DNA from: Candidatus Dadabacteria bacterium
GTDB taxonomy: Bacteria; Bdellovibrionota_C; UBA2361; J046
Assembly (NCBI GenBank): GCA_003696425.1
Contig: RFHI01000259.1
Coordinates: 1-51,040, forward strand
Direction: 5' to 3'
DNA length: 51,040 nucleotides
Made by a program: the position numbers and the translations under genes. Each line of letters opens with the position of its first letter. Within the stretch, counting starts at the first letter, position 1. Positions 1 to 51,040 of this stretch are shown here, in pieces. The notes under the pieces were generated by a model. That model worked only from the letters and a program-made list of their open reading frames with translations, searched no databases and had not been told where the DNA came from.

Positions 1-2
1 AA

Positions 3-899
3 AAATATCTGGTCCCCAGACAGCTTGAGGAGAACGGCCTGGCCGGCCAGAAAATTGCTTTTCAGAAAAATGCACTTAAGTTTTTAATAGAGCATTACAC
101 CCGTGAGTCGGGTGTAAGAAACCTTGAACGCGAGATTGCCTCGCTCTGCCGCAAACTGGCGCGTCGTTTTGCTGAAAATAAAAAGCTCACCCGCAGAGTA
201 ACCCCGAAACTGGTGCGTGAGCTGCTTGGTGTTACCAGATTTGATCCGGAGCCTGACGAAGATCGCGATGCGGTTGGGCTTGCGCGCGGGCTGGCCTGGA
301 CAGTTTATGGTGGTGAAGTAATGCCGGTTGAGGCTTCAGTTGCAAAAGGAGCGGGAAATCTCTCACTTACCGGCCAGCTCGGTGATGTAATGCAGGAGTC
401 GGCCCGGGCTGCCCTCTTTTATGCCAGGGCAAATGTCGATCTGCTTGGAATCGATAAAAATTTTCACCAGAAGTTTGATTTTCATGTGCATGTTCCGGCC
501 GGGGCGACTCCCAAGGACGGACCGTCTGCAGGTATTACTATAGCTACCGCGCTTGTATCGGCTCTTACCGGAAGAAAGGTTGCCCGTGATATTGCCATGA
601 CAGGAGAAATTACCCTGCGGGGTAACGTGTTGCCGGTTGGCGGGCTTAAGGAGAAATCACTGGCAGCCTTAAGACACGGTATTAAACGCATAATAATTCC
701 CTTTGCCAACATAAAAGATCTTGAAGAGATTCCTCCTGAGCAGCGCAGGAAAATTAAATTTATCCCGGTAAAACATATCGCAGAGGTACTTGAAATTGCT
801 CTACTTGATAGACGTGCGGGTGCTCGGGCTGGTAAGGCAGCAAAGGAACAGGGAAAGCGCAGAGGAAAAAAGGCATCTGTAAGAGTTTCTGTCAGTTAA
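3..899 (+). CDS. lon: ATP-dependent protease La (Lon), C-terminal part, truncated by window edge
   Basis: Frame open from nt 3 (KYLVPRQLEENG...YTRESGVRNLEREIA). Protease domain has PKDGPSAG (catalytic Ser), AMTGEITLRG and GGLKEK (catalytic Lys). Confidence 0.97.
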   Translation, partial: KYLVPRQLEENGLAGQKIAFQKNALKFLIEHYTRESGVRNLEREIASLCRKLARRFAENKKLTRRVTPKLVRELLGVTRFDPEPDEDRDAVGLARGLAWTVYGGEVMPVEASVAKGAGNLSLTGQLGDVMQESARAALFYARANVDLLGIDKNFHQKFDFHVHVPAGATPKDGPSAGITIATALVSALTGRKVARDIAMTGEITLRGNVLPVGGLKEKSLAALRHGIKRIIIPFANIKDLEEIPPEQRRKIKFIPVKHIAEVLEIALLDRRAGARAGKAAKEQGKRRGKKASVRVSVS

Positions 900-901
900 T
901 C

Positions 902-1906
902 ATGTTCCTTAATTGTAAAAGACTGCTTAAAGTACTTTTTGTTGCAGTGGTTTTGTTTTGTAACAGTGCGGCTGCTGATGAGTTGTGTTTTTACGTAAAC
1001 TCATCGGGAAAAGTTAAGCAGGTTAATTCAAAAAAAGATATTCCTGGAAAGTACAGAAAATCTGCCCGCTGTGTTAAGGCACCAGGCAGTAGTAATCTCG
1101 CTGCTCCGCAGGATGTGGAGCTTGAAGGGACCACGCGGCATGAAAATATGGCCTCCTCTGTAGGGCGCATTCACCTTCGCTGGCCCAGAAAGGTTGAGAA
1201 AATTTTTGGCAGAACTCCGCAGCGTGCCATGGCAGATGCAGCACGGGCTGTAAGCCGCGCCCTTAAAAAAGGTGGTTGGCCGATAGAATTACAGCGGCTT
1301 GATATTGAGTGGCAGGTGGTTTTTCTTGATGAAAATCTTCCGGAGCACCAGATTCCTTCATATCTGGTAAATAACTGTCATCCCGGCTGGATGACTCCGC
1401 CTGCAAATATTTATATTGTTGCCCAGCGGGCAGCTGCGGGTTGTGGAGGTGGCAGGGTAAGTACCTCTGAAGCTGATGCTCGCCTGGCCCAGGTGATAAT
1501 CCACGAAATGGGGCATGCGGTTGAATACCAGCTTTTAAAGGACTTTAACCCGCTAAATCGCATGCGCTCTGAGGGTTTTGCCTGCTGGTTCGAGCAGTAT
1601 GCATCGGATTTTTCAAGTGTGATTAAACGCGGCAGGGTAAAGAAGTTTTATATGGCCCTGGCCCGCGAGGCGATTAAGACCAGTCCGGGGAGTTTTTACT
1701 TTCGGGGCTCAGCTTATGACTATGCGCGCGCTTCTCTTTATTTTCATGCAGTCGTAAGTAAAAAACGGATAAGAGGGCTGATGGATGTCTACCGTTTGAT
1801 TAACAGCGACAGAATCCCCTTCTTCCAGGCTGTTGATAAACGCCTTAACTGGTCGAGGAAAAAGCTTGAAAACGAGGCCAGGAAAATCGCCCTGGGTCCT
1901 TTTTAA
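902..1906 (+). CDS. Secreted putative zinc metallopeptidase (gluzincin/peptidase MA-like)
   Basis: Signal peptide ending AAA-D; HEMGH (HExxH) followed by SEGFA with a third-ligand Glu; small N-terminal DUF4124-like segment (YVNSSGKV...IPGKYR). Confidence 0.6.
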   Translation: MFLNCKRLLKVLFVAVVLFCNSAAADELCFYVNSSGKVKQVNSKKDIPGKYRKSARCVKAPGSSNLAAPQDVELEGTTRHENMASSVGRIHLRWPRKVEKIFGRTPQRAMADAARAVSRALKKGGWPIELQRLDIEWQVVFLDENLPEHQIPSYLVNNCHPGWMTPPANIYIVAQRAAAGCGGGRVSTSEADARLAQVIIHEMGHAVEYQLLKDFNPLNRMRSEGFACWFEQYASDFSSVIKRGRVKKFYMALAREAIKTSPGSFYFRGSAYDYARASLYFHAVVSKKRIRGLMDVYRLINSDRIPFFQAVDKRLNWSRKKLENEARKIALGPF

Positions 1907-1919
1907 TTTATTTTGTGTT

Positions 1920-1947
1920 TTGACTGAAAAGTTCAGCCTGTTAAAAT
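1920..1947 (+). promoter_or_regulatory. Putative sigma70 promoter for the HAD gene
   Basis: TTGACT (1920-1925), 16-nt spacer, extended -10 TGtTAAAAT (1939-1947). Confidence 0.5.
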
Positions 1948-1986
1948 AGTTCCTGGAACTTTGGTACGCAGTAAAATTGTGTAGTT

Positions 1987-2994
1987 GTGGATCCTGGTAG
2001 CGCTTCTCAAATAATTTCCGTGGAATCGTCCCGGGCTTCAGTAGGGGAGGCCGGCACATCTTATGATGGGATAAGAACGCCCCCGCGGCAGCAGGTTGTT
2101 CTTCCCACCTTTGAACTTCCCAGACGTTATCCGCATTCGCCCGATTCTGGCTTCAAAAAAGAAGATGAGATGGTTCGCTTTGAGGGAATTACTGCGATTG
2201 GAACTGATCTCGATGGGGTTTGGCTTAACTACCGTGATTATGCTGAAAGTGCCAGCCAGCTAATGCTGGCCAGGTACGGCATCCACTATCAGTTAGACGA
2301 GCTCAGGCGCTTACGTGAGAATAGCGATGATCTTTTTGAAACCACCATACGACTGGTACTTGAAAAACTCGGACGTGTTGGAGATTTAGATACTGATAAT
2401 AAATTGCGCGATGAGCTGGTAGCAATTGAAAAGGAAAAATTCGGACACTTTCGCGATATTTTGCTTGTTTGTGATATTGCCAGAGACTGGCTGAATAGTG
2501 AGTTACCTGTGCCGTTTTTTGCAGCTACCAATCGCATGCCTGATGCTGCCTTTGAAGGCATTTATCATATAGGCATAGAGAGACTGGCCGATGCTTACGT
2601 AAGTCAGGATCCTCTACGGGGTATTCGACGTAAGCCGGAGGCTGACATGTTTGTTGAAGCCATGAATCGTTTAAATCTTTCAGGAAAAGTTATTTATCTT
2701 GAGGACACCCCTTCACATCATGCAGAGCTGAAGAAAAATGTGCTTAATGCTACAGATGGGCGGATTGAGATTGTGCCGATAGGTATATTGCCTCCAGGAT
2801 TTGGATACAGCAAGCAGTTTGAAGATTTACATTTTAAGGGCGGCGCTGTAGCAGTATTTCCGACTGTTACCCATTTTTTCAAGGATCTTGCAAAAGGGCT
2901 GAAGAAGTTCTGGCTCCACGAGCTGATTAAAGAGGATATGCAGCTTCACCGCCGGTCGCTGGGCCGACAGATGGGGGGACGCTGGGAAGTTTAG
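1987..2994 (+). CDS. HAD-superfamily hydrolase/phosphatase; start GTG 1987 or ATG 2170
   Basis: Motif I DLDGV, motif II ATNR, motif III RRKPEA, motif IV-like YLEDT. Confidence 0.7.
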   Translation: MDPGSASQIISVESSRASVGEAGTSYDGIRTPPRQQVVLPTFELPRRYPHSPDSGFKKEDEMVRFEGITAIGTDLDGVWLNYRDYAESASQLMLARYGIHYQLDELRRLRENSDDLFETTIRLVLEKLGRVGDLDTDNKLRDELVAIEKEKFGHFRDILLVCDIARDWLNSELPVPFFAATNRMPDAAFEGIYHIGIERLADAYVSQDPLRGIRRKPEADMFVEAMNRLNLSGKVIYLEDTPSHHAELKKNVLNATDGRIEIVPIGILPPGFGYSKQFEDLHFKGGAVAVFPTVTHFFKDLAKGLKKFWLHELIKEDMQLHRRSLGRQMGGRWEV

Positions 2995-3202
2995 CAAAGG
3001 CTTCTTTTAAGTACATCATCTCAAATGTTTCACGACTGATAATGAGGCTGGCGACTTTGCTAACCGTCTTGCTAAATACTTACCGTTGTTTGTCTGGTTG
3101 GTTTATACAATGATCTTTGCCTGCTATGTACCCATTAACAGAAGAAGCTAAGTATAAGATAGTTTTCACACGATCTCTTTTTTCTGCTGTTACAGCATGT
3201 TT

Positions 3203-4708
3203 TTAGCGTTTCAATCTTAATACCCAAACTTTTCCAAAGTGTTTTATCTTAACTGGTTTATACCCATATTGTTTAAATATATTTACAAATATGTTGCTGA
3301 TTTCTACATCGTTAAAGGAAATTATATCACTTCCCATAACAGTTAGAGTTATGTGTGAGCTAATAACAGGTTCAATTTTGTCTTTCCAGTACTCTCTTGA
3401 TTCAGGAGAGGCAGGAGCCAGAGGCAGCAATATCAATGGATCCTGGTACCTGTAAAAATAAAGAGGAGCGCTAAGATAATCGTGGTGTGATTTATTCTTC
3501 AGCCAGTCTACATTCTGACTTTCCACCAGAGCGGAGTAATACAGCAATGGCGTTCTATCTACTGAAGGTATCGTAGAAAGATATTTTACAGCATCGCGAT
3601 AGTTTTCTGTTCTGATAGACCTGCTGAAATCAAATAATGTAGCTGTGATAATAAATATCGCAATTAGTGTGCGTTTAGTCTTTTCGGGGGCTATCTGGCT
3701 AATCAATGTAGCCATAACCAGGGCGGCGGCTGGTTCTGTCCAGTAGGTATACTGTTCTTTAAATAATGAACTTGCTGACAACAACACAGATAGCAGATAT
3801 AAAAGTGGTGCGGGCGCGAGCAGCCATATTAAAATCCAAGACAACTTTCTGCTGAATAAAGTTTTAACTGCCTTCTTCAGGTATAACTTTCCTGGTGTCA
3901 CAACTATAGTGTACAGGTAAGCCAGCAAAAGAATTATCGGTGTATATGGACGTATTACGGAAGTCATTAGCTGATATGTTGTAATAACACCGTTAACGGC
4001 TAACAGGTTCATCCTGTTGTGAATATAAAGCAGATGATAAATGCCGGGGCTGGTAAGTACGGCCATTGCCAAGAGTATGACTATTACTTTCAATGCATTT
4101 AGAGAGGGCCTGGGCTTAAATGTTAAGAATATAACAATGTGAATTAGCCCAACCGCCCCATAAAGATAATGACTGTAAAATGCCAATAGATATGTCAGGG
4201 CATAAAATAACAAAGCCCGGCGCTTTGCTTTTAAGAGCCAGAGAAGTAAGTAATAGATTGAAGCCACTGAGAATAACAGAGCTAGGCAGTAAGGGCGGAC
4301 ATTGCTGGCCGCAAAGGTAGAACCTTCCAGCGTTATGAATATTCCTGTAGCTGAGATTGCCGACAGACGATCAAGAAGTAAATTTCCGAGCCTGTAGACT
4401 ATTATTGCACTGGCTGCAGTGCATATTACAGACGGAATCCGAAGCCCAAATTCGCTGTTGCCTGCAACGAGACGGGCAAAATATAGGATGACATAATATA
4501 AAGGGCTCTGTCCCTGGTATTTAAATGCTCTTAGAACAGTTTCGTATAAGCTGCCACTGGATGTCCAGTATGCAAGCGCCTCATCGAGCCATACAGATTC
4601 AAATAGCCTGTGTCCCCATATCCATGTAGCGCATAGAACGATCAAGTAGATTAGCCTATCATCACTGAGAGTGTGTGTAGTACCGCTTTGTGAGTTGTCG
4701 GTCATCAA
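3203..4708 (-). CDS. GT-C fold membrane glycosyltransferase (PMT/ArnT, GT39-like)
   Basis: Polytopic hydrophobic protein with WLDE, SPLYY, GLRIPSV, VRPY and YSHY motifs typical of PMT_2-like proteins. Confidence 0.75.
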   Translation of the reverse strand: MMTDNSQSGTTHTLSDDRLIYLIVLCATWIWGHRLFESVWLDEALAYWTSSGSLYETVLRAFKYQGQSPLYYVILYFARLVAGNSEFGLRIPSVICTAASAIIVYRLGNLLLDRLSAISATGIFITLEGSTFAASNVRPYCLALLFSVASIYYLLLWLLKAKRRALLFYALTYLLAFYSHYLYGAVGLIHIVIFLTFKPRPSLNALKVIVILLAMAVLTSPGIYHLLYIHNRMNLLAVNGVITTYQLMTSVIRPYTPIILLLAYLYTIVVTPGKLYLKKAVKTLFSRKLSWILIWLLAPAPLLYLLSVLLSASSLFKEQYTYWTEPAAALVMATLISQIAPEKTKRTLIAIFIITATLFDFSRSIRTENYRDAVKYLSTIPSVDRTPLLYYSALVESQNVDWLKNKSHHDYLSAPLYFYRYQDPLILLPLAPASPESREYWKDKIEPVISSHITLTVMGSDIISFNDVEISNIFVNIFKQYGYKPVKIKHFGKVWVLRLKR

Positions 4709-4796
4709 TTATTTAATAGTTCTTTGGTTAATGTGACTGATGGTTCTATTATCACCGGACTGCATGCCGGCATCAATCTTTAATTTTTTTGGGCCA

Positions 4797-5318
4797 TTAA
4801 GTCTTTTGTTTAGTATTCTGCAGTAGATTGCCAAGAGTGACCCTGCTCTTAACAGATTCTTCAAACCCGGGTGTCTTTCCGCAAATTTTACAGCTGCCGT
4901 CATCCTTTCGTGGAGGTTTAAGATAGAAGCGCAGTGCCAGGATAATGCTTTCCTGAAGAATCTCTTCTAAGTCTATGTGGTCTCCATTATAATATATCAG
5001 CCCGATATCATCGCTGTATTCATCATTATCTTGAATAAAATCAGGTCGGTGCTTGAATATATAATCAGCTCGTACTGTTAACTGTTGTTCGACAGGTTCT
5101 GCGCACAGGGCGCACGGCTGAATATATGTACTTGTTACACTGCCGCAAGATTCAGCACCATCAACATTTCTAGTAATTTCAAGATCTACTCTGGGTTCTA
5201 GTGTAAAGAGAATATCATTGTCTCTGCCTTCCATCATGCGGCGGTTTAGTGCCTCAAGCGAAAGCGTATCTGAAATTTTTAATCCTTCCGGTGGTATGGA
5301 ACTTATTCGAATTTTCAT
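4797..5318 (-). CDS. yceD: DUF177/YceD family protein (23S rRNA accumulation)
   Basis: MKIRISSIPPEG start with GGAG RBS; CALC; YNGDHIDLEEILQESIILAL; CKICG. Confidence 0.85.
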   Translation of the reverse strand: MKIRISSIPPEGLKISDTLSLEALNRRMMEGRDNDILFTLEPRVDLEITRNVDGAESCGSVTSTYIQPCALCAEPVEQQLTVRADYIFKHRPDFIQDNDEYSDDIGLIYYNGDHIDLEEILQESIILALRFYLKPPRKDDGSCKICGKTPGFEESVKSRVTLGNLLQNTKQKT

Positions 5319-5593
5319 GATTTTGTACTCCTGCCCGGCATTTATACCCTGAAAATCGTTCATATTAAAGTGTAATCCTGTTATAGTTAGGCGAGTGTCT
5401 ATTCAGACATAAATACGACTGGCTAAGATTTTAACCAGGCAACTTATTCGATATGCTGTCGAATCTATCCGGTAGCACGGGTAGTGTTTTAAACAGGCAA
5501 ATATACCGGCAGCTTTTGATGCCCGTTGCATTTTTTTGAAGCTGCTGATTATTATAGATTGTATAAACTTTATTATTGGAGAGTAGAACACAA

Positions 5594-6049
5594 ATGAGCG
5601 TTAATAAAGTAATACTGCTTGGCAACCTCGGAAAAGATCCTGAACTACGTTACACAGCATCGCAGATCCCTGTATGCAGCTTCAGTATGGCAACTAACGA
5701 GCGCAGAAAAGACCAGTCCGGCAATTGGAGCGACCACACCGAGTGGCATAATATTGTGACTTTCGGTAAAACTGCTGAAAACTGTGCCCAGTATCTGAAA
5801 AAAGGGCGACAGGTTTATGTTGAAGGTAGGCTTCAGACGCGCAAGTGGGAAGATAAAGAGGGGCGCGCAAGGTATACAACAGAAGTCCTTGCAAACACAG
5901 TTCAGTTTATAGGCAGCCGCGCTGATGAAGCAGTTGAAAAAACTTCGAGTGCCTTAGATTCAGTAAAACCGGCTGACGAGGTTGCAGCAGCTGCTGTAGC
6001 CGCTGGTGCTGAAGATATCACATTTGACGACGACGATATCCCCTTTTAA
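5594..6049 (+). CDS. ssb: Single-stranded DNA-binding protein
   Basis: [39 protein letters not shown], acidic C-terminal tip DDDDIPF. Confidence 0.98.
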
Positions 6050-6060
6050 AGCAGCAGGGT

Positions 6061-7119
6061 TTGGATAGAGCCGGTCGCTTTAAAGCAGCTTTAACAACAT
6101 TAGTGCTAACAGTATTGCTGTGTGTTCAGGCAGCTAAAAGCGACCCTCTTCATCAGATTGAATTTATTATAGATCTTTCAAGCTCAATGTCCGAATCACT
6201 CGGCGGGCACAGTAAAATTGATCTTTTGCGCGGGCTTTTAAAGGACGGGTTTTTCAGTGCCCCCCCTGGCTCGCTTGTAGCGCTTAGAGTCTTTGGCCAC
6301 AGGGCATCTGAATACGAACACGATAAAAGCTGTACAGATAGTGAGCTGGTTCTTCCGTTTCAGCCCAACGGGCTTTCACAAATTAGTCAGGTTTTATCAA
6401 AGTTAAAACCGCACGGTTACAGTCCGCTTGCATATTCAATCAGAAAAGCTGCAGCAGATTTTACTGATGATGCAGAGGTTATTCGCACTTTAGTAATTAT
6501 TAGCGATGGTCAGGATACCTGTGGTGGCGACCCGCTTAAGACTGTTAAGACGCTCAAAGAAAAAGGTTATGACATCAGGCTTCATATAATCGGCTTGGGA
6601 GTTAAAGATAAAACCGCAGAAGTTTTTAAACGAGTTGCTGAAGCTGGAAGAGGAAGTTTCCACAGAGTTAACGGCCCTGCTGAGTTCAGCGTTACTATGC
6701 AGCTGGTCTTTGAAGAGATTGCTGAGAGCAGGCCAGCCGCAAGTTACGGCGACCTGGGCCGAAGCGATGATGCCGGCTCTTCGCCACAGGAAGCTATGCC
6801 GATTCAGGTAAGGAGCTATGATAACAGTTTTCTTGGCGGTGAAGACAGAAGCGATGTGTATGAATTTTATGGAAGAGTGGGGCAGAAATATTACGTAGAT
6901 CTATACCTTCAGAGCCTGCAGAGTGGTGTTTCAGTGAAAATAACTGACTCTGATGGAGAAGTTTTACTTGATGAAAAATCTTCTGCCGGCCAGAAGCTTA
7001 AGGGCTCAATCTTTCAGATAGAAAAGAACGGAAGCTATTATATTATCGTTGTGCCCACAAAGGAGCTGCCACAAAAAACAGCTTATTCAATTGAGCTTGC
7101 CCGGCAGACAGATTACTAG
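6061..7119 (+). CDS. Exported VWA-domain protein with C-terminal beta-sandwich (PPC-like) domain
   Basis: Signal peptide; MIDAS DLSSSM; ISDGQDTCGGDP; C-terminal GGEDRSDVYEF segment. Confidence 0.75.
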   Translation: MDRAGRFKAALTTLVLTVLLCVQAAKSDPLHQIEFIIDLSSSMSESLGGHSKIDLLRGLLKDGFFSAPPGSLVALRVFGHRASEYEHDKSCTDSELVLPFQPNGLSQISQVLSKLKPHGYSPLAYSIRKAAADFTDDAEVIRTLVIISDGQDTCGGDPLKTVKTLKEKGYDIRLHIIGLGVKDKTAEVFKRVAEAGRGSFHRVNGPAEFSVTMQLVFEEIAESRPAASYGDLGRSDDAGSSPQEAMPIQVRSYDNSFLGGEDRSDVYEFYGRVGQKYYVDLYLQSLQSGVSVKITDSDGEVLLDEKSSAGQKLKGSIFQIEKNGSYYIIVVPTKELPQKTAYSIELARQTDY

Positions 7120-8210
7120 AAAATCAAAGTGTCATCAGGTGCGTGTCTTTCAGGCAAAAATTCTCTAGTTGATAGGGGATTAAAAATTAACTTGAGAGAG
7201 TCACCAGCAATATCTTTAATTACAACAGGTTGTTCATTTATAAGCGGTGCATCGAGGCCACTTTCGAATGTCTTGGGAGCTTTAAATATCCTGGCTTCGT
7301 CCCACAGGTTTTTAGAAATGAATGTATTTAAAAGCCTGCTTCCGCCTTCGACTAACAGTGAGAGTATCTTACGCCGGTATAAATCACCTAAAAGGTTTTC
7401 CAAAAGATTTTCGTCAAATTTAATCTTTGTGTACTGTTTTGATCCTGAAATTTTCTCAAGCTGTTCGTTTACAATAATAGTTTCATAAGGGTCGTTTAAA
7501 AGCTTAAGCTGGTCATTAAGGCGGAGGGTGCGATCGAGTACTATTCTTAGCGGTTGCCTTACTGCAGGGATATGCCGCACGGTCAGCTCAGGATTATCGT
7601 AAAAGGCTGTGTTTGTGCCCACCATTACAGCGCTTTCCTGTAGCCGCCAGTGGTGAACAAGTTTGCGGGACTGCTGAGAGCTTATCCATTTAGAGCTGTA
7701 GTCTTCTCTGGCTATGAAGCCATCAGCAGTTTCAGCCCACTTTAGAATAATGTATGGACGCTTCAAGCTGTTAAAAAGATAAAAGCGGCGGTTAAAGTAT
7801 TTGCATTCTTCCTCCAGGACTCCGCAGATAACATTGATGTTATGTTCTTTAAGAGATTCTATCCCTCTGCCGGCAACCTCCGGGTTGTTATCAGCCGCAC
7901 CGATTATTACTGATTTTATACCGCTCTTAATGATTAATTCACTGCAAGGTGGAGTGCGACCCTGGTGACAGCACGGCTCAAGGTTTACATAAAGAGTTGA
8001 ATCTTTAAGGAGCTCTTTATCTTTTACTGCATTAATTACTACAGCTTCAGCGTGAGGCTCACCACAGGCCCTGTGATAGCCCTCTGATATAACTTGGCCG
8101 TTACACACTATTAGCGCTCCCACCATCGGGTTGGGAGAAGTGTGCCCGGCTGCCTTTGCAGCCAGCTCAATACAGCGGCGTATATAGCAGGTGTCTTTTT
8201 TGTCTTGCAA
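7116..8210 (-). CDS. ribD: Riboflavin biosynthesis deaminase/reductase RibD
   Basis: SPNPMVGA, HAE, LEPCCHQGRTPPC, SKWIS, DNPELTVR, LLVEGG. Confidence 0.97.
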   Translation of the reverse strand: MQDKKDTCYIRRCIELAAKAAGHTSPNPMVGALIVCNGQVISEGYHRACGEPHAEAVVINAVKDKELLKDSTLYVNLEPCCHQGRTPPCSELIIKSGIKSVIIGAADNNPEVAGRGIESLKEHNINVICGVLEEECKYFNRRFYLFNSLKRPYIILKWAETADGFIAREDYSSKWISSQQSRKLVHHWRLQESAVMVGTNTAFYDNPELTVRHIPAVRQPLRIVLDRTLRLNDQLKLLNDPYETIIVNEQLEKISGSKQYTKIKFDENLLENLLGDLYRRKILSLLVEGGSRLLNTFISKNLWDEARIFKAPKTFESGLDAPLINEQPVVIKDIAGDSLKLIFNPLSTREFLPERHAPDDTLIF

Positions 8211-8277
8211 GATGCCCTTTATTTATTAATGAAAAGCACATAGTATCAAATTTGAAAAGCAAATTGTAAGCGATATT

Positions 8278-9903
8278 ATGCCTGATAGTAACTATTTTGA
8301 TTTTCTGGTTATCGGGGGCGGTATTGCCGGACTTACCTATGCTCTCGAGGTGGCTGATTACGGTAGTGTGGCGGTCCTCTTTAAGAAGGGCCTAAGTGAC
8401 TCATCGACAGCATGGGCCCAAGGCGGCATTGCTGCTGTAAGCGCTGAGGATGACAGCATTGAGCTACACCTCGAAGATACGCTTCGGGCCGGAGCAGGGC
8501 TATGCAATCCTGAGATTGTAAAGATAGTTGTCAATGAAGGACCGGCAAGAGTAAGAGAGCTCATAGGCAGGGGGGCGCATTTTGATAAAGACGGCGCCAA
8601 TTATCATCTTAACATGGAAGGCGGACATTCGAGACGCAGAATTTTTCATAATGCTGATGCCACTGGATATGAGATACAAAATACACTTTTAAAGCGTGCC
8701 GGTGAGCATTCTTCGATAACGTTTTTCCCGTACGCAAATGCCGTTGACTTAATTACTACCCATAAGCTGGGAGTGGATCGTGAAAACAAGAACAGGGCGG
8801 TTGGTGCTTATATATTGTTTCAGGATGGCTGTATTAAAGCTGTGCTGGCCAAGCACATAATGGTTGCTACAGGTGGTGCAGGTAAGGTTTATCTTTATAC
8901 TTCAAATCCTGATGTAGCTACCGGCGATGGCATTGCTATGTGCTTTCGAGCTGGAGCGCGTGTAGCCAATATGGAGTTTTTCCAGTTTCACCCGACCTGT
9001 CTTTATGATCCGAGAGCCAAAAACTTCCTGATTACGGAGGCTATGCGCGGAGAAGGAGCTGTGCTTAGAAGGCAGGATGGGACAGCATTTATGAAAAAGT
9101 ATCATCCGGATGGAGAGCTTGCGCCGCGTGATGTTGTTGCCCGTGCAATTGACCATGAGATGAAAGCAACTGGTGATGAATATGTGCTGCTTGATATTAC
9201 TTCGCGCAGTGCTGATTTTATTAAGGGTCATTTCCCTACGATTTATGAGCGTTGTTTAAAGCTTGGCTATGACATCACCAGGGAACCAGTTCCGGTAGTA
9301 CCAGCAGCTCATTACTGTTGTGGGGGAGTGTTGTCTGATAAAAATGGCTGTACCGATATTGAGAGGCTCTATGTAGCTGGAGAGTGTGCATGCACCGGGC
9401 TTCACGGTGCTAACCGGCTGGCGTCGAACTCATTACTTGAGGGGCTGGTTTTTGCATATCGGGCAGCAAAACATTCATTAAACACTCAGGGGCTAAATTC
9501 TTCGTTTTCTGTTCCTGATTGGGATCCTGGTTCTGCACGTGACAGTGATGAAGAAGTTGTTATTACCCAGAACTGGGATGAGATCAGAAGATTTATGTTT
9601 AACTATGTTGGCATTGTGCGAACCAATAAGCGTCTTGAGAGGGCGCTTCACCGCGCGGAATTGATAGAGCGGGAGATAAACGAATACTACTGGAACTTTA
9701 CGGTCACCTCCGATCTTTTAGAGCTTAGAAATTTAAGTCTTGTTGCAAGGTTAATTATTAAAAGTGCTATCTGCCGTAAAGAGAGCCGCGGGCTGCATTA
9801 TAATCTTGATTATCCTGAAGCAAGGGATGATCAAAGGGGTAATACAGTCCTTACACCGGTAAGAAACCATGAAAAGATAGAGATTGCGGCAGCTATTGAA
9901 TAA
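8278..9903 (+). CDS. nadB: L-aspartate oxidase
   Basis: GGGIAG FAD motif, WAQGGI, EGGHSRRRI, QFHPT, LAPRDVVAR, HGANRLASNSLLEG, ESRGLHY. Confidence 0.97.
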   Translation: MPDSNYFDFLVIGGGIAGLTYALEVADYGSVAVLFKKGLSDSSTAWAQGGIAAVSAEDDSIELHLEDTLRAGAGLCNPEIVKIVVNEGPARVRELIGRGAHFDKDGANYHLNMEGGHSRRRIFHNADATGYEIQNTLLKRAGEHSSITFFPYANAVDLITTHKLGVDRENKNRAVGAYILFQDGCIKAVLAKHIMVATGGAGKVYLYTSNPDVATGDGIAMCFRAGARVANMEFFQFHPTCLYDPRAKNFLITEAMRGEGAVLRRQDGTAFMKKYHPDGELAPRDVVARAIDHEMKATGDEYVLLDITSRSADFIKGHFPTIYERCLKLGYDITREPVPVVPAAHYCCGGVLSDKNGCTDIERLYVAGECACTGLHGANRLASNSLLEGLVFAYRAAKHSLNTQGLNSSFSVPDWDPGSARDSDEEVVITQNWDEIRRFMFNYVGIVRTNKRLERALHRAELIEREINEYYWNFTVTSDLLELRNLSLVARLIIKSAICRKESRGLHYNLDYPEARDDQRGNTVLTPVRNHEKIEIAAAIE

Positions 9904-10188
9904 TAATCGGATGAATCTTTCGTATACAGTCGACGATTTTGGCCCGCGACCGACCAGATCTATTCGCTACGGCTGTTATAGTTGAAGAGAGGCTGGCTAT
10001 TAGGGTGCATTACATTTACGTGGGGGTAACCGTCAGGATTGATTGGTTAACATACTGTTATATTTTAAGAAGAGTGAATTATCAGGGCAGATTTTTCTTA
10101 AGTAAACCGGTGCGTCGTGGCTAAATTGCAGCCAAAGAGAGTTTTTTGTATTAGTTATGTCCGGAGTTGTTACCCTTTAATAGATGAA

Positions 10189-10210
10189 TGCAGCCAGTTT
10201 ACTGGCTGCA
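10189..10210. terminator. Perfect inverted-repeat hairpin, possible terminator
   Basis: TGCAGCCAGT-tt-ACTGGCTGCA; U-tract is weak on both strands. Confidence 0.5.
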
Positions 10211-10220
10211 AATTTACAGC

Positions 10221-10472
10221 TGGCCAGTGAGCTTTAATTTACACCTGGCTTACGCCGGGCGTACTCATCCCCTTATTAGCGAAAACAATGTGCGCCTGAC
10301 CACTGTCTAACGAGTAAACACCCCATACGATTAAACCAGCTGCTTCTTATATCCGAACTTAGCTGCTTTGACGTTGCTACCCCAGCCCGGCGTCTTGACT
10401 CCTCCCTCTGTGCTTATATTTCTGCGAATTTACCCGCGCTAACATAGAACCAGGCAAGCCTGACGGCCACTT
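10221..10472 (-). ncRNA. Candidate structured non-coding RNA, family unassigned
   Basis: Nested helices found by hand, including a perfect 9-bp long-range stem 10385-10393/10252-10260. Several 6-9 bp stems need G-U pairs that exist only on the minus strand. No ORF in the track; TAAAAT upstream; hairpin downstream. Confidence 0.55.
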
Positions 10473-10649
10473 CTACGGATTTTATTCTCTACAGCTATCG
10501 GGTTGATTGTATGACGCCTTATGAGTTGTTAGATATGTTAATTTTATGTAGGGAGTGGCAACTGAATATATTTAATTACTTCCATCAATTAGTGGGCTAA
10601 CCTGATTTTTTTGTTGATAGTTTTAAAAGGGGCACGATATAAGAACGGT

Positions 10650-11339
10650 ATGGATATTCCCACAGACAACCAGAACGTAGCGGTTACTTCCTCTGATACG
10701 CCTGCCTCAGATTCAGGTGGAAGTGATATTAATATAGGTGTAGTACTGAAAGAGTCATGGAGACTTACTTCAGGAGTGAAGGGCAAGTTTATTGGCGCTG
10801 TTGTTGTTGCTGTGGCAATTACTCTTGTGCTTGAAGCCCTGCTGGGTATTGCAAGTAATTATGCAGGGGGAATAGTAGCGGTAATAGCAGTTTTTATATA
10901 TGTGGGCATCACGGCTGTCTTTATGACCGGTATTATGGTTATGGGAATTAAAAGGGCCAGTGGTCAAGAGATTGTTGTTAATGACGTTTTTGCATTTTTC
11001 CCGAAGTTCCTGAAGCTGCTCTTTACCTATGTTGCAGTGGCAGTGCTGGTAATGGTGGGGACGGTTCTTCTGGTGCTTCCAGGGATTTATCTGGCAGTGG
11101 CATATATATTTGCTTTGCCGCTGGTTGCCCTTGAGGATCTGGGGATCTGGGAAGCTCTGGAAAAATCCCGTAAAAAAGTGACCACCTACTGGTTCAGCTA
11201 TTTTGGCTGGTCTTTTGTGATTATGATTATTTTGTGGCTAAGCGCACTGCCGCTTGGAATTGGTCTTATCTGGACTTTACCGATGGCCTGTATAGGGTAC
11301 GGAATTCTTTACCGTAATGCTTTTTCTGGTCGCGGCTAG
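10650..11339 (+). CDS. Integral membrane protein (DUF975/UPF0259-like)
   Basis: About 4-6 TM segments; LLVLPGIYLAVAY and WEALEKSRK motifs. ATG 10650 is preferred over TTG 10611. Confidence 0.7.
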   Translation: MDIPTDNQNVAVTSSDTPASDSGGSDINIGVVLKESWRLTSGVKGKFIGAVVVAVAITLVLEALLGIASNYAGGIVAVIAVFIYVGITAVFMTGIMVMGIKRASGQEIVVNDVFAFFPKFLKLLFTYVAVAVLVMVGTVLLVLPGIYLAVAYIFALPLVALEDLGIWEALEKSRKKVTTYWFSYFGWSFVIMIILWLSALPLGIGLIWTLPMACIGYGILYRNAFSGRG

Positions 11340-11357
11340 CACGATATTTTTTGTTTT

Positions 11358-13307
11358 TTACTGTTCCTGTAGTTCCGGTATGTCTTTAAAAAGCTCAAGT
11401 GCCTCAGGGTTTGCAAGCGCTTCTATATTTTTAACCTGACGGTTATGGACTATATCCCTTACAGCCAGCTCTACAGTTTTACCGCTTCTGGTACGCGGAA
11501 TATCAGTGACCTGAATAATCTTTTTTGGCACATGAAAAGGTGATGCACCACTTCGTATTGTAGCTTTTATCCGATCTGTTAGAGCCTGGTCTAACTTAAT
11601 ACCAGGCTTTAGCACGACAAAAAGCACCACACGTACATCGCCATCCCACTCCTGCCCGATTACAACGCTATCAGTAACTTCAGGAATTTTCTCTACCTGG
11701 CGGTATATCTCTGCTGTGCCGATTCTAACACCGCCCGGATTAAGAACAGCATCAGAGCGGCCATAAATAATCATCCCTCCACTCTCTTTTAATTCAACGT
11801 AATCGCCGTGATGCCAGACACCGGGAAAGCGCTCAAAGTAGGCCCTCCTGTAACGCTTATTATCGGGGTCATTCCAGAATCCGATTGGCATGGAGGGGAA
11901 AGGGGCCGTGCAGACCAGCTCCCCTTTTTCACCTACTACGGGTTTGCCCTGTTCATTATATACTTCAACTTTGTATCCCAGACTGCGGGTCTGAAGCTCG
12001 CCCCGGATAACCGGAATAAGCGGACACCCCAGCGCAAAGCAGCCGATTATGTCAGTGCCTCCGGAAATTGAGGAAAGCCTTACCCCGGGATTTATTTTCT
12101 CATAAACAAAATCAAAGTTTTCCGGAAGAAGCGGCGAGCCGGTTGAGAGCATGGTTTTGATTGAGTTTAAATCAAATTCCTCTGCCGGAACCAGGCCGGA
12201 CTTTTCTACAGTTGAAAGAAATTTGGGGTTTGTCCCGAAGACAGTTATCTTTTCTTCTTCAGCAATTTCGAAGAGAATCCTGTTATTTTTGTGTAGAGGT
12301 GAACCGTCATAAAGCACAACTGTTGCACCGACAGCCAGACTCGAGACCAGCCAGTTCCACATCATCCATCCACAGGTAGTCTGGTAAAAGATACGGTCAT
12401 CAGACTTAAGATCAGTGTGAAGTGATAATTCTTTTAAATGTTCAATAAGTGTTCCGACGGCACTGTGTACTATGCATTTAGGTTTGCCGGTTGTGCCGGA
12501 GGAGAACATGATATAGAGCGGGTGAGAGCCGGGCAGCTGCTCAAAATTTATCCCTGCTTCATTAAATCCAGCAATAAAGTTATCCCAATAGACAGCGTTG
12601 GGTATATCCTGCAAGGAAAAATTTTCACGCGTATAGGGGAACACGACTGTTTTCTGAACAGATGGAATTTGTGCGGAGATTTCTTTTAGTTTTTTAAGTG
12701 AATCAATCTGTTTGTCTTTAAAAAAGTATCCATCAGCAGAAAAAAGTATACGCGGCTCAATCTGGCCAAAGCGATCAAGCACACCAGCAACACCGAAATC
12801 AGGTGAGCAGGAGGACCAGATCGCTCCAAGCGAAACAGTGGCAAGCATGGCTATTACTGCTTCAGGTGTGTTTGGTACAAACCCGGCTATTCGATCCCCG
12901 GCTTTTATTCCTTCTGCACGGAGAGCAGCAGAAAGTTTACTTACTGCCTGATAGAGTTCGCTGTAAGTAAGAGTGCAACGTATTCGATCCTGTCCCCGAA
13001 AAACAATTGCTGGGTGGTCATCGCGGCGGGCCAGGAGGTTTTCAGCAAAATTAAGCCTTGCTCCCGGAAACCATTTAGCTCCCGGCATCTTATCAGGATG
13101 ATCCAGGATTCTGTCAGGCTCCTTTGAACAGCGGATGTTAAAGAATTTCCAGAGCGCCTCCCAGAATGTACGTGCTTCACTTATACTCCATTCATAAAAG
13201 CATCTGTAATCACTCTCTGGTGCGCCGAAATGCTCTGCTGCAAAAGCTATAAAACGGGTAAGGTTTGCACCTTCCTTAATACTCTTATCAGGGGTCCAGA
13301 GAATCAT
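11358..13307 (-). CDS. Acetoacetate--CoA ligase
   Basis: WFPGARLNFAENLL, SSCSPDFG, SSGTTGKPKCIVH, TTCGWMMWNW, SISGGTDI, GRSDAVLNPGGVRIGTAEIY. Confidence 0.95.
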   Translation of the reverse strand: MILWTPDKSIKEGANLTRFIAFAAEHFGAPESDYRCFYEWSISEARTFWEALWKFFNIRCSKEPDRILDHPDKMPGAKWFPGARLNFAENLLARRDDHPAIVFRGQDRIRCTLTYSELYQAVSKLSAALRAEGIKAGDRIAGFVPNTPEAVIAMLATVSLGAIWSSCSPDFGVAGVLDRFGQIEPRILFSADGYFFKDKQIDSLKKLKEISAQIPSVQKTVVFPYTRENFSLQDIPNAVYWDNFIAGFNEAGINFEQLPGSHPLYIMFSSGTTGKPKCIVHSAVGTLIEHLKELSLHTDLKSDDRIFYQTTCGWMMWNWLVSSLAVGATVVLYDGSPLHKNNRILFEIAEEEKITVFGTNPKFLSTVEKSGLVPAEEFDLNSIKTMLSTGSPLLPENFDFVYEKINPGVRLSSISGGTDIIGCFALGCPLIPVIRGELQTRSLGYKVEVYNEQGKPVVGEKGELVCTAPFPSMPIGFWNDPDNKRYRRAYFERFPGVWHHGDYVELKESGGMIIYGRSDAVLNPGGVRIGTAEIYRQVEKIPEVTDSVVIGQEWDGDVRVVLFVVLKPGIKLDQALTDRIKATIRSGASPFHVPKKIIQVTDIPRTRSGKTVELAVRDIVHNRQVKNIEALANPEALELFKDIPELQEQ

Positions 13308-13563
13308 ATGCTCTACAAGCTAATAGAATGTTTTTGGAGAGACGGGCTTAAGGTTAGCAGAAGCATGAGCTTAACTTCAAACTGTACCTGATTAACCCAA
13401 TCTGCTTATGCAGCCGCAAGCCGGCGAGAACCACGAAATTAGAGACGCTGTTTTATTTATTTTGGCAGTATAGTTTCTTTTTATAATTTGCATAGGTTTA
13501 AAAGTATGCTTTTTTACGGTATGAAATTTGAGTGTGATTTAGGCTGATACATATTAGTAAATT

Positions 13564-14211
13564 ATGGCGCGTAAAGTTTCTGGTATAGTGATTTTTGTTG
13601 TGGTCGTTACAGGTTTTATTGGACTTTTAATGGTCGCATATCCGCTTAAAGCTGATCAGTCTTCCAGCTATAACAAAATTGGCAAGAGAGCCGGAGTTTA
13701 TAATGACGGCCAGGCAGCACTCTGGGATCTAAATATTCTCGATCACTTTCACTACTTTGGGCCTGAAGCGCGTGCCCGCGGTTACCGGCCTGAGCAGCCA
13801 ATTAAGTTCAGTCACGTAACCCATGTTCAAAAAAATAAAATTGAGTGCCAGTTCTGTCACTGGTCGGTAACAAAGTCTCCCTATGCGACAATACCTGAAG
13901 TAGAAGTCTGTATGGGCTGCCACAAGATGGTAAAGGGTACAAGCGATCAGCAGAAAACTGAGATTGCTAAAGTCGAAAAATACTATAACGAAGGAAAAGC
14001 AATTCCCTGGCAGAAGGTTCACGTAATGCCTGATTATGTTCATTTTAATCATAAGAGGCATATTAAGGCCGGGATGGGCTGTCAGGAGTGTCACGGACAG
14101 ATTCCTGAGATGCCTGTGGTGGAGAGAGTCTCATCGATGAAGATGGGCTGGTGCGTGTCGTGTCACAGACATGAGGGCACAAGCATTGATTGCGCAACCT
14201 GCCATTATTAA
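13564..14211 (+). CDS. actA: Alternative complex III subunit A, membrane-anchored pentaheme cytochrome c
   Basis: N-terminal TM; PEQPIKFSH; five CxxCH motifs (CQFCH, CMGCH, CQECH, CVSCH, CATCH); PDYVHFNHKRH. Confidence 0.93.
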   Translation: MARKVSGIVIFVVVVTGFIGLLMVAYPLKADQSSSYNKIGKRAGVYNDGQAALWDLNILDHFHYFGPEARARGYRPEQPIKFSHVTHVQKNKIECQFCHWSVTKSPYATIPEVEVCMGCHKMVKGTSDQQKTEIAKVEKYYNEGKAIPWQKVHVMPDYVHFNHKRHIKAGMGCQECHGQIPEMPVVERVSSMKMGWCVSCHRHEGTSIDCATCHY

Positions 14212-14255
14212 AAAGGGAATATTAATACGGGTTTTCTAAGAGACTGTTAAGAGTA

Positions 14256-17252
14256 ATGGAAAGTAAACTGGTAAAAATCAACAAACGCAGGAAAGCCGAA
14301 AAAAAAGAGGGGATTTCAAGGCGTAGCTTTATTAAATCGCTTGGGGCGGCCGGAGCTGCTGGTATAGCGGGTTGCGCTGATAACCCTGCACAGAAAATCC
14401 TGCCCTTTGTTAAAGGGGATACTACACAGATCCCGGGTGTTGCGGTCTGGTACAGTTCGACCTGTAAGGAATGCAGTGCAGGTTGTGGCATTCAGGTCAG
14501 AACGCGTGAGGGGCGTGCAGTTAAGATTGAGGGTAACAGGGAAAATCCTGTAAATCGTGGTGGCCTCTGTGCACTCGGCCAGGCAGCACTTCAGAGTCTT
14601 TACGATCCTGATCGCATCAGGGAGCCGCTTAAAAAGGTCAGTGAAGGTGGCCGCGAGATTTTTAAACCAATCTCCTGGGAGGACGCATTTTCTGAAGTTG
14701 CTGAAGCCCTGAAAGAAGAGGGTTATAAAGCTTTTCTTGCAGGTGAGCTGACAGGCACTGTGGCGGATCTCTGGGACAGCTGGTGTCAGGACCATGATAT
14801 TCAACAGGCTGTTTACGATCCGATGCAGCCGGTTGATCTTGCAAGAGCTTCTGAGCTTACCTTTGGCCACTATGGAATTCCCAAATACAATTTTGAAAAG
14901 GCCGAGGTAATAGTAAGCTTTGGTGCAGATTTTTTGGAAACATGGATCTCGCCTGTTGAGTATGCCCGCGGTTGGGCCGCTGGAAGAAAACCTGGTAATG
15001 TTTCACGGGTAATTCATATTGAACCAAGACTCTCTCTTACTGCAGCCAATGCAGATAAGTGGATCAGATCAAAGCCTGGAAGCGAAACAGCTGTGGCGCT
15101 GGCTGTTTTAAAACTTTTAGTAGAGAGAGGAAACGGCAAGAATTTAAGTGAGTCCGTAATAAACAGGCTTAAAAAGCTTGTTTCAAAAGTCAATATCGAA
15201 GAGGTGGCATATGTCAGCGGCATTAAAAGGTCTACAGTACTTTTAATAGCTGACTATCTCCATCAGGCTCGTAGTTCACTGGTGCTGGCAGGAGGTCCTG
15301 CAGCTTCAAAAGAGAGGCCGCTAGGGCTTTTTGTTGCAGTTAATTTTATCAATATGGTCCTTAAGAACGTTGGCAGGACTGTTGATATCAGCCGGATGAG
15401 AAAGCCGCGAACGTCAGTTAGAAAAGTATCAGAGCTTGTGGCTGCAATGGATAAAGCCAAGGTTAAGACTCTCTTGGTTTATGCTACCAACCCCGCCTTC
15501 TCTTTGCCACAGAGCTATAATTTCCGCTACGCAGCTAAAAAAGTTTCTAAGATTATCAGTTTCGCAAGCCATATGGATGAGACTGCAAAACTGGCGGATA
15601 TTATTCTGCCTGCGCATCACTCACTTGAGGAGTGGGGTGATGCTCATCCCTTTAATGGTGTTTATGGGCTGACGCAGCCCGTTATGCGACCTGTCTTTAA
15701 TACCCGTTCCTTTGGGGATATGCTGATTACGCTTTCTGAGAAAAGCGGGAATAAAAAGGCTGCTTACGGTGCTGCAAATTTTGAAGAGTATTTAAAAAAT
15801 GCATGGAAGAAAATTCATGTTACCTCGGGAAGTGCGGAGAGTTTTAAGTCTTTCTGGCTTAAGGCTGTAGAGAGAGGTGGATACTTTGAAGATCTTGAAA
15901 AACACATTCCCGTAAGAGTTTCAGTAAAAGATGAGGCTTATACTGTTGTAGCTGAGAGTTTTAAAGAACCGGAGCATGATCACGGGTTAATGTTGTATGC
16001 GTATCCTTCGGTTCGTTCATTTGACGGGCGTGCAGCTAACAGACCCTGGCTGCAGGAGCTTCCCGATCCGGTAACAAAGATTGTCTGGGACAGCTGGGCT
16101 GAAATTCATCCTGAAACTGCCGGGAAAGCCGGCATTAAAAATGGGGATCTTGTGGCAGTAAGAAATAAATACGGCGATCTCAAGCTGGCTGCCTATATAA
16201 CGGAAAATGTAGATCAGGGCATTGTCGCCGTTCCGCTCGGGCAGGGTCATACAGAATACGGTCGTTATGCGCGGCTTGTTAAGGGCGGTAATGTTTATGA
16301 TCTGCTTCAAACAGGAGAGGATTCCGATGGGGTCGTTCTGCTTGGCTCTCATGTTGAAATTAAACGTCTGCCAGGGCGTCCAAAGCTGGTTAATACCCAG
16401 GGTAGCGATTCGCAGCACGGTCGTGGACTTGCCCGTACAGCTATAGTGGCGGCCACAGCAGCTTCGCACTCAAATGGACACAATGGCGGTCATCACGCCC
16501 ATCAGGAAGGTCACCATGAAATTAAGCAGATGTATGTACAGAGAGAACATCCTGTATATGAATGGGGTATGGTGGTAGATCTCGCTGCTTGTACCGGGTG
16601 TTCTGCCTGTGTAGTTGCCTGTTACGCTGAAAATAATATCGCTGTTGTCGGAAAAGACGTTTGCTGGCAGGGACGTGAGATGTCCTGGCTGAGAATTGAC
16701 CGTTATTATGAGAAAAAGGGTGAGGAGCTGCGGGTAAGTTTTCAGCCGATGATGTGTCAGCACTGTAACAATGCTCCCTGCGAACCGGTTTGTCCGGTTT
16801 ATGCAACCTATCATAATGAGGACGGGTTGAATGTGATGGTTTATAACCGTTGTGTTGGTACGCGTTATTGCTCAAATAACTGTACCTATAAAGTACGGCG
16901 ATATAACTGGTATGAATTTAAACTTCCTGAGCCACTTAACTGGCAGGTTAACCCGGATGTCACCAAGCGTACTGCCGGAGTGATGGAAAAATGCACTTTT
17001 TGCATACAGCGTATAAATGAAGCTAAAGATATCGCAAAAGATCAGGGCCGGCTTGTTGAGGACGGTGAGATTCAGCCCGCCTGTGTACAGAGCTGCCCGA
17101 CAGAGGCGCTGGTGTTTGGGAATCTTAAAGACCCAAATAGTCGTGTAAGCAGGCTGGCGAAGTCAGGACGAGGCTACAAGGTGCTAGATCATCACATTAA
17201 TACACAACCTTCGGTTACATATCTTGAGGATTTAAAGTGGGAGATAACTTAA
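14256..17252 (+). CDS. actB: Alternative complex III subunit B (molybdopterin-oxidoreductase-like domain fused to Fe-S domain)
   Basis: Tat signal SRRSFIK with lipobox-like IAGC; YDPDR; NRPWLQELPDP; Cys clusters CTGCSAC, CQHCNNAPC, CVGTRYC, CTFC...CVQSCP. Confidence 0.93.
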   Translation: MESKLVKINKRRKAEKKEGISRRSFIKSLGAAGAAGIAGCADNPAQKILPFVKGDTTQIPGVAVWYSSTCKECSAGCGIQVRTREGRAVKIEGNRENPVNRGGLCALGQAALQSLYDPDRIREPLKKVSEGGREIFKPISWEDAFSEVAEALKEEGYKAFLAGELTGTVADLWDSWCQDHDIQQAVYDPMQPVDLARASELTFGHYGIPKYNFEKAEVIVSFGADFLETWISPVEYARGWAAGRKPGNVSRVIHIEPRLSLTAANADKWIRSKPGSETAVALAVLKLLVERGNGKNLSESVINRLKKLVSKVNIEEVAYVSGIKRSTVLLIADYLHQARSSLVLAGGPAASKERPLGLFVAVNFINMVLKNVGRTVDISRMRKPRTSVRKVSELVAAMDKAKVKTLLVYATNPAFSLPQSYNFRYAAKKVSKIISFASHMDETAKLADIILPAHHSLEEWGDAHPFNGVYGLTQPVMRPVFNTRSFGDMLITLSEKSGNKKAAYGAANFEEYLKNAWKKIHVTSGSAESFKSFWLKAVERGGYFEDLEKHIPVRVSVKDEAYTVVAESFKEPEHDHGLMLYAYPSVRSFDGRAANRPWLQELPDPVTKIVWDSWAEIHPETAGKAGIKNGDLVAVRNKYGDLKLAAYITENVDQGIVAVPLGQGHTEYGRYARLVKGGNVYDLLQTGEDSDGVVLLGSHVEIKRLPGRPKLVNTQGSDSQHGRGLARTAIVAATAASHSNGHNGGHHAHQEGHHEIKQMYVQREHPVYEWGMVVDLAACTGCSACVVACYAENNIAVVGKDVCWQGREMSWLRIDRYYEKKGEELRVSFQPMMCQHCNNAPCEPVCPVYATYHNEDGLNVMVYNRCVGTRYCSNNCTYKVRRYNWYEFKLPEPLNWQVNPDVTKRTAGVMEKCTFCIQRINEAKDIAKDQGRLVEDGEIQPACVQSCPTEALVFGNLKDPNSRVSRLAKSGRGYKVLDHHINTQPSVTYLEDLKWEIT

Positions 17253-17258
17253 GGCGCT

Positions 17259-18611
17259 ATGGGAGAGGCAGCAAAAAAAGAGATAGGCTATAAGGACGTA
17301 AACGATCAGGTTTTGCGTATGCTGGAGCCGCCCGGAGCGGGCTGGTATATTCAGCTGTTTATCTGCGTTGCGCTGGTGATTGTTGGGTTTTTCTGTTGGA
17401 CCAGGCAGCTTCTGTTTGGAATGGGAATGGCTGGTATTGCCCATCCGATTATGTGGGGGGTGTATATTACTAACTTTGTATTCTGGGTTGGTATTGCGCA
17501 TTCAGGTACGCTGATTTCAGCAGTACTTTATCTTTTCCGAGCAAAGTTCCGCCAGCCGATTTACAGACTGGCAGAGGCAATGACAGTTTTCGCTGTAATG
17601 ACTGCCGGGCTTTTTCCGATAATTCACGTTGGCCGTCCGTGGTTTGCATACTGGCTTATGCCGTATCCGAATGAACGTGCACTGTGGCCAAACTTCAGGT
17701 CACCGCTGGTCTGGGATGTCTTTGCGATTTCAACTTATTTTACCGTTTCAGCGGTGTTTTTCATAGTGGGCCTTATTCCCGACATTGCTGCTGCACGTGA
17801 TCGCGCTAAAACTTTTTTCAGGAAGATGCTTTACTCGATCACATCCGTGGGCTGGACCGGAAGCCACTCAAACTGGCGCCATTACATGGCCGGGTACCTG
17901 CTTTTTGCAGCATTTGCAACGCCGCTGGTGGTTTCAGTACACAGTGTAGTGTCGTGGGACTTTGCTATGGGTAATGTGCCTGGCTGGCATGCCACTATAT
18001 TTCCGCCTTACTTTGTGGCTGGTGCAATTTTTTCGGGGGTTGCAATGGTGTTGACGCTTATTATCCCCTTAAGGCGGGTTTTTAAGCTGCACGATCTTAT
18101 TCGCCCCGAGCACTTTGATGCTATGAGTAAGCTTATAATGCTCACAAGCGGGATAGTTACTTATTCTTATCTGACGGAGTTCTATACGGCCTGGTTTAGT
18201 AATAACATCTTTGAGCGTTACCAGTTCTGGTTCAGGCCCTTTGGAGAATTTAAGGCTGCATTTTGGGGGATGGCCTTCTGTAACTGTATTGCGCCGCTTA
18301 GCCTCTGGATAAAACCGCTCAGGACCAACATTACGCACCTATTTATTCTCTCTATTATTATAAATATTGGTATGTGGCTTGAGCGCTTTAATATTATTTT
18401 CACTTCGCTTGCGCGCGAGTTCGTTCCTGCTGCCTGGGGAGGGTATAACTTTTCCTGGGTGGAGTTTGGAATAACTATAGGTGCTTTTGGCTGGTTTGGA
18501 ATGTGGATGACGCTTTTTATTAAGTTTTTTCCGGCAGTGGCAATTACTGAAATTAAGGAGGTTATGCCTGTTCCGATGAGGAACCCGGAAGCTGCCGGGC
18601 AGCATCATTAA
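17259..18611 (+). CDS. actC: Alternative complex III subunit C (NrfD/PsrC family quinol-binding subunit)
   Basis: ITNFVFWVGIAHSGTLISA, AEAMT, HVGRPW, NFRSPLVWDVFAISTY, SVHSVVSWDF, PPYFVAGAIFSG. Confidence 0.95.
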   Translation: MGEAAKKEIGYKDVNDQVLRMLEPPGAGWYIQLFICVALVIVGFFCWTRQLLFGMGMAGIAHPIMWGVYITNFVFWVGIAHSGTLISAVLYLFRAKFRQPIYRLAEAMTVFAVMTAGLFPIIHVGRPWFAYWLMPYPNERALWPNFRSPLVWDVFAISTYFTVSAVFFIVGLIPDIAAARDRAKTFFRKMLYSITSVGWTGSHSNWRHYMAGYLLFAAFATPLVVSVHSVVSWDFAMGNVPGWHATIFPPYFVAGAIFSGVAMVLTLIIPLRRVFKLHDLIRPEHFDAMSKLIMLTSGIVTYSYLTEFYTAWFSNNIFERYQFWFRPFGEFKAAFWGMAFCNCIAPLSLWIKPLRTNITHLFILSIIINIGMWLERFNIIFTSLAREFVPAAWGGYNFSWVEFGITIGAFGWFGMWMTLFIKFFPAVAITEIKEVMPVPMRNPEAAGQHH

Positions 18612-18630
18612 GGACTCATTGAGGAGAGTG

Positions 18631-19143
18631 ATGAAAGGCGAGAAAGCAGTTGTAGGTGTTTTTACATATATGGACGATCTGCTTACTGCGATCGAAAAAG
18701 TGAAAGCTGAGAAAAGGGATTTCCGGGTGTATTCCCCCTTTGCGCACCACCTGATTGAGCATGCAACTTCTCCGGGAAGAAGTCCGGTGAGATTTGTAAA
18801 TGGTACGGGAGCAATGCTGGGGTTAATTGCTGGCTTCGCTCTGGCAATCTGGTGTGCAATGGACTGGCCGCTAAGAGTAAGTGCCAAGGATGTGGTCTCT
18901 ATCCCCGGCTTTGTAGTTATCGGTTATGAGTGTACAATTTTGATAGGCTCGCTGGCGATTCTCGCTGCAATTTTTCATTTTTGCCGTCTTCCGAATATCC
19001 TGCGCAAAGTCGGCTATGACCCCAGGTTCTCTGATGATAAATTTGGTCTTGTGGTTGGATGCAGCAGTGGTGAAGTTGATAAGGTCGAGGCTTCACTAAA
19101 GGATGCCGGTGCTGATGAAGTTGAGGTGCGCGATGGACTTTAG
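18631..19143 (+). CDS. actD: Alternative complex III subunit D (DUF3341)
   Basis: YSPF, DWPL, YECTIL, YDPRFSDDKF motifs; two TMs; operon position. Confidence 0.9.
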   Translation: MKGEKAVVGVFTYMDDLLTAIEKVKAEKRDFRVYSPFAHHLIEHATSPGRSPVRFVNGTGAMLGLIAGFALAIWCAMDWPLRVSAKDVVSIPGFVVIGYECTILIGSLAILAAIFHFCRLPNILRKVGYDPRFSDDKFGLVVGCSSGEVDKVEASLKDAGADEVEVRDGL

Positions 19144-19645
19144 GACGGTAAAACAATGGGCGCTGCTGACAGCGTTATTGACGATTATACCTTATAATGC
19201 AGCTCAGGCTCTGCCGTTTAATGATGATATGGTAGATTCCCAGCTTAGAACCGGTTCAATTATGCGGCCCAAGGCCGCCGATAGCGTCCCGCTTGGTTCG
19301 CTCGCGTTTAGAATTGAGAAAAAAGAGGATGCTTTTGATTTAATTAATCCCCAAAAAAGAGATGCTGCTTCTGTCGCACGCGGAAAGCGGCTCTTTGCGG
19401 TCAACTGTTTTCCATGTCACGGCAATATAGAAGCCAAGGAGTATAAGGGTGGCCCGGTATCAGCCAAGTTTATGGTTCCCCCTGATATCTCCGGTGCATA
19501 TTACAAAAATAAAAGTGACGGATATATTTTCGGTACAATCAGATTCGGTGGGCTGGCTGTTATGCCGGCTCTTGGCTGGAAGCTCTCTCAGTCGGAGACC
19601 TGGGATATAGTGAATTATATTAGAAGTGTTCAGGATTCTAAGTAA
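19133..19645 (+). CDS. actE: Alternative complex III subunit E, monoheme cytochrome c
   Basis: Signal peptide; single CFPCH; DGYIF...MP...WDIVNYIR. ATG 19133 overlaps the end of actD. Confidence 0.88.
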   Translation: MDFRTVKQWALLTALLTIIPYNAAQALPFNDDMVDSQLRTGSIMRPKAADSVPLGSLAFRIEKKEDAFDLINPQKRDAASVARGKRLFAVNCFPCHGNIEAKEYKGGPVSAKFMVPPDISGAYYKNKSDGYIFGTIRFGGLAVMPALGWKLSQSETWDIVNYIRSVQDSK

Positions 19646-19659
19646 GGAGATAAGGGTAA

Positions 19660-20940
19660 ATGTCCCATGACATTGTCTTAAACATTGATATTGATGAGGC
19701 ACTCGAAAGCGAACCGCTTAATACTGATTCTTCTTTGAGGAAGTTAATGTGGTTCTGTGTTGCTGTAGCGGTCGTAGTATTTTTTATTGCACTTGCTACA
19801 GACGATCCGCGTCATGTATGGGGAGCTTTTTATACCAACCTCGTATTTTTTATGGGCCTTGCTGCCGGGGGTGTAATGACCACTGCTATTTTTCAGATTG
19901 TGAGAGCTAAGTGGTCACCGCCGATCAGGCGCTTTGCCGAGGCTAATGTTGCATTTCTTCCCTGGGCTTTTCTTTTGTTTCTGGCAAGCTACGCCGGTAA
20001 AGAGTATCTTTTTAGCTGGGCTCAAAAACCTATGCCAGGTCGTGAATGGTGGATGCAGCCTTGTTTCGTGTATGCCCGTTTTTTTGTACTTTTTGGACTG
20101 CTTTATTATCTCTTTTACAGATTTGTGTGGACCTCTCTGCGAGGTGACATCGGCATGCTTAGGGAGCAGTCTAAAAACGCCTCGCGCTGGAAGGGTTTAA
20201 TATACAAATCTCTGGCCAAGGACTGGAAGGGTGCCGATGTTGAAGTGCCGGCTCTGCAGCGCAGAATGTCGTATTGTGCGCCAGTACTGGTTGTAATTTA
20301 CGCAGTTGTTTATACGCTCTTTTCCACAGAGATGCTGGCCGGGATGAATGAGGTCTGGTTCAGTAATATGATTGGGGGTTTCGAATTTCTCGGTAATATA
20401 TATATGGGGTGGGCTGTAACGGGCCTTTTTGCAATTTACTATGCCAGTCGTAATAGTGCTTATGAAAAAATTCTTGATAAGCAGCAGCTGTGGGATCTCG
20501 GTAAGCTATGTTTTGGGTTTTGTATGTTATGGGGCTATACTTTTTTTAGCCAGTTTTTACCGCAGTGGTATGGTAATATGCCGGAAGAGACTCAATGGTT
20601 AATTCTTAGAACCCGCGAATATCCCTGGAGAGAGTTTGGCTGGTTTACCTTCGCAATGTGCTTTGTAATTCCGTTTATACTGCTTGTCAGTGAAGACCTT
20701 AAGAAAAACCCCGTCACTTTTTCACTTGTAGCCTTTATTATCTGTATCGGTCTCTGGTGTGAAAAGTATATTATCATCATGCCTGAGCTTAGTGGTGCCA
20801 GTATACCCTTCTCATATGTTGAGGTGGCGCTATTCTTTGGTTTTTTGGGTGCTTATATTTTAAGTATCTCAGCTTTTCTTAGAACTTTCCCGTATGTGCC
20901 GCTGTCGCATCCGCTTACACGCGGAAGTACTGACTGGTAG
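19660..20940 (+). CDS. actF: Alternative complex III subunit F
   Basis: Polytopic NrfD-like protein with DLGKL, WGYTFFSQFLPQWYGNMPEET. Confidence 0.9.
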   Translation: MSHDIVLNIDIDEALESEPLNTDSSLRKLMWFCVAVAVVVFFIALATDDPRHVWGAFYTNLVFFMGLAAGGVMTTAIFQIVRAKWSPPIRRFAEANVAFLPWAFLLFLASYAGKEYLFSWAQKPMPGREWWMQPCFVYARFFVLFGLLYYLFYRFVWTSLRGDIGMLREQSKNASRWKGLIYKSLAKDWKGADVEVPALQRRMSYCAPVLVVIYAVVYTLFSTEMLAGMNEVWFSNMIGGFEFLGNIYMGWAVTGLFAIYYASRNSAYEKILDKQQLWDLGKLCFGFCMLWGYTFFSQFLPQWYGNMPEETQWLILRTREYPWREFGWFTFAMCFVIPFILLVSEDLKKNPVTFSLVAFIICIGLWCEKYIIIMPELSGASIPFSYVEVALFFGFLGAYILSISAFLRTFPYVPLSHPLTRGSTDW

Positions 20941-20965
20941 CTGCAAGCGAACTTGAGCTTGCAGC
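20940..20965 (+). terminator. Hairpin after actF
   Basis: GCTGCAAGC-8 nt-GCTTGCAGC at the stop codon; no clear U-tract. Confidence 0.4.
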
Positions 20966-20982
20966 CTTAGCTGTGTTATAGT
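20953..20982 (+). promoter_or_regulatory. Putative promoter of rpmF-plsX-fabG
   Basis: TTGAGC, 18-nt spacer, extended -10 TGtTATAGT. Confidence 0.4.
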
Positions 20983-21045
20983 GCCAAATCCGGTGTAAAA
21001 ATAAGCAGTAATACTAATTTTGTGTAATGGTTTCAGGTAATTAAA

Positions 21046-21234
21046 ATGGCTGTTCCAAAGAAGAAAACATCAAAATCAAAACGCAATATGCGCCGTTCAC
21101 ATGATGCTCTAAGGCAGCGCTATGCGATTATCTGCCCAAACTGTGGTGAACCGATGCAGCGCTACCACGTATGTACAAGTTGTGGCCAGTATCGTGGACG
21201 CCAGGTGCTTAAGGTTGCAGCGGAAGTTGAGTAA
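21046..21234 (+). CDS. rpmF: 50S ribosomal protein L32 (Zn-ribbon form)
   Basis: MAVPKKKTSKSKRNMRRSH; CPNC...CTSCGQY. Confidence 0.98.
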   Translation: MAVPKKKTSKSKRNMRRSHDALRQRYAIICPNCGEPMQRYHVCTSCGQYRGRQVLKVAAEVE

Positions 21235-21333
21235 ACCCGGTTGCCGCGGTCAGGATACCTGCAGTACCGACGGCAGTGTTTGCACGGTCGTGCATCTAAT
21301 TTCTAACTGGAAGGGGCTAGCGTATAAAACCCG

Positions 21334-22509
21334 ATGGTAATCAGCGAAGAGAATAGCCGTGAGACGCTCCCGGTGGCCGTGGATGTAATGGGCGCTGATC
21401 ACGGTCCTGAAGCTGTAATTGATGGAGCTATTTGCGCTTTCAATGAGCTTGGTATTCGTACGGTTCTTGTCGGAGACCAGGAGGTCATAAAAAAAAGGCT
21501 GCGGGCAAAGCAGCAGTCAGAGTCTGATTATATTATCCGGCACACGGATCAGTTTGTCGGGATGGACGAGAGTCCCTCGCTTGTGATTCGAGGGAAAAAT
21601 AAGGCCTCTGTCAGAGTAGCATTTGAGCTTTTAAAAGAGGGGCGTGCCTCCGCGGTTGTTAGCGCAGGCAATACAGGGGCAATGATGGCGGCCGGGGTGT
21701 TTGTATCGGGCACGCTTCCAGGGATAGTTCGTCCGGCGATTGCTACGCTTATTCCACGGGTAGGTCGTGATCAGCCGACTGTCTTTTTAGATAGTGGTGC
21801 TAATGTTGATACGCACGCCTTTCAGCTGGTGCAGTTTGCTCTAATGGGCAGTTTTTATGCCCACATGGCGTTTGGTGTTGATGCTCCCAGAGTTGCGCTA
21901 CTTTCAAATGGAACTGAAGCCAGTAAGGGAACAGATATGCTGCGTGCTGCCGCGCAGATGCTCGGTCAGATGAACAATCTTAATTTTGTTGGCTATGTCG
22001 AGGGCCGCGACATCCCCCGCGCTGTAGCTGACGTTATTGTATGTGATGGCTTTGTAGGGAACATTGTGCTTAAAACAATGGAGGGCAGTATAGAGCTTGT
22101 GCTTGATTCTATTCGGCATTATGTTGAAGGCTGCTTAAGAGGTAAGCTTGGTATGTGGCTTGCAAAGCCTGTTCTTAGATCCGTCTTTAATCACAAGCTT
22201 AATCCGGCAGCTTATGGAGGAGCGCCTTTATTAGGACTTAAGGATGCTGCAATTGTCTGTCACGGCTCTTCAAATAGCAGAGCTATAAGAAACGGTATCA
22301 GGGTGGCTGATAAGATGGTTAGAGAGAGCTTGCTGCCCAAGATGTCAGAGTCTCTTGGAGCTCTTGACCTTGATGTTGCCGGAGAGTATGAAAATGGTCT
22401 CTGGAACAGGATGGGGCAACGGCTTGAAAAAAACACCAAATTGAGCCGGGAAGAGCTTAAAAATAGTGTTGAATCAGTCGAGCAGACAGAGGCTACTGAT
22501 AACGAATAG
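21334..22509 (+). CDS. plsX: Phosphate acyltransferase PlsX
   Basis: AVDVMGADHGP, SAGNTGA, RPAIAT, DSGANVD, VCDGFVGN, YGGAPLLG, HGSS. Confidence 0.96.
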   Translation: MVISEENSRETLPVAVDVMGADHGPEAVIDGAICAFNELGIRTVLVGDQEVIKKRLRAKQQSESDYIIRHTDQFVGMDESPSLVIRGKNKASVRVAFELLKEGRASAVVSAGNTGAMMAAGVFVSGTLPGIVRPAIATLIPRVGRDQPTVFLDSGANVDTHAFQLVQFALMGSFYAHMAFGVDAPRVALLSNGTEASKGTDMLRAAAQMLGQMNNLNFVGYVEGRDIPRAVADVIVCDGFVGNIVLKTMEGSIELVLDSIRHYVEGCLRGKLGMWLAKPVLRSVFNHKLNPAAYGGAPLLGLKDAAIVCHGSSNSRAIRNGIRVADKMVRESLLPKMSESLGALDLDVAGEYENGLWNRMGQRLEKNTKLSREELKNSVESVEQTEATDNE

Positions 22510-22512
22510 GAT

Positions 22513-23262
22513 ATGAGCATGAGCAAAGATAAAAAAATGGCTCTTGTCACTGGCGGTTCGCGTGGAATCGGTAGAGCTGTTTGTATAGAGCTGGCCAGAG
22601 CAGGTTACCATGTGATCGTAAATTATGCCTCAAATTCTGCAGCGGCGGAAGAAACTGTAAGCAGCTGCGAGGAAGCTGGCGGTAGCGCAGAATATTGCGG
22701 TTTTGATGTATCAAATAGTGAAGAAGTGAGCCGGGCTTTTTCAGAACTAAAATCTGCACATGGCAGTCTGGCGGTGCTGGTCAATAATGCCGGCATAGCA
22801 AAAGACGGCTTACTTTTGCGTTTAAAAGATCAGGACTGGGATAGAACGCTTGATGTAAACTTAAAGGGAGCTTTTCTCTGTTCACGTGAGGCTGCTAAGC
22901 TGATGGTGAAAGCGCGTAATGGTAGTATTGTTAATATAAGCTCGGTTGTAGCCGAAATGGGAAATCCCGGCCAGGCTCCATACTGTGCTTCTAAGGCAGG
23001 TCTGATAGGTCTTACCCGCTCAATGGCCCGCGAGCTGGCATCGCGCGGGATAACTGTAAATGCGATTACTCCCGGATTTATAAAGACAGATATGACTGAC
23101 GCACTGGGTGAGTCCTTAAAAGAAGAGCATCTTAAAGCCATACCGCTGGGCCGTTATGGCGAGCCCCGGGAAGTTGCTTCGCTGGTGCGATTTCTGTGCA
23201 GCGGGGATGCTCGTTATATTACCGGTCAGGTGATTGGTATAAACGGTGGGATGTATATGTAA
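22513..23262 (+). CDS. fabG: 3-oxoacyl-ACP reductase
   Basis: TGGSRGIG, NNAG, YCASK, GQVIGINGGMYM; follows plsX. Confidence 0.96.
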   Translation: MSMSKDKKMALVTGGSRGIGRAVCIELARAGYHVIVNYASNSAAAEETVSSCEEAGGSAEYCGFDVSNSEEVSRAFSELKSAHGSLAVLVNNAGIAKDGLLLRLKDQDWDRTLDVNLKGAFLCSREAAKLMVKARNGSIVNISSVVAEMGNPGQAPYCASKAGLIGLTRSMARELASRGITVNAITPGFIKTDMTDALGESLKEEHLKAIPLGRYGEPREVASLVRFLCSGDARYITGQVIGINGGMYM

Positions 23263-23695
23263 ATAGCCGGTAAGGACTTATATACCCAACTTAAGAGTTG
23301 TAAAGAATAAAAGCCGTAACGTGGCCGCCTGCGTGAACGCTTTGTGTTTATGACAACGTTGACCTTACTTCCCCCTATTGCTCTTCCGCAAACACACTCC
23401 AGGGTATTTTGCAGCGGGTGACTGTATCAGCTTTAGTGAGGAATTTGCGCAAACATAATTAAAAAACACTAATAATATTAAGTGGTTAAATCTGCCTTTT
23501 CTCACTTGTATTTCCAACATAACTCATTTAGGCTTTTAGCTTATGAACTTTCGGGCATCTTTGAATGCTTGACTATTTTACCTGTTAGTCTATAAAGAAA
23601 GTTCTGTCTGAATTGGAAGGTGCTTTTAGTACTGACATTTGTATCGGTGCACCGTCCAGTTTGTGCGTAACATTTTTAATTTTGGAGAGGCAAGA

Positions 23696-23938
23696 ATGTC
23701 GTCGGGTGAGGAAATTGCAGAGCGTGTAAAAAGCATTATTGTTGAACAGCTTGGTGTCAGTATGGAAGATGTTAAGCCCGAAGCCTCGTTTATTGAAGAT
23801 CTGGGAGCCGATTCGCTTGACATCGTAGAGCTTATAATGGCCCTTGAGGAGGAATACGATGTAGAGATTCCCGACGAGGATGCCGAAAAAATTCAAACTG
23901 TACAAGACGTTATAACCTACGTGCAGAGTCGTCAGTAA
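23696..23938 (+). CDS. acpP: Acyl carrier protein
   Basis: [12 protein letters not shown]; GGAGAGG RBS before ATG 23696. Confidence 0.98.
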
Positions 23939-24104
23939 ACTGGCATATCCTTGAAGAAAGTTTACAGAAGTTGCGACCCACAGGGACGACAGATCCAAAT
24001 CGAGAGTTTTAAAGAAAAAATTCGTGGACGTAGATGTTCACGTAAAGGTAATCGACTCTATAGGTCGGGAACCGGTTGTATTATTGGTTTTCCTGAATTT
24101 ATAG

Positions 24105-24160
24105 CCTCTCTAAGGCACATATAAGGGTTCTTTTAACCCGTGTTCCGAGGGGGATTTTTT
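24105..24160 (+). terminator. Interrupted hairpin plus U-tract, putative terminator downstream of acpP
   Basis: CCTCTC/GAGGGG, GGCAC/GTGTT and GGGTT/AACCC stems followed by TTTTTT. Confidence 0.5.
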
Positions 24161-24169
24161 GCGTTCTAA

Positions 24170-24198
24170 GAGACATCTGGCACAATCTGTAGTATAAT
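24170..24198 (+). promoter_or_regulatory. Putative nrdR-rib promoter overlapped by an NrdR-box-like palindrome
   Basis: GAGACA-17 nt-TATAAT; GCACAATCTGTAGTAT (24180-24195) matches ACACWATATATWGTGT at 12 of 16 positions. Confidence 0.5.
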
Positions 24199-24242
24199 CA
24201 CTTAACTCTAATTTTGGCTAAGTTATCTTTCAGGCGGCTGGC

Positions 24243-24749
24243 ATGCAGTGTCCTAAATGTGGATGTGAACGCTCTTCGGTTGTAGACTCACGTGGCGATG
24301 GCCAGGCCATTCGCAGGCGCAGAGAGTGCCAGGAGTGTAGTTTTAGGTTCACTACCTATGAGCGAATTGAGCGTCAGCTACCTATGGTAATTAAAAAGGA
24401 TGGCCGTCGTGAACAGTATGATCGCGAGAAATTAAAACGCGGGATTATGAAAGCCTGTCAGAAGCGGCCTGTAAGTATTGAAGAAATTGACCGGCGTGTT
24501 GATTTGATTGAAAAGGATCTACAGGACCTCTGTGAGAAGGAAATCCCCAGCAGACAAATTGGGGATTTTATCATGTCGGAGTTAAAAAAGATTGATCAGA
24601 TAGCATATGTTCGATTTGCTTCGGTCTATAGGGAGTTTTCTGACGTTAACCAGTTCGTTGATACACTTAAAAGTCTGGATGATGATAATACTTCGGTCGA
24701 TTCCCCAGAGGTGCATAAAATAGCAAATCACGATTCTTTGAATAAATAG
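24243..24749 (+). CDS. nrdR: Transcriptional repressor NrdR
   Basis: CPKC...VVDSR...[10 protein letters not shown] zinc ribbon, RFTTYER, ATP cone, [10 protein letters not shown]. Confidence 0.98.
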
Positions 24750-24757
24750 CAGCTATT

Positions 24758-25369
24758 ATGTTTTCAGGAATAATAGAAACAACTGGAACGATCGTTTTGA
24801 TTGATAGAGATCGCAAGCCAGTATTAGCTCGAGTAGATACCGGCCTTGATCTTAGAGAGACAAATATCGGCGACTCTGTTGCAGTCAATGGGGTATGCCT
24901 TACGGTAGTAGGACTTGATGGCAGCTGTGCTGATTTTGAGCTTGCCGAAGAGACATTAAGACGGACTACCTTTAAGGACGCTGAAACTGGAGATCTGGTT
25001 AATATTGAACGATCTCTTGTTGTTGGGGAACGCCTTCACGGGCATTTTGTGTTTGGACACGTCGATACTACGGTGAGGCTGCTCGAAATAAAAAATGAGG
25101 AGGCCAGCGAACGTTTTAAATTTGAACTGCCCTCAAGATTCAGGAAGTTTATCGCTGAAAAGGGGAGCGTTGCATTAAATGGTGTGTCACTGACAGTCGG
25201 TGAAGTTGAGGGAAGCAGCTTTAATGTCTATATCATTCCACATACTCTTGAAGTTACAATGTTTTCAGGCCTTCAAGAAGGAGATCTTGTGAACCTGGAA
25301 GTAGATATGCTCTCCCGATATGTTGTTAGCTTTTTAAATAATTGCTCTCTTTCAGGATCAGTATTGTGA
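24758..25369 (+). CDS. ribE: Riboflavin synthase
   Basis: MFSGII, GDSVAVNGVCLTV, GHFVFGHVD, KGSVALNGVSLTV, IIPHT. Confidence 0.96.
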   Translation: MFSGIIETTGTIVLIDRDRKPVLARVDTGLDLRETNIGDSVAVNGVCLTVVGLDGSCADFELAEETLRRTTFKDAETGDLVNIERSLVVGERLHGHFVFGHVDTTVRLLEIKNEEASERFKFELPSRFRKFIAEKGSVALNGVSLTVGEVEGSSFNVYIIPHTLEVTMFSGLQEGDLVNLEVDMLSRYVVSFLNNCSLSGSVL

Positions 25370-26568
25370 AAGACATTAAACTCTCAGATTTTAAGGAAGT
25401 ACTGAAGGCTTTTTCCTCAGGTAAGCCGGTTATCATAGTTGATGATGCTGATCGTGAAAATGAAGGTGATCTGGCGGTTGCATCATCAAAGGTTAATGCA
25501 GAGAATATAAATTTCATGCTGCAGCACGGCCGTGGCCTGGTATGTGTAACACTGACCTCCGAGCGGGCCGGGCAGCTGGGTATCCCACTGCAGGTACTGA
25601 ACAATAATTCTCCTTTTAATACTCAGTTTGCTGTTACTGTCGACTGGCAGGGTGTAAGGGACAATGGTGTAACAGCAGCTGGTCGTGCCCGAACTATAAT
25701 GCATATGCTTGATCCACGAGCCGCACCCGGTGATTTTATTTCACCGGGTAGTGTGGTTCCACTTATAGCTCATCCATCAGGAGTGCTGGGCAGACAGGGA
25801 CAGACAGAGGGGGCCACTGACCTGGCGCGGCTTGCAGGCCTTCCGGCTTCCGGAGTTATCTGTGAAATATTAAACCCTGATGGCAGTATGATGCGTGGCA
25901 AAGCTCTCGCTGAGTATGCTTACAAACACGAGCTGCCTGTTACGAGTGTAGCTGAAATTATTAAGTACAGGATACAACACGAAGTATTTGTTCGTGATGT
26001 AGCAGTTTCAAACCTTTCGACCAAGTTTGGAGTTTTTCAGGTGCATGTTTTTGAGGACGATGTTGCCCGTAAGGAGCATCTGGCGCTGATCTATGGAGTG
26101 CCGCCGATAGACTCTGCTGTACTGGTGCGGCTTCACTCTGAATGTCTGACGGGTGATGTCTTCGGCAGCAGACGCTGTGATTGCGGTCCCCAGCTTGAGA
26201 TGGCTTTAGAGGCAATTGTGAAAAATGGCAGCGGGATACTTCTCTACCTGCGTCAGGAGGGGCGAGGGATTGGGCTCAGTAACAAGCTTAAGGCCTATAA
26301 ATTACAGGATCAGGGACATGATACCGTTGATGCCAACATAGTGCTTGGCTTTTTACCCGACCAACGGGATTTTGTAGTAGCAGCGCGTATGCTGCAGAGT
26401 CTGGGAATTGAAGAGATTAATCTTTTAACCAATAATCCGCGTAAAGTTAAGGAGCTTGAACAGTCGGGCATTAAGGTTGAAAAGAGGGTGCCGCTTAGAG
26501 TTAAACCAACTCCCGATTCAGCTGCGTATCTCAGAACCAAGCGCGACAAGCTGGGGCATATACTTTAA
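25366..26568 (+). CDS. ribBA: Bifunctional DHBP synthase / GTP cyclohydrolase II
   Basis: DRENEGD, VICEI, RLHSECLTGDVFGSRRCDCG, RQEGRGIG, TNNP. GTG 25366 overlaps the ribE stop. Confidence 0.96.
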   Translation: MKDIKLSDFKEVLKAFSSGKPVIIVDDADRENEGDLAVASSKVNAENINFMLQHGRGLVCVTLTSERAGQLGIPLQVLNNNSPFNTQFAVTVDWQGVRDNGVTAAGRARTIMHMLDPRAAPGDFISPGSVVPLIAHPSGVLGRQGQTEGATDLARLAGLPASGVICEILNPDGSMMRGKALAEYAYKHELPVTSVAEIIKYRIQHEVFVRDVAVSNLSTKFGVFQVHVFEDDVARKEHLALIYGVPPIDSAVLVRLHSECLTGDVFGSRRCDCGPQLEMALEAIVKNGSGILLYLRQEGRGIGLSNKLKAYKLQDQGHDTVDANIVLGFLPDQRDFVVAARMLQSLGIEEINLLTNNPRKVKELEQSGIKVEKRVPLRVKPTPDSAAYLRTKRDKLGHIL

Positions 26569-26793
26569 TGAGCTGATCGTCTAAAAGCAAGTCAGGATTT
26601 ACGAGTTCTTCCCCGGACACAGGAAATCAACTATATATTATTATTTCAAATAGGTGCTATCGACCTACGAGGGACCATTCTGCAGCTTTCCTGAGTTGTC
26701 GGGCATCTAATCATTAGATAAGTTACCCGGGATAGGTTGTAAAGAAGTTTCTAGATGCCGAAAATCATTATTTAATCTTTGCGGACGGGGTGT

Positions 26794-27546
26794 ATGGGAC
26801 CTGATATAAAATATTTAGATCGGGAGGATAACAGTCTCAGGCCCAGCTGGAGCGTTAACCCGGGATATGTAAACGACTTGCATCGTGAGATTTATGCCCG
26901 CACTGATCATATCCCTGGCTGGCAGATGGAGGGCGATACATACAAACTGTTTGAGATGGGGTATTTTTGTGGTGATGTTATCCTTGAAATAGGCATATAT
27001 GCAGGTCGCTCGGCGTCAGTGGCTCTTCACGGTGCTCTGAGTAACCCTGGACGGAAAGCAGCTCCTCAGTATTTTGGAGTCGACATTGATCCAAATGCAA
27101 TTAAAAAAACCAGAGAAACGCTGACCCGGCAGGGGCTTATTGAATATGCCATGATTCTGTGGGGCGGTATTGAAATGGTTACTGAATTAATTGATATAAC
27201 TCCCACAATGGTTTTTGTCGATGGAGATCATTCCTATGAGGGTTGTAAAAAGGATCTTTACACACTTAATGAGCTGCTTTCAGCAAATACTCCGGTGCTC
27301 TGTCACGATTGGAAAAACAAACAAAATCAAACTGGAGAATACGGAGTATTGCAGGCATGTAATGAATGGGAACAGGATGGATATGCACATTTTGCTGGAG
27401 TTTTTGGCTGTTCGGCACTATATATTACCTCAGATAAGTGTAATAAAGTCCGCGGTGCTCTTACAGCCCGCCGCTTTCGTCAGTTAAGAGATGCTGTCAG
27501 TGAAAATATAGATGAAGCTATTAAAGAGACGCTTCAGCAGAACTGA
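26794..27546 (+). CDS. Class I SAM-dependent methyltransferase (Methyltransf_24-like)
   Basis: LEIGIYAGRS, GVDID, VFVDGDHSYEG...D, LCHD. Start ATG 26794 or TTG 26779. Confidence 0.8.
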   Translation: MGPDIKYLDREDNSLRPSWSVNPGYVNDLHREIYARTDHIPGWQMEGDTYKLFEMGYFCGDVILEIGIYAGRSASVALHGALSNPGRKAAPQYFGVDIDPNAIKKTRETLTRQGLIEYAMILWGGIEMVTELIDITPTMVFVDGDHSYEGCKKDLYTLNELLSANTPVLCHDWKNKQNQTGEYGVLQACNEWEQDGYAHFAGVFGCSALYITSDKCNKVRGALTARRFRQLRDAVSENIDEAIKETLQQN

Positions 27547-29033
27547 CTCATCAAATACTCAAGATCCAGTTCAGGATAAACCGGGTAACGACGTAAAAGC
27601 TCGCCAGTTCTGGCTCTGGCCTCCGCTTTTACTTTATCATCGATCTGATATTTAGACTTGCCAGGCTTGCCGCTTTTAAGGACAGCAGGTTGTGTTGCCG
27701 TTAAAACTAATTTAATAATGGCAGCAATTTCCGGCATTTCCCCAGTGCTCATGCCAAGGGTGGTAAGAGCAGGCGTCCCCAGCCTTAGGCCGCTGGTATA
27801 CCAGGCGCCGTTGGGGTCGAAAGGAATGGAGTTGCGGTTCAGCGTGATTCCACATTCACGCAGAGCCTCTTCCGCCTGTCTGCCGGTAATTCCAAAATTT
27901 GTTACATCAATCAATACAATGTGATTATCCGTGCCACCAGTTAGTACCTGCATTCCTTCATCAATACAGGCTTTAGCAAGTGCTTTGGCATTTAACACAA
28001 TTTTTCCGGCATAGTCCTTAAAATCTTCACTTAAAGCTTCACTGAATGCCACTGCTTTTGCAGCCAGTACATGTGGAAGTGGACCGCCTATGACAAGCGG
28101 ACAGCCCTTATCTACCTGTTCGGCAAATTCTTTACGACACAGAATCAGGCCGCCGCGGGGGCCGCGCAGGGTTTTGTGAGTAGTACTGGTAACAACATCA
28201 GCAAATTCAACCGGATTATTATCACCACTAAACACTTTTCCGGCTACCAGGCCCGCAAAATGAGCCATATCAACCATAAGAACAGCACCTGCTTTATCAG
28301 CAATCTCTCTTAATCGCCTAAAATCAAGTGCACGCGGGTAGGCGCTGTAGCCAGCCAGGAGAATAAGAGGCTTTAATTCAAGTGCCTGGGCTTCTATCTG
28401 GTCGTAGTCAAGAAGTCCTGTTTCTTTAGAAACAGTATACGAATGTGCTTCAAACATCTGTGCGGAAACATTGTAGCGGTAGCCGTGAGTAAGGTGTCCT
28501 CCTGAAGCATAGTCGTGGCCCAAAAGTTTTTGGCTTCCGAGTGCCGATCTGAATTCTGCCCACTGTGCGTCAGAAAGATCTGTAAGCTTGGTCTGGCCAA
28601 ACTTTTCCAGAAGCTTTGAACCAACGCGCGTGTGCAATATAGCCCAAAACGCTATCATATTTGCGTCAGCACCACTATGAGGCTGCACATATGCATGCTC
28701 AGCTCCGAACAGTTCACAGGCACGCTTGCAGGCAAAAGATTCAATCTCGTCTACATTTTGGCAGCCTGCATAAAAGCGATGATAAGGAAATCCTTCGGCA
28801 TATTTATCTGTTAGCAGGTTCCCCATGGCAAGCTGGGTAGCAGGGGAAGAGTAGTTTTCACTGGCAATCAATTTCAGGTTATTCCTCTGGTCTCCAAGCT
28901 CTCTTACAATACTGGCTGCAACGGCCGGAGCCCGCTCAGCGATTAATGAAAGACTGCTGAGATAAGCCAGCATTGCAGGATTAATATTACTCTCTTGTTT
29001 CGCAAGATATTCTCTAATGGCTGAATAGTTCAT
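27534..29033 (-). CDS. glyA: Serine hydroxymethyltransferase, long (499 aa) type
   Basis: LIASENYS, KYAEG, QPHSGA, GGHLTHG, DMAHFAGLVAG, TTHKTLRGPRGG, GGTDNH, SGLRLGT. Confidence 0.96.
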   Translation of the reverse strand: MNYSAIREYLAKQESNINPAMLAYLSSLSLIAERAPAVAASIVRELGDQRNNLKLIASENYSSPATQLAMGNLLTDKYAEGFPYHRFYAGCQNVDEIESFACKRACELFGAEHAYVQPHSGADANMIAFWAILHTRVGSKLLEKFGQTKLTDLSDAQWAEFRSALGSQKLLGHDYASGGHLTHGYRYNVSAQMFEAHSYTVSKETGLLDYDQIEAQALELKPLILLAGYSAYPRALDFRRLREIADKAGAVLMVDMAHFAGLVAGKVFSGDNNPVEFADVVTSTTHKTLRGPRGGLILCRKEFAEQVDKGCPLVIGGPLPHVLAAKAVAFSEALSEDFKDYAGKIVLNAKALAKACIDEGMQVLTGGTDNHIVLIDVTNFGITGRQAEEALRECGITLNRNSIPFDPNGAWYTSGLRLGTPALTTLGMSTGEMPEIAAIIKLVLTATQPAVLKSGKPGKSKYQIDDKVKAEARARTGELLRRYPVYPELDLEYLMSQFC

Positions 29034-29307
29034 AAGATAATCCCCAGAAAATTTTTTCAGCAGGCCGGTTTTGTCATCAGCAAAGTAGCACGATCAATTA
29101 TAGCCATACAATATGAGCGGCGCTGTTCTAAGGGACTGTAATCAAGAGAGTTTTTAAGTTACTTTAGCCTCTTAAGGTGTTGAAATTAATAATCATGTGG
29201 GTTATTTATAAGTTGGCCGGTTACCTTACTGGTTCGGGTAGCATAACACTTAGTGAAGAATTTTTAGGCGGGTAGAGAAACACTGTTGAATGCTGGTCTT
29301 TTAGTTT

Positions 29308-29790
29308 ATGGCACATCGCACTATTCAGGCTGAAACCGATGCTTCAGGCGCAAAGTTTGCCGTGGTAGCCGGGCGTTTTAACAGTTTTATTTCAGAAAAA
29401 CTTGTTGATGGTGCCATAAAAGCTCTGGTTGAATGCGGAGCTTCAGATGATGCCGTGACAGTTGTATGGGTGCCTGGAAGTTACGAAATCCCTTTAATAA
29501 GTAAAAAACTTGCGGAAACAGGGAAGTTCGATGGTGTGGTTGCAGTCGGCGCTGTTATACGTGGAGAAACGCTGCATTTTGAGCTGATTGCCAATGAACT
29601 TTCGCGCGGGCTTATGCAGGTATCAATGGAAACTTCAGTCCCTGTGACTTTTGGAGTTATTACAGCCGATACGGTTGAACAAGCAACTGCCAGAGCCGGT
29701 GGAGAAGCTGGAAACAAGGGCGCAGAGGCTGCGGTTGCCGCTGTCGAGATGGTAAATGTGTTGCGGACTATTAAGAGAGGTGAGCTATGA
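29308..29790 (+). CDS. ribH: 6,7-dimethyl-8-ribityllumazine synthase
   Basis: RFNSFI, WVPGSYEIP, GAVIRGETLHF, FGVIT, GNKG. Confidence 0.97.
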   Translation: MAHRTIQAETDASGAKFAVVAGRFNSFISEKLVDGAIKALVECGASDDAVTVVWVPGSYEIPLISKKLAETGKFDGVVAVGAVIRGETLHFELIANELSRGLMQVSMETSVPVTFGVITADTVEQATARAGGEAGNKGAEAAVAAVEMVNVLRTIKRGEL

Positions 29791-30266
29791 AGTCACGCAG
29801 AAAAGCCAGAGAAGCCGCTTTGCAATTACTTTATATGTGCGATACGGCACGTAATTGGGATCCGCAGCAAATTGATATTTTCTTTGAGGCCTTTGTGCTC
29901 TCTGACGAAGAAAATAGTGAGGTTGAAAGGAAAAACACAAGCTTTTCCCGCCGCTTGATGCGGGGAGTGTGTGAAAATGTTGAATACCTTGATTCAATAA
30001 TTAATCAGGCTTCAACCCGTTGGAGCGTAAGACGTATGGCTCGTGTGGATCGGAATATTATAAGGCTTGCCACTTATGAGCTTGCTTTTGAAGATGAAAT
30101 CCCGACTAACGTCAGTATTAATGAGAGCATAGAAATCGCCAAGCGTTTCGGGACCAAGGATTCACCGGTTTTTGTTAACGGGGTACTTGATCACGTTGCC
30201 AGACTTGTTAAAGAGGGAGCTGCTACTAAAAGTAAGCAGACCATTAAGAAGCTGGCGGTCTCCTGA
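29787..30266 (+). CDS. nusB: Transcription antitermination factor NusB
   Basis: RRKAREAALQLLY, VDRNIIRLA, INESIEIAKRFG, FVNGVLD; follows ribH. Confidence 0.97.
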   Translation: MKSRRKAREAALQLLYMCDTARNWDPQQIDIFFEAFVLSDEENSEVERKNTSFSRRLMRGVCENVEYLDSIINQASTRWSVRRMARVDRNIIRLATYELAFEDEIPTNVSINESIEIAKRFGTKDSPVFVNGVLDHVARLVKEGAATKSKQTIKKLAVS

Positions 30267-32085
30267 TTTTTGACTGTCTTTTTGGCCGCTGTTGCCTGTT
30301 TCTGTTGCGCTTTCTTTTTTGGGCAAGCTCTACCTGAAGTTCTGCAACTGACCATTCAAACTTTGGATGCTTGCCTGTTTGAACTACAAGCAAACAGGAT
30401 GTTGTTAAAGGCTCAGAAAAATAGAGCGTTACATCACTCTGTCCGCCATAATAGGGGTACCCCTCAGGGGTAACCTGCACAGGACCCTGCCAGTTGGGTT
30501 GACTGTATACCGTTTTATAAGATTTGAATCGATCCATCTGCTTGGTTCTTCCGTGAAAGCATTTGTCGCCAGTCTTTACGGTAATGCCACGTGGAAAATC
30601 AGCAAGATAAATACCCGGATCAAGCTTTAATGCACCAACTTTAAGCGGTTCTTTAAAGTAAATGTGCAGCCACTCGCCACCAATTTGTCGTCCCAGTGCA
30701 GTTGACCAACGTGTAGCGGGATTTGAATCAAACATTTTTTTTAGAACCTTTCGATTATTATGATGTGAGCTATAAACTCTAATAATTTTTCTGCGTTTAA
30801 GCAGGTGCCTAAAAGATAAAATCCTCTTTCGGTGCTTAATAGCCCAGATGCCCTCATTTAAGATTACATTGAGTGATGGGGAAGCAATGATCTTGCGTTC
30901 TTCTGCGCCGGAAGCAGCGTAGATGCTATGTGGCGCTTGCTTCTGCAGAATTGCCGCAGGCTGCTCCCCTGCCTTTGTGGCTAACAGAACTGCAATAAAT
31001 ACTGGTAGAACAGTTGCAACTGCAATATGGCTCCTTAAACTTAGCTCTGCAAAATAAATAATGGCCAGTGAAAAAAAGATCGGTAAAAGTGGAATAAAAA
31101 ACAATCCTGGCAGCAATCGCCCTATTACCGCTACTGGCATAATAGAGGCAATCGATTCAGCGGGAAGTGAATCCAGCAAAGAATTTCCGGCCAGCAGGCA
31201 GAGAATAACAAGTGTATCTCGCGTAGCCTTGTTTGAGTTATACAGGATGATTAGTAAAATCAAGGCAACTAAAGTCAGAAGAAGTGAAGGTGCAAAGTAA
31301 ATAGATTTTAATCCTGCACGATTAATAAACGGAATTGATGGAGCTGAACTGATTAGTGGTGTAATAATGCCGGGTAGTCCATCGTCCGGTACCACATGAG
31401 CCAAAAAAGGGTAGTCCGGGATATGGGGCGCAGGGAAAACTATACCCGTGTAAAACATTATTGCCCCCGATGTCAAAAGGACCAGTTTAACTGTTGTATT
31501 AATGGGGGAGCTGTGTTCTTTAGAATAAAGAGCAATGAGCAGCGCCAGGATGTAAAGTAATAACGCCAGCGGGCCAGTTGCCAGTGCAGATACAGGAGCT
31601 GCTAAAACCACCAGCAGTTTCCACAGCAGCGCTGAATGTTGTGAGTTTAGTAGCTTGTCTAAAATGACACTTAGCAGCGCAAACCAGCTGATAGAAGCCA
31701 GTACGACCCGATCGCTTCCGAAAAGGATAATTACTGCGCAAGTAAGCAATAGAGTCCCTGGAGCCGCTAGGAGTCTTCTATCTGTTGGTAATTTAAAAAA
31801 TAAAAATATATAAACTGATACAAATAAAATAAATACCTCTGCTAGCAGGTAAGCCTTACTCGGTTGGGCCAATAATTGTTGCAGGACCTCGCCGATCAGC
31901 CTCAGAATTGGGCCGTCACGCCAGAGGTGATAAGCATTGTGGGTTGCGCTTGCAATAGTGTAAATACTGCCATCAACAGGTTTTAGCGGATAGGTAAGAT
32001 AAGGATCAAGTAAAGGTGCACAGAGCAGATATGCAAACCATAATGCAATCAGCAGGTAAATCGGTGATAAAATATATTTATTCAT
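30244..32085 (-). CDS. Polytopic membrane protein with C-terminal discoidin (F5/8 type C)-like domain
   Basis: About 10 hydrophobic segments, then MFDSNPATRWST...EWLHIYF...FPRG...WSVAEL. Confidence 0.65.
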   Translation of the reverse strand: MNKYILSPIYLLIALWFAYLLCAPLLDPYLTYPLKPVDGSIYTIASATHNAYHLWRDGPILRLIGEVLQQLLAQPSKAYLLAEVFILFVSVYIFLFFKLPTDRRLLAAPGTLLLTCAVIILFGSDRVVLASISWFALLSVILDKLLNSQHSALLWKLLVVLAAPVSALATGPLALLLYILALLIALYSKEHSSPINTTVKLVLLTSGAIMFYTGIVFPAPHIPDYPFLAHVVPDDGLPGIITPLISSAPSIPFINRAGLKSIYFAPSLLLTLVALILLIILYNSNKATRDTLVILCLLAGNSLLDSLPAESIASIMPVAVIGRLLPGLFFIPLLPIFFSLAIIYFAELSLRSHIAVATVLPVFIAVLLATKAGEQPAAILQKQAPHSIYAASGAEERKIIASPSLNVILNEGIWAIKHRKRILSFRHLLKRRKIIRVYSSHHNNRKVLKKMFDSNPATRWSTALGRQIGGEWLHIYFKEPLKVGALKLDPGIYLADFPRGITVKTGDKCFHGRTKQMDRFKSYKTVYSQPNWQGPVQVTPEGYPYYGGQSDVTLYFSEPLTTSCLLVVQTGKHPKFEWSVAELQVELAQKRKRNRNRQQRPKRQSKIRRPPAS

Positions 32086-34307
32086 GACCTGAAAAGTAAT
32101 CTCCGATAAGCTGGCATGCTTTTCAAAGTGATCGTACGGTTAAGCGGACAATTTTCAAGCTCCACAAGCACCACCTCTGGTGCTGCTTGGTATGGTTTGA
32201 CTGCACATCCAGTAGCCTCAAGAAACGGAAAGTAATTGTATTTAATAACTGCATCTTTACTTTTCAGCTTAAGGGTTACTGAGTTTGAATTTTGTTGCAG
32301 CACCTTACCCTGGCCCTTTAAAAAGTAAGAACTCTTGAAATCCTTACGAACAAAGAGGTGAAACCTGCCTTCTGTGGCCACCCGCACAAACTTTTCAGGG
32401 TGGTTTGTAAAAAATTTTTTCCAGCGCCGTTCATGTGCAAAGATTGCTGATACATTGTACAGATCCAGGTACTCTTCGATTCCTTCAAGTCTTCTATTAA
32501 TAAAGCTGTGCGGGAATAACTGCTTATACCTCCACAGATTGTGCACGTAGCTTGAGGCCATAAGAGGCTTGCCGGTCAAATATGCAAGTGGCGCCAGATG
32601 AGCATGGTTTAACTCGTGCAGCACAAAGCCGGAAAAGGCGATACGTCCACCAACTGAAAGATTCCGAATAGTTTCTATCAGGTGATCGGTTTTTGGTTCT
32701 TTAAAGTAATATTTTACCAGTGAATGATTAACAGTAATAGCTGCGGTCGCAAGTGGACCGCTTAACAGAAATCCACTAATAAGGGCCACAAGGGAACGGC
32801 TTATTATTCCTGACTTTTCTGTCACATTTCTTTTCATTAAAGTTGAGATTGCAGCAGCAGCAGGAATACATGCGATTATTTGTAATATCACCAGCATGCG
32901 ATCCAACTCAAGCTGTGGTTTTAGAGGAGATAATCCAGCCCCCATTATTAGAAGCCAAAGCGATGTAGCGGCAATAAGCCAGCCAGACAGGCCCCCGATT
33001 AATGTCAGACCTGGCAGCAACATAAAAATAAGCAAAGGATTTGTCGAAATAGTTTTTTCACGTAAAGCTTTCAGGCTATCTTTTAAATTCAAGCTAGCTG
33101 CATTTTTTTTAAATGTTTTGTGCTGGCCTGTCAGAGATGCTTCCGCCTCCTGAGCCATGCTGGTATAAGCCGGCTTTTCGGATTTTATAAATTTAGAAAC
33201 GTTTGATACTGACCAGAAAATGGAGATCCATGGAAGATTAATCGCGATAATTGCGACAGCCAGAGGAATTAGCAGACGTTTTTTTAACAGAGCACCGCGG
33301 CCGCAAAAGGCCATTACAACTTTTGCTAAACCAATCAACATAGCCGGGATAAGTACCAGCCCCGAAGGCGACCATAACAACACCAGAGAAAACAGCAGTA
33401 CATACAAAATAGCTTCAGTCAAGGTTAACCTAATATGCTCATTCAACAATCTGCAGGTAAGCGCTAAAAGAAGTGGAAGTAGCGAGGTGCTTGTTACAAA
33501 TCCCATGGTGCCATACTTTAAACCCCACTCAAACCATGTCAGGCTGGTTGAAACCGACAGGATCGAAGCAATTGCCGGGGCGGGATGCTTGAGATTCACA
33601 AGCCTGCAAGCGCAGTACGAGGAAAGCGGCAGCAGCACAAATAATACACCCACCACGATAAAATTATATATCTGCTCAACGGGGTAGAGATAGATAAGCG
33701 GAGAGAAGAGTAAAAACACATTAAGCGCGCCCGTAGCAAAAAAATCGCGGTTATCTATTCCGCCATTCCAGAATGGATTGTAAAAGGGGATAGAAGGAAA
33801 ATTTTCTTTTAGAAGTTCCAGTCTATACAGAAAAGTGGAGTGATCGTCAGAGAATATAAGGCGGCCAGCGCTCTCCCAGAAAAAACAACCTATACACAGT
33901 GTGATCGCCAAAATGGCAGTTACGGGTAAACTTTGTTCGGGAGCTTTATTGACAAAGAAAAAACTGCAGAGCGACATGAAAATTATCTCTCCGCGGATGG
34001 AAGGGCCTTGAAAAAAATTGTAGCGGTGGTTTAGCCAGTCGCTGAGAAAAACCAGACAAATTGCGAACGCAAAGAGCTCTAACATTATCAGGCGACCTGA
34101 CAGGTTTAAGCCGTTCAGTAGTATGCCCAGAACGCAGAGAATCGCTCCCGATACCAGCACTGCTTTTGCGTTGGAATAAAGTGTTAACCCGTTGTGATCC
34201 CATAGGGCAAGGGATTTGATGGAGAGAGAAAATATAAAAAGCAGTAGTCCACCTGATACTAGCAGGGTTGCGAATCTATTTTTTGTATCGTAGCCGGAAT
34301 GTTCCAT
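32082..34307 (-). CDS. GT-C-like membrane protein (YfhO / PTPS-related family)
   Basis: DDHSTFLYRL...YNPFWNGG loop followed by many TMs and a soluble C-terminal domain; its stop overlaps the next start (ATGA). Confidence 0.6.
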   Translation of the reverse strand: MEHSGYDTKNRFATLLVSGGLLLFIFSLSIKSLALWDHNGLTLYSNAKAVLVSGAILCVLGILLNGLNLSGRLIMLELFAFAICLVFLSDWLNHRYNFFQGPSIRGEIIFMSLCSFFFVNKAPEQSLPVTAILAITLCIGCFFWESAGRLIFSDDHSTFLYRLELLKENFPSIPFYNPFWNGGIDNRDFFATGALNVFLLFSPLIYLYPVEQIYNFIVVGVLFVLLPLSSYCACRLVNLKHPAPAIASILSVSTSLTWFEWGLKYGTMGFVTSTSLLPLLLALTCRLLNEHIRLTLTEAILYVLLFSLVLLWSPSGLVLIPAMLIGLAKVVMAFCGRGALLKKRLLIPLAVAIIAINLPWISIFWSVSNVSKFIKSEKPAYTSMAQEAEASLTGQHKTFKKNAASLNLKDSLKALREKTISTNPLLIFMLLPGLTLIGGLSGWLIAATSLWLLIMGAGLSPLKPQLELDRMLVILQIIACIPAAAAISTLMKRNVTEKSGIISRSLVALISGFLLSGPLATAAITVNHSLVKYYFKEPKTDHLIETIRNLSVGGRIAFSGFVLHELNHAHLAPLAYLTGKPLMASSYVHNLWRYKQLFPHSFINRRLEGIEEYLDLYNVSAIFAHERRWKKFFTNHPEKFVRVATEGRFHLFVRKDFKSSYFLKGQGKVLQQNSNSVTLKLKSKDAVIKYNYFPFLEATGCAVKPYQAAPEVVLVELENCPLNRTITLKSMPAYRRLLFRS

Positions 34308-34366
34308 TCCGGCTATTATAGTGGCTGATTACACGATGATAAAGGGTTGCAATGACAGATCCGGCA

Positions 34367-35434
34367 TCAATGGGCAATCTTGTCCAAACCAAGCTCCCTG
34401 TAAAAGGGATCGAAGTTAAAGACAGCTTCAGCAAAACAGTCCAAAGCCTGGTCGTTATCGTGCTTATTTAAAGCTTCAAGGCCCTGCTCAAGGCGGGAGT
34501 TAATAAGTTCCAGGTTGTCCGGATTAAAGGTGATATAGCGGTTCTTACCGGAACGCGATGTTTTACGAAGTTCATACTGCTGAAGACTTGACACCAGATT
34601 GGCTACAGCTCCAAGTGTTTCTCCTTTTCTTAAAGAGATTAAGGCGCGTAAGGCCAGGGAGCGGGGACTCTCATCAAGGGTGTCTCCTAACTGCAAGCAC
34701 TCTAATGCAAGATCCAGGCTGCCGAGACTTATAAAGTGAGCAGCAAGGGTGTGGTAACAAAGAGCTGCGCACTCTTCCTGGTGAGAATCCCAAGCCTTAT
34801 CAGGAAAGAGCTCTTCTATATTGCAAATATTAACCGCGTTATGCAGGGCACGACTCAAACTTTGCTCATCAAGAGGCGCTGAATCCTGCCCTGATTCTGA
34901 ACAGGACGACCTGATTAGCTGCTGTCCGGAGTTCAAAGCTGCAATCATAGCCGCCATGATGAAATCTGTAGCATTCTCTATCTGAAGCTCTGAGTTTAGT
35001 GTTCCTTGCAGTTCTGTTGTGATGCTTATATGTGCTGCAGGAGCGCTTGGTCGTCTCATTATGTAACCAACCAGCATATCTGTATTATTGATCGGAAATT
35101 CAGGGGAGTTCCCTTCTATAGCTGTAAAGAGTAGGGCATCATTGGTAAGCTCGCTGGCTTCAGCGATTAATGCTTCAACGGCCTCGCTATTCCAGACAGC
35201 AGCATCAATAATCACAAGTCGGTTGGCGTTACCGTTGTTAGTTACATTTGAGATTGCCTCGAGTATTGAGACATGGGCCGGATTAAATACAACAACATCT
35301 TTTAACAGCCGATCCTGATTAATGGTACCAATAACGCTTACGTCACTTACAGCGTCCGCACCAGACAGACCGTTAATTACCTCTACGATCCGATTATCGT
35401 TAGCTCCGTTCTGAATAACAATAACGCTCGACAT
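34367..35434 (-). CDS. Hypothetical protein; degenerate GT-A-like N-terminus and TPR-like C-terminus
   Basis: SVIVIQN...VSVIG...LVIIDAA pattern; helical YHTLAAHF...ALECL and ALDCFAEAV repeats; GAGG RBS. Confidence 0.5.
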   Translation of the reverse strand: MSSVIVIQNGANDNRIVEVINGLSGADAVSDVSVIGTINQDRLLKDVVVFNPAHVSILEAISNVTNNGNANRLVIIDAAVWNSEAVEALIAEASELTNDALLFTAIEGNSPEFPINNTDMLVGYIMRRPSAPAAHISITTELQGTLNSELQIENATDFIMAAMIAALNSGQQLIRSSCSESGQDSAPLDEQSLSRALHNAVNICNIEELFPDKAWDSHQEECAALCYHTLAAHFISLGSLDLALECLQLGDTLDESPRSLALRALISLRKGETLGAVANLVSSLQQYELRKTSRSGKNRYITFNPDNLELINSRLEQGLEALNKHDNDQALDCFAEAVFNFDPFYRELGLDKIAH

Positions 35435-35459
35435 GACTAACCTCTAACTAACATAACAC

Positions 35460-35512
35460 GCACTTCCTGTGCTGTCCCGTATTAAAATAGCTTTTCGCTG
35501 CCGTCCTGCAGC
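35460..35512 (-). promoter_or_regulatory. Two GGA-loop hairpins (CsrA/RsmA-site-like) in the leader of the 35434 gene
   Basis: Minus strand GCUGC-AGGACG-GCAGC (35512-35497) and GCAC-AGGAA-GUGC (35472-35460), with a third GGA between them. Confidence 0.55.
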
Positions 35513-35937
35513 AATAATAACCTTCTTAGTGCTTTTTGATGCAGCGACCGAAAGAAAGGGTACAAAATTCAACTATTTTTAGACATCTACTTGAAATTAC
35601 AAACAAAAATTTTGCCTGTTACATGCAGTGGCTTCTGAGGCCAGGCAGTGGTTATTCTAGTAGAATGAATGTTTTAAAGATTTTTTTAAATGGATTAAGA
35701 ATGTTAGCTTGACTATTGAAAGCGGGGTCGGCGTGGGGTCACTTTATCATTTCTGGTTGTTTTAAAACCTAATAATATAAACGGGTAACAGGGTAGAGCA
35801 TCTTTATCGGCGGCACCGGTTCTAATTCGAATTTAACTTTTTTAGAAATTTGGTTTTAAGCCAGCGAGGGTGATTTGTTGTCTGCTATTAGGCGGAGGGG
35901 GACGAACCGTAAGTATTTATTTTAGCAGGAGCATCTC

Positions 35938-36411
35938 GTGGAAACTTTTAAAAAAGTCTTTTTAAATGGGAATGTCAGGCATAGCAGCTTAATGAAACGT
36001 AAAATAAGTGACCTTTTTGATACGGGTATAGTTTCGATAAGCGCAGATGCGTCGTTGCATGATGCGTTGGAAAAGCTTATCGAATTTGATGCCCAGGAAG
36101 CGCTGGTTCAGGATTCGCCTGATACCATTGAAGGGGTTTTATATAAATCTTCTATTTTGAAGCTACTTGATACTCCGGGTAGTGATCCATTTAATTTTAA
36201 GGTTCGCAGTCTTGTCGATCGTCGTATGTGTCTTGAGCCTGATACTGCTACGTTTGGTGAGATTGTCTCAAGAATGGCGCTGGGGCTTTGCCGCTCAACA
36301 GTTGTCGTTGATCGGCTTGGCAGACCCGTTCAGATTTTAACACCCGCCAAGCTTTTATCGCTTCTCGGAGGAACTCACTATCCAGTTCCCGCTGAAAAGG
36401 CATACTCCTGA
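35938..36411 (+). CDS. CBS-domain pair protein (divergent)
   Basis: IVSISADASLHDALEKL...IEGVL and VVVDRLGRPVQILT; AGGAG RBS before GTG. Confidence 0.65.
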   Translation: METFKKVFLNGNVRHSSLMKRKISDLFDTGIVSISADASLHDALEKLIEFDAQEALVQDSPDTIEGVLYKSSILKLLDTPGSDPFNFKVRSLVDRRMCLEPDTATFGEIVSRMALGLCRSTVVVDRLGRPVQILTPAKLLSLLGGTHYPVPAEKAYS

Positions 36412-36651
36412 AACAGTGTGTCATTGTATTGTCTATGATTTCAGATTACGGAGATAGCTACCTTCAGAAAAACCAGGAGTATCATTAAATGTTACTTCCA
36501 CAGGTTCGTGTTCCCCGGTGTTTCTCCCCTCAATAGTGGCAAGCGCACATTACTTTGCTGATAAGGGAACGATTATACTCAGCGTTAGCTGCGTGTAAAA
36601 ACAAACTGCGCTGGCCAGCGCTCAATGTGCAGCCGGCACGCTGGTGCATTA

Positions 36652-39600
36652 TTAAAACGCACTTCCTATGCTGAAGTGGAAACGAAACGACGGCTCACCA
36701 GCGCGCTCATCGAGCGGATGACCTATGTCAAAACCGATTGGACCAATTGGTGAGAGATAACGAATTCCAATTCCAGCGCTTTCCCTCAGATCCCCGGAAG
36801 ATATCGAGCGATCCTTTAAGAAGACCGTGCCTGCATCAAAGAAGCCGATTAAAGAGGTGAAATCATTTAATCTGTAACGAAGCTCTGTGTTTTGCTGCAG
36901 CAGTAAATCCCCACCAATAACGCTCCCAGCGACTCCGCGCGGTCCAAGTGAGTTTTCCCTGAATCCTCGGACTGAAGTTCGACCACCGAGATAATATCTC
37001 TGACTTATAGGAACATTGTCTGTGCCGTTAAATGTCCACAGTGATCCGGCTCTGGAGTTAAATGCAAAAGAGATACGGCGATCAAATAAAGGTAGTGGTT
37101 TAATAAAAGAAAATTTACCCTCCAGTCCAAAATAACTTGCATCAGAACCTAATTTTTTGGTGGCCAGCAATGCATCTAGCGAGAGATTAAACCCACGCGT
37201 TGGATTAAGGCGGCTATCACGACGGTCATAGTTTAAAGATGCGCTAACGAAACTGAGCTTGACTGTACCGGTATCGAACTTTCCAATAACTGCATCAGGG
37301 GAGACGTTATCAAGGTTCTCTTCAAGTAAAGTGTGGCCAAGAGATAGATCAAAATCATCACTAAAGGATCTTAATACGAACGAAGTCAGCGAGATGCGGT
37401 CAAGATCAAATTCCTGATTAGCAAGTTCCAGCTTTTGATATCTGAGATCTTCTGTTAGCCGGTAATTACTATCAAACAAAAATGGGTCTGAATAACGCAG
37501 ACTTGCAATGCCTTCAGTTACAGACGCGACAGTAGGGTCATAATAAAGATCGGCTCTCATAGCAAGGCCGCGGCCATCTGCAAAAATACCGCGATCTGTA
37601 AATTCGCCAAAAAGATGTGTTCCAAATTCAGAGTGGACACCGCCACCGATTTCAAGTGTATGGAGCGAACGCTCTATAACTGTGACTGTCAGCTGCTCAG
37701 TTGGCTGATCAAGAGAGCCGTCGGACGGTTCAAATTGAACTCGTGAAAATAATCCCAGTCGCAATAATCGCTTACGCGATAGATCAATTAACTCCTGATC
37801 CCACGGGTCTCCCGCTTGCACCAATAGTCGACTTTTAATTACTGAAACATCAATATTTTGAGCGCCCTTAATAATAATAGAGCTTATCCTTGTCCGCTTG
37901 CCGGGATTGATTAAGAGAACAGCCGGTTCATTGGAAGCCTTCATCTGAGTAGTTATTTCGGCCTTCAAGTAGCCGGCACGTATAAGTTTTTCAAGCAGTG
38001 TTTCAATATAGCTATTGATTTTTGGCACTGAAATGGGTTTATCAGGTTTTTTCGGTAGTTGAATTTTATCGGGCCAGTTTTCAGTTATTATTTTGCTGGC
38101 TATCAGCCTGTCCCCTTCGGAAATGTGATAAATGATTTTTACACTTCGCTCGTCTTGATTAGGTACGATTCGATACTTAACCATCGCTGCAGGAAACCCC
38201 TGCCAGACATAAACCTCTTTAATCGCCTCACTGTTGTGTCTTAGCATTTCATCTACAGCAAACTCAGGGCTTAAAATATCATCGCTAAATTCTGGAAAGC
38301 GCTCTTCGATCAACTTCGAGAGATTTTCCGAACTTAGCGACTTATTTCCTTTAAACTCAACTCCTGAAACCGGGACGCGCTCTTCTTCTATGATATTTAT
38401 CCTGTAATTTATACGATTATCAGTGCTAACATCCCTGGTGTAGCTAATGGTTGCATAAAGGTAGCCGGCTTCTCGGTATAGTCGTTCAATATTTTCAATT
38501 AATATATTGATTGTGTTAGCACCAAATGGTTGTTTGCGTTTAAAAAGATTAATGGTGTTTAGGAAATCGTTTGCAGAGAATACCGTGTTGCCGCTGAAAT
38601 AAAAGCTCACCGGCGCACCACTATAAACACTGAGCACAAGCTTGGCTCTGGAGCCGCGCAGTTTTTTATACTCTGCTGAAACGCGTGCCCCAATGAAACC
38701 TTCAGAGCGTAATTTGTGTAAGACCAAATTCTGGATTTTGGTCAGATACTGGCGAGTAGCGACTGTGTTTTTTGCTGGTTGATCTACAATGTTATTAACA
38801 AACTTAGGGAGGTTTTCACCTCTTATTATAATTTTAGAAATTGTATAAATTGTACCTTCCTTAACGGTTATAGATAGTTTTTTGCAATAGTCTCCCCCAA
38901 GCTCGCACTTGACCAGAGCAATAGCATCCATGTATCCGGTATTGTGGTAATAATCTTCAATGCTGCGTTTGATCTTATCAAGAGCGCTTTCAGGTATACG
39001 CGATGTGTTGTTTAGCCTTAAATGTGTAAGCAGCTTTCCCCTTGAAATGGCTTTATTGCCATTAATGTTTATTTCTAAAAGTTTTTTCTGCGAGCTTAAA
39101 ATAGTGTATGTTAGGTCAAGGGCCAGTGCATCACGCTGATTATTGTCGACTGTTTGCAACATGCCGGCAAGATTCAATTCATCAGTAAGATCGTAGCTTA
39201 GGACCAGGGACGATTCGGAGTTGGCCGCACTGATAAAGCTCTTGGCAATTATTGCAAGCCGGTTGCTAAGATTTTTTTGTGCTATTATTTGAGGTTCAAT
39301 AACGCCACGACGTCTGTTGTAATTAGGTTCAAGTGAAAGTGTGTCAATAGATGTCAGTCGTGAGAACAGCGCGCCGAGTAGAGAGCTTTCTGAGGAATCT
39401 TCTGCATCCAGGAGAAGAGGCTCGAAATCCCGCTCTGCTGAGCCTGCTCTGGTTTGCCTTATATCCCGCCCGCCAGTCGTAATTAAGGTTAGCAGTTCTT
39501 TTTGAGAATATGGGCTGTCAGAACTTAGTTCAATCGTAGGCGACGTTAGTGGTCCGTGTGCTTCGAGAATAACAAGAATATTATCCCCTTCTCTCGATCT

Positions 39601-42354
39601 AACATAAGTTTCGGCAAGCATGTTTAATTCTGGTTCCCTGGTTGCAGGTGAAAACCTGATTTCTCCCGAGGTAATCTCGAAACGCCTGCCCTTTAAACCT
39701 AACCACCCCCTGAGAGAATTCATTGTACCGCTAATGCGCGGCTTGTCGAGCGTCCCACCTATATGAACGTCTGCCCGGAATTCAGCTCCCAGCCAGTTGG
39801 TGAGAATAAAAATATTTCGGCCGGCAGTAAGTGAAACATCCAGATCCAGTGATGGAAGAGCATTTAACTTGATCTGTGAAGACCTGTTTGTAATCAGATA
39901 GTCTCTAATGGTTTCAACCAGCGTGAGTAAATCAAACTTGCGTTTAAACTCCGCATTTTCTATCTCAATTTCGCCGGCGATAGCTGTTCGTCCCAACTCA
40001 TTTTGAGTTAAAGATAAAGAGCCTGATAGTATAACAGGTGTCTCTTCAAGCAGCTCCAAAGACATATTTGAAAACTTTAGATCACAAAAAGATTTTTCGA
40101 ATGTAAGTGGGAAAATTTCAGCTGCAATTTGAAAGCGCCCGCCATTAAGCAATCCAGTAAGCTTTTTAACCTTTATAAATTTCTGGCTAAGAACGATATC
40201 ACCGCTGATATCGTGCGAACTTATATTGGCAGATTCTATAGAGAGCTCGCCGTTGTTAACGGTAAATGAACCGCTTAGTTGCGGATTATCTAAAGATCCG
40301 TTTATAGTAGCATGCCCTTTAATGTTACCTCTTATATCATCCACGTTAGGCAGGAGTGGCAAAAGAGTAGCAAGTTTCAGTTTGCCGGCTAATTCGATTT
40401 GATACCCTGATTTTTGGCTGATACTTCCATCCAGAACAAAGTGACTCTGTTCTCCGCTAAGCACAATCTTATTGAGAGTAAACCTTCCTGACTGAATTGG
40501 CAGTTTTGTAGGGTTCTTCAACGAGACAGTATAGGGTTTGCAGCCAATCTCGATATTATTAAGATCAATCGAGCCATCTCCAGCCAGCACAGCCTGTAAC
40601 GGAAAATTATAATTAAGATCAGCAGAGATTCTTACGCACTGAAGCTCAGGATTATATTCTTTTGGTTTAAATTCGTTTAATATTAACGAGAGTGTCCCAC
40701 GGTTGCGATTTTTAGCGGTAACTGTGATTTTTGAGCTAATGGAGCCACTCTGATTTGAAAGGTTTAGAGTAAGTATTCCTGAGGTTAATTTTAGATCGCT
40801 ATTCAGTGCAGCTTCCCCCTTAAAATGCCTCGAAGCAACTTTGAGTCTGGCGTTGAGAGATAGCCCGCTAAAGTTTAACGCTCCGCTACCCGAACCACTG
40901 CCTGTTATGAAAATCGGCTCTCTGAACAGCAGATCTTGTTCAGGTAAAAATGACAGATATAAGGGAAGGGCGTCTGTTTTAAAATTCAACTTCTGTAGCG
41001 TAGGTGAATCAGTCAAAATCACATTGCCGCTGGCAGAGAGCTTATCTTTATTTAGGCTGTCGGTTAGTAAAAAATTAAGATGCGCACCTTTGACACTAAG
41101 CTGAAGCAGTAAATTCTTTAACATCATTCCAGTGTATCTGACTGTTTTAACGCTGGATCGCCACTTCCAGACCGGCTCATCTAACTTGCCTCCAAGCTTT
41201 AACATGCCGCTGATACCTGAGATCTCTCCATCAGGAAGTTTAATGCTGCCAATTTCTATATGTACGGCTCCCCGCAATTCATCGTCATTAAGCTTCAATG
41301 GTTGCTGAAGTTTTAGCGCCGCTAACGGCCCAATGCCGTTAAGAGTCTCTATCGAACCTAGCGGTTTGCCGTGATTAGTATCAAACTTAAAACTTCCATT
41401 AACTTTCTCCAGATCGAAAAGTTTAAGTGTGCCAGCAAAAATGCCCGCTGATTCCTTCGCGGGTAATGAGAACTTCCCTTTGAGCGCCGGACTGCCAAGC
41501 GTGCCCCCAAGCGAGGCACTTCCTTCGATATTACTGTGAATCATTTCAGGTGCTCCCAGAGCGCGCTGATCGAGAAAAAAGCGTACTTTTCCGGACAGGG
41601 AGTTCCCCTGATCTGTTAACGACCTTGCTATTATGTCCACACGGGACTTAAAACGGGTCAGAAAAATTTTACTAAAATCAATCAAGCTATCATAAATTTC
41701 AAAGGTCGAGTGTACTTCGCCGAGATAAATTGCTGTGGGTTCCTGGCTCTGCCTGTGTTTAGTTAACTCCAGCGAGAGTTTTTTTATAAACGGAGAAAGC
41801 ACAAAATTGTTACGTTTATTTCTGATCATTTTCAGACCCACACCAGAACCCCTGAGAGTTGAGCGGCTAAATGGCTCGCTGAAGGCGGAATCTATAACTG
41901 TCAGGTTGTGGAGTTTTAGCTTAATGAGCGGAGCTTTGCCGGACGACGATGGTTCAGATAGATGGTCAATAAACTTAAAGGTTGGACTTTCGGGGCCGAC
42001 CCCATCAGCGTAGCCGTTAATCAGTTTCAGTTCATCAAGGTGAATTACATGCTTAAAAATATCTCTCAGGCTGAAACTGGCAGTGATTATCGGAAAGTTA
42101 AGAGCTTTATGGCCATCTGCAATTATGGCTGCATTTTGAGCTTTAGCCCTGAGTGTGATCAGTGACAGGCTAACAGTGTCTACTTTAAATTCGCATTCGC
42201 ACGATGCAGCTACTTCGTCGGCCAGCAGGTCAACAAGCTCAAGTGCCAGATAACGCTTAAGACCTAGGATAGAAAATCCTATTAAAACACCAAACACAAG
42301 CCCGGCCATAGCCAGTCTGGTTCCGCCTCTTTTTTTATAAATTGTGTTTGGCAT
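36652..42354 (-). CDS. Fusion of TamB/AsmA-like (DUF490) region with POTRA repeats and an Omp85 (TamA/BamA-type) beta-barrel
   Basis: N-terminal TM anchor; repeated GxLxxPxxxG motifs; about six POTRA-like units; barrel with DRRDSRLNPTRG, YLGGRTSVRGF, FFDAG, LSPIGPIGFD; terminal Phe. Confidence 0.88.
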   Translation of the reverse strand: MPNTIYKKRGGTRLAMAGLVFGVLIGFSILGLKRYLALELVDLLADEVAASCECEFKVDTVSLSLITLRAKAQNAAIIADGHKALNFPIITASFSLRDIFKHVIHLDELKLINGYADGVGPESPTFKFIDHLSEPSSSGKAPLIKLKLHNLTVIDSAFSEPFSRSTLRGSGVGLKMIRNKRNNFVLSPFIKKLSLELTKHRQSQEPTAIYLGEVHSTFEIYDSLIDFSKIFLTRFKSRVDIIARSLTDQGNSLSGKVRFFLDQRALGAPEMIHSNIEGSASLGGTLGSPALKGKFSLPAKESAGIFAGTLKLFDLEKVNGSFKFDTNHGKPLGSIETLNGIGPLAALKLQQPLKLNDDELRGAVHIEIGSIKLPDGEISGISGMLKLGGKLDEPVWKWRSSVKTVRYTGMMLKNLLLQLSVKGAHLNFLLTDSLNKDKLSASGNVILTDSPTLQKLNFKTDALPLYLSFLPEQDLLFREPIFITGSGSGSGALNFSGLSLNARLKVASRHFKGEAALNSDLKLTSGILTLNLSNQSGSISSKITVTAKNRNRGTLSLILNEFKPKEYNPELQCVRISADLNYNFPLQAVLAGDGSIDLNNIEIGCKPYTVSLKNPTKLPIQSGRFTLNKIVLSGEQSHFVLDGSISQKSGYQIELAGKLKLATLLPLLPNVDDIRGNIKGHATINGSLDNPQLSGSFTVNNGELSIESANISSHDISGDIVLSQKFIKVKKLTGLLNGGRFQIAAEIFPLTFEKSFCDLKFSNMSLELLEETPVILSGSLSLTQNELGRTAIAGEIEIENAEFKRKFDLLTLVETIRDYLITNRSSQIKLNALPSLDLDVSLTAGRNIFILTNWLGAEFRADVHIGGTLDKPRISGTMNSLRGWLGLKGRRFEITSGEIRFSPATREPELNMLAETYVRSREGDNILVILEAHGPLTSPTIELSSDSPYSQKELLTLITTGGRDIRQTRAGSAERDFEPLLLDAEDSSESSLLGALFSRLTSIDTLSLEPNYNRRRGVIEPQIIAQKNLSNRLAIIAKSFISAANSESSLVLSYDLTDELNLAGMLQTVDNNQRDALALDLTYTILSSQKKLLEININGNKAISRGKLLTHLRLNNTSRIPESALDKIKRSIEDYYHNTGYMDAIALVKCELGGDYCKKLSITVKEGTIYTISKIIIRGENLPKFVNNIVDQPAKNTVATRQYLTKIQNLVLHKLRSEGFIGARVSAEYKKLRGSRAKLVLSVYSGAPVSFYFSGNTVFSANDFLNTINLFKRKQPFGANTINILIENIERLYREAGYLYATISYTRDVSTDNRINYRINIIEEERVPVSGVEFKGNKSLSSENLSKLIEERFPEFSDDILSPEFAVDEMLRHNSEAIKEVYVWQGFPAAMVKYRIVPNQDERSVKIIYHISEGDRLIASKIITENWPDKIQLPKKPDKPISVPKINSYIETLLEKLIRAGYLKAEITTQMKASNEPAVLLINPGKRTRISSIIIKGAQNIDVSVIKSRLLVQAGDPWDQELIDLSRKRLLRLGLFSRVQFEPSDGSLDQPTEQLTVTVIERSLHTLEIGGGVHSEFGTHLFGEFTDRGIFADGRGLAMRADLYYDPTVASVTEGIASLRYSDPFLFDSNYRLTEDLRYQKLELANQEFDLDRISLTSFVLRSFSDDFDLSLGHTLLEENLDNVSPDAVIGKFDTGTVKLSFVSASLNYDRRDSRLNPTRGFNLSLDALLATKKLGSDASYFGLEGKFSFIKPLPLFDRRISFAFNSRAGSLWTFNGTDNVPISQRYYLGGRTSVRGFRENSLGPRGVAGSVIGGDLLLQQNTELRYRLNDFTSLIGFFDAGTVFLKDRSISSGDLRESAGIGIRYLSPIGPIGFDIGHPLDERAGEPSFRFHFSIGSAF

Positions 42355-42941
42355 TGATTTTACAACTGTAAATATCCAGGGACTGGTAGATAGTAAAAGA
42401 GCTCACAAAGTTAAACCAGTGGTAGGATGGGCAGTGCGGCGGCGATAATATTCTGAAAATCCAGAAAATACAAACAGGGTTTTAAATAACAAAATATTCC
42501 TGACTGGCTGTCACTGATGAGGGGCTGTTTTAGTTTAAGTCTGTAGATCGAAAGTTCGAGTTTCTTATCGGGGCTGAATATTTTGAAAGGTCGAAAGGTT
42601 ATGAGACTTGCAAAAGATTCGTCTGCCGTGTCCACAATAGAGCTAGCGCGCCTAAATGAAGTCACTGATGATTATAAGGTGATAACAGCTGCTTGGGGAC
42701 ATTAAGAGTTAAGATTAACCCCCGCTTGATTAGCCTGCTATGTACGTAAGCGTTGGCGTAAACGCGAAATATTTATGCTGACGTCGGTGAATTTTTATTT
42801 CTTGTTTCTGTAACAGATTCTATAATTAATTATTTTATTTATAGTAAGTTATAGTCATTGGCTGCGTAAACTCTGTTCGGGGATATGCTGCTGGCTGCAT
42901 TAAGAAGTTGTGAACGTATGTAAATATAACGGAGAAGCCCT

Positions 42942-44513
42942 TTGTCATTACCCGCATTACCCGATTTTCCCCTGCAGGCAGACCTTAACAGCGATTCGGA
43001 CAATCCGTCGATCATGCGCTTCTGGTTGCGCATGGTTTCAGAACTAAAAGTTTTTGAAGCTGATGGCCTGTATGCTGTTCCGCATGAAGAACAAGCTATT
43101 CAGTTGCAGGTAAAACGGAGGGAATATTTCCTTAAAAAAATAAACGTAAAAAAGGAATTAGTAGCTCAGCTCGTTGGATTTCTGTACAGCAGGGTTTCAG
43201 TTGTGCTGGCCGATCTGAGTGGCGCTAGCGGTCTTTTAAAAAGTGACGAGCAGGAGTTTGAGTTTGTAACCGCAATTTCTGCTAATAAAAACGTTTTGAT
43301 TGCAAGGGTTAGTGTAAATATAGCAGAAAGAACATTTCATATGACGAATTTTCGCTGGTTGGAAACCGATAGAGCACTTGAGGTTTGTGGACTGTCGGAT
43401 TTTTACAGGACAGTATTTTTAAATATAATAAGTGTGTCTTGTCGGGAAGAAAGACCTGTCATAATTGCGGCTCCTTCTGAGGAGCATCTCCTGTTGCTTG
43501 GAGCGTTGGTCAGAACATTTGTCAACTCAGAAAAACTGAATATTGAAGTTACCGCTCCTGCCATCGTGAAAATTACTGAAGATGACAGTATACGAGCTCT
43601 TGGCAGGTTTATAACTGATAGTGAACCGCATGGAGCGAAACCAGCTGGAGTTATATGTGGCATGTTTCTGGAAGCAGCCGCTTCAGGCACAAAACTTTCA
43701 TTTAAATTGACCGATCTGGAGAAACTGCCTGTAGCACTTTCGGATAAGCTTATAGGAGCAGAAAGTTCAAATACGCTAATTGCAAAAGAGCCAGTGGGGG
43801 CTGGAAGCTATACGGGTATTTTTAGTCTTATTCCGCCAGGAGAGATGCTGGATCTTATCTTCGATGACCGGGCAAGCTTAGAGAATATGGCCGCAATGCT
43901 TTATCCGCTTGGCACACGTGCGTTAGTTGAAGATGGTATCGAGAAGATTTTATTAGGTAGAGTTAACCCGCACGATGTTTTTGATTTGTTGCCTGAATTG
44001 CCGGAATATTATCTTAAATATTGTGGGAGACATAAGGCCCTTGAAGCTACCGGTGGAGCCTTTTCAGACAAAGATCTGGCTGCCGCAATAACAGCCGAAG
44101 AAATGGAGGCAGACAGTGAAGAAGAACAGGCCGGGGACAGTAGACGAATACTGGTTGTAGAGGATGATAAGGATCAGAGACAAATTCTTGAAATGGTTTT
44201 GAAAGCTGCTGGTTATGAGGTAACACTTGCAGAAGACGGTGAACGTGGACTTGAACTGCTTAATAAGCATGGGGCTGATCTTGTAATTACTGATTTGATG
44301 ATGCCGGGCATGGATGGAGCAGAGCTTATAAAAAGTCTGCGTTCATCAGATAAATTTAAGAGACTGCCCATACTGGTTCTTACTGTGGTTTCAGATGATG
44401 AAAGAGAGTATGAACTGCTCGAACTAGGTGCCGATGATTTCTGTAACAAGCGCATACAACGCCGCTTACTGCTGACACGCATTTCAAAGTTGTTGGACAG
44501 GCCTAGGGCGTAA
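42942..44513 (+). CDS. Response-regulator receiver domain fused to a degenerate PilB/GspE-like region
   Basis: C-terminal REC: ILVVEDD, ITDLMMPGMDG, LVLT, GADDFCNK. Upstream YTGIFSL...LVEDGIEKILLG resembles the PilB/GspE C-terminus. Confidence 0.65.
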   Translation: MSLPALPDFPLQADLNSDSDNPSIMRFWLRMVSELKVFEADGLYAVPHEEQAIQLQVKRREYFLKKINVKKELVAQLVGFLYSRVSVVLADLSGASGLLKSDEQEFEFVTAISANKNVLIARVSVNIAERTFHMTNFRWLETDRALEVCGLSDFYRTVFLNIISVSCREERPVIIAAPSEEHLLLLGALVRTFVNSEKLNIEVTAPAIVKITEDDSIRALGRFITDSEPHGAKPAGVICGMFLEAAASGTKLSFKLTDLEKLPVALSDKLIGAESSNTLIAKEPVGAGSYTGIFSLIPPGEMLDLIFDDRASLENMAAMLYPLGTRALVEDGIEKILLGRVNPHDVFDLLPELPEYYLKYCGRHKALEATGGAFSDKDLAAAITAEEMEADSEEEQAGDSRRILVVEDDKDQRQILEMVLKAAGYEVTLAEDGERGLELLNKHGADLVITDLMMPGMDGAELIKSLRSSDKFKRLPILVLTVVSDDEREYELLELGADDFCNKRIQRRLLLTRISKLLDRPRA

Positions 44514-44645
44514 CTCCCTAATATTAATTGTATTTAATAAAAGTGAAGATTAGGTTAGCAGCTGTTTTGAGGTTATAATTAGGTGACAAAGGAGTTGCGG
44601 CCTATCCGCAAGGTCTGTCAGATAAAATTTTGTGGTTAATCAGTT

Positions 44646-46595
44646 GTGCTCCAGTATCCCCCAGATAGAGATGTTTCTAAGCCGGCTGATGGTGGTGCTG
44701 ACCTTTCAGAAAATACTGCTGGCTTGGGGCAAGACAGGCTGCTTGAGCAGTTTAAGCCCGAGGTAGAAGTTGAGGCGCCGAATTTCAGGGGCAATCAAGC
44801 CAAACGAATACGTGATACTGCTTACCGGATCAGAAAAAAGTTTGGTGTGTCAGTAGTTACCTCCAGGCTGCTTGCCGTAAGAGGTTTTGGTGCAAACAAA
44901 TCTCTGGAAAAACACCTAAGCCCTGCACTGGAGCATTTACCCGATCCTGCAAAGTTAAAAAACCTTGAGCGAGCAGCAGAAGAGATTGCCGGCGCTGTAT
45001 TGCGCGGCGAATCTGTTGCAATATGCTGTGATTACGATGTAGATGGAACATCAAGTGCTGCGATTCTCTCTCGCTTTCTAGAAGCTGTTGGTGGACAGGG
45101 GGCTGTATTTGCGCCTGATCGCTTTAAAGATGGATATGGCCTGAATAATAAAATGGTAGAAGATATTGCCAGCAGCCCTGATGCGTTTAAACTTCTTGTA
45201 ACTTTAGATTACGGCACTAAAAATGAAACCGAACTGTCGCTGGCTTCTAAATTGGGTCTGAAAACAATTGTAATAGATCACCATCATAAACCTGAAGGAG
45301 CAGAGACAGCCGGTGACGTTATGGTTAATCCCAAACAAGAGGGTTGCGGATTTGCCGGTGAAATTTTGTGCACAGCCGGACTTAGCTGGTATCTTGTGAA
45401 TGCCATACGTGAGAAGCTTATCTCATTCGGTGACAGAGATATTGCTAAAAAGGCCTCCGAATTTTCTACTGATCAGCTACTTCCCTTTGTAGCACTTGCC
45501 ACAGTTGCTGACGTGGTTCCCCTGGTTGGTGCTAATCATACCCTTACAGCACTTGGAATGCGAGAGCTTGAGCGAACAGAAATTGTTGGCCTTAAAGCTC
45601 TTCTTGAGGCTGGCCGGCTCAGTGATGATATCCGGGCAGAACATATAGCCTTCAGGCTCGGGCCGATGATTAACGCTGCCGGACGCGTGCTCTCTGAAGC
45701 ACAGGAGGGTAGGCCCGGCGCATTGTTCGTTGTCGAGCTTATGACCACGGGAGATTTTGATCGTGCCAGAGAGCTCGCCAGTATGCTGTTTAAGGCCAAT
45801 CAGGAACGTAAGGAGGTAGAGCGTAATATGAAAGCGCAGGCTCTAAAGCTAGCGCGTGATGAGATCGCCCGCTTTGGGGGGCTGCCCTCTGCTTTTGTGC
45901 TCTACGACAGTTCTTTCCATGAAGGTGTTGTAGGCATTACAGCTGCAAGATTGGTAGAGCAGTTTAATCGGCCTGTTATAATACTGAGTAAAGATCAGGA
46001 TGGGAATTTAAAAGGTTCGGGGCGCGCACCTGAAGGGGTTCATCTGGCAGAGATACTTGAGGAGTTAAAAAATGATCTTTTAAAAGGTGGTGGACATGCA
46101 AAGGCGGCGGGTCTTACTCTTCCAGAGGAAAACCTGGAAAGGTTTCGCAGCCATTTTATAGAAGCCTGCGAGCGAGCGCTTGCAGACATGCCTGCTGCTC
46201 TTAAGGTTAGGGCAGATCTCAAGATTACGCTCTCGGAACTTAAACAGTCAGGTTCTGTGCTTTACGATGAGCTGAAAAAACTTGAACCCTTTGGTGAAGC
46301 GAATCCTGCTCCGCGCTTTCTGGTTGAAAATGTTCAGATTGTGCTCGTTGAGGACCTTGGAGCAAGCTCTCAAAGTTCAGGGCACAAGAAATTTATCCTG
46401 CGGCAATCCTCAAAAGATGGTACTGACACATATCTGACGGCCGTATGGTGGCATTCCTCTGATCAGACAGTTCTCAAAGAGGGAGATGTTATTGATCTGG
46501 TGTTTCAGCCGGCCAGGCGTAAGGGTTTAAGATTTCATCTTAACCGAGAAGACCTGGTTTTAAATATTAATGCTGCTGTAAAGAAAAATAATTAA
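44646..46595 (+). CDS. recJ: Single-stranded-DNA-specific exonuclease RecJ
   Basis: DYDVDG, DYG, DHH, NPK, ADVVPL, GPMINAAGR, GSGR, GGHAKAAG, LEPFGEANP. Confidence 0.93.
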   Translation: MLQYPPDRDVSKPADGGADLSENTAGLGQDRLLEQFKPEVEVEAPNFRGNQAKRIRDTAYRIRKKFGVSVVTSRLLAVRGFGANKSLEKHLSPALEHLPDPAKLKNLERAAEEIAGAVLRGESVAICCDYDVDGTSSAAILSRFLEAVGGQGAVFAPDRFKDGYGLNNKMVEDIASSPDAFKLLVTLDYGTKNETELSLASKLGLKTIVIDHHHKPEGAETAGDVMVNPKQEGCGFAGEILCTAGLSWYLVNAIREKLISFGDRDIAKKASEFSTDQLLPFVALATVADVVPLVGANHTLTALGMRELERTEIVGLKALLEAGRLSDDIRAEHIAFRLGPMINAAGRVLSEAQEGRPGALFVVELMTTGDFDRARELASMLFKANQERKEVERNMKAQALKLARDEIARFGGLPSAFVLYDSSFHEGVVGITAARLVEQFNRPVIILSKDQDGNLKGSGRAPEGVHLAEILEELKNDLLKGGGHAKAAGLTLPEENLERFRSHFIEACERALADMPAALKVRADLKITLSELKQSGSVLYDELKKLEPFGEANPAPRFLVENVQIVLVEDLGASSQSSGHKKFILRQSSKDGTDTYLTAVWWHSSDQTVLKEGDVIDLVFQPARRKGLRFHLNREDLVLNINAAVKKNN

Positions 46596-46632
46596 ATAAT
46601 CTGAATTCAGGAAGTTAATTGCATATGATCGC

Positions 46633-46649
46633 GAAGGCCACGGGCCTTC
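46633..46649. terminator. Hairpin between convergent recJ and exonuclease genes
   Basis: GAAGGCC-acg-GGCCTTC. Confidence 0.4.
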
Positions 46650-46730
46650 TCTGATGTCAATTCGGGCATTTTTTGTATTGTCGCGGGACGTAGTAATAAT
46701 TTGTCATAGCGTGATATGCCGTGACAGTTG

Positions 46731-48782
46731 TCACTGATACAATTTTCCGAACGCAGGCCAAATTCTGAGAACGGGTTTTTTACGACCGCGCTCTGTTTTT
46801 AGTTTTTCAACCAGGTTTTGTTGTTCGGTGTTGGAAAGCCCTTTTTCGGCGAATGCCTCTTTCAATTTTTCCTGCGACACTTTAACTTTTATTAGGGGCT
46901 CGACAAGTTCCGGATGCCTTTTTTTTAGCTCTTCAAGGTTTAATCGTGTAATTGAACGGCTGCGTATCTGTACTTCGCCGCTATCAGTGACAAAAGTAAA
47001 TGATTTACGGGATTTGTTAAGCTTAGAAGCCAGTTTTTCTTTAAGCTGCGCTTTAATATGTTTTTGACGAAGCTGCTCAACACCCAAATCATTACCGGCG
47101 TCATTGTTTCTCATTAGTTCTATAATTTTTGCTCTTTCAGCAATTATTTCGTGAAGCAAAGTATCCAGTGCGGTATGCAGCTCTTTTTCAAGTTTGCTTC
47201 TGCGACTGTTATCCGGACGGTCCTTAAGAAAGAGGGTGCCTTTTTTGGCGGCTTTAGCAATTTTAGCAGCCAATCTTTCAACATTAGTGACGGGGTTCTC
47301 AGAGGTATATTCAACGATTGAGCCCAGCGTACGGTAGAGAGCATTAATTGCTTCAGCGTTAAATATCTTTTGTTGCCTTGACGCTTTCGCCCCTCTATGG
47401 ATACCTCGCAGTTTAACACCTGCGATCTCGCGACAGCAGGCTACCAGCGAATGATCCGGAAGATCCGGAAAAAGTTCAGCAGCAATTTTAAGAGTAGCTT
47501 TTAAGTGATCTTGATGAATCTCAAGAGCTGAACGGTCAACTGCTTTAAGCACCTGTTCCGTATCAGAATAGCCGGAGCCGTAACGTTCTTCCAGATTCAG
47601 GTTAATTCGACCAATCCAGGGAGCAGCAATCCCTGATTCAACAAAGATACTGGCCAAATCTTCTTCTATCATTTTTTTGTTATAGCCGGCGTCGGACTTT
47701 GCTTTTTGGGAAAGGTGTTTTTTTAATTCAGTTTTTGAGAGCGCAAACTCAATAACTTTACTGCCAATCTCAGGATGCAGCCTTAAGAGCTTCTCGGGAT
47801 CAATCTCTGTAAGTCTATCGGCTTTAAGAAGTACGCTGCCATTTTCCCCTTTATAGAAGAGGCGTCTTTCAGGATCCTGAAAAGCTGCTGCAACCAGTGT
47901 AGCAACTGTTGCTTCAAGCTCTTTAATGCGGGCGCTATGTTTGGCGAGCTTAACACCTAATCCACCGTTTTCAAGGATCTCCAGAGAATGAACCACAGAT
48001 TCTTTAAGCTCACTTAAAAGCTCTTCTGTTGTTAAGCTTGCCGGCACAGCTGCTTTTTCAATCATGCCAATAAGAACATTTGCTAACTTGAATTCTCCTT
48101 CAGCATCGAATGCAGCATAATCCTCCTGGGAAGTGCTTAAAATATCTTTAAGCCAGTTGCTTGTTTGCTCGCCTTTGTTAATTTGGAATCCGATTATTTC
48201 TGCAAAGCAAGCCTTGAACGAATGTGAAGGTAAGTCAGGACGAAGCTTACGGGCCAGTTCAAGGGTGTCAACTGCGCCATTCAGGGCAATGCCATATTTT
48301 TGAAACTGATTTTCTTCAAATGATGCGTTGTGTGCCGCTTTAATTACGCCGCTGTCTTCAAGGACATTGCGCAAGGGTTCAAGTGGATTGATTTCATGAC
48401 CGGCATTTCTCGATTCATCGGCAGCCTCCTTTTCTAGCTTTTTTACGTCAATTAAATAAACCTTTCCCTGCTGTTTGAGCGGGTCATTAGCCTGAGGAGT
48501 TTTGGCTAGTCCGATTTGTATCAGACATAACCTTTCGTTAAGAGGTTCGTTTAGTTCTGCATAGCCGCCAGTCTCGGTATCGATAGCTATAAAATTTTGT
48601 GACTGAAGTATTGGTACGATCTTTTTCAGCTCAGCCCTGCTTGTGATCCATTCTCTCTCCCAGGATGGGCCCAACTCTGGTAGTGCTGGCAGAATATCCG
48701 TTTTGCCGGAATGATGTTCCACTCCGGACTGATTGTTACCAAAATTTTGAAGGTCTCCGGTATGATCATTAACAATCTGCAC
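46731..48782 (-). CDS. DEDDy 3'-5' exonuclease (PolA-exo/RNase D-like) with long duplicated C-terminal region
   Basis: ExoI AIDTETG, LCLIQIG, ExoII HNASFE, DTL, EQTSNW, ExoIII YAAFDAE; no polymerase or HRDC domain recognised. Confidence 0.8.
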   Translation of the reverse strand: MQIVNDHTGDLQNFGNNQSGVEHHSGKTDILPALPELGPSWEREWITSRAELKKIVPILQSQNFIAIDTETGGYAELNEPLNERLCLIQIGLAKTPQANDPLKQQGKVYLIDVKKLEKEAADESRNAGHEINPLEPLRNVLEDSGVIKAAHNASFEENQFQKYGIALNGAVDTLELARKLRPDLPSHSFKACFAEIIGFQINKGEQTSNWLKDILSTSQEDYAAFDAEGEFKLANVLIGMIEKAAVPASLTTEELLSELKESVVHSLEILENGGLGVKLAKHSARIKELEATVATLVAAAFQDPERRLFYKGENGSVLLKADRLTEIDPEKLLRLHPEIGSKVIEFALSKTELKKHLSQKAKSDAGYNKKMIEEDLASIFVESGIAAPWIGRINLNLEERYGSGYSDTEQVLKAVDRSALEIHQDHLKATLKIAAELFPDLPDHSLVACCREIAGVKLRGIHRGAKASRQQKIFNAEAINALYRTLGSIVEYTSENPVTNVERLAAKIAKAAKKGTLFLKDRPDNSRRSKLEKELHTALDTLLHEIIAERAKIIELMRNNDAGNDLGVEQLRQKHIKAQLKEKLASKLNKSRKSFTFVTDSGEVQIRSRSITRLNLEELKKRHPELVEPLIKVKVSQEKLKEAFAEKGLSNTEQQNLVEKLKTERGRKKPVLRIWPAFGKLYQ

Positions 48783-48979
48783 TTCGGCTGCTCTCCCGCG
48801 ATTGGGATGAGGCTTCCAGCTAGTATTTTATCCGTTACAGCCTTTCTAACCGAGTAAATTTAAATTTTTTTGCCGGGCCGGTTATAAGCCGGTCTCAGCG
48901 TTGAGCAATTCCGAATTATTGCAACTGGTTATAGCTTTTAACCATTCCAGCACTTTAAGGCTGTGCAGCTTGGATTCGG

Positions 48980-49879
48980 TCAGTAAGTCGGCTGGTCAGA
49001 GGTATGTTTCCAGGCGTGATAAGAGCTGCGTACAAGCGGGCCTGATTCTACAAATTTAAAGCCGCGCTTTAGACCCTCCTCTTTATACAGCTCAAACTCT
49101 TCAGGGGTGATAAAAGCTTTTACCGGGAGTTGTCTTCCGGTAGGGCGAAGATACTGGCCGATGGTCATAATATCTACATTAGCCCAGCGCAAATCATCCT
49201 GAAGCTGCAAAACCTCTCTTGTTGTTTCACCTAATCCGACCATTATTCCGGATTTTGTCATGACAGAGGGATCAAGTTCTTTAGCCCATTTTAGAATTGC
49301 AAGCGAGCGAATATATCCCGAATATGGCCGTACTTTTCTGTAAAGACGGGGCACTGTTTCTACGTTGTGGTTGAGAATGTCAATACCGGATTCCATAATA
49401 ACTGCCAAATGTTCACGAGATCCGGCCATATCTCCAATTAAAAGCTCAATCCTGCAACCGGGCGCCTGATTTTTTATGGCCCGTACAGTCTGGGCCCAGT
49501 GTGCTGCGCCAAAATCAGGTAAATCATCACGGTCTACAGAAGTCACAACAACATGTTTAAGACCTAGTTTTCTAACCGCTGCACCGACTCTGGCAGGCTC
49601 AAGTGGATCCAGTGCAGGCATGCTGGTGGGGTCCCCCTTTTTTACGGAACAGAAATGGCAGCGGCGTGTACAGACGTCTCCCATTATCATAAAAGTTGCC
49701 GTAGAGTGTGCCCAGCATTCACCTATATTAGGGCAGTGGGCCTCTTCGCAGACAGTGTGCAGGCTAAGGCCTTTAACAATTTTTCTGGTTTCCATATAGT
49801 CAGGAGACCCGGGTGCCTTAACTTTCAGCCAGGGAGGTTTCTTGGGCTTTTTTTCACTGCGTGGAACTGTAATAGCCAT
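48980..49879 (-). CDS. lipA: Lipoyl synthase
   Basis: CEEAHCPNIGEC, radical-SAM CTRRCHFC, TSVDRDDL, RSSYHA. Confidence 0.98.
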   Translation of the reverse strand: MAITVPRSEKKPKKPPWLKVKAPGSPDYMETRKIVKGLSLHTVCEEAHCPNIGECWAHSTATFMIMGDVCTRRCHFCSVKKGDPTSMPALDPLEPARVGAAVRKLGLKHVVVTSVDRDDLPDFGAAHWAQTVRAIKNQAPGCRIELLIGDMAGSREHLAVIMESGIDILNHNVETVPRLYRKVRPYSGYIRSLAILKWAKELDPSVMTKSGIMVGLGETTREVLQLQDDLRWANVDIMTIGQYLRPTGRQLPVKAFITPEEFELYKEEGLKRGFKFVESGPLVRSSYHAWKHTSDQPTY

Positions 49880-49892
49880 TTTTTAAACCTCT

Positions 49893-51038
49893 TTAAATCA
49901 TTAGTAATGCCGGGTTTTCCAGCGCCATTTTAAAGTGCTTTAAAAACTGTGCTGACATAATACCGTCAATTATGCGGTGATCTACAGAGAGTGTAACCTT
50001 CATAACATTGCCAACCACGATCTGGCCGTTACGTACAATAGGCTTCTGACGGATACTGCTTACTGCCAGCACAGCGCCCTGGCCAGGATTAATGATGGCC
50101 GTAAAATTTTCGACATCAAACATACCCATATTGGAAATGCTAAAAGTTCCTCCTGACAGATCGGTTGAATTTGGCCTGCCTGCTCGGGCGCGTTCTACGG
50201 CTGCGCGCGCTTCAAATACCAAATCTTTAAATGGCAGCCGGTCAGCCTCTTTAATTACTGGTATTAGAAGACCATCTTCCAGGGCTGTAATTATGCCAAT
50301 ATTTATCTGGGCCGGCTGATAAATTTGGTTATCCCTGACAGCACGGTTAACGCGCGGTTCATGCTTCAGGCCATAGCCAGCTGCTTTAATTACAAAATGA
50401 TTAACACTCACTTTGCTGTAATCATCCTGCTCTTTTAAGATTTTTCTAAGCTCCAGAACAGCGCTCATCTCCACACTGGTAGTTGTATAAAAGTGTGGCG
50501 ATTCAGTAACGCTCTGCTGCATACGTTTTGCGATCGTTTCTCGCATTTTAGAAAAAGGTGTAAGCGATCCTGCAACAGTAGAAGCCGGGGCTTGAGCTCC
50601 TCGTGCTGAAGGTTGCGTTTCAGTCGATAACGGTTCGAATCTGTTAGTCGCTGCCAGCGGAGCTTCGCTTCTTGAGGAAATAGCGATCTCGACATCTTTT
50701 CTTACTATTCGTCCATTTGGGCCGCTCCCTTTTAGACTTTCAAGAGCAATGCCGTGTTGAGCAGCAAGCTTTTTTGCCAGGGGCGAAGCTTTAATACGAC
50801 CAGTTGTTGAATCAATATGGGCCACTTCTGCAGCAGGCTTTTTAGAAGCTTTTTGTTCTGCCTGTTCAGATGAGGACATAACTGACTTTTGTTTTTCTTC
50901 AGCATCTTTTGCAGCTCTGCGATCGGTTATACTGGCTGGGACTTCCTCACCAGGTTCACCGAGATAGGCGATAACTTGACCAACATCTGCTGTTTCATTT
51001 TCAGGCACAACGATTTTTAAGAGCGTTCCCTGGTTAAA
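49893..51038 (-). CDS. pdhC: Dihydrolipoamide acetyltransferase (PDH E2), 5' end beyond window
   Basis: End of lipoyl domain, E3-binding ASPLAKKLA...GSGPNGRI, GGTFSISNMG, AIINPGQ, DHRIIDG. Confidence 0.93.
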   Translation of the reverse strand, partial: FNQGTLLKIVVPENETADVGQVIAYLGEPGEEVPASITDRRAAKDAEEKQKSVMSSSEQAEQKASKKPAAEVAHIDSTTGRIKASPLAKKLAAQHGIALESLKGSGPNGRIVRKDVEIAISSRSEAPLAATNRFEPLSTETQPSARGAQAPASTVAGSLTPFSKMRETIAKRMQQSVTESPHFYTTTSVEMSAVLELRKILKEQDDYSKVSVNHFVIKAAGYGLKHEPRVNRAVRDNQIYQPAQINIGIITALEDGLLIPVIKEADRLPFKDLVFEARAAVERARAGRPNSTDLSGGTFSISNMGMFDVENFTAIINPGQGAVLAVSSIRQKPIVRNGQIVVGNVMKVTLSVDHRIIDGIMSAQFLKHFKMALENPALLMI

Positions 51039-51040
51039 AG

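What the first reader, a model, noticed from the sequence alone, without database searches (positions are those of the whole stretch)
36652..42354. Single-polypeptide trans-envelope machine: TamB fused to ~6 POTRA domains and an Omp85 barrel
Seen: one uninterrupted 1900-aa ORF. It has an N-terminal TM anchor (about aa 14-33), roughly 1050 aa of TamB/AsmA-like beta repeats ending at ...LALDLTYTILS (about aa 1088, nt ~39090), then POTRA-like units with no stop or second signal peptide. I count six units, marked by GYMDA, GFIGA, GYLYA, GFPAA, GYLKA and GLFSRV, followed by a barrel with the VRGF lid motif and a terminal F. Established: TamA (3 POTRA) and TamB are normally separate proteins, E. coli BamA has 5 POTRA, and TamB/AsmA-like proteins are implicated in OMP assembly and phospholipid bridging. 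Inference: a covalent IM-to-OM conduit whose barrel must be inserted while the chain is tethered in the inner membrane. Similar fusions may already be in databases; I cannot check this.
Basis: partly seen in the sequence, partly recalled or inferred. Interest (0 to 1): 0.75.

Follow-up and report, generated by a model that had tools for sequence, protein, structure and literature searches.

The report
Single-chain TamB–Omp85 envelope bridge gene
One real 1900-codon gene joins an inner-membrane-anchored TamB-type lipid bridge to a six-POTRA Omp85 outer-membrane barrel, two parts that are separate proteins in all studied bacteria, and the join is conserved across a whole order of uncultured bacteria.

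Summary
The ORF lies on the minus strand (36652-42354) and is 1900 aa with no stop. It reads: N-terminal hydrophobic anchor (aa 14-32), about 900 aa of beta-taco, a TamB/DUF490 domain ending at aa 1087, six POTRA domains, and a 16-strand Omp85 barrel with VRGF and a terminal F.

The join is not an artefact. One stop-free frame spans it in 85 of 91 genomes of the same order and in 162 of 170 related database proteins.

In 24-25 of 33 genomes of sister orders the same system is two adjacent genes whose stop and start overlap or abut. These are tamB-like, then an Omp85 with its own signal peptide. The barrel tree shows at least three separate fused lineages.

The genome keeps a separate canonical BamA with a Skp-like neighbour, so this is a TAM-like second machine, not BAM. 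Most likely it is a covalent TamB-Omp85 bridge for phospholipid and/or outer-membrane-protein delivery.

Not shown: that the mature protein stays uncleaved, that DUF490 docks in its own barrel (weak support only), and read-level cover of the junction.

I found no paper describing such fusions. Earlier notes of this scan report an Acidobacteriota family with the same architecture.

The parts
36652..42354 (-). Whole fused gene, 1900 aa, about 210 kDa
   Evidence: stop-to-stop frame 1916 codons
42259..42315 (-). N-terminal hydrophobic segment aa 14-32 (predicted uncleaved signal anchor), preceded by K7 K8 R9 R13 and followed by K33 R34
   Evidence: AlphaFold2 helix aa 10-51. All 48 long fused proteins examined have a hydrophobic N-terminal segment (best 19-residue window 1.5-3.2). 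Cleavage was not tested.
39520..42195 (-). TamB/AsmA-like beta-taco groove, aa 54-945, a near-continuous run of beta strands
   Evidence: AlphaFold2 model of aa 1-1100, pLDDT 80.5. Foldseek hits: LPD-3 9cap_A, TamB chains 9xdc_B and 9xdd_B, TamB963-1138 5vtg_A (TM-score on target 0.71).
39103..40143 (-). Pfam TamB (DUF490) match, aa 738-1084
   Evidence: 136 bits, cut-off 22.4
39094..39504 (-). C-terminal DUF490 sub-domain, aa 951-1087: helices plus six strands. The last strand ALALDLTYTIL has an alternating, beta-signal-like pattern.
   Evidence: compared with E. coli TamB strands as described in PMC12800296
39076..39093 (-). Junction linker, aa 1088-1093, about 6 residues between the last TamB strand and POTRA1 strand 1
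   Evidence: collinear with the fused relatives
38860..39075 (-). POTRA 1 (aa 1094-1165)
   Evidence: secondary structure; GYMDA at 1140
38623..38844 (-). POTRA 2 (aa 1171-1244)
   Evidence: GFIGA at 1219
38386..38610 (-). POTRA 3 (aa 1249-1323)
   Evidence: Pfam POTRA_2 1251-1303; GYLYA at 1297
38119..38373 (-). POTRA 4 (aa 1328-1412)
   Evidence: GFPAA at 1386
37906..38103 (-). POTRA 5 (aa 1418-1483)
   Evidence: GYLKA at 1461
37672..37890 (-). POTRA 6 (aa 1489-1561)
   Evidence: Pfam POTRA best stretch 1489-1561; GLFSRV at 1534
36655..37662 (-). 16-strand Omp85 barrel (aa 1565-1900) with the VRGF motif (aa 1795-1798, nt 36961-36972) and a C-terminal F
   Evidence: Foldseek top hits are E. 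coli BamA (9hg5_A, E 3.6e-41) and P. aeruginosa TamA (8us1, TM-score on target 0.75).

Best explanation
This is a genuine, conserved gene for a single-chain TAM-like machine.

Shown:
- One frame encodes an N-terminal hydrophobic helix, about 900 aa of TamB-type beta-taco groove, a DUF490 end domain, six POTRA domains and a 16-strand Omp85 barrel.
- The architecture is fixed across one order of uncultured bacteria. Their public relatives are labelled Oligoflexia or Deltaproteobacteria MAGs.
- Sister orders carry the same system as two adjacent genes whose stop and start overlap or abut: tamB-like, then an Omp85 with its own signal peptide.
- The genome keeps a separate canonical BamA.

Inferred mechanism:
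1. The chain is exported through Sec, and its N-terminal helix is kept as an inner-membrane anchor, as in TamB.
2. [quoted passage not shown]
3. The DUF490 end then docks at or in the barrel's lateral gate in cis, as E. coli TamB docks with TamA.
4. In that geometry the last TamB strand ends on the periplasmic side, so the chain can run straight into POTRA1. The six POTRA domains would then loop back to barrel strand 1.
5. The finished molecule is a fixed 1:1 bridge from inner to outer membrane. It carries phospholipids along the hydrophobic groove and may also help to insert some outer-membrane proteins.

The fusion arose when the boundary between the two adjacent genes was lost, together with the Omp85 signal peptide.
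For: ORF and domains. Fold: Foldseek matches to BamA and TamA and to TamB and LPD-3.

Conservation:
- 40 full-length relatives (1849-1929 aa, 29-42% identity, at least 97% of the query covered).
- The junction is spanned by one stop-free match in 39 of 41 genomes and in 85 of 91 same-order genomes.
- 162 of 170 related database proteins have one alignment across the junction, and 142 of these are at least 1700 aa.

Origin: 24-25 of 33 genomes of other orders hold adjacent tamB-like and Omp85 genes on one strand. The gene ends overlap by 1-140 nt in six of the eight pairs read and lie 11-12 nt apart in two (4 and 11 nt overlap in the two read first). The Omp85 has a hydrophobic N-terminus in seven of the eight, clearly cleavable-looking in the two read in full.

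Synteny: lipB/lipA lies just upstream of the split pair in G049 and of the fused gene in G065. lipA lies 6.6 kb upstream in the window.

Separate BamA: a 775-aa protein scoring 685.8 bits on TIGR03303, followed by a 182-aa gene in the position of skp. Each of five sister genomes likewise has one BamA plus one TamB-linked Omp85. The fused barrel lies outside the BamA clade (98/93*).

Geometry: in E. coli TamAB the last TamB strand pairs with TamA strand 1, and four strands sit in the barrel lumen (PMC12800296, sections read). The folding test of DUF490 (aa 940-1088) against the POTRA-barrel part gave weak support: score 0.56, best of 3 controls 0.00. That mark was reached by 116 of 157 solved complexes and 2 of 215 mismatches. 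At 0.60 or under it was reached by only 18 of those 157 solved complexes and by both mismatches that passed. Run-to-run contact agreement was at least 58% and partner pLDDT at least 50. A like complex has been solved, so this pass may come from memory.
Against: - No evidence on the mature protein: no proteomics, and no RNA holder was listed.
- No signal-peptide predictor was available, so retention of the anchor rests on the 19-residue hydrophobic length, the flanking charges and analogy with TamB.
- I could not inspect model coordinates, so cis docking and the closed POTRA loop are inferred. The folding test gives only weak support.
- The curated equivalog models are not met: TamB 47 bits against 825, TamA 133 bits against 625. 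Function is therefore carried over from distant relatives.
- No contig of the two public runs covers the junction bases.
- One same-order genome that is 92% complete (G018) gave no match with these queries.
- The genome has a second, smaller AsmA-like gene, so lipid transport need not depend on this protein.
Confidence: 0.7

Rival explanations
1. The gene is real, but the polypeptide is cut after export. The cut could be at the junction, giving ordinary TamB-like and Omp85 proteins, or after the N-terminal hydrophobic segment, giving an untethered protein. The working machine would then be a normal two-part TAM, or an outer-membrane-anchored rod.
For: Nothing here excludes processing. The split forms in sister orders work as two proteins. 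The independently fused G065 protein keeps a linker of about 25 residues at the join.
Against: In the window's clade only about 6 residues separate the last DUF490 strand from POTRA1 strand 1, and the segment is conserved in length, which leaves little room for a protease site. The N-terminal hydrophobic run is 19 residues, is followed by K-R, and has no small-x-small motif next to it; I did not check relatives for such a motif. TamB homologues are reported to keep their signal anchor (passages of PMC5582053). Fusion would bring no obvious gain if it were always undone.
Confidence: 0.2
2. It is a single-chain bridge, but its main job is to insert or secrete particular outer-membrane proteins, not bulk phospholipid transport. 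Candidates are adhesins, pilus or predation-related proteins.
For: The Omp85 part keeps BamA-like features: it scores over the TIGR03303 cut-off (338.9 against 297.15), has VRGF, and has six POTRA domains. Milner et al. 2014 (PMC3983030, passages) proposed outer-membrane-protein or autotransporter transport for the unfused bd2494-bd2495 pair of Bdellovibrio. E. coli TamAB helps Ag43 insertion (PMC12800296 abstract).
Against: If the last TamB strand permanently occupies barrel strand 1 in cis, substrates have less access to the lateral gate. The same paper reports that BAM can replace TamAB for Ag43 but not for phospholipid transport. No candidate substrate gene lies beside the gene in the window.
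Confidence: 0.2
3. The fusion is an assembly or sequencing artefact, or a recent frameshift, in this metagenome-assembled genome.
For: The genome is a 280-contig assembly. No public contig covers 39025-39103.
Against: The same uninterrupted architecture occurs in 85 of 91 same-order genomes, and 142 of the 170 related database proteins checked are fused and at least 1700 aa. These come from many assemblies at only 29-45% identity. The junction residues fit the family consensus.
Confidence: 0.02
4. The fused protein is the organism's housekeeping BamA, which has captured TamB.
For: The C-terminal part passes the BamA equivalog cut-off.
Against: A separate 775-aa BamA scores twice as high (685.8 bits) and has its own signal peptide and a Skp-like neighbour. 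All but two of the 41 genomes of the order sample show a second BamA-like match in a frame of about 650-870 codons; the exceptions are G016 and the 62%-complete G035. The fused barrels fall outside the BamA clade (98/93*).
Confidence: 0.02

Closest known systems
E. coli translocation and assembly module, TamA + TamB (cryo-EM 9xdc/9xdd; PMC12800296, PMC13119328)
   Same: Both have an inner-membrane signal-anchored TamB with a beta-taco groove and a DUF490 end, partnered with an Omp85 barrel. The last TamB strand has a beta-signal-like alternating pattern. The fold matches TamB chains 9xdc_B and 9xdd_B and 5vtg, and TamA 8us1.
   Different: One polypeptide instead of two. Gene order is tamB then omp85, whereas E. 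coli has tamA then tamB. Six POTRA domains instead of three. The Omp85 part has no signal peptide. The TamA and TamB equivalog models score far below their cut-offs. In E. coli the last strand is the very C-terminus: residues 1251-1259 of 1259 (with coordinates). Here the chain goes on.
Unfused tamB-like + multi-POTRA Omp85 operons: Bdellovibrio bd2494-bd2495 (a '7-POTRA' Omp85), Bacteriovorax BMS_0139/0140, M. xanthus MXAN_5764/5763 (PMC3983030); duplicated BamA with 6-7 POTRA in operons with TamB (Heinz et al. 2015, PMC4494059)
   Same: Same gene order and same domain content. I found the same two-gene form in 24-25 of 33 genomes of sister orders. In the eight pairs read, the gene ends overlap in six and lie 11-12 nt apart in two.
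   Different: Those are two proteins, each with its own export signal. In the barrel tree the window's clade is distinct from the split clade of the same class (97/91* and 99/99*), and genome G051 has both forms. No TPR gene lies upstream in the window. I did not compare directly with the Bdellovibrio or Myxococcus sequences.
BamA (TIGR03303) of the BAM complex
   Same: 16-strand barrel, VRGF loop-6 motif, POTRA domains. Best structural matches are E. coli BamA chains. The score is above the equivalog cut-off.
   Different: Six POTRA domains rather than five, no signal peptide, and half the score of the genome's own BamA. It lies outside the BamA clade.
TamB-BamA partnership in Borrelia (PMC5582053, PMC11361582)
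   Same: TamB works with a BamA-type Omp85 that is encoded next to it. The TamB C-terminal domain binds POTRA domains (titles and abstracts seen).
   Different: There the partner is the only, canonical five-POTRA BamA, and the two proteins are separate.
Fused TamB-Omp85 family reported by earlier notes of this scan in Acidobacteriota (e1-2883782, e1-3255548, e1-721072 and others)
   Same: Same overall architecture in one chain. My searches also found a distant fused set of 2026-2186 aa (P0046-P0055).
   Different: That set is only 24-29% identical over 22-41% of the query, is longer, and forms its own barrel clade (100/99*). I did not verify that this set is the Acidobacteriota family of the earlier notes.

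Membership tests
TamB (DUF490 / AsmA-like) family | C-terminal DUF490 domain (Pfam PF04357) over the gathering score | tested here: met
   136 bits against 22.4, aa 738-1084
TamB (DUF490 / AsmA-like) family | N-terminal signal anchor, then a long beta-taco groove | tested here: met
   Helix aa 10-51, then beta strands to aa 945 in the AlphaFold2 model. Foldseek hits to TamB chains and LPD-3. Membrane retention itself was not tested.
TamB (DUF490 / AsmA-like) family | Orthology to proteobacterial TamB (NCBIfam equivalog NF047952) | tested here: not met
   47.4 bits against a cut-off of 825
TamB (DUF490 / AsmA-like) family | DUF490 is the C-terminal end of the protein | tested here: not met
   The chain continues for 813 residues into POTRA domains and a barrel
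TamA | NCBIfam equivalog NF047950 over its cut-off; three POTRA domains; own signal peptide | tested here: not met
   133.4 bits against 625; six POTRA domains; no signal peptide at the join
BamA (TIGR03303) | Equivalog score over the cut-off | tested here: met
   338.9 bits against 297.15, over aa 1252-1900 only
BamA (TIGR03303) | Is the genome's housekeeping copy: five POTRA domains, signal peptide, groups with BamA | tested here: not met
   A separate BamA scores 685.8 bits. The fused barrel lies outside the BamA clade, 98/93*. Six POTRA domains.
Omp85 superfamily | 16-strand barrel preceded by at least one POTRA domain; loop-6 (V/I)RG(F/Y) motif; aromatic C-terminal residue | tested here: met
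   That the motif is family-defining is recalled, not taken from a call.
TAM complex (working like TamA-TamB) | The last TamB strand pairs with barrel strand 1 (hybrid barrel), with DUF490 strands in the lumen | tested here: inconclusive
   Weak support only: score 0.56 against a best control of 0.00. Model coordinates could not be inspected.
TAM complex (working like TamA-TamB) | Phospholipid transport or outer-membrane-protein assembly activity | not testable with these tools
   Needs genetics, lipidomics or biochemistry

The most novel reading that the evidence does not exclude
The mature protein is one uncleaved chain of about 210 kDa with an alpha-helical anchor in the inner membrane and a 16-strand beta barrel in the outer membrane. 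Its DUF490 end is permanently locked into its own barrel gate, so the six POTRA domains form a closed loop from the gate back to barrel strand 1. BAM would then have to fold a barrel on a chain that is still tethered to the inner membrane, and the Omp85 part would serve as a dedicated lipid-exit port, not as an insertase. Fused forms occur in at least three separate lineages. This would be natural proof that TamB and its Omp85 partner act as a fixed 1:1 unit, with the TamB C-terminus on the periplasmic side next to POTRA1.
Probability: 0.45. Interest if true: 0.7.

Novelty: new variant of a known kind. Interest (0 to 1): 0.55.

Why it matters
[quoted passage not shown] How TamB is held at the outer membrane was solved only in 2026, as a hybrid barrel.

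A natural covalent TamB-Omp85 fusion is a Rosetta-stone argument on three points:
- The two parts act as a permanent 1:1 unit.
- It fixes the chain topology at the junction: the TamB end is periplasmic, next to POTRA1.
- It raises a clear biogenesis question: how is a barrel inserted by BAM while the same chain is anchored in the inner membrane?

It also offers a ready single-chain construct for structural work. The within-class series of split pair, young fusion (G065) and old fusion (this order) lets the steps of the fusion be read. The fusion is present in public databases under a generic name, but my seven literature searches found no description of it.

Tried and rejected
Reads over the junction. 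Two DNA runs of one hot-spring metagenome study hold the stretch, kept as contigs only. The covered parts are identical apart from one C>T at 39433 in X2. No contig covers 39025-39103 (X1) or 39034-39137 (X2), so this says nothing about the junction either way. No RNA holder was listed.

Other steps that led nowhere:
- The search for related loci in genome contigs with the junction peptide gave one irrelevant locus, a weak POTRA match in a Neomarinimicrobiota MAG. I therefore got no organism names that way.
- The listing of cluster members gave no organism names for the distant fused set.
- The phylum search returned only genomes of the same class, so I cannot say how the fusion is spread beyond that class.
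- Family PF13502 is not in the library. I did not pursue it.

Complex prediction of DUF490 against the POTRA-barrel part gave weak support: score 0.56, best control 0.00.

Literature searches for a described fusion found none. Heinz et al. 2015 has no occurrence of 'fusion' or 'fused' in its main text; I did not open its supplements. Heinz & Lithgow 2014 mentions only a BamA-BamB-like fusion.

Readings rejected: assembly artefact, housekeeping BamA, and TamA orthologue (see the rival explanations and the membership test).
Full report
**1. The observation**

The window holds one uninterrupted ORF of 1900 codons at 36652-42354. The stop-to-stop frame is 1916 codons, so the ATG at 42354 is at or near the true start.

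- a hydrophobic run at aa 14-32;
- LALDLTYTILS at aa 1077-1087 (nt 39094-39126);
- the six motifs GYMDA, GFIGA, GYLYA, GFPAA, GYLKA and GLFSRV at aa 1140, 1219, 1297, 1386, 1461 and 1534;
- VRGF at aa 1795, and a terminal F.

The computed mass is 209.9 kDa.

**2. Domains and fold**

Pfam finds TamB/DUF490 (aa 738-1084, 136 bits), POTRA (115 bits, four stretches, plus POTRA_2) and Omp85 (aa 1613-1900, 170 bits).

NCBIfam scores:

| Model | Score (bits) | Cut-off | Region |
|---|---|---|---|
| BamA equivalog TIGR03303 | 338.9 | 297.15 | aa 1252-1900 |
| TamA equivalog | 133 | 625 | |
| TamB equivalog | 47 | 825 | |

An AlphaFold2 model of aa 701-1900 was built on 49 aligned sequences (pLDDT 81.9, pTM 0.71). 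In order, it shows:
- taco strands;
- three helices;
- a six-strand DUF490 end whose last strand is aa 1076-1086;
- six beta-alpha-alpha-beta-beta POTRA units (aa 1094-1165, 1171-1244, 1249-1323, 1328-1412, 1418-1483, 1489-1561);
- 16 barrel strands.

Its best solved look-alikes are E. coli BamA chains (9hg5_A, E 3.6e-41) and P. aeruginosa TamA (8us1, TM-score on target 0.75).

A second model of aa 1-1100 (pLDDT 80.5) has a helix at aa 10-51, followed by a near-continuous run of beta strands to aa 945. Its best matches are:
- the bridge-like lipid transfer protein LPD-3 (9cap_A);
- the TamB chains of the two TamAB cryo-EM entries (9xdc_B, 9xdd_B);
- the TamB beta-taco crystal fragment (5vtg_A, TM-score on target 0.71).

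**3. Is the join real?**

The protein search found 40 full-length relatives (1849-1929 aa, 29-42% identity, at least 97% of the query covered) with the same Pfam set. Where named, they are called 'TamB domain-containing protein' of Oligoflexia or Deltaproteobacteria MAGs.

In whole genomes, a stop-free match crosses residue 1088 in 39 of 41 genomes of the order sample. The two exceptions are G018 (92% complete, only a BamA-like match) and G035 (62% complete, no match).

With a 500-residue query centred on the join (aa 801-1300):
- 87 of 91 same-order genomes match;
- 85 of them cross the join in one open frame;
- G120 and G121 are fragments at contig ends;
- G018, G035, G105 and G122 gave no match.

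In a library of 1.84 billion cluster representatives, 3908 proteins match at E up to 0.001 and 145 at E up to 1e-30. I then checked the best 150 listed there together with the first 45 proteins. Of the 170 of these that gave a BLASTP hit, 162 have a single alignment across the join, and 142 of those are at least 1700 aa.

Two runs of one hot-spring metagenome study hold the stretch, but only as contigs, and none covers 39025-39103 or 39034-39137. The residues encoded there fit the family consensus in frame.

**4. Where the fusion came from**

Among the 33 genomes of other orders in the same class, 24-25 have two adjacent same-strand genes instead of one. These are a tamB-like gene (open frames of about 1200-1390 codons) followed by an Omp85 gene (about 870-1010 codons).

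I read eight such pairs.
- In the first two, the genes overlap by 4 nt (G051) and 11 nt (G049).
- Across all eight, six pairs overlap (by 1-140 nt) and two are 11-12 nt apart.
- The four genes of G049 and G051 were scanned against Pfam. The upstream proteins carry DUF490. The downstream proteins carry 5-6 Pfam POTRA hits and an Omp85 barrel.
- Seven of the eight downstream proteins begin with a hydrophobic N-terminus. In the two read in full it looks like a cleavable signal peptide.

This two-gene form matches what is in print:
- bd2494 (DUF490) and bd2495 ('7-POTRA' Omp85) of Bdellovibrio, with the same synteny in Bacteriovorax and M. xanthus (PMC3983030, passages);
- duplicated BamA copies with 6-7 POTRA domains in operons with TamB (PMC4494059, passages).

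The split TamB proteins do not end at the last strand. They carry a further 10-17 residues, and about 100 in G049. E. coli TamB differs: its last strand, residues 1251-1259, is the very end of a 1259-residue protein (with coordinates).

A lipB/lipA gene sits directly upstream of the split pair in G049 and of a fused gene in G065. In the window, lipA lies 6.6 kb upstream on the same strand.

**5. More than one fused lineage**

I built a maximum-likelihood tree of the C-terminal 470 residues of 39 Omp85 proteins. It gives four groups:
- the window's clade: own order plus the fused copies of G051 and G041, 97/91*;
- the split-type Omp85s, with the fused G065 protein inside them, 99/99*;
- a distant fused set of 2026-2186 aa (P0046-P0055), 100/99*;
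- canonical BamA, including E. coli BamA, 98/93*.

Forcing all 12 within-class fused rows into one clade costs 15.5 log-likelihood units (AU p = 0.0066). I named that group after seeing the tree, so the p-value is generous.

Two other observations fit a separate, younger fusion in G065. Its junction still resembles the tail of the split TamBs and keeps a linker of about 25 residues.

Genome G051 holds both a fused copy and a split pair. The window's clade is therefore a paralogue of the split system, not simply its fused orthologue.

The tree is unrooted and cannot tell fusion from fission. I read it as at least three separate fused lineages.

Earlier notes of this scan describe a large Acidobacteriota family with the same architecture. 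The distant set may be that family, but I did not verify its taxonomy.

**6. It is not BAM**

The genome (2.98 Mb, 280 contigs, 95.8% complete) has a second Omp85 gene on another contig. That gene encodes a 775-aa protein with a signal peptide, scores 685.8 bits on TIGR03303, and is followed by a 182-aa gene in the position of skp. I call the neighbour Skp-like from its position and sequence character only; NCBIfam gave no hit for it.

The only DUF490 in the genome is the fused gene. A second, smaller AsmA/YhdP-like gene (624-codon frame) lies on contig C86.

Five sister genomes each have one BamA plus one TamB-linked Omp85, either fused or split.

**7. How it most likely works**

Shown: the architecture, its conservation, its origin from an adjacent pair, and the separate BamA.

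Inferred:
- The N-terminal segment is a retained signal anchor. It has 19 hydrophobic residues, four positive charges before it and K-R after it, and no small-x-small site beside it. All 48 long fused proteins examined have a hydrophobic N-terminal segment; the best 19-residue window scores 1.5-3.2. Signal-anchor retention is reported for Borrelia TamB (PMC5582053, passages).
- The barrel ends in an aromatic residue, as BAM substrates do, so the housekeeping BAM would insert it after the whole chain has left the Sec channel.
- In E. coli TamAB, the last TamB strand pairs with TamA strand 1, and four DUF490 strands sit inside the opened barrel (PMC12800296, sections 9, 10 and 13).
- By the usual antiparallel geometry of such pairing (my own knowledge), that strand ends on the periplasmic face. 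A chain that continues from there can enter POTRA1 directly.
- With both ends of the POTRA chain at the gate, the six POTRA domains would form a closed loop.

A folding test of DUF490 (aa 940-1088) against the POTRA-barrel part (aa 1089-1900) gave weak support:
- score 0.56, best of 3 controls 0.00;
- the mark was reached by 116 of 157 solved complexes and 2 of 215 mismatches;
- at 0.60 or under it was reached by only 18 of those 157 solved complexes and by both mismatches that passed;
- contact agreement between runs was at least 58%, and partner pLDDT at least 50.

A like complex has been solved, so the pass may reflect memory of TamAB. I could not read model coordinates.

The function, phospholipid flow along the groove and perhaps help with some outer-membrane proteins, is carried over from E. 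coli TAM (abstracts of PMC12800296 and PMC13119328). It is not tested here.

**8. Novelty**

Seven literature searches, and passages of the two Heinz papers, found no description of a TamB-Omp85 fusion. The library lacks most subscription journals, and I did not read supplements.

The proteins are in public databases under generic names. Earlier notes of this same scan had already flagged the architecture in Acidobacteriota.

This case adds four things:
- a separate lineage outside that family;
- six POTRA domains;
- the unfused sister form within the same class;
- a second, younger fusion (G065) within that class.

I rate it a new variant of a known kind. It is of real interest to people working on TAM and BAM, but it is not categorically new.

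Noticed in passing
window 30244-35434 (-): Three consecutive minus-strand genes of 613, 741 and 355 aa (30244-32085, 32082-34307, 34367-35434) have no Pfam family at E up to 0.001. They lie downstream of the fused gene but are separated from it by a convergent CBS-domain gene (35938-36411, +).
   Followed up: no
window 13564-20940 (+): An alternative complex III-like operon: multihaem cytochrome c, a molybdopterin/4Fe-4S subunit of 998 aa, NrfD-like, ActD, cytochrome c, and a 426-aa protein with no family.
   Followed up: no
G051 (L006 2847-9586 and L007 4259-9886): One 5.1-Mb genome of a sister order carries both a split tamB-like/Omp85 pair and a fused copy of the window's type, so the two systems are paralogues that can coexist.
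   Followed up: partly
G065, L008 4226-9853 (-): A 1875-aa fused gene whose barrel groups with the split-type Omp85s (99/99*) and whose junction keeps a tail of about 25 residues like that of the split TamBs. It looks like a separate, younger fusion, with a lipB-like gene directly upstream as in the split locus of G049.
   Followed up: partly
G049, L005 4952-8647 (-): The split TamB-like protein of G049 carries a low-complexity, proline/serine/glycine-rich tail of about 100 residues after its last DUF490 strand. The other split TamBs have only 10-17 residues there.
   Followed up: no
own genome, contig C86:695-2152 (-): A second, much smaller AsmA/YhdP/DUF748-like gene (624-codon frame) is the only other AsmA-family match in the genome.
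   Followed up: no
window 39025-39137: The public contigs of both runs break just around the junction, with gaps at 39025-39103 in X1 and 39034-39137 in X2 (X2 also lacks 38744-38866). This may reflect short unitigs from strain variation or filtering. I could not tell which.
   Followed up: partly
window 27534-29033 (-): The serine hydroxymethyltransferase ORF is 499 aa as listed, and its Pfam match comes in two stretches (best stretch aa 168-440). The listed start may be too far upstream, or the protein may carry an insertion.
   Followed up: no
window 42355-42941: The 587-bp region upstream of the fused gene holds only an 84-aa minus-strand ORF with no family (42411-42665). It is followed by a divergent 523-aa response-regulator-domain gene (42942-44513, +). 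No TPR gene lies upstream, unlike the Bdellovibrio bd2492-bd2495 operon.
   Followed up: no
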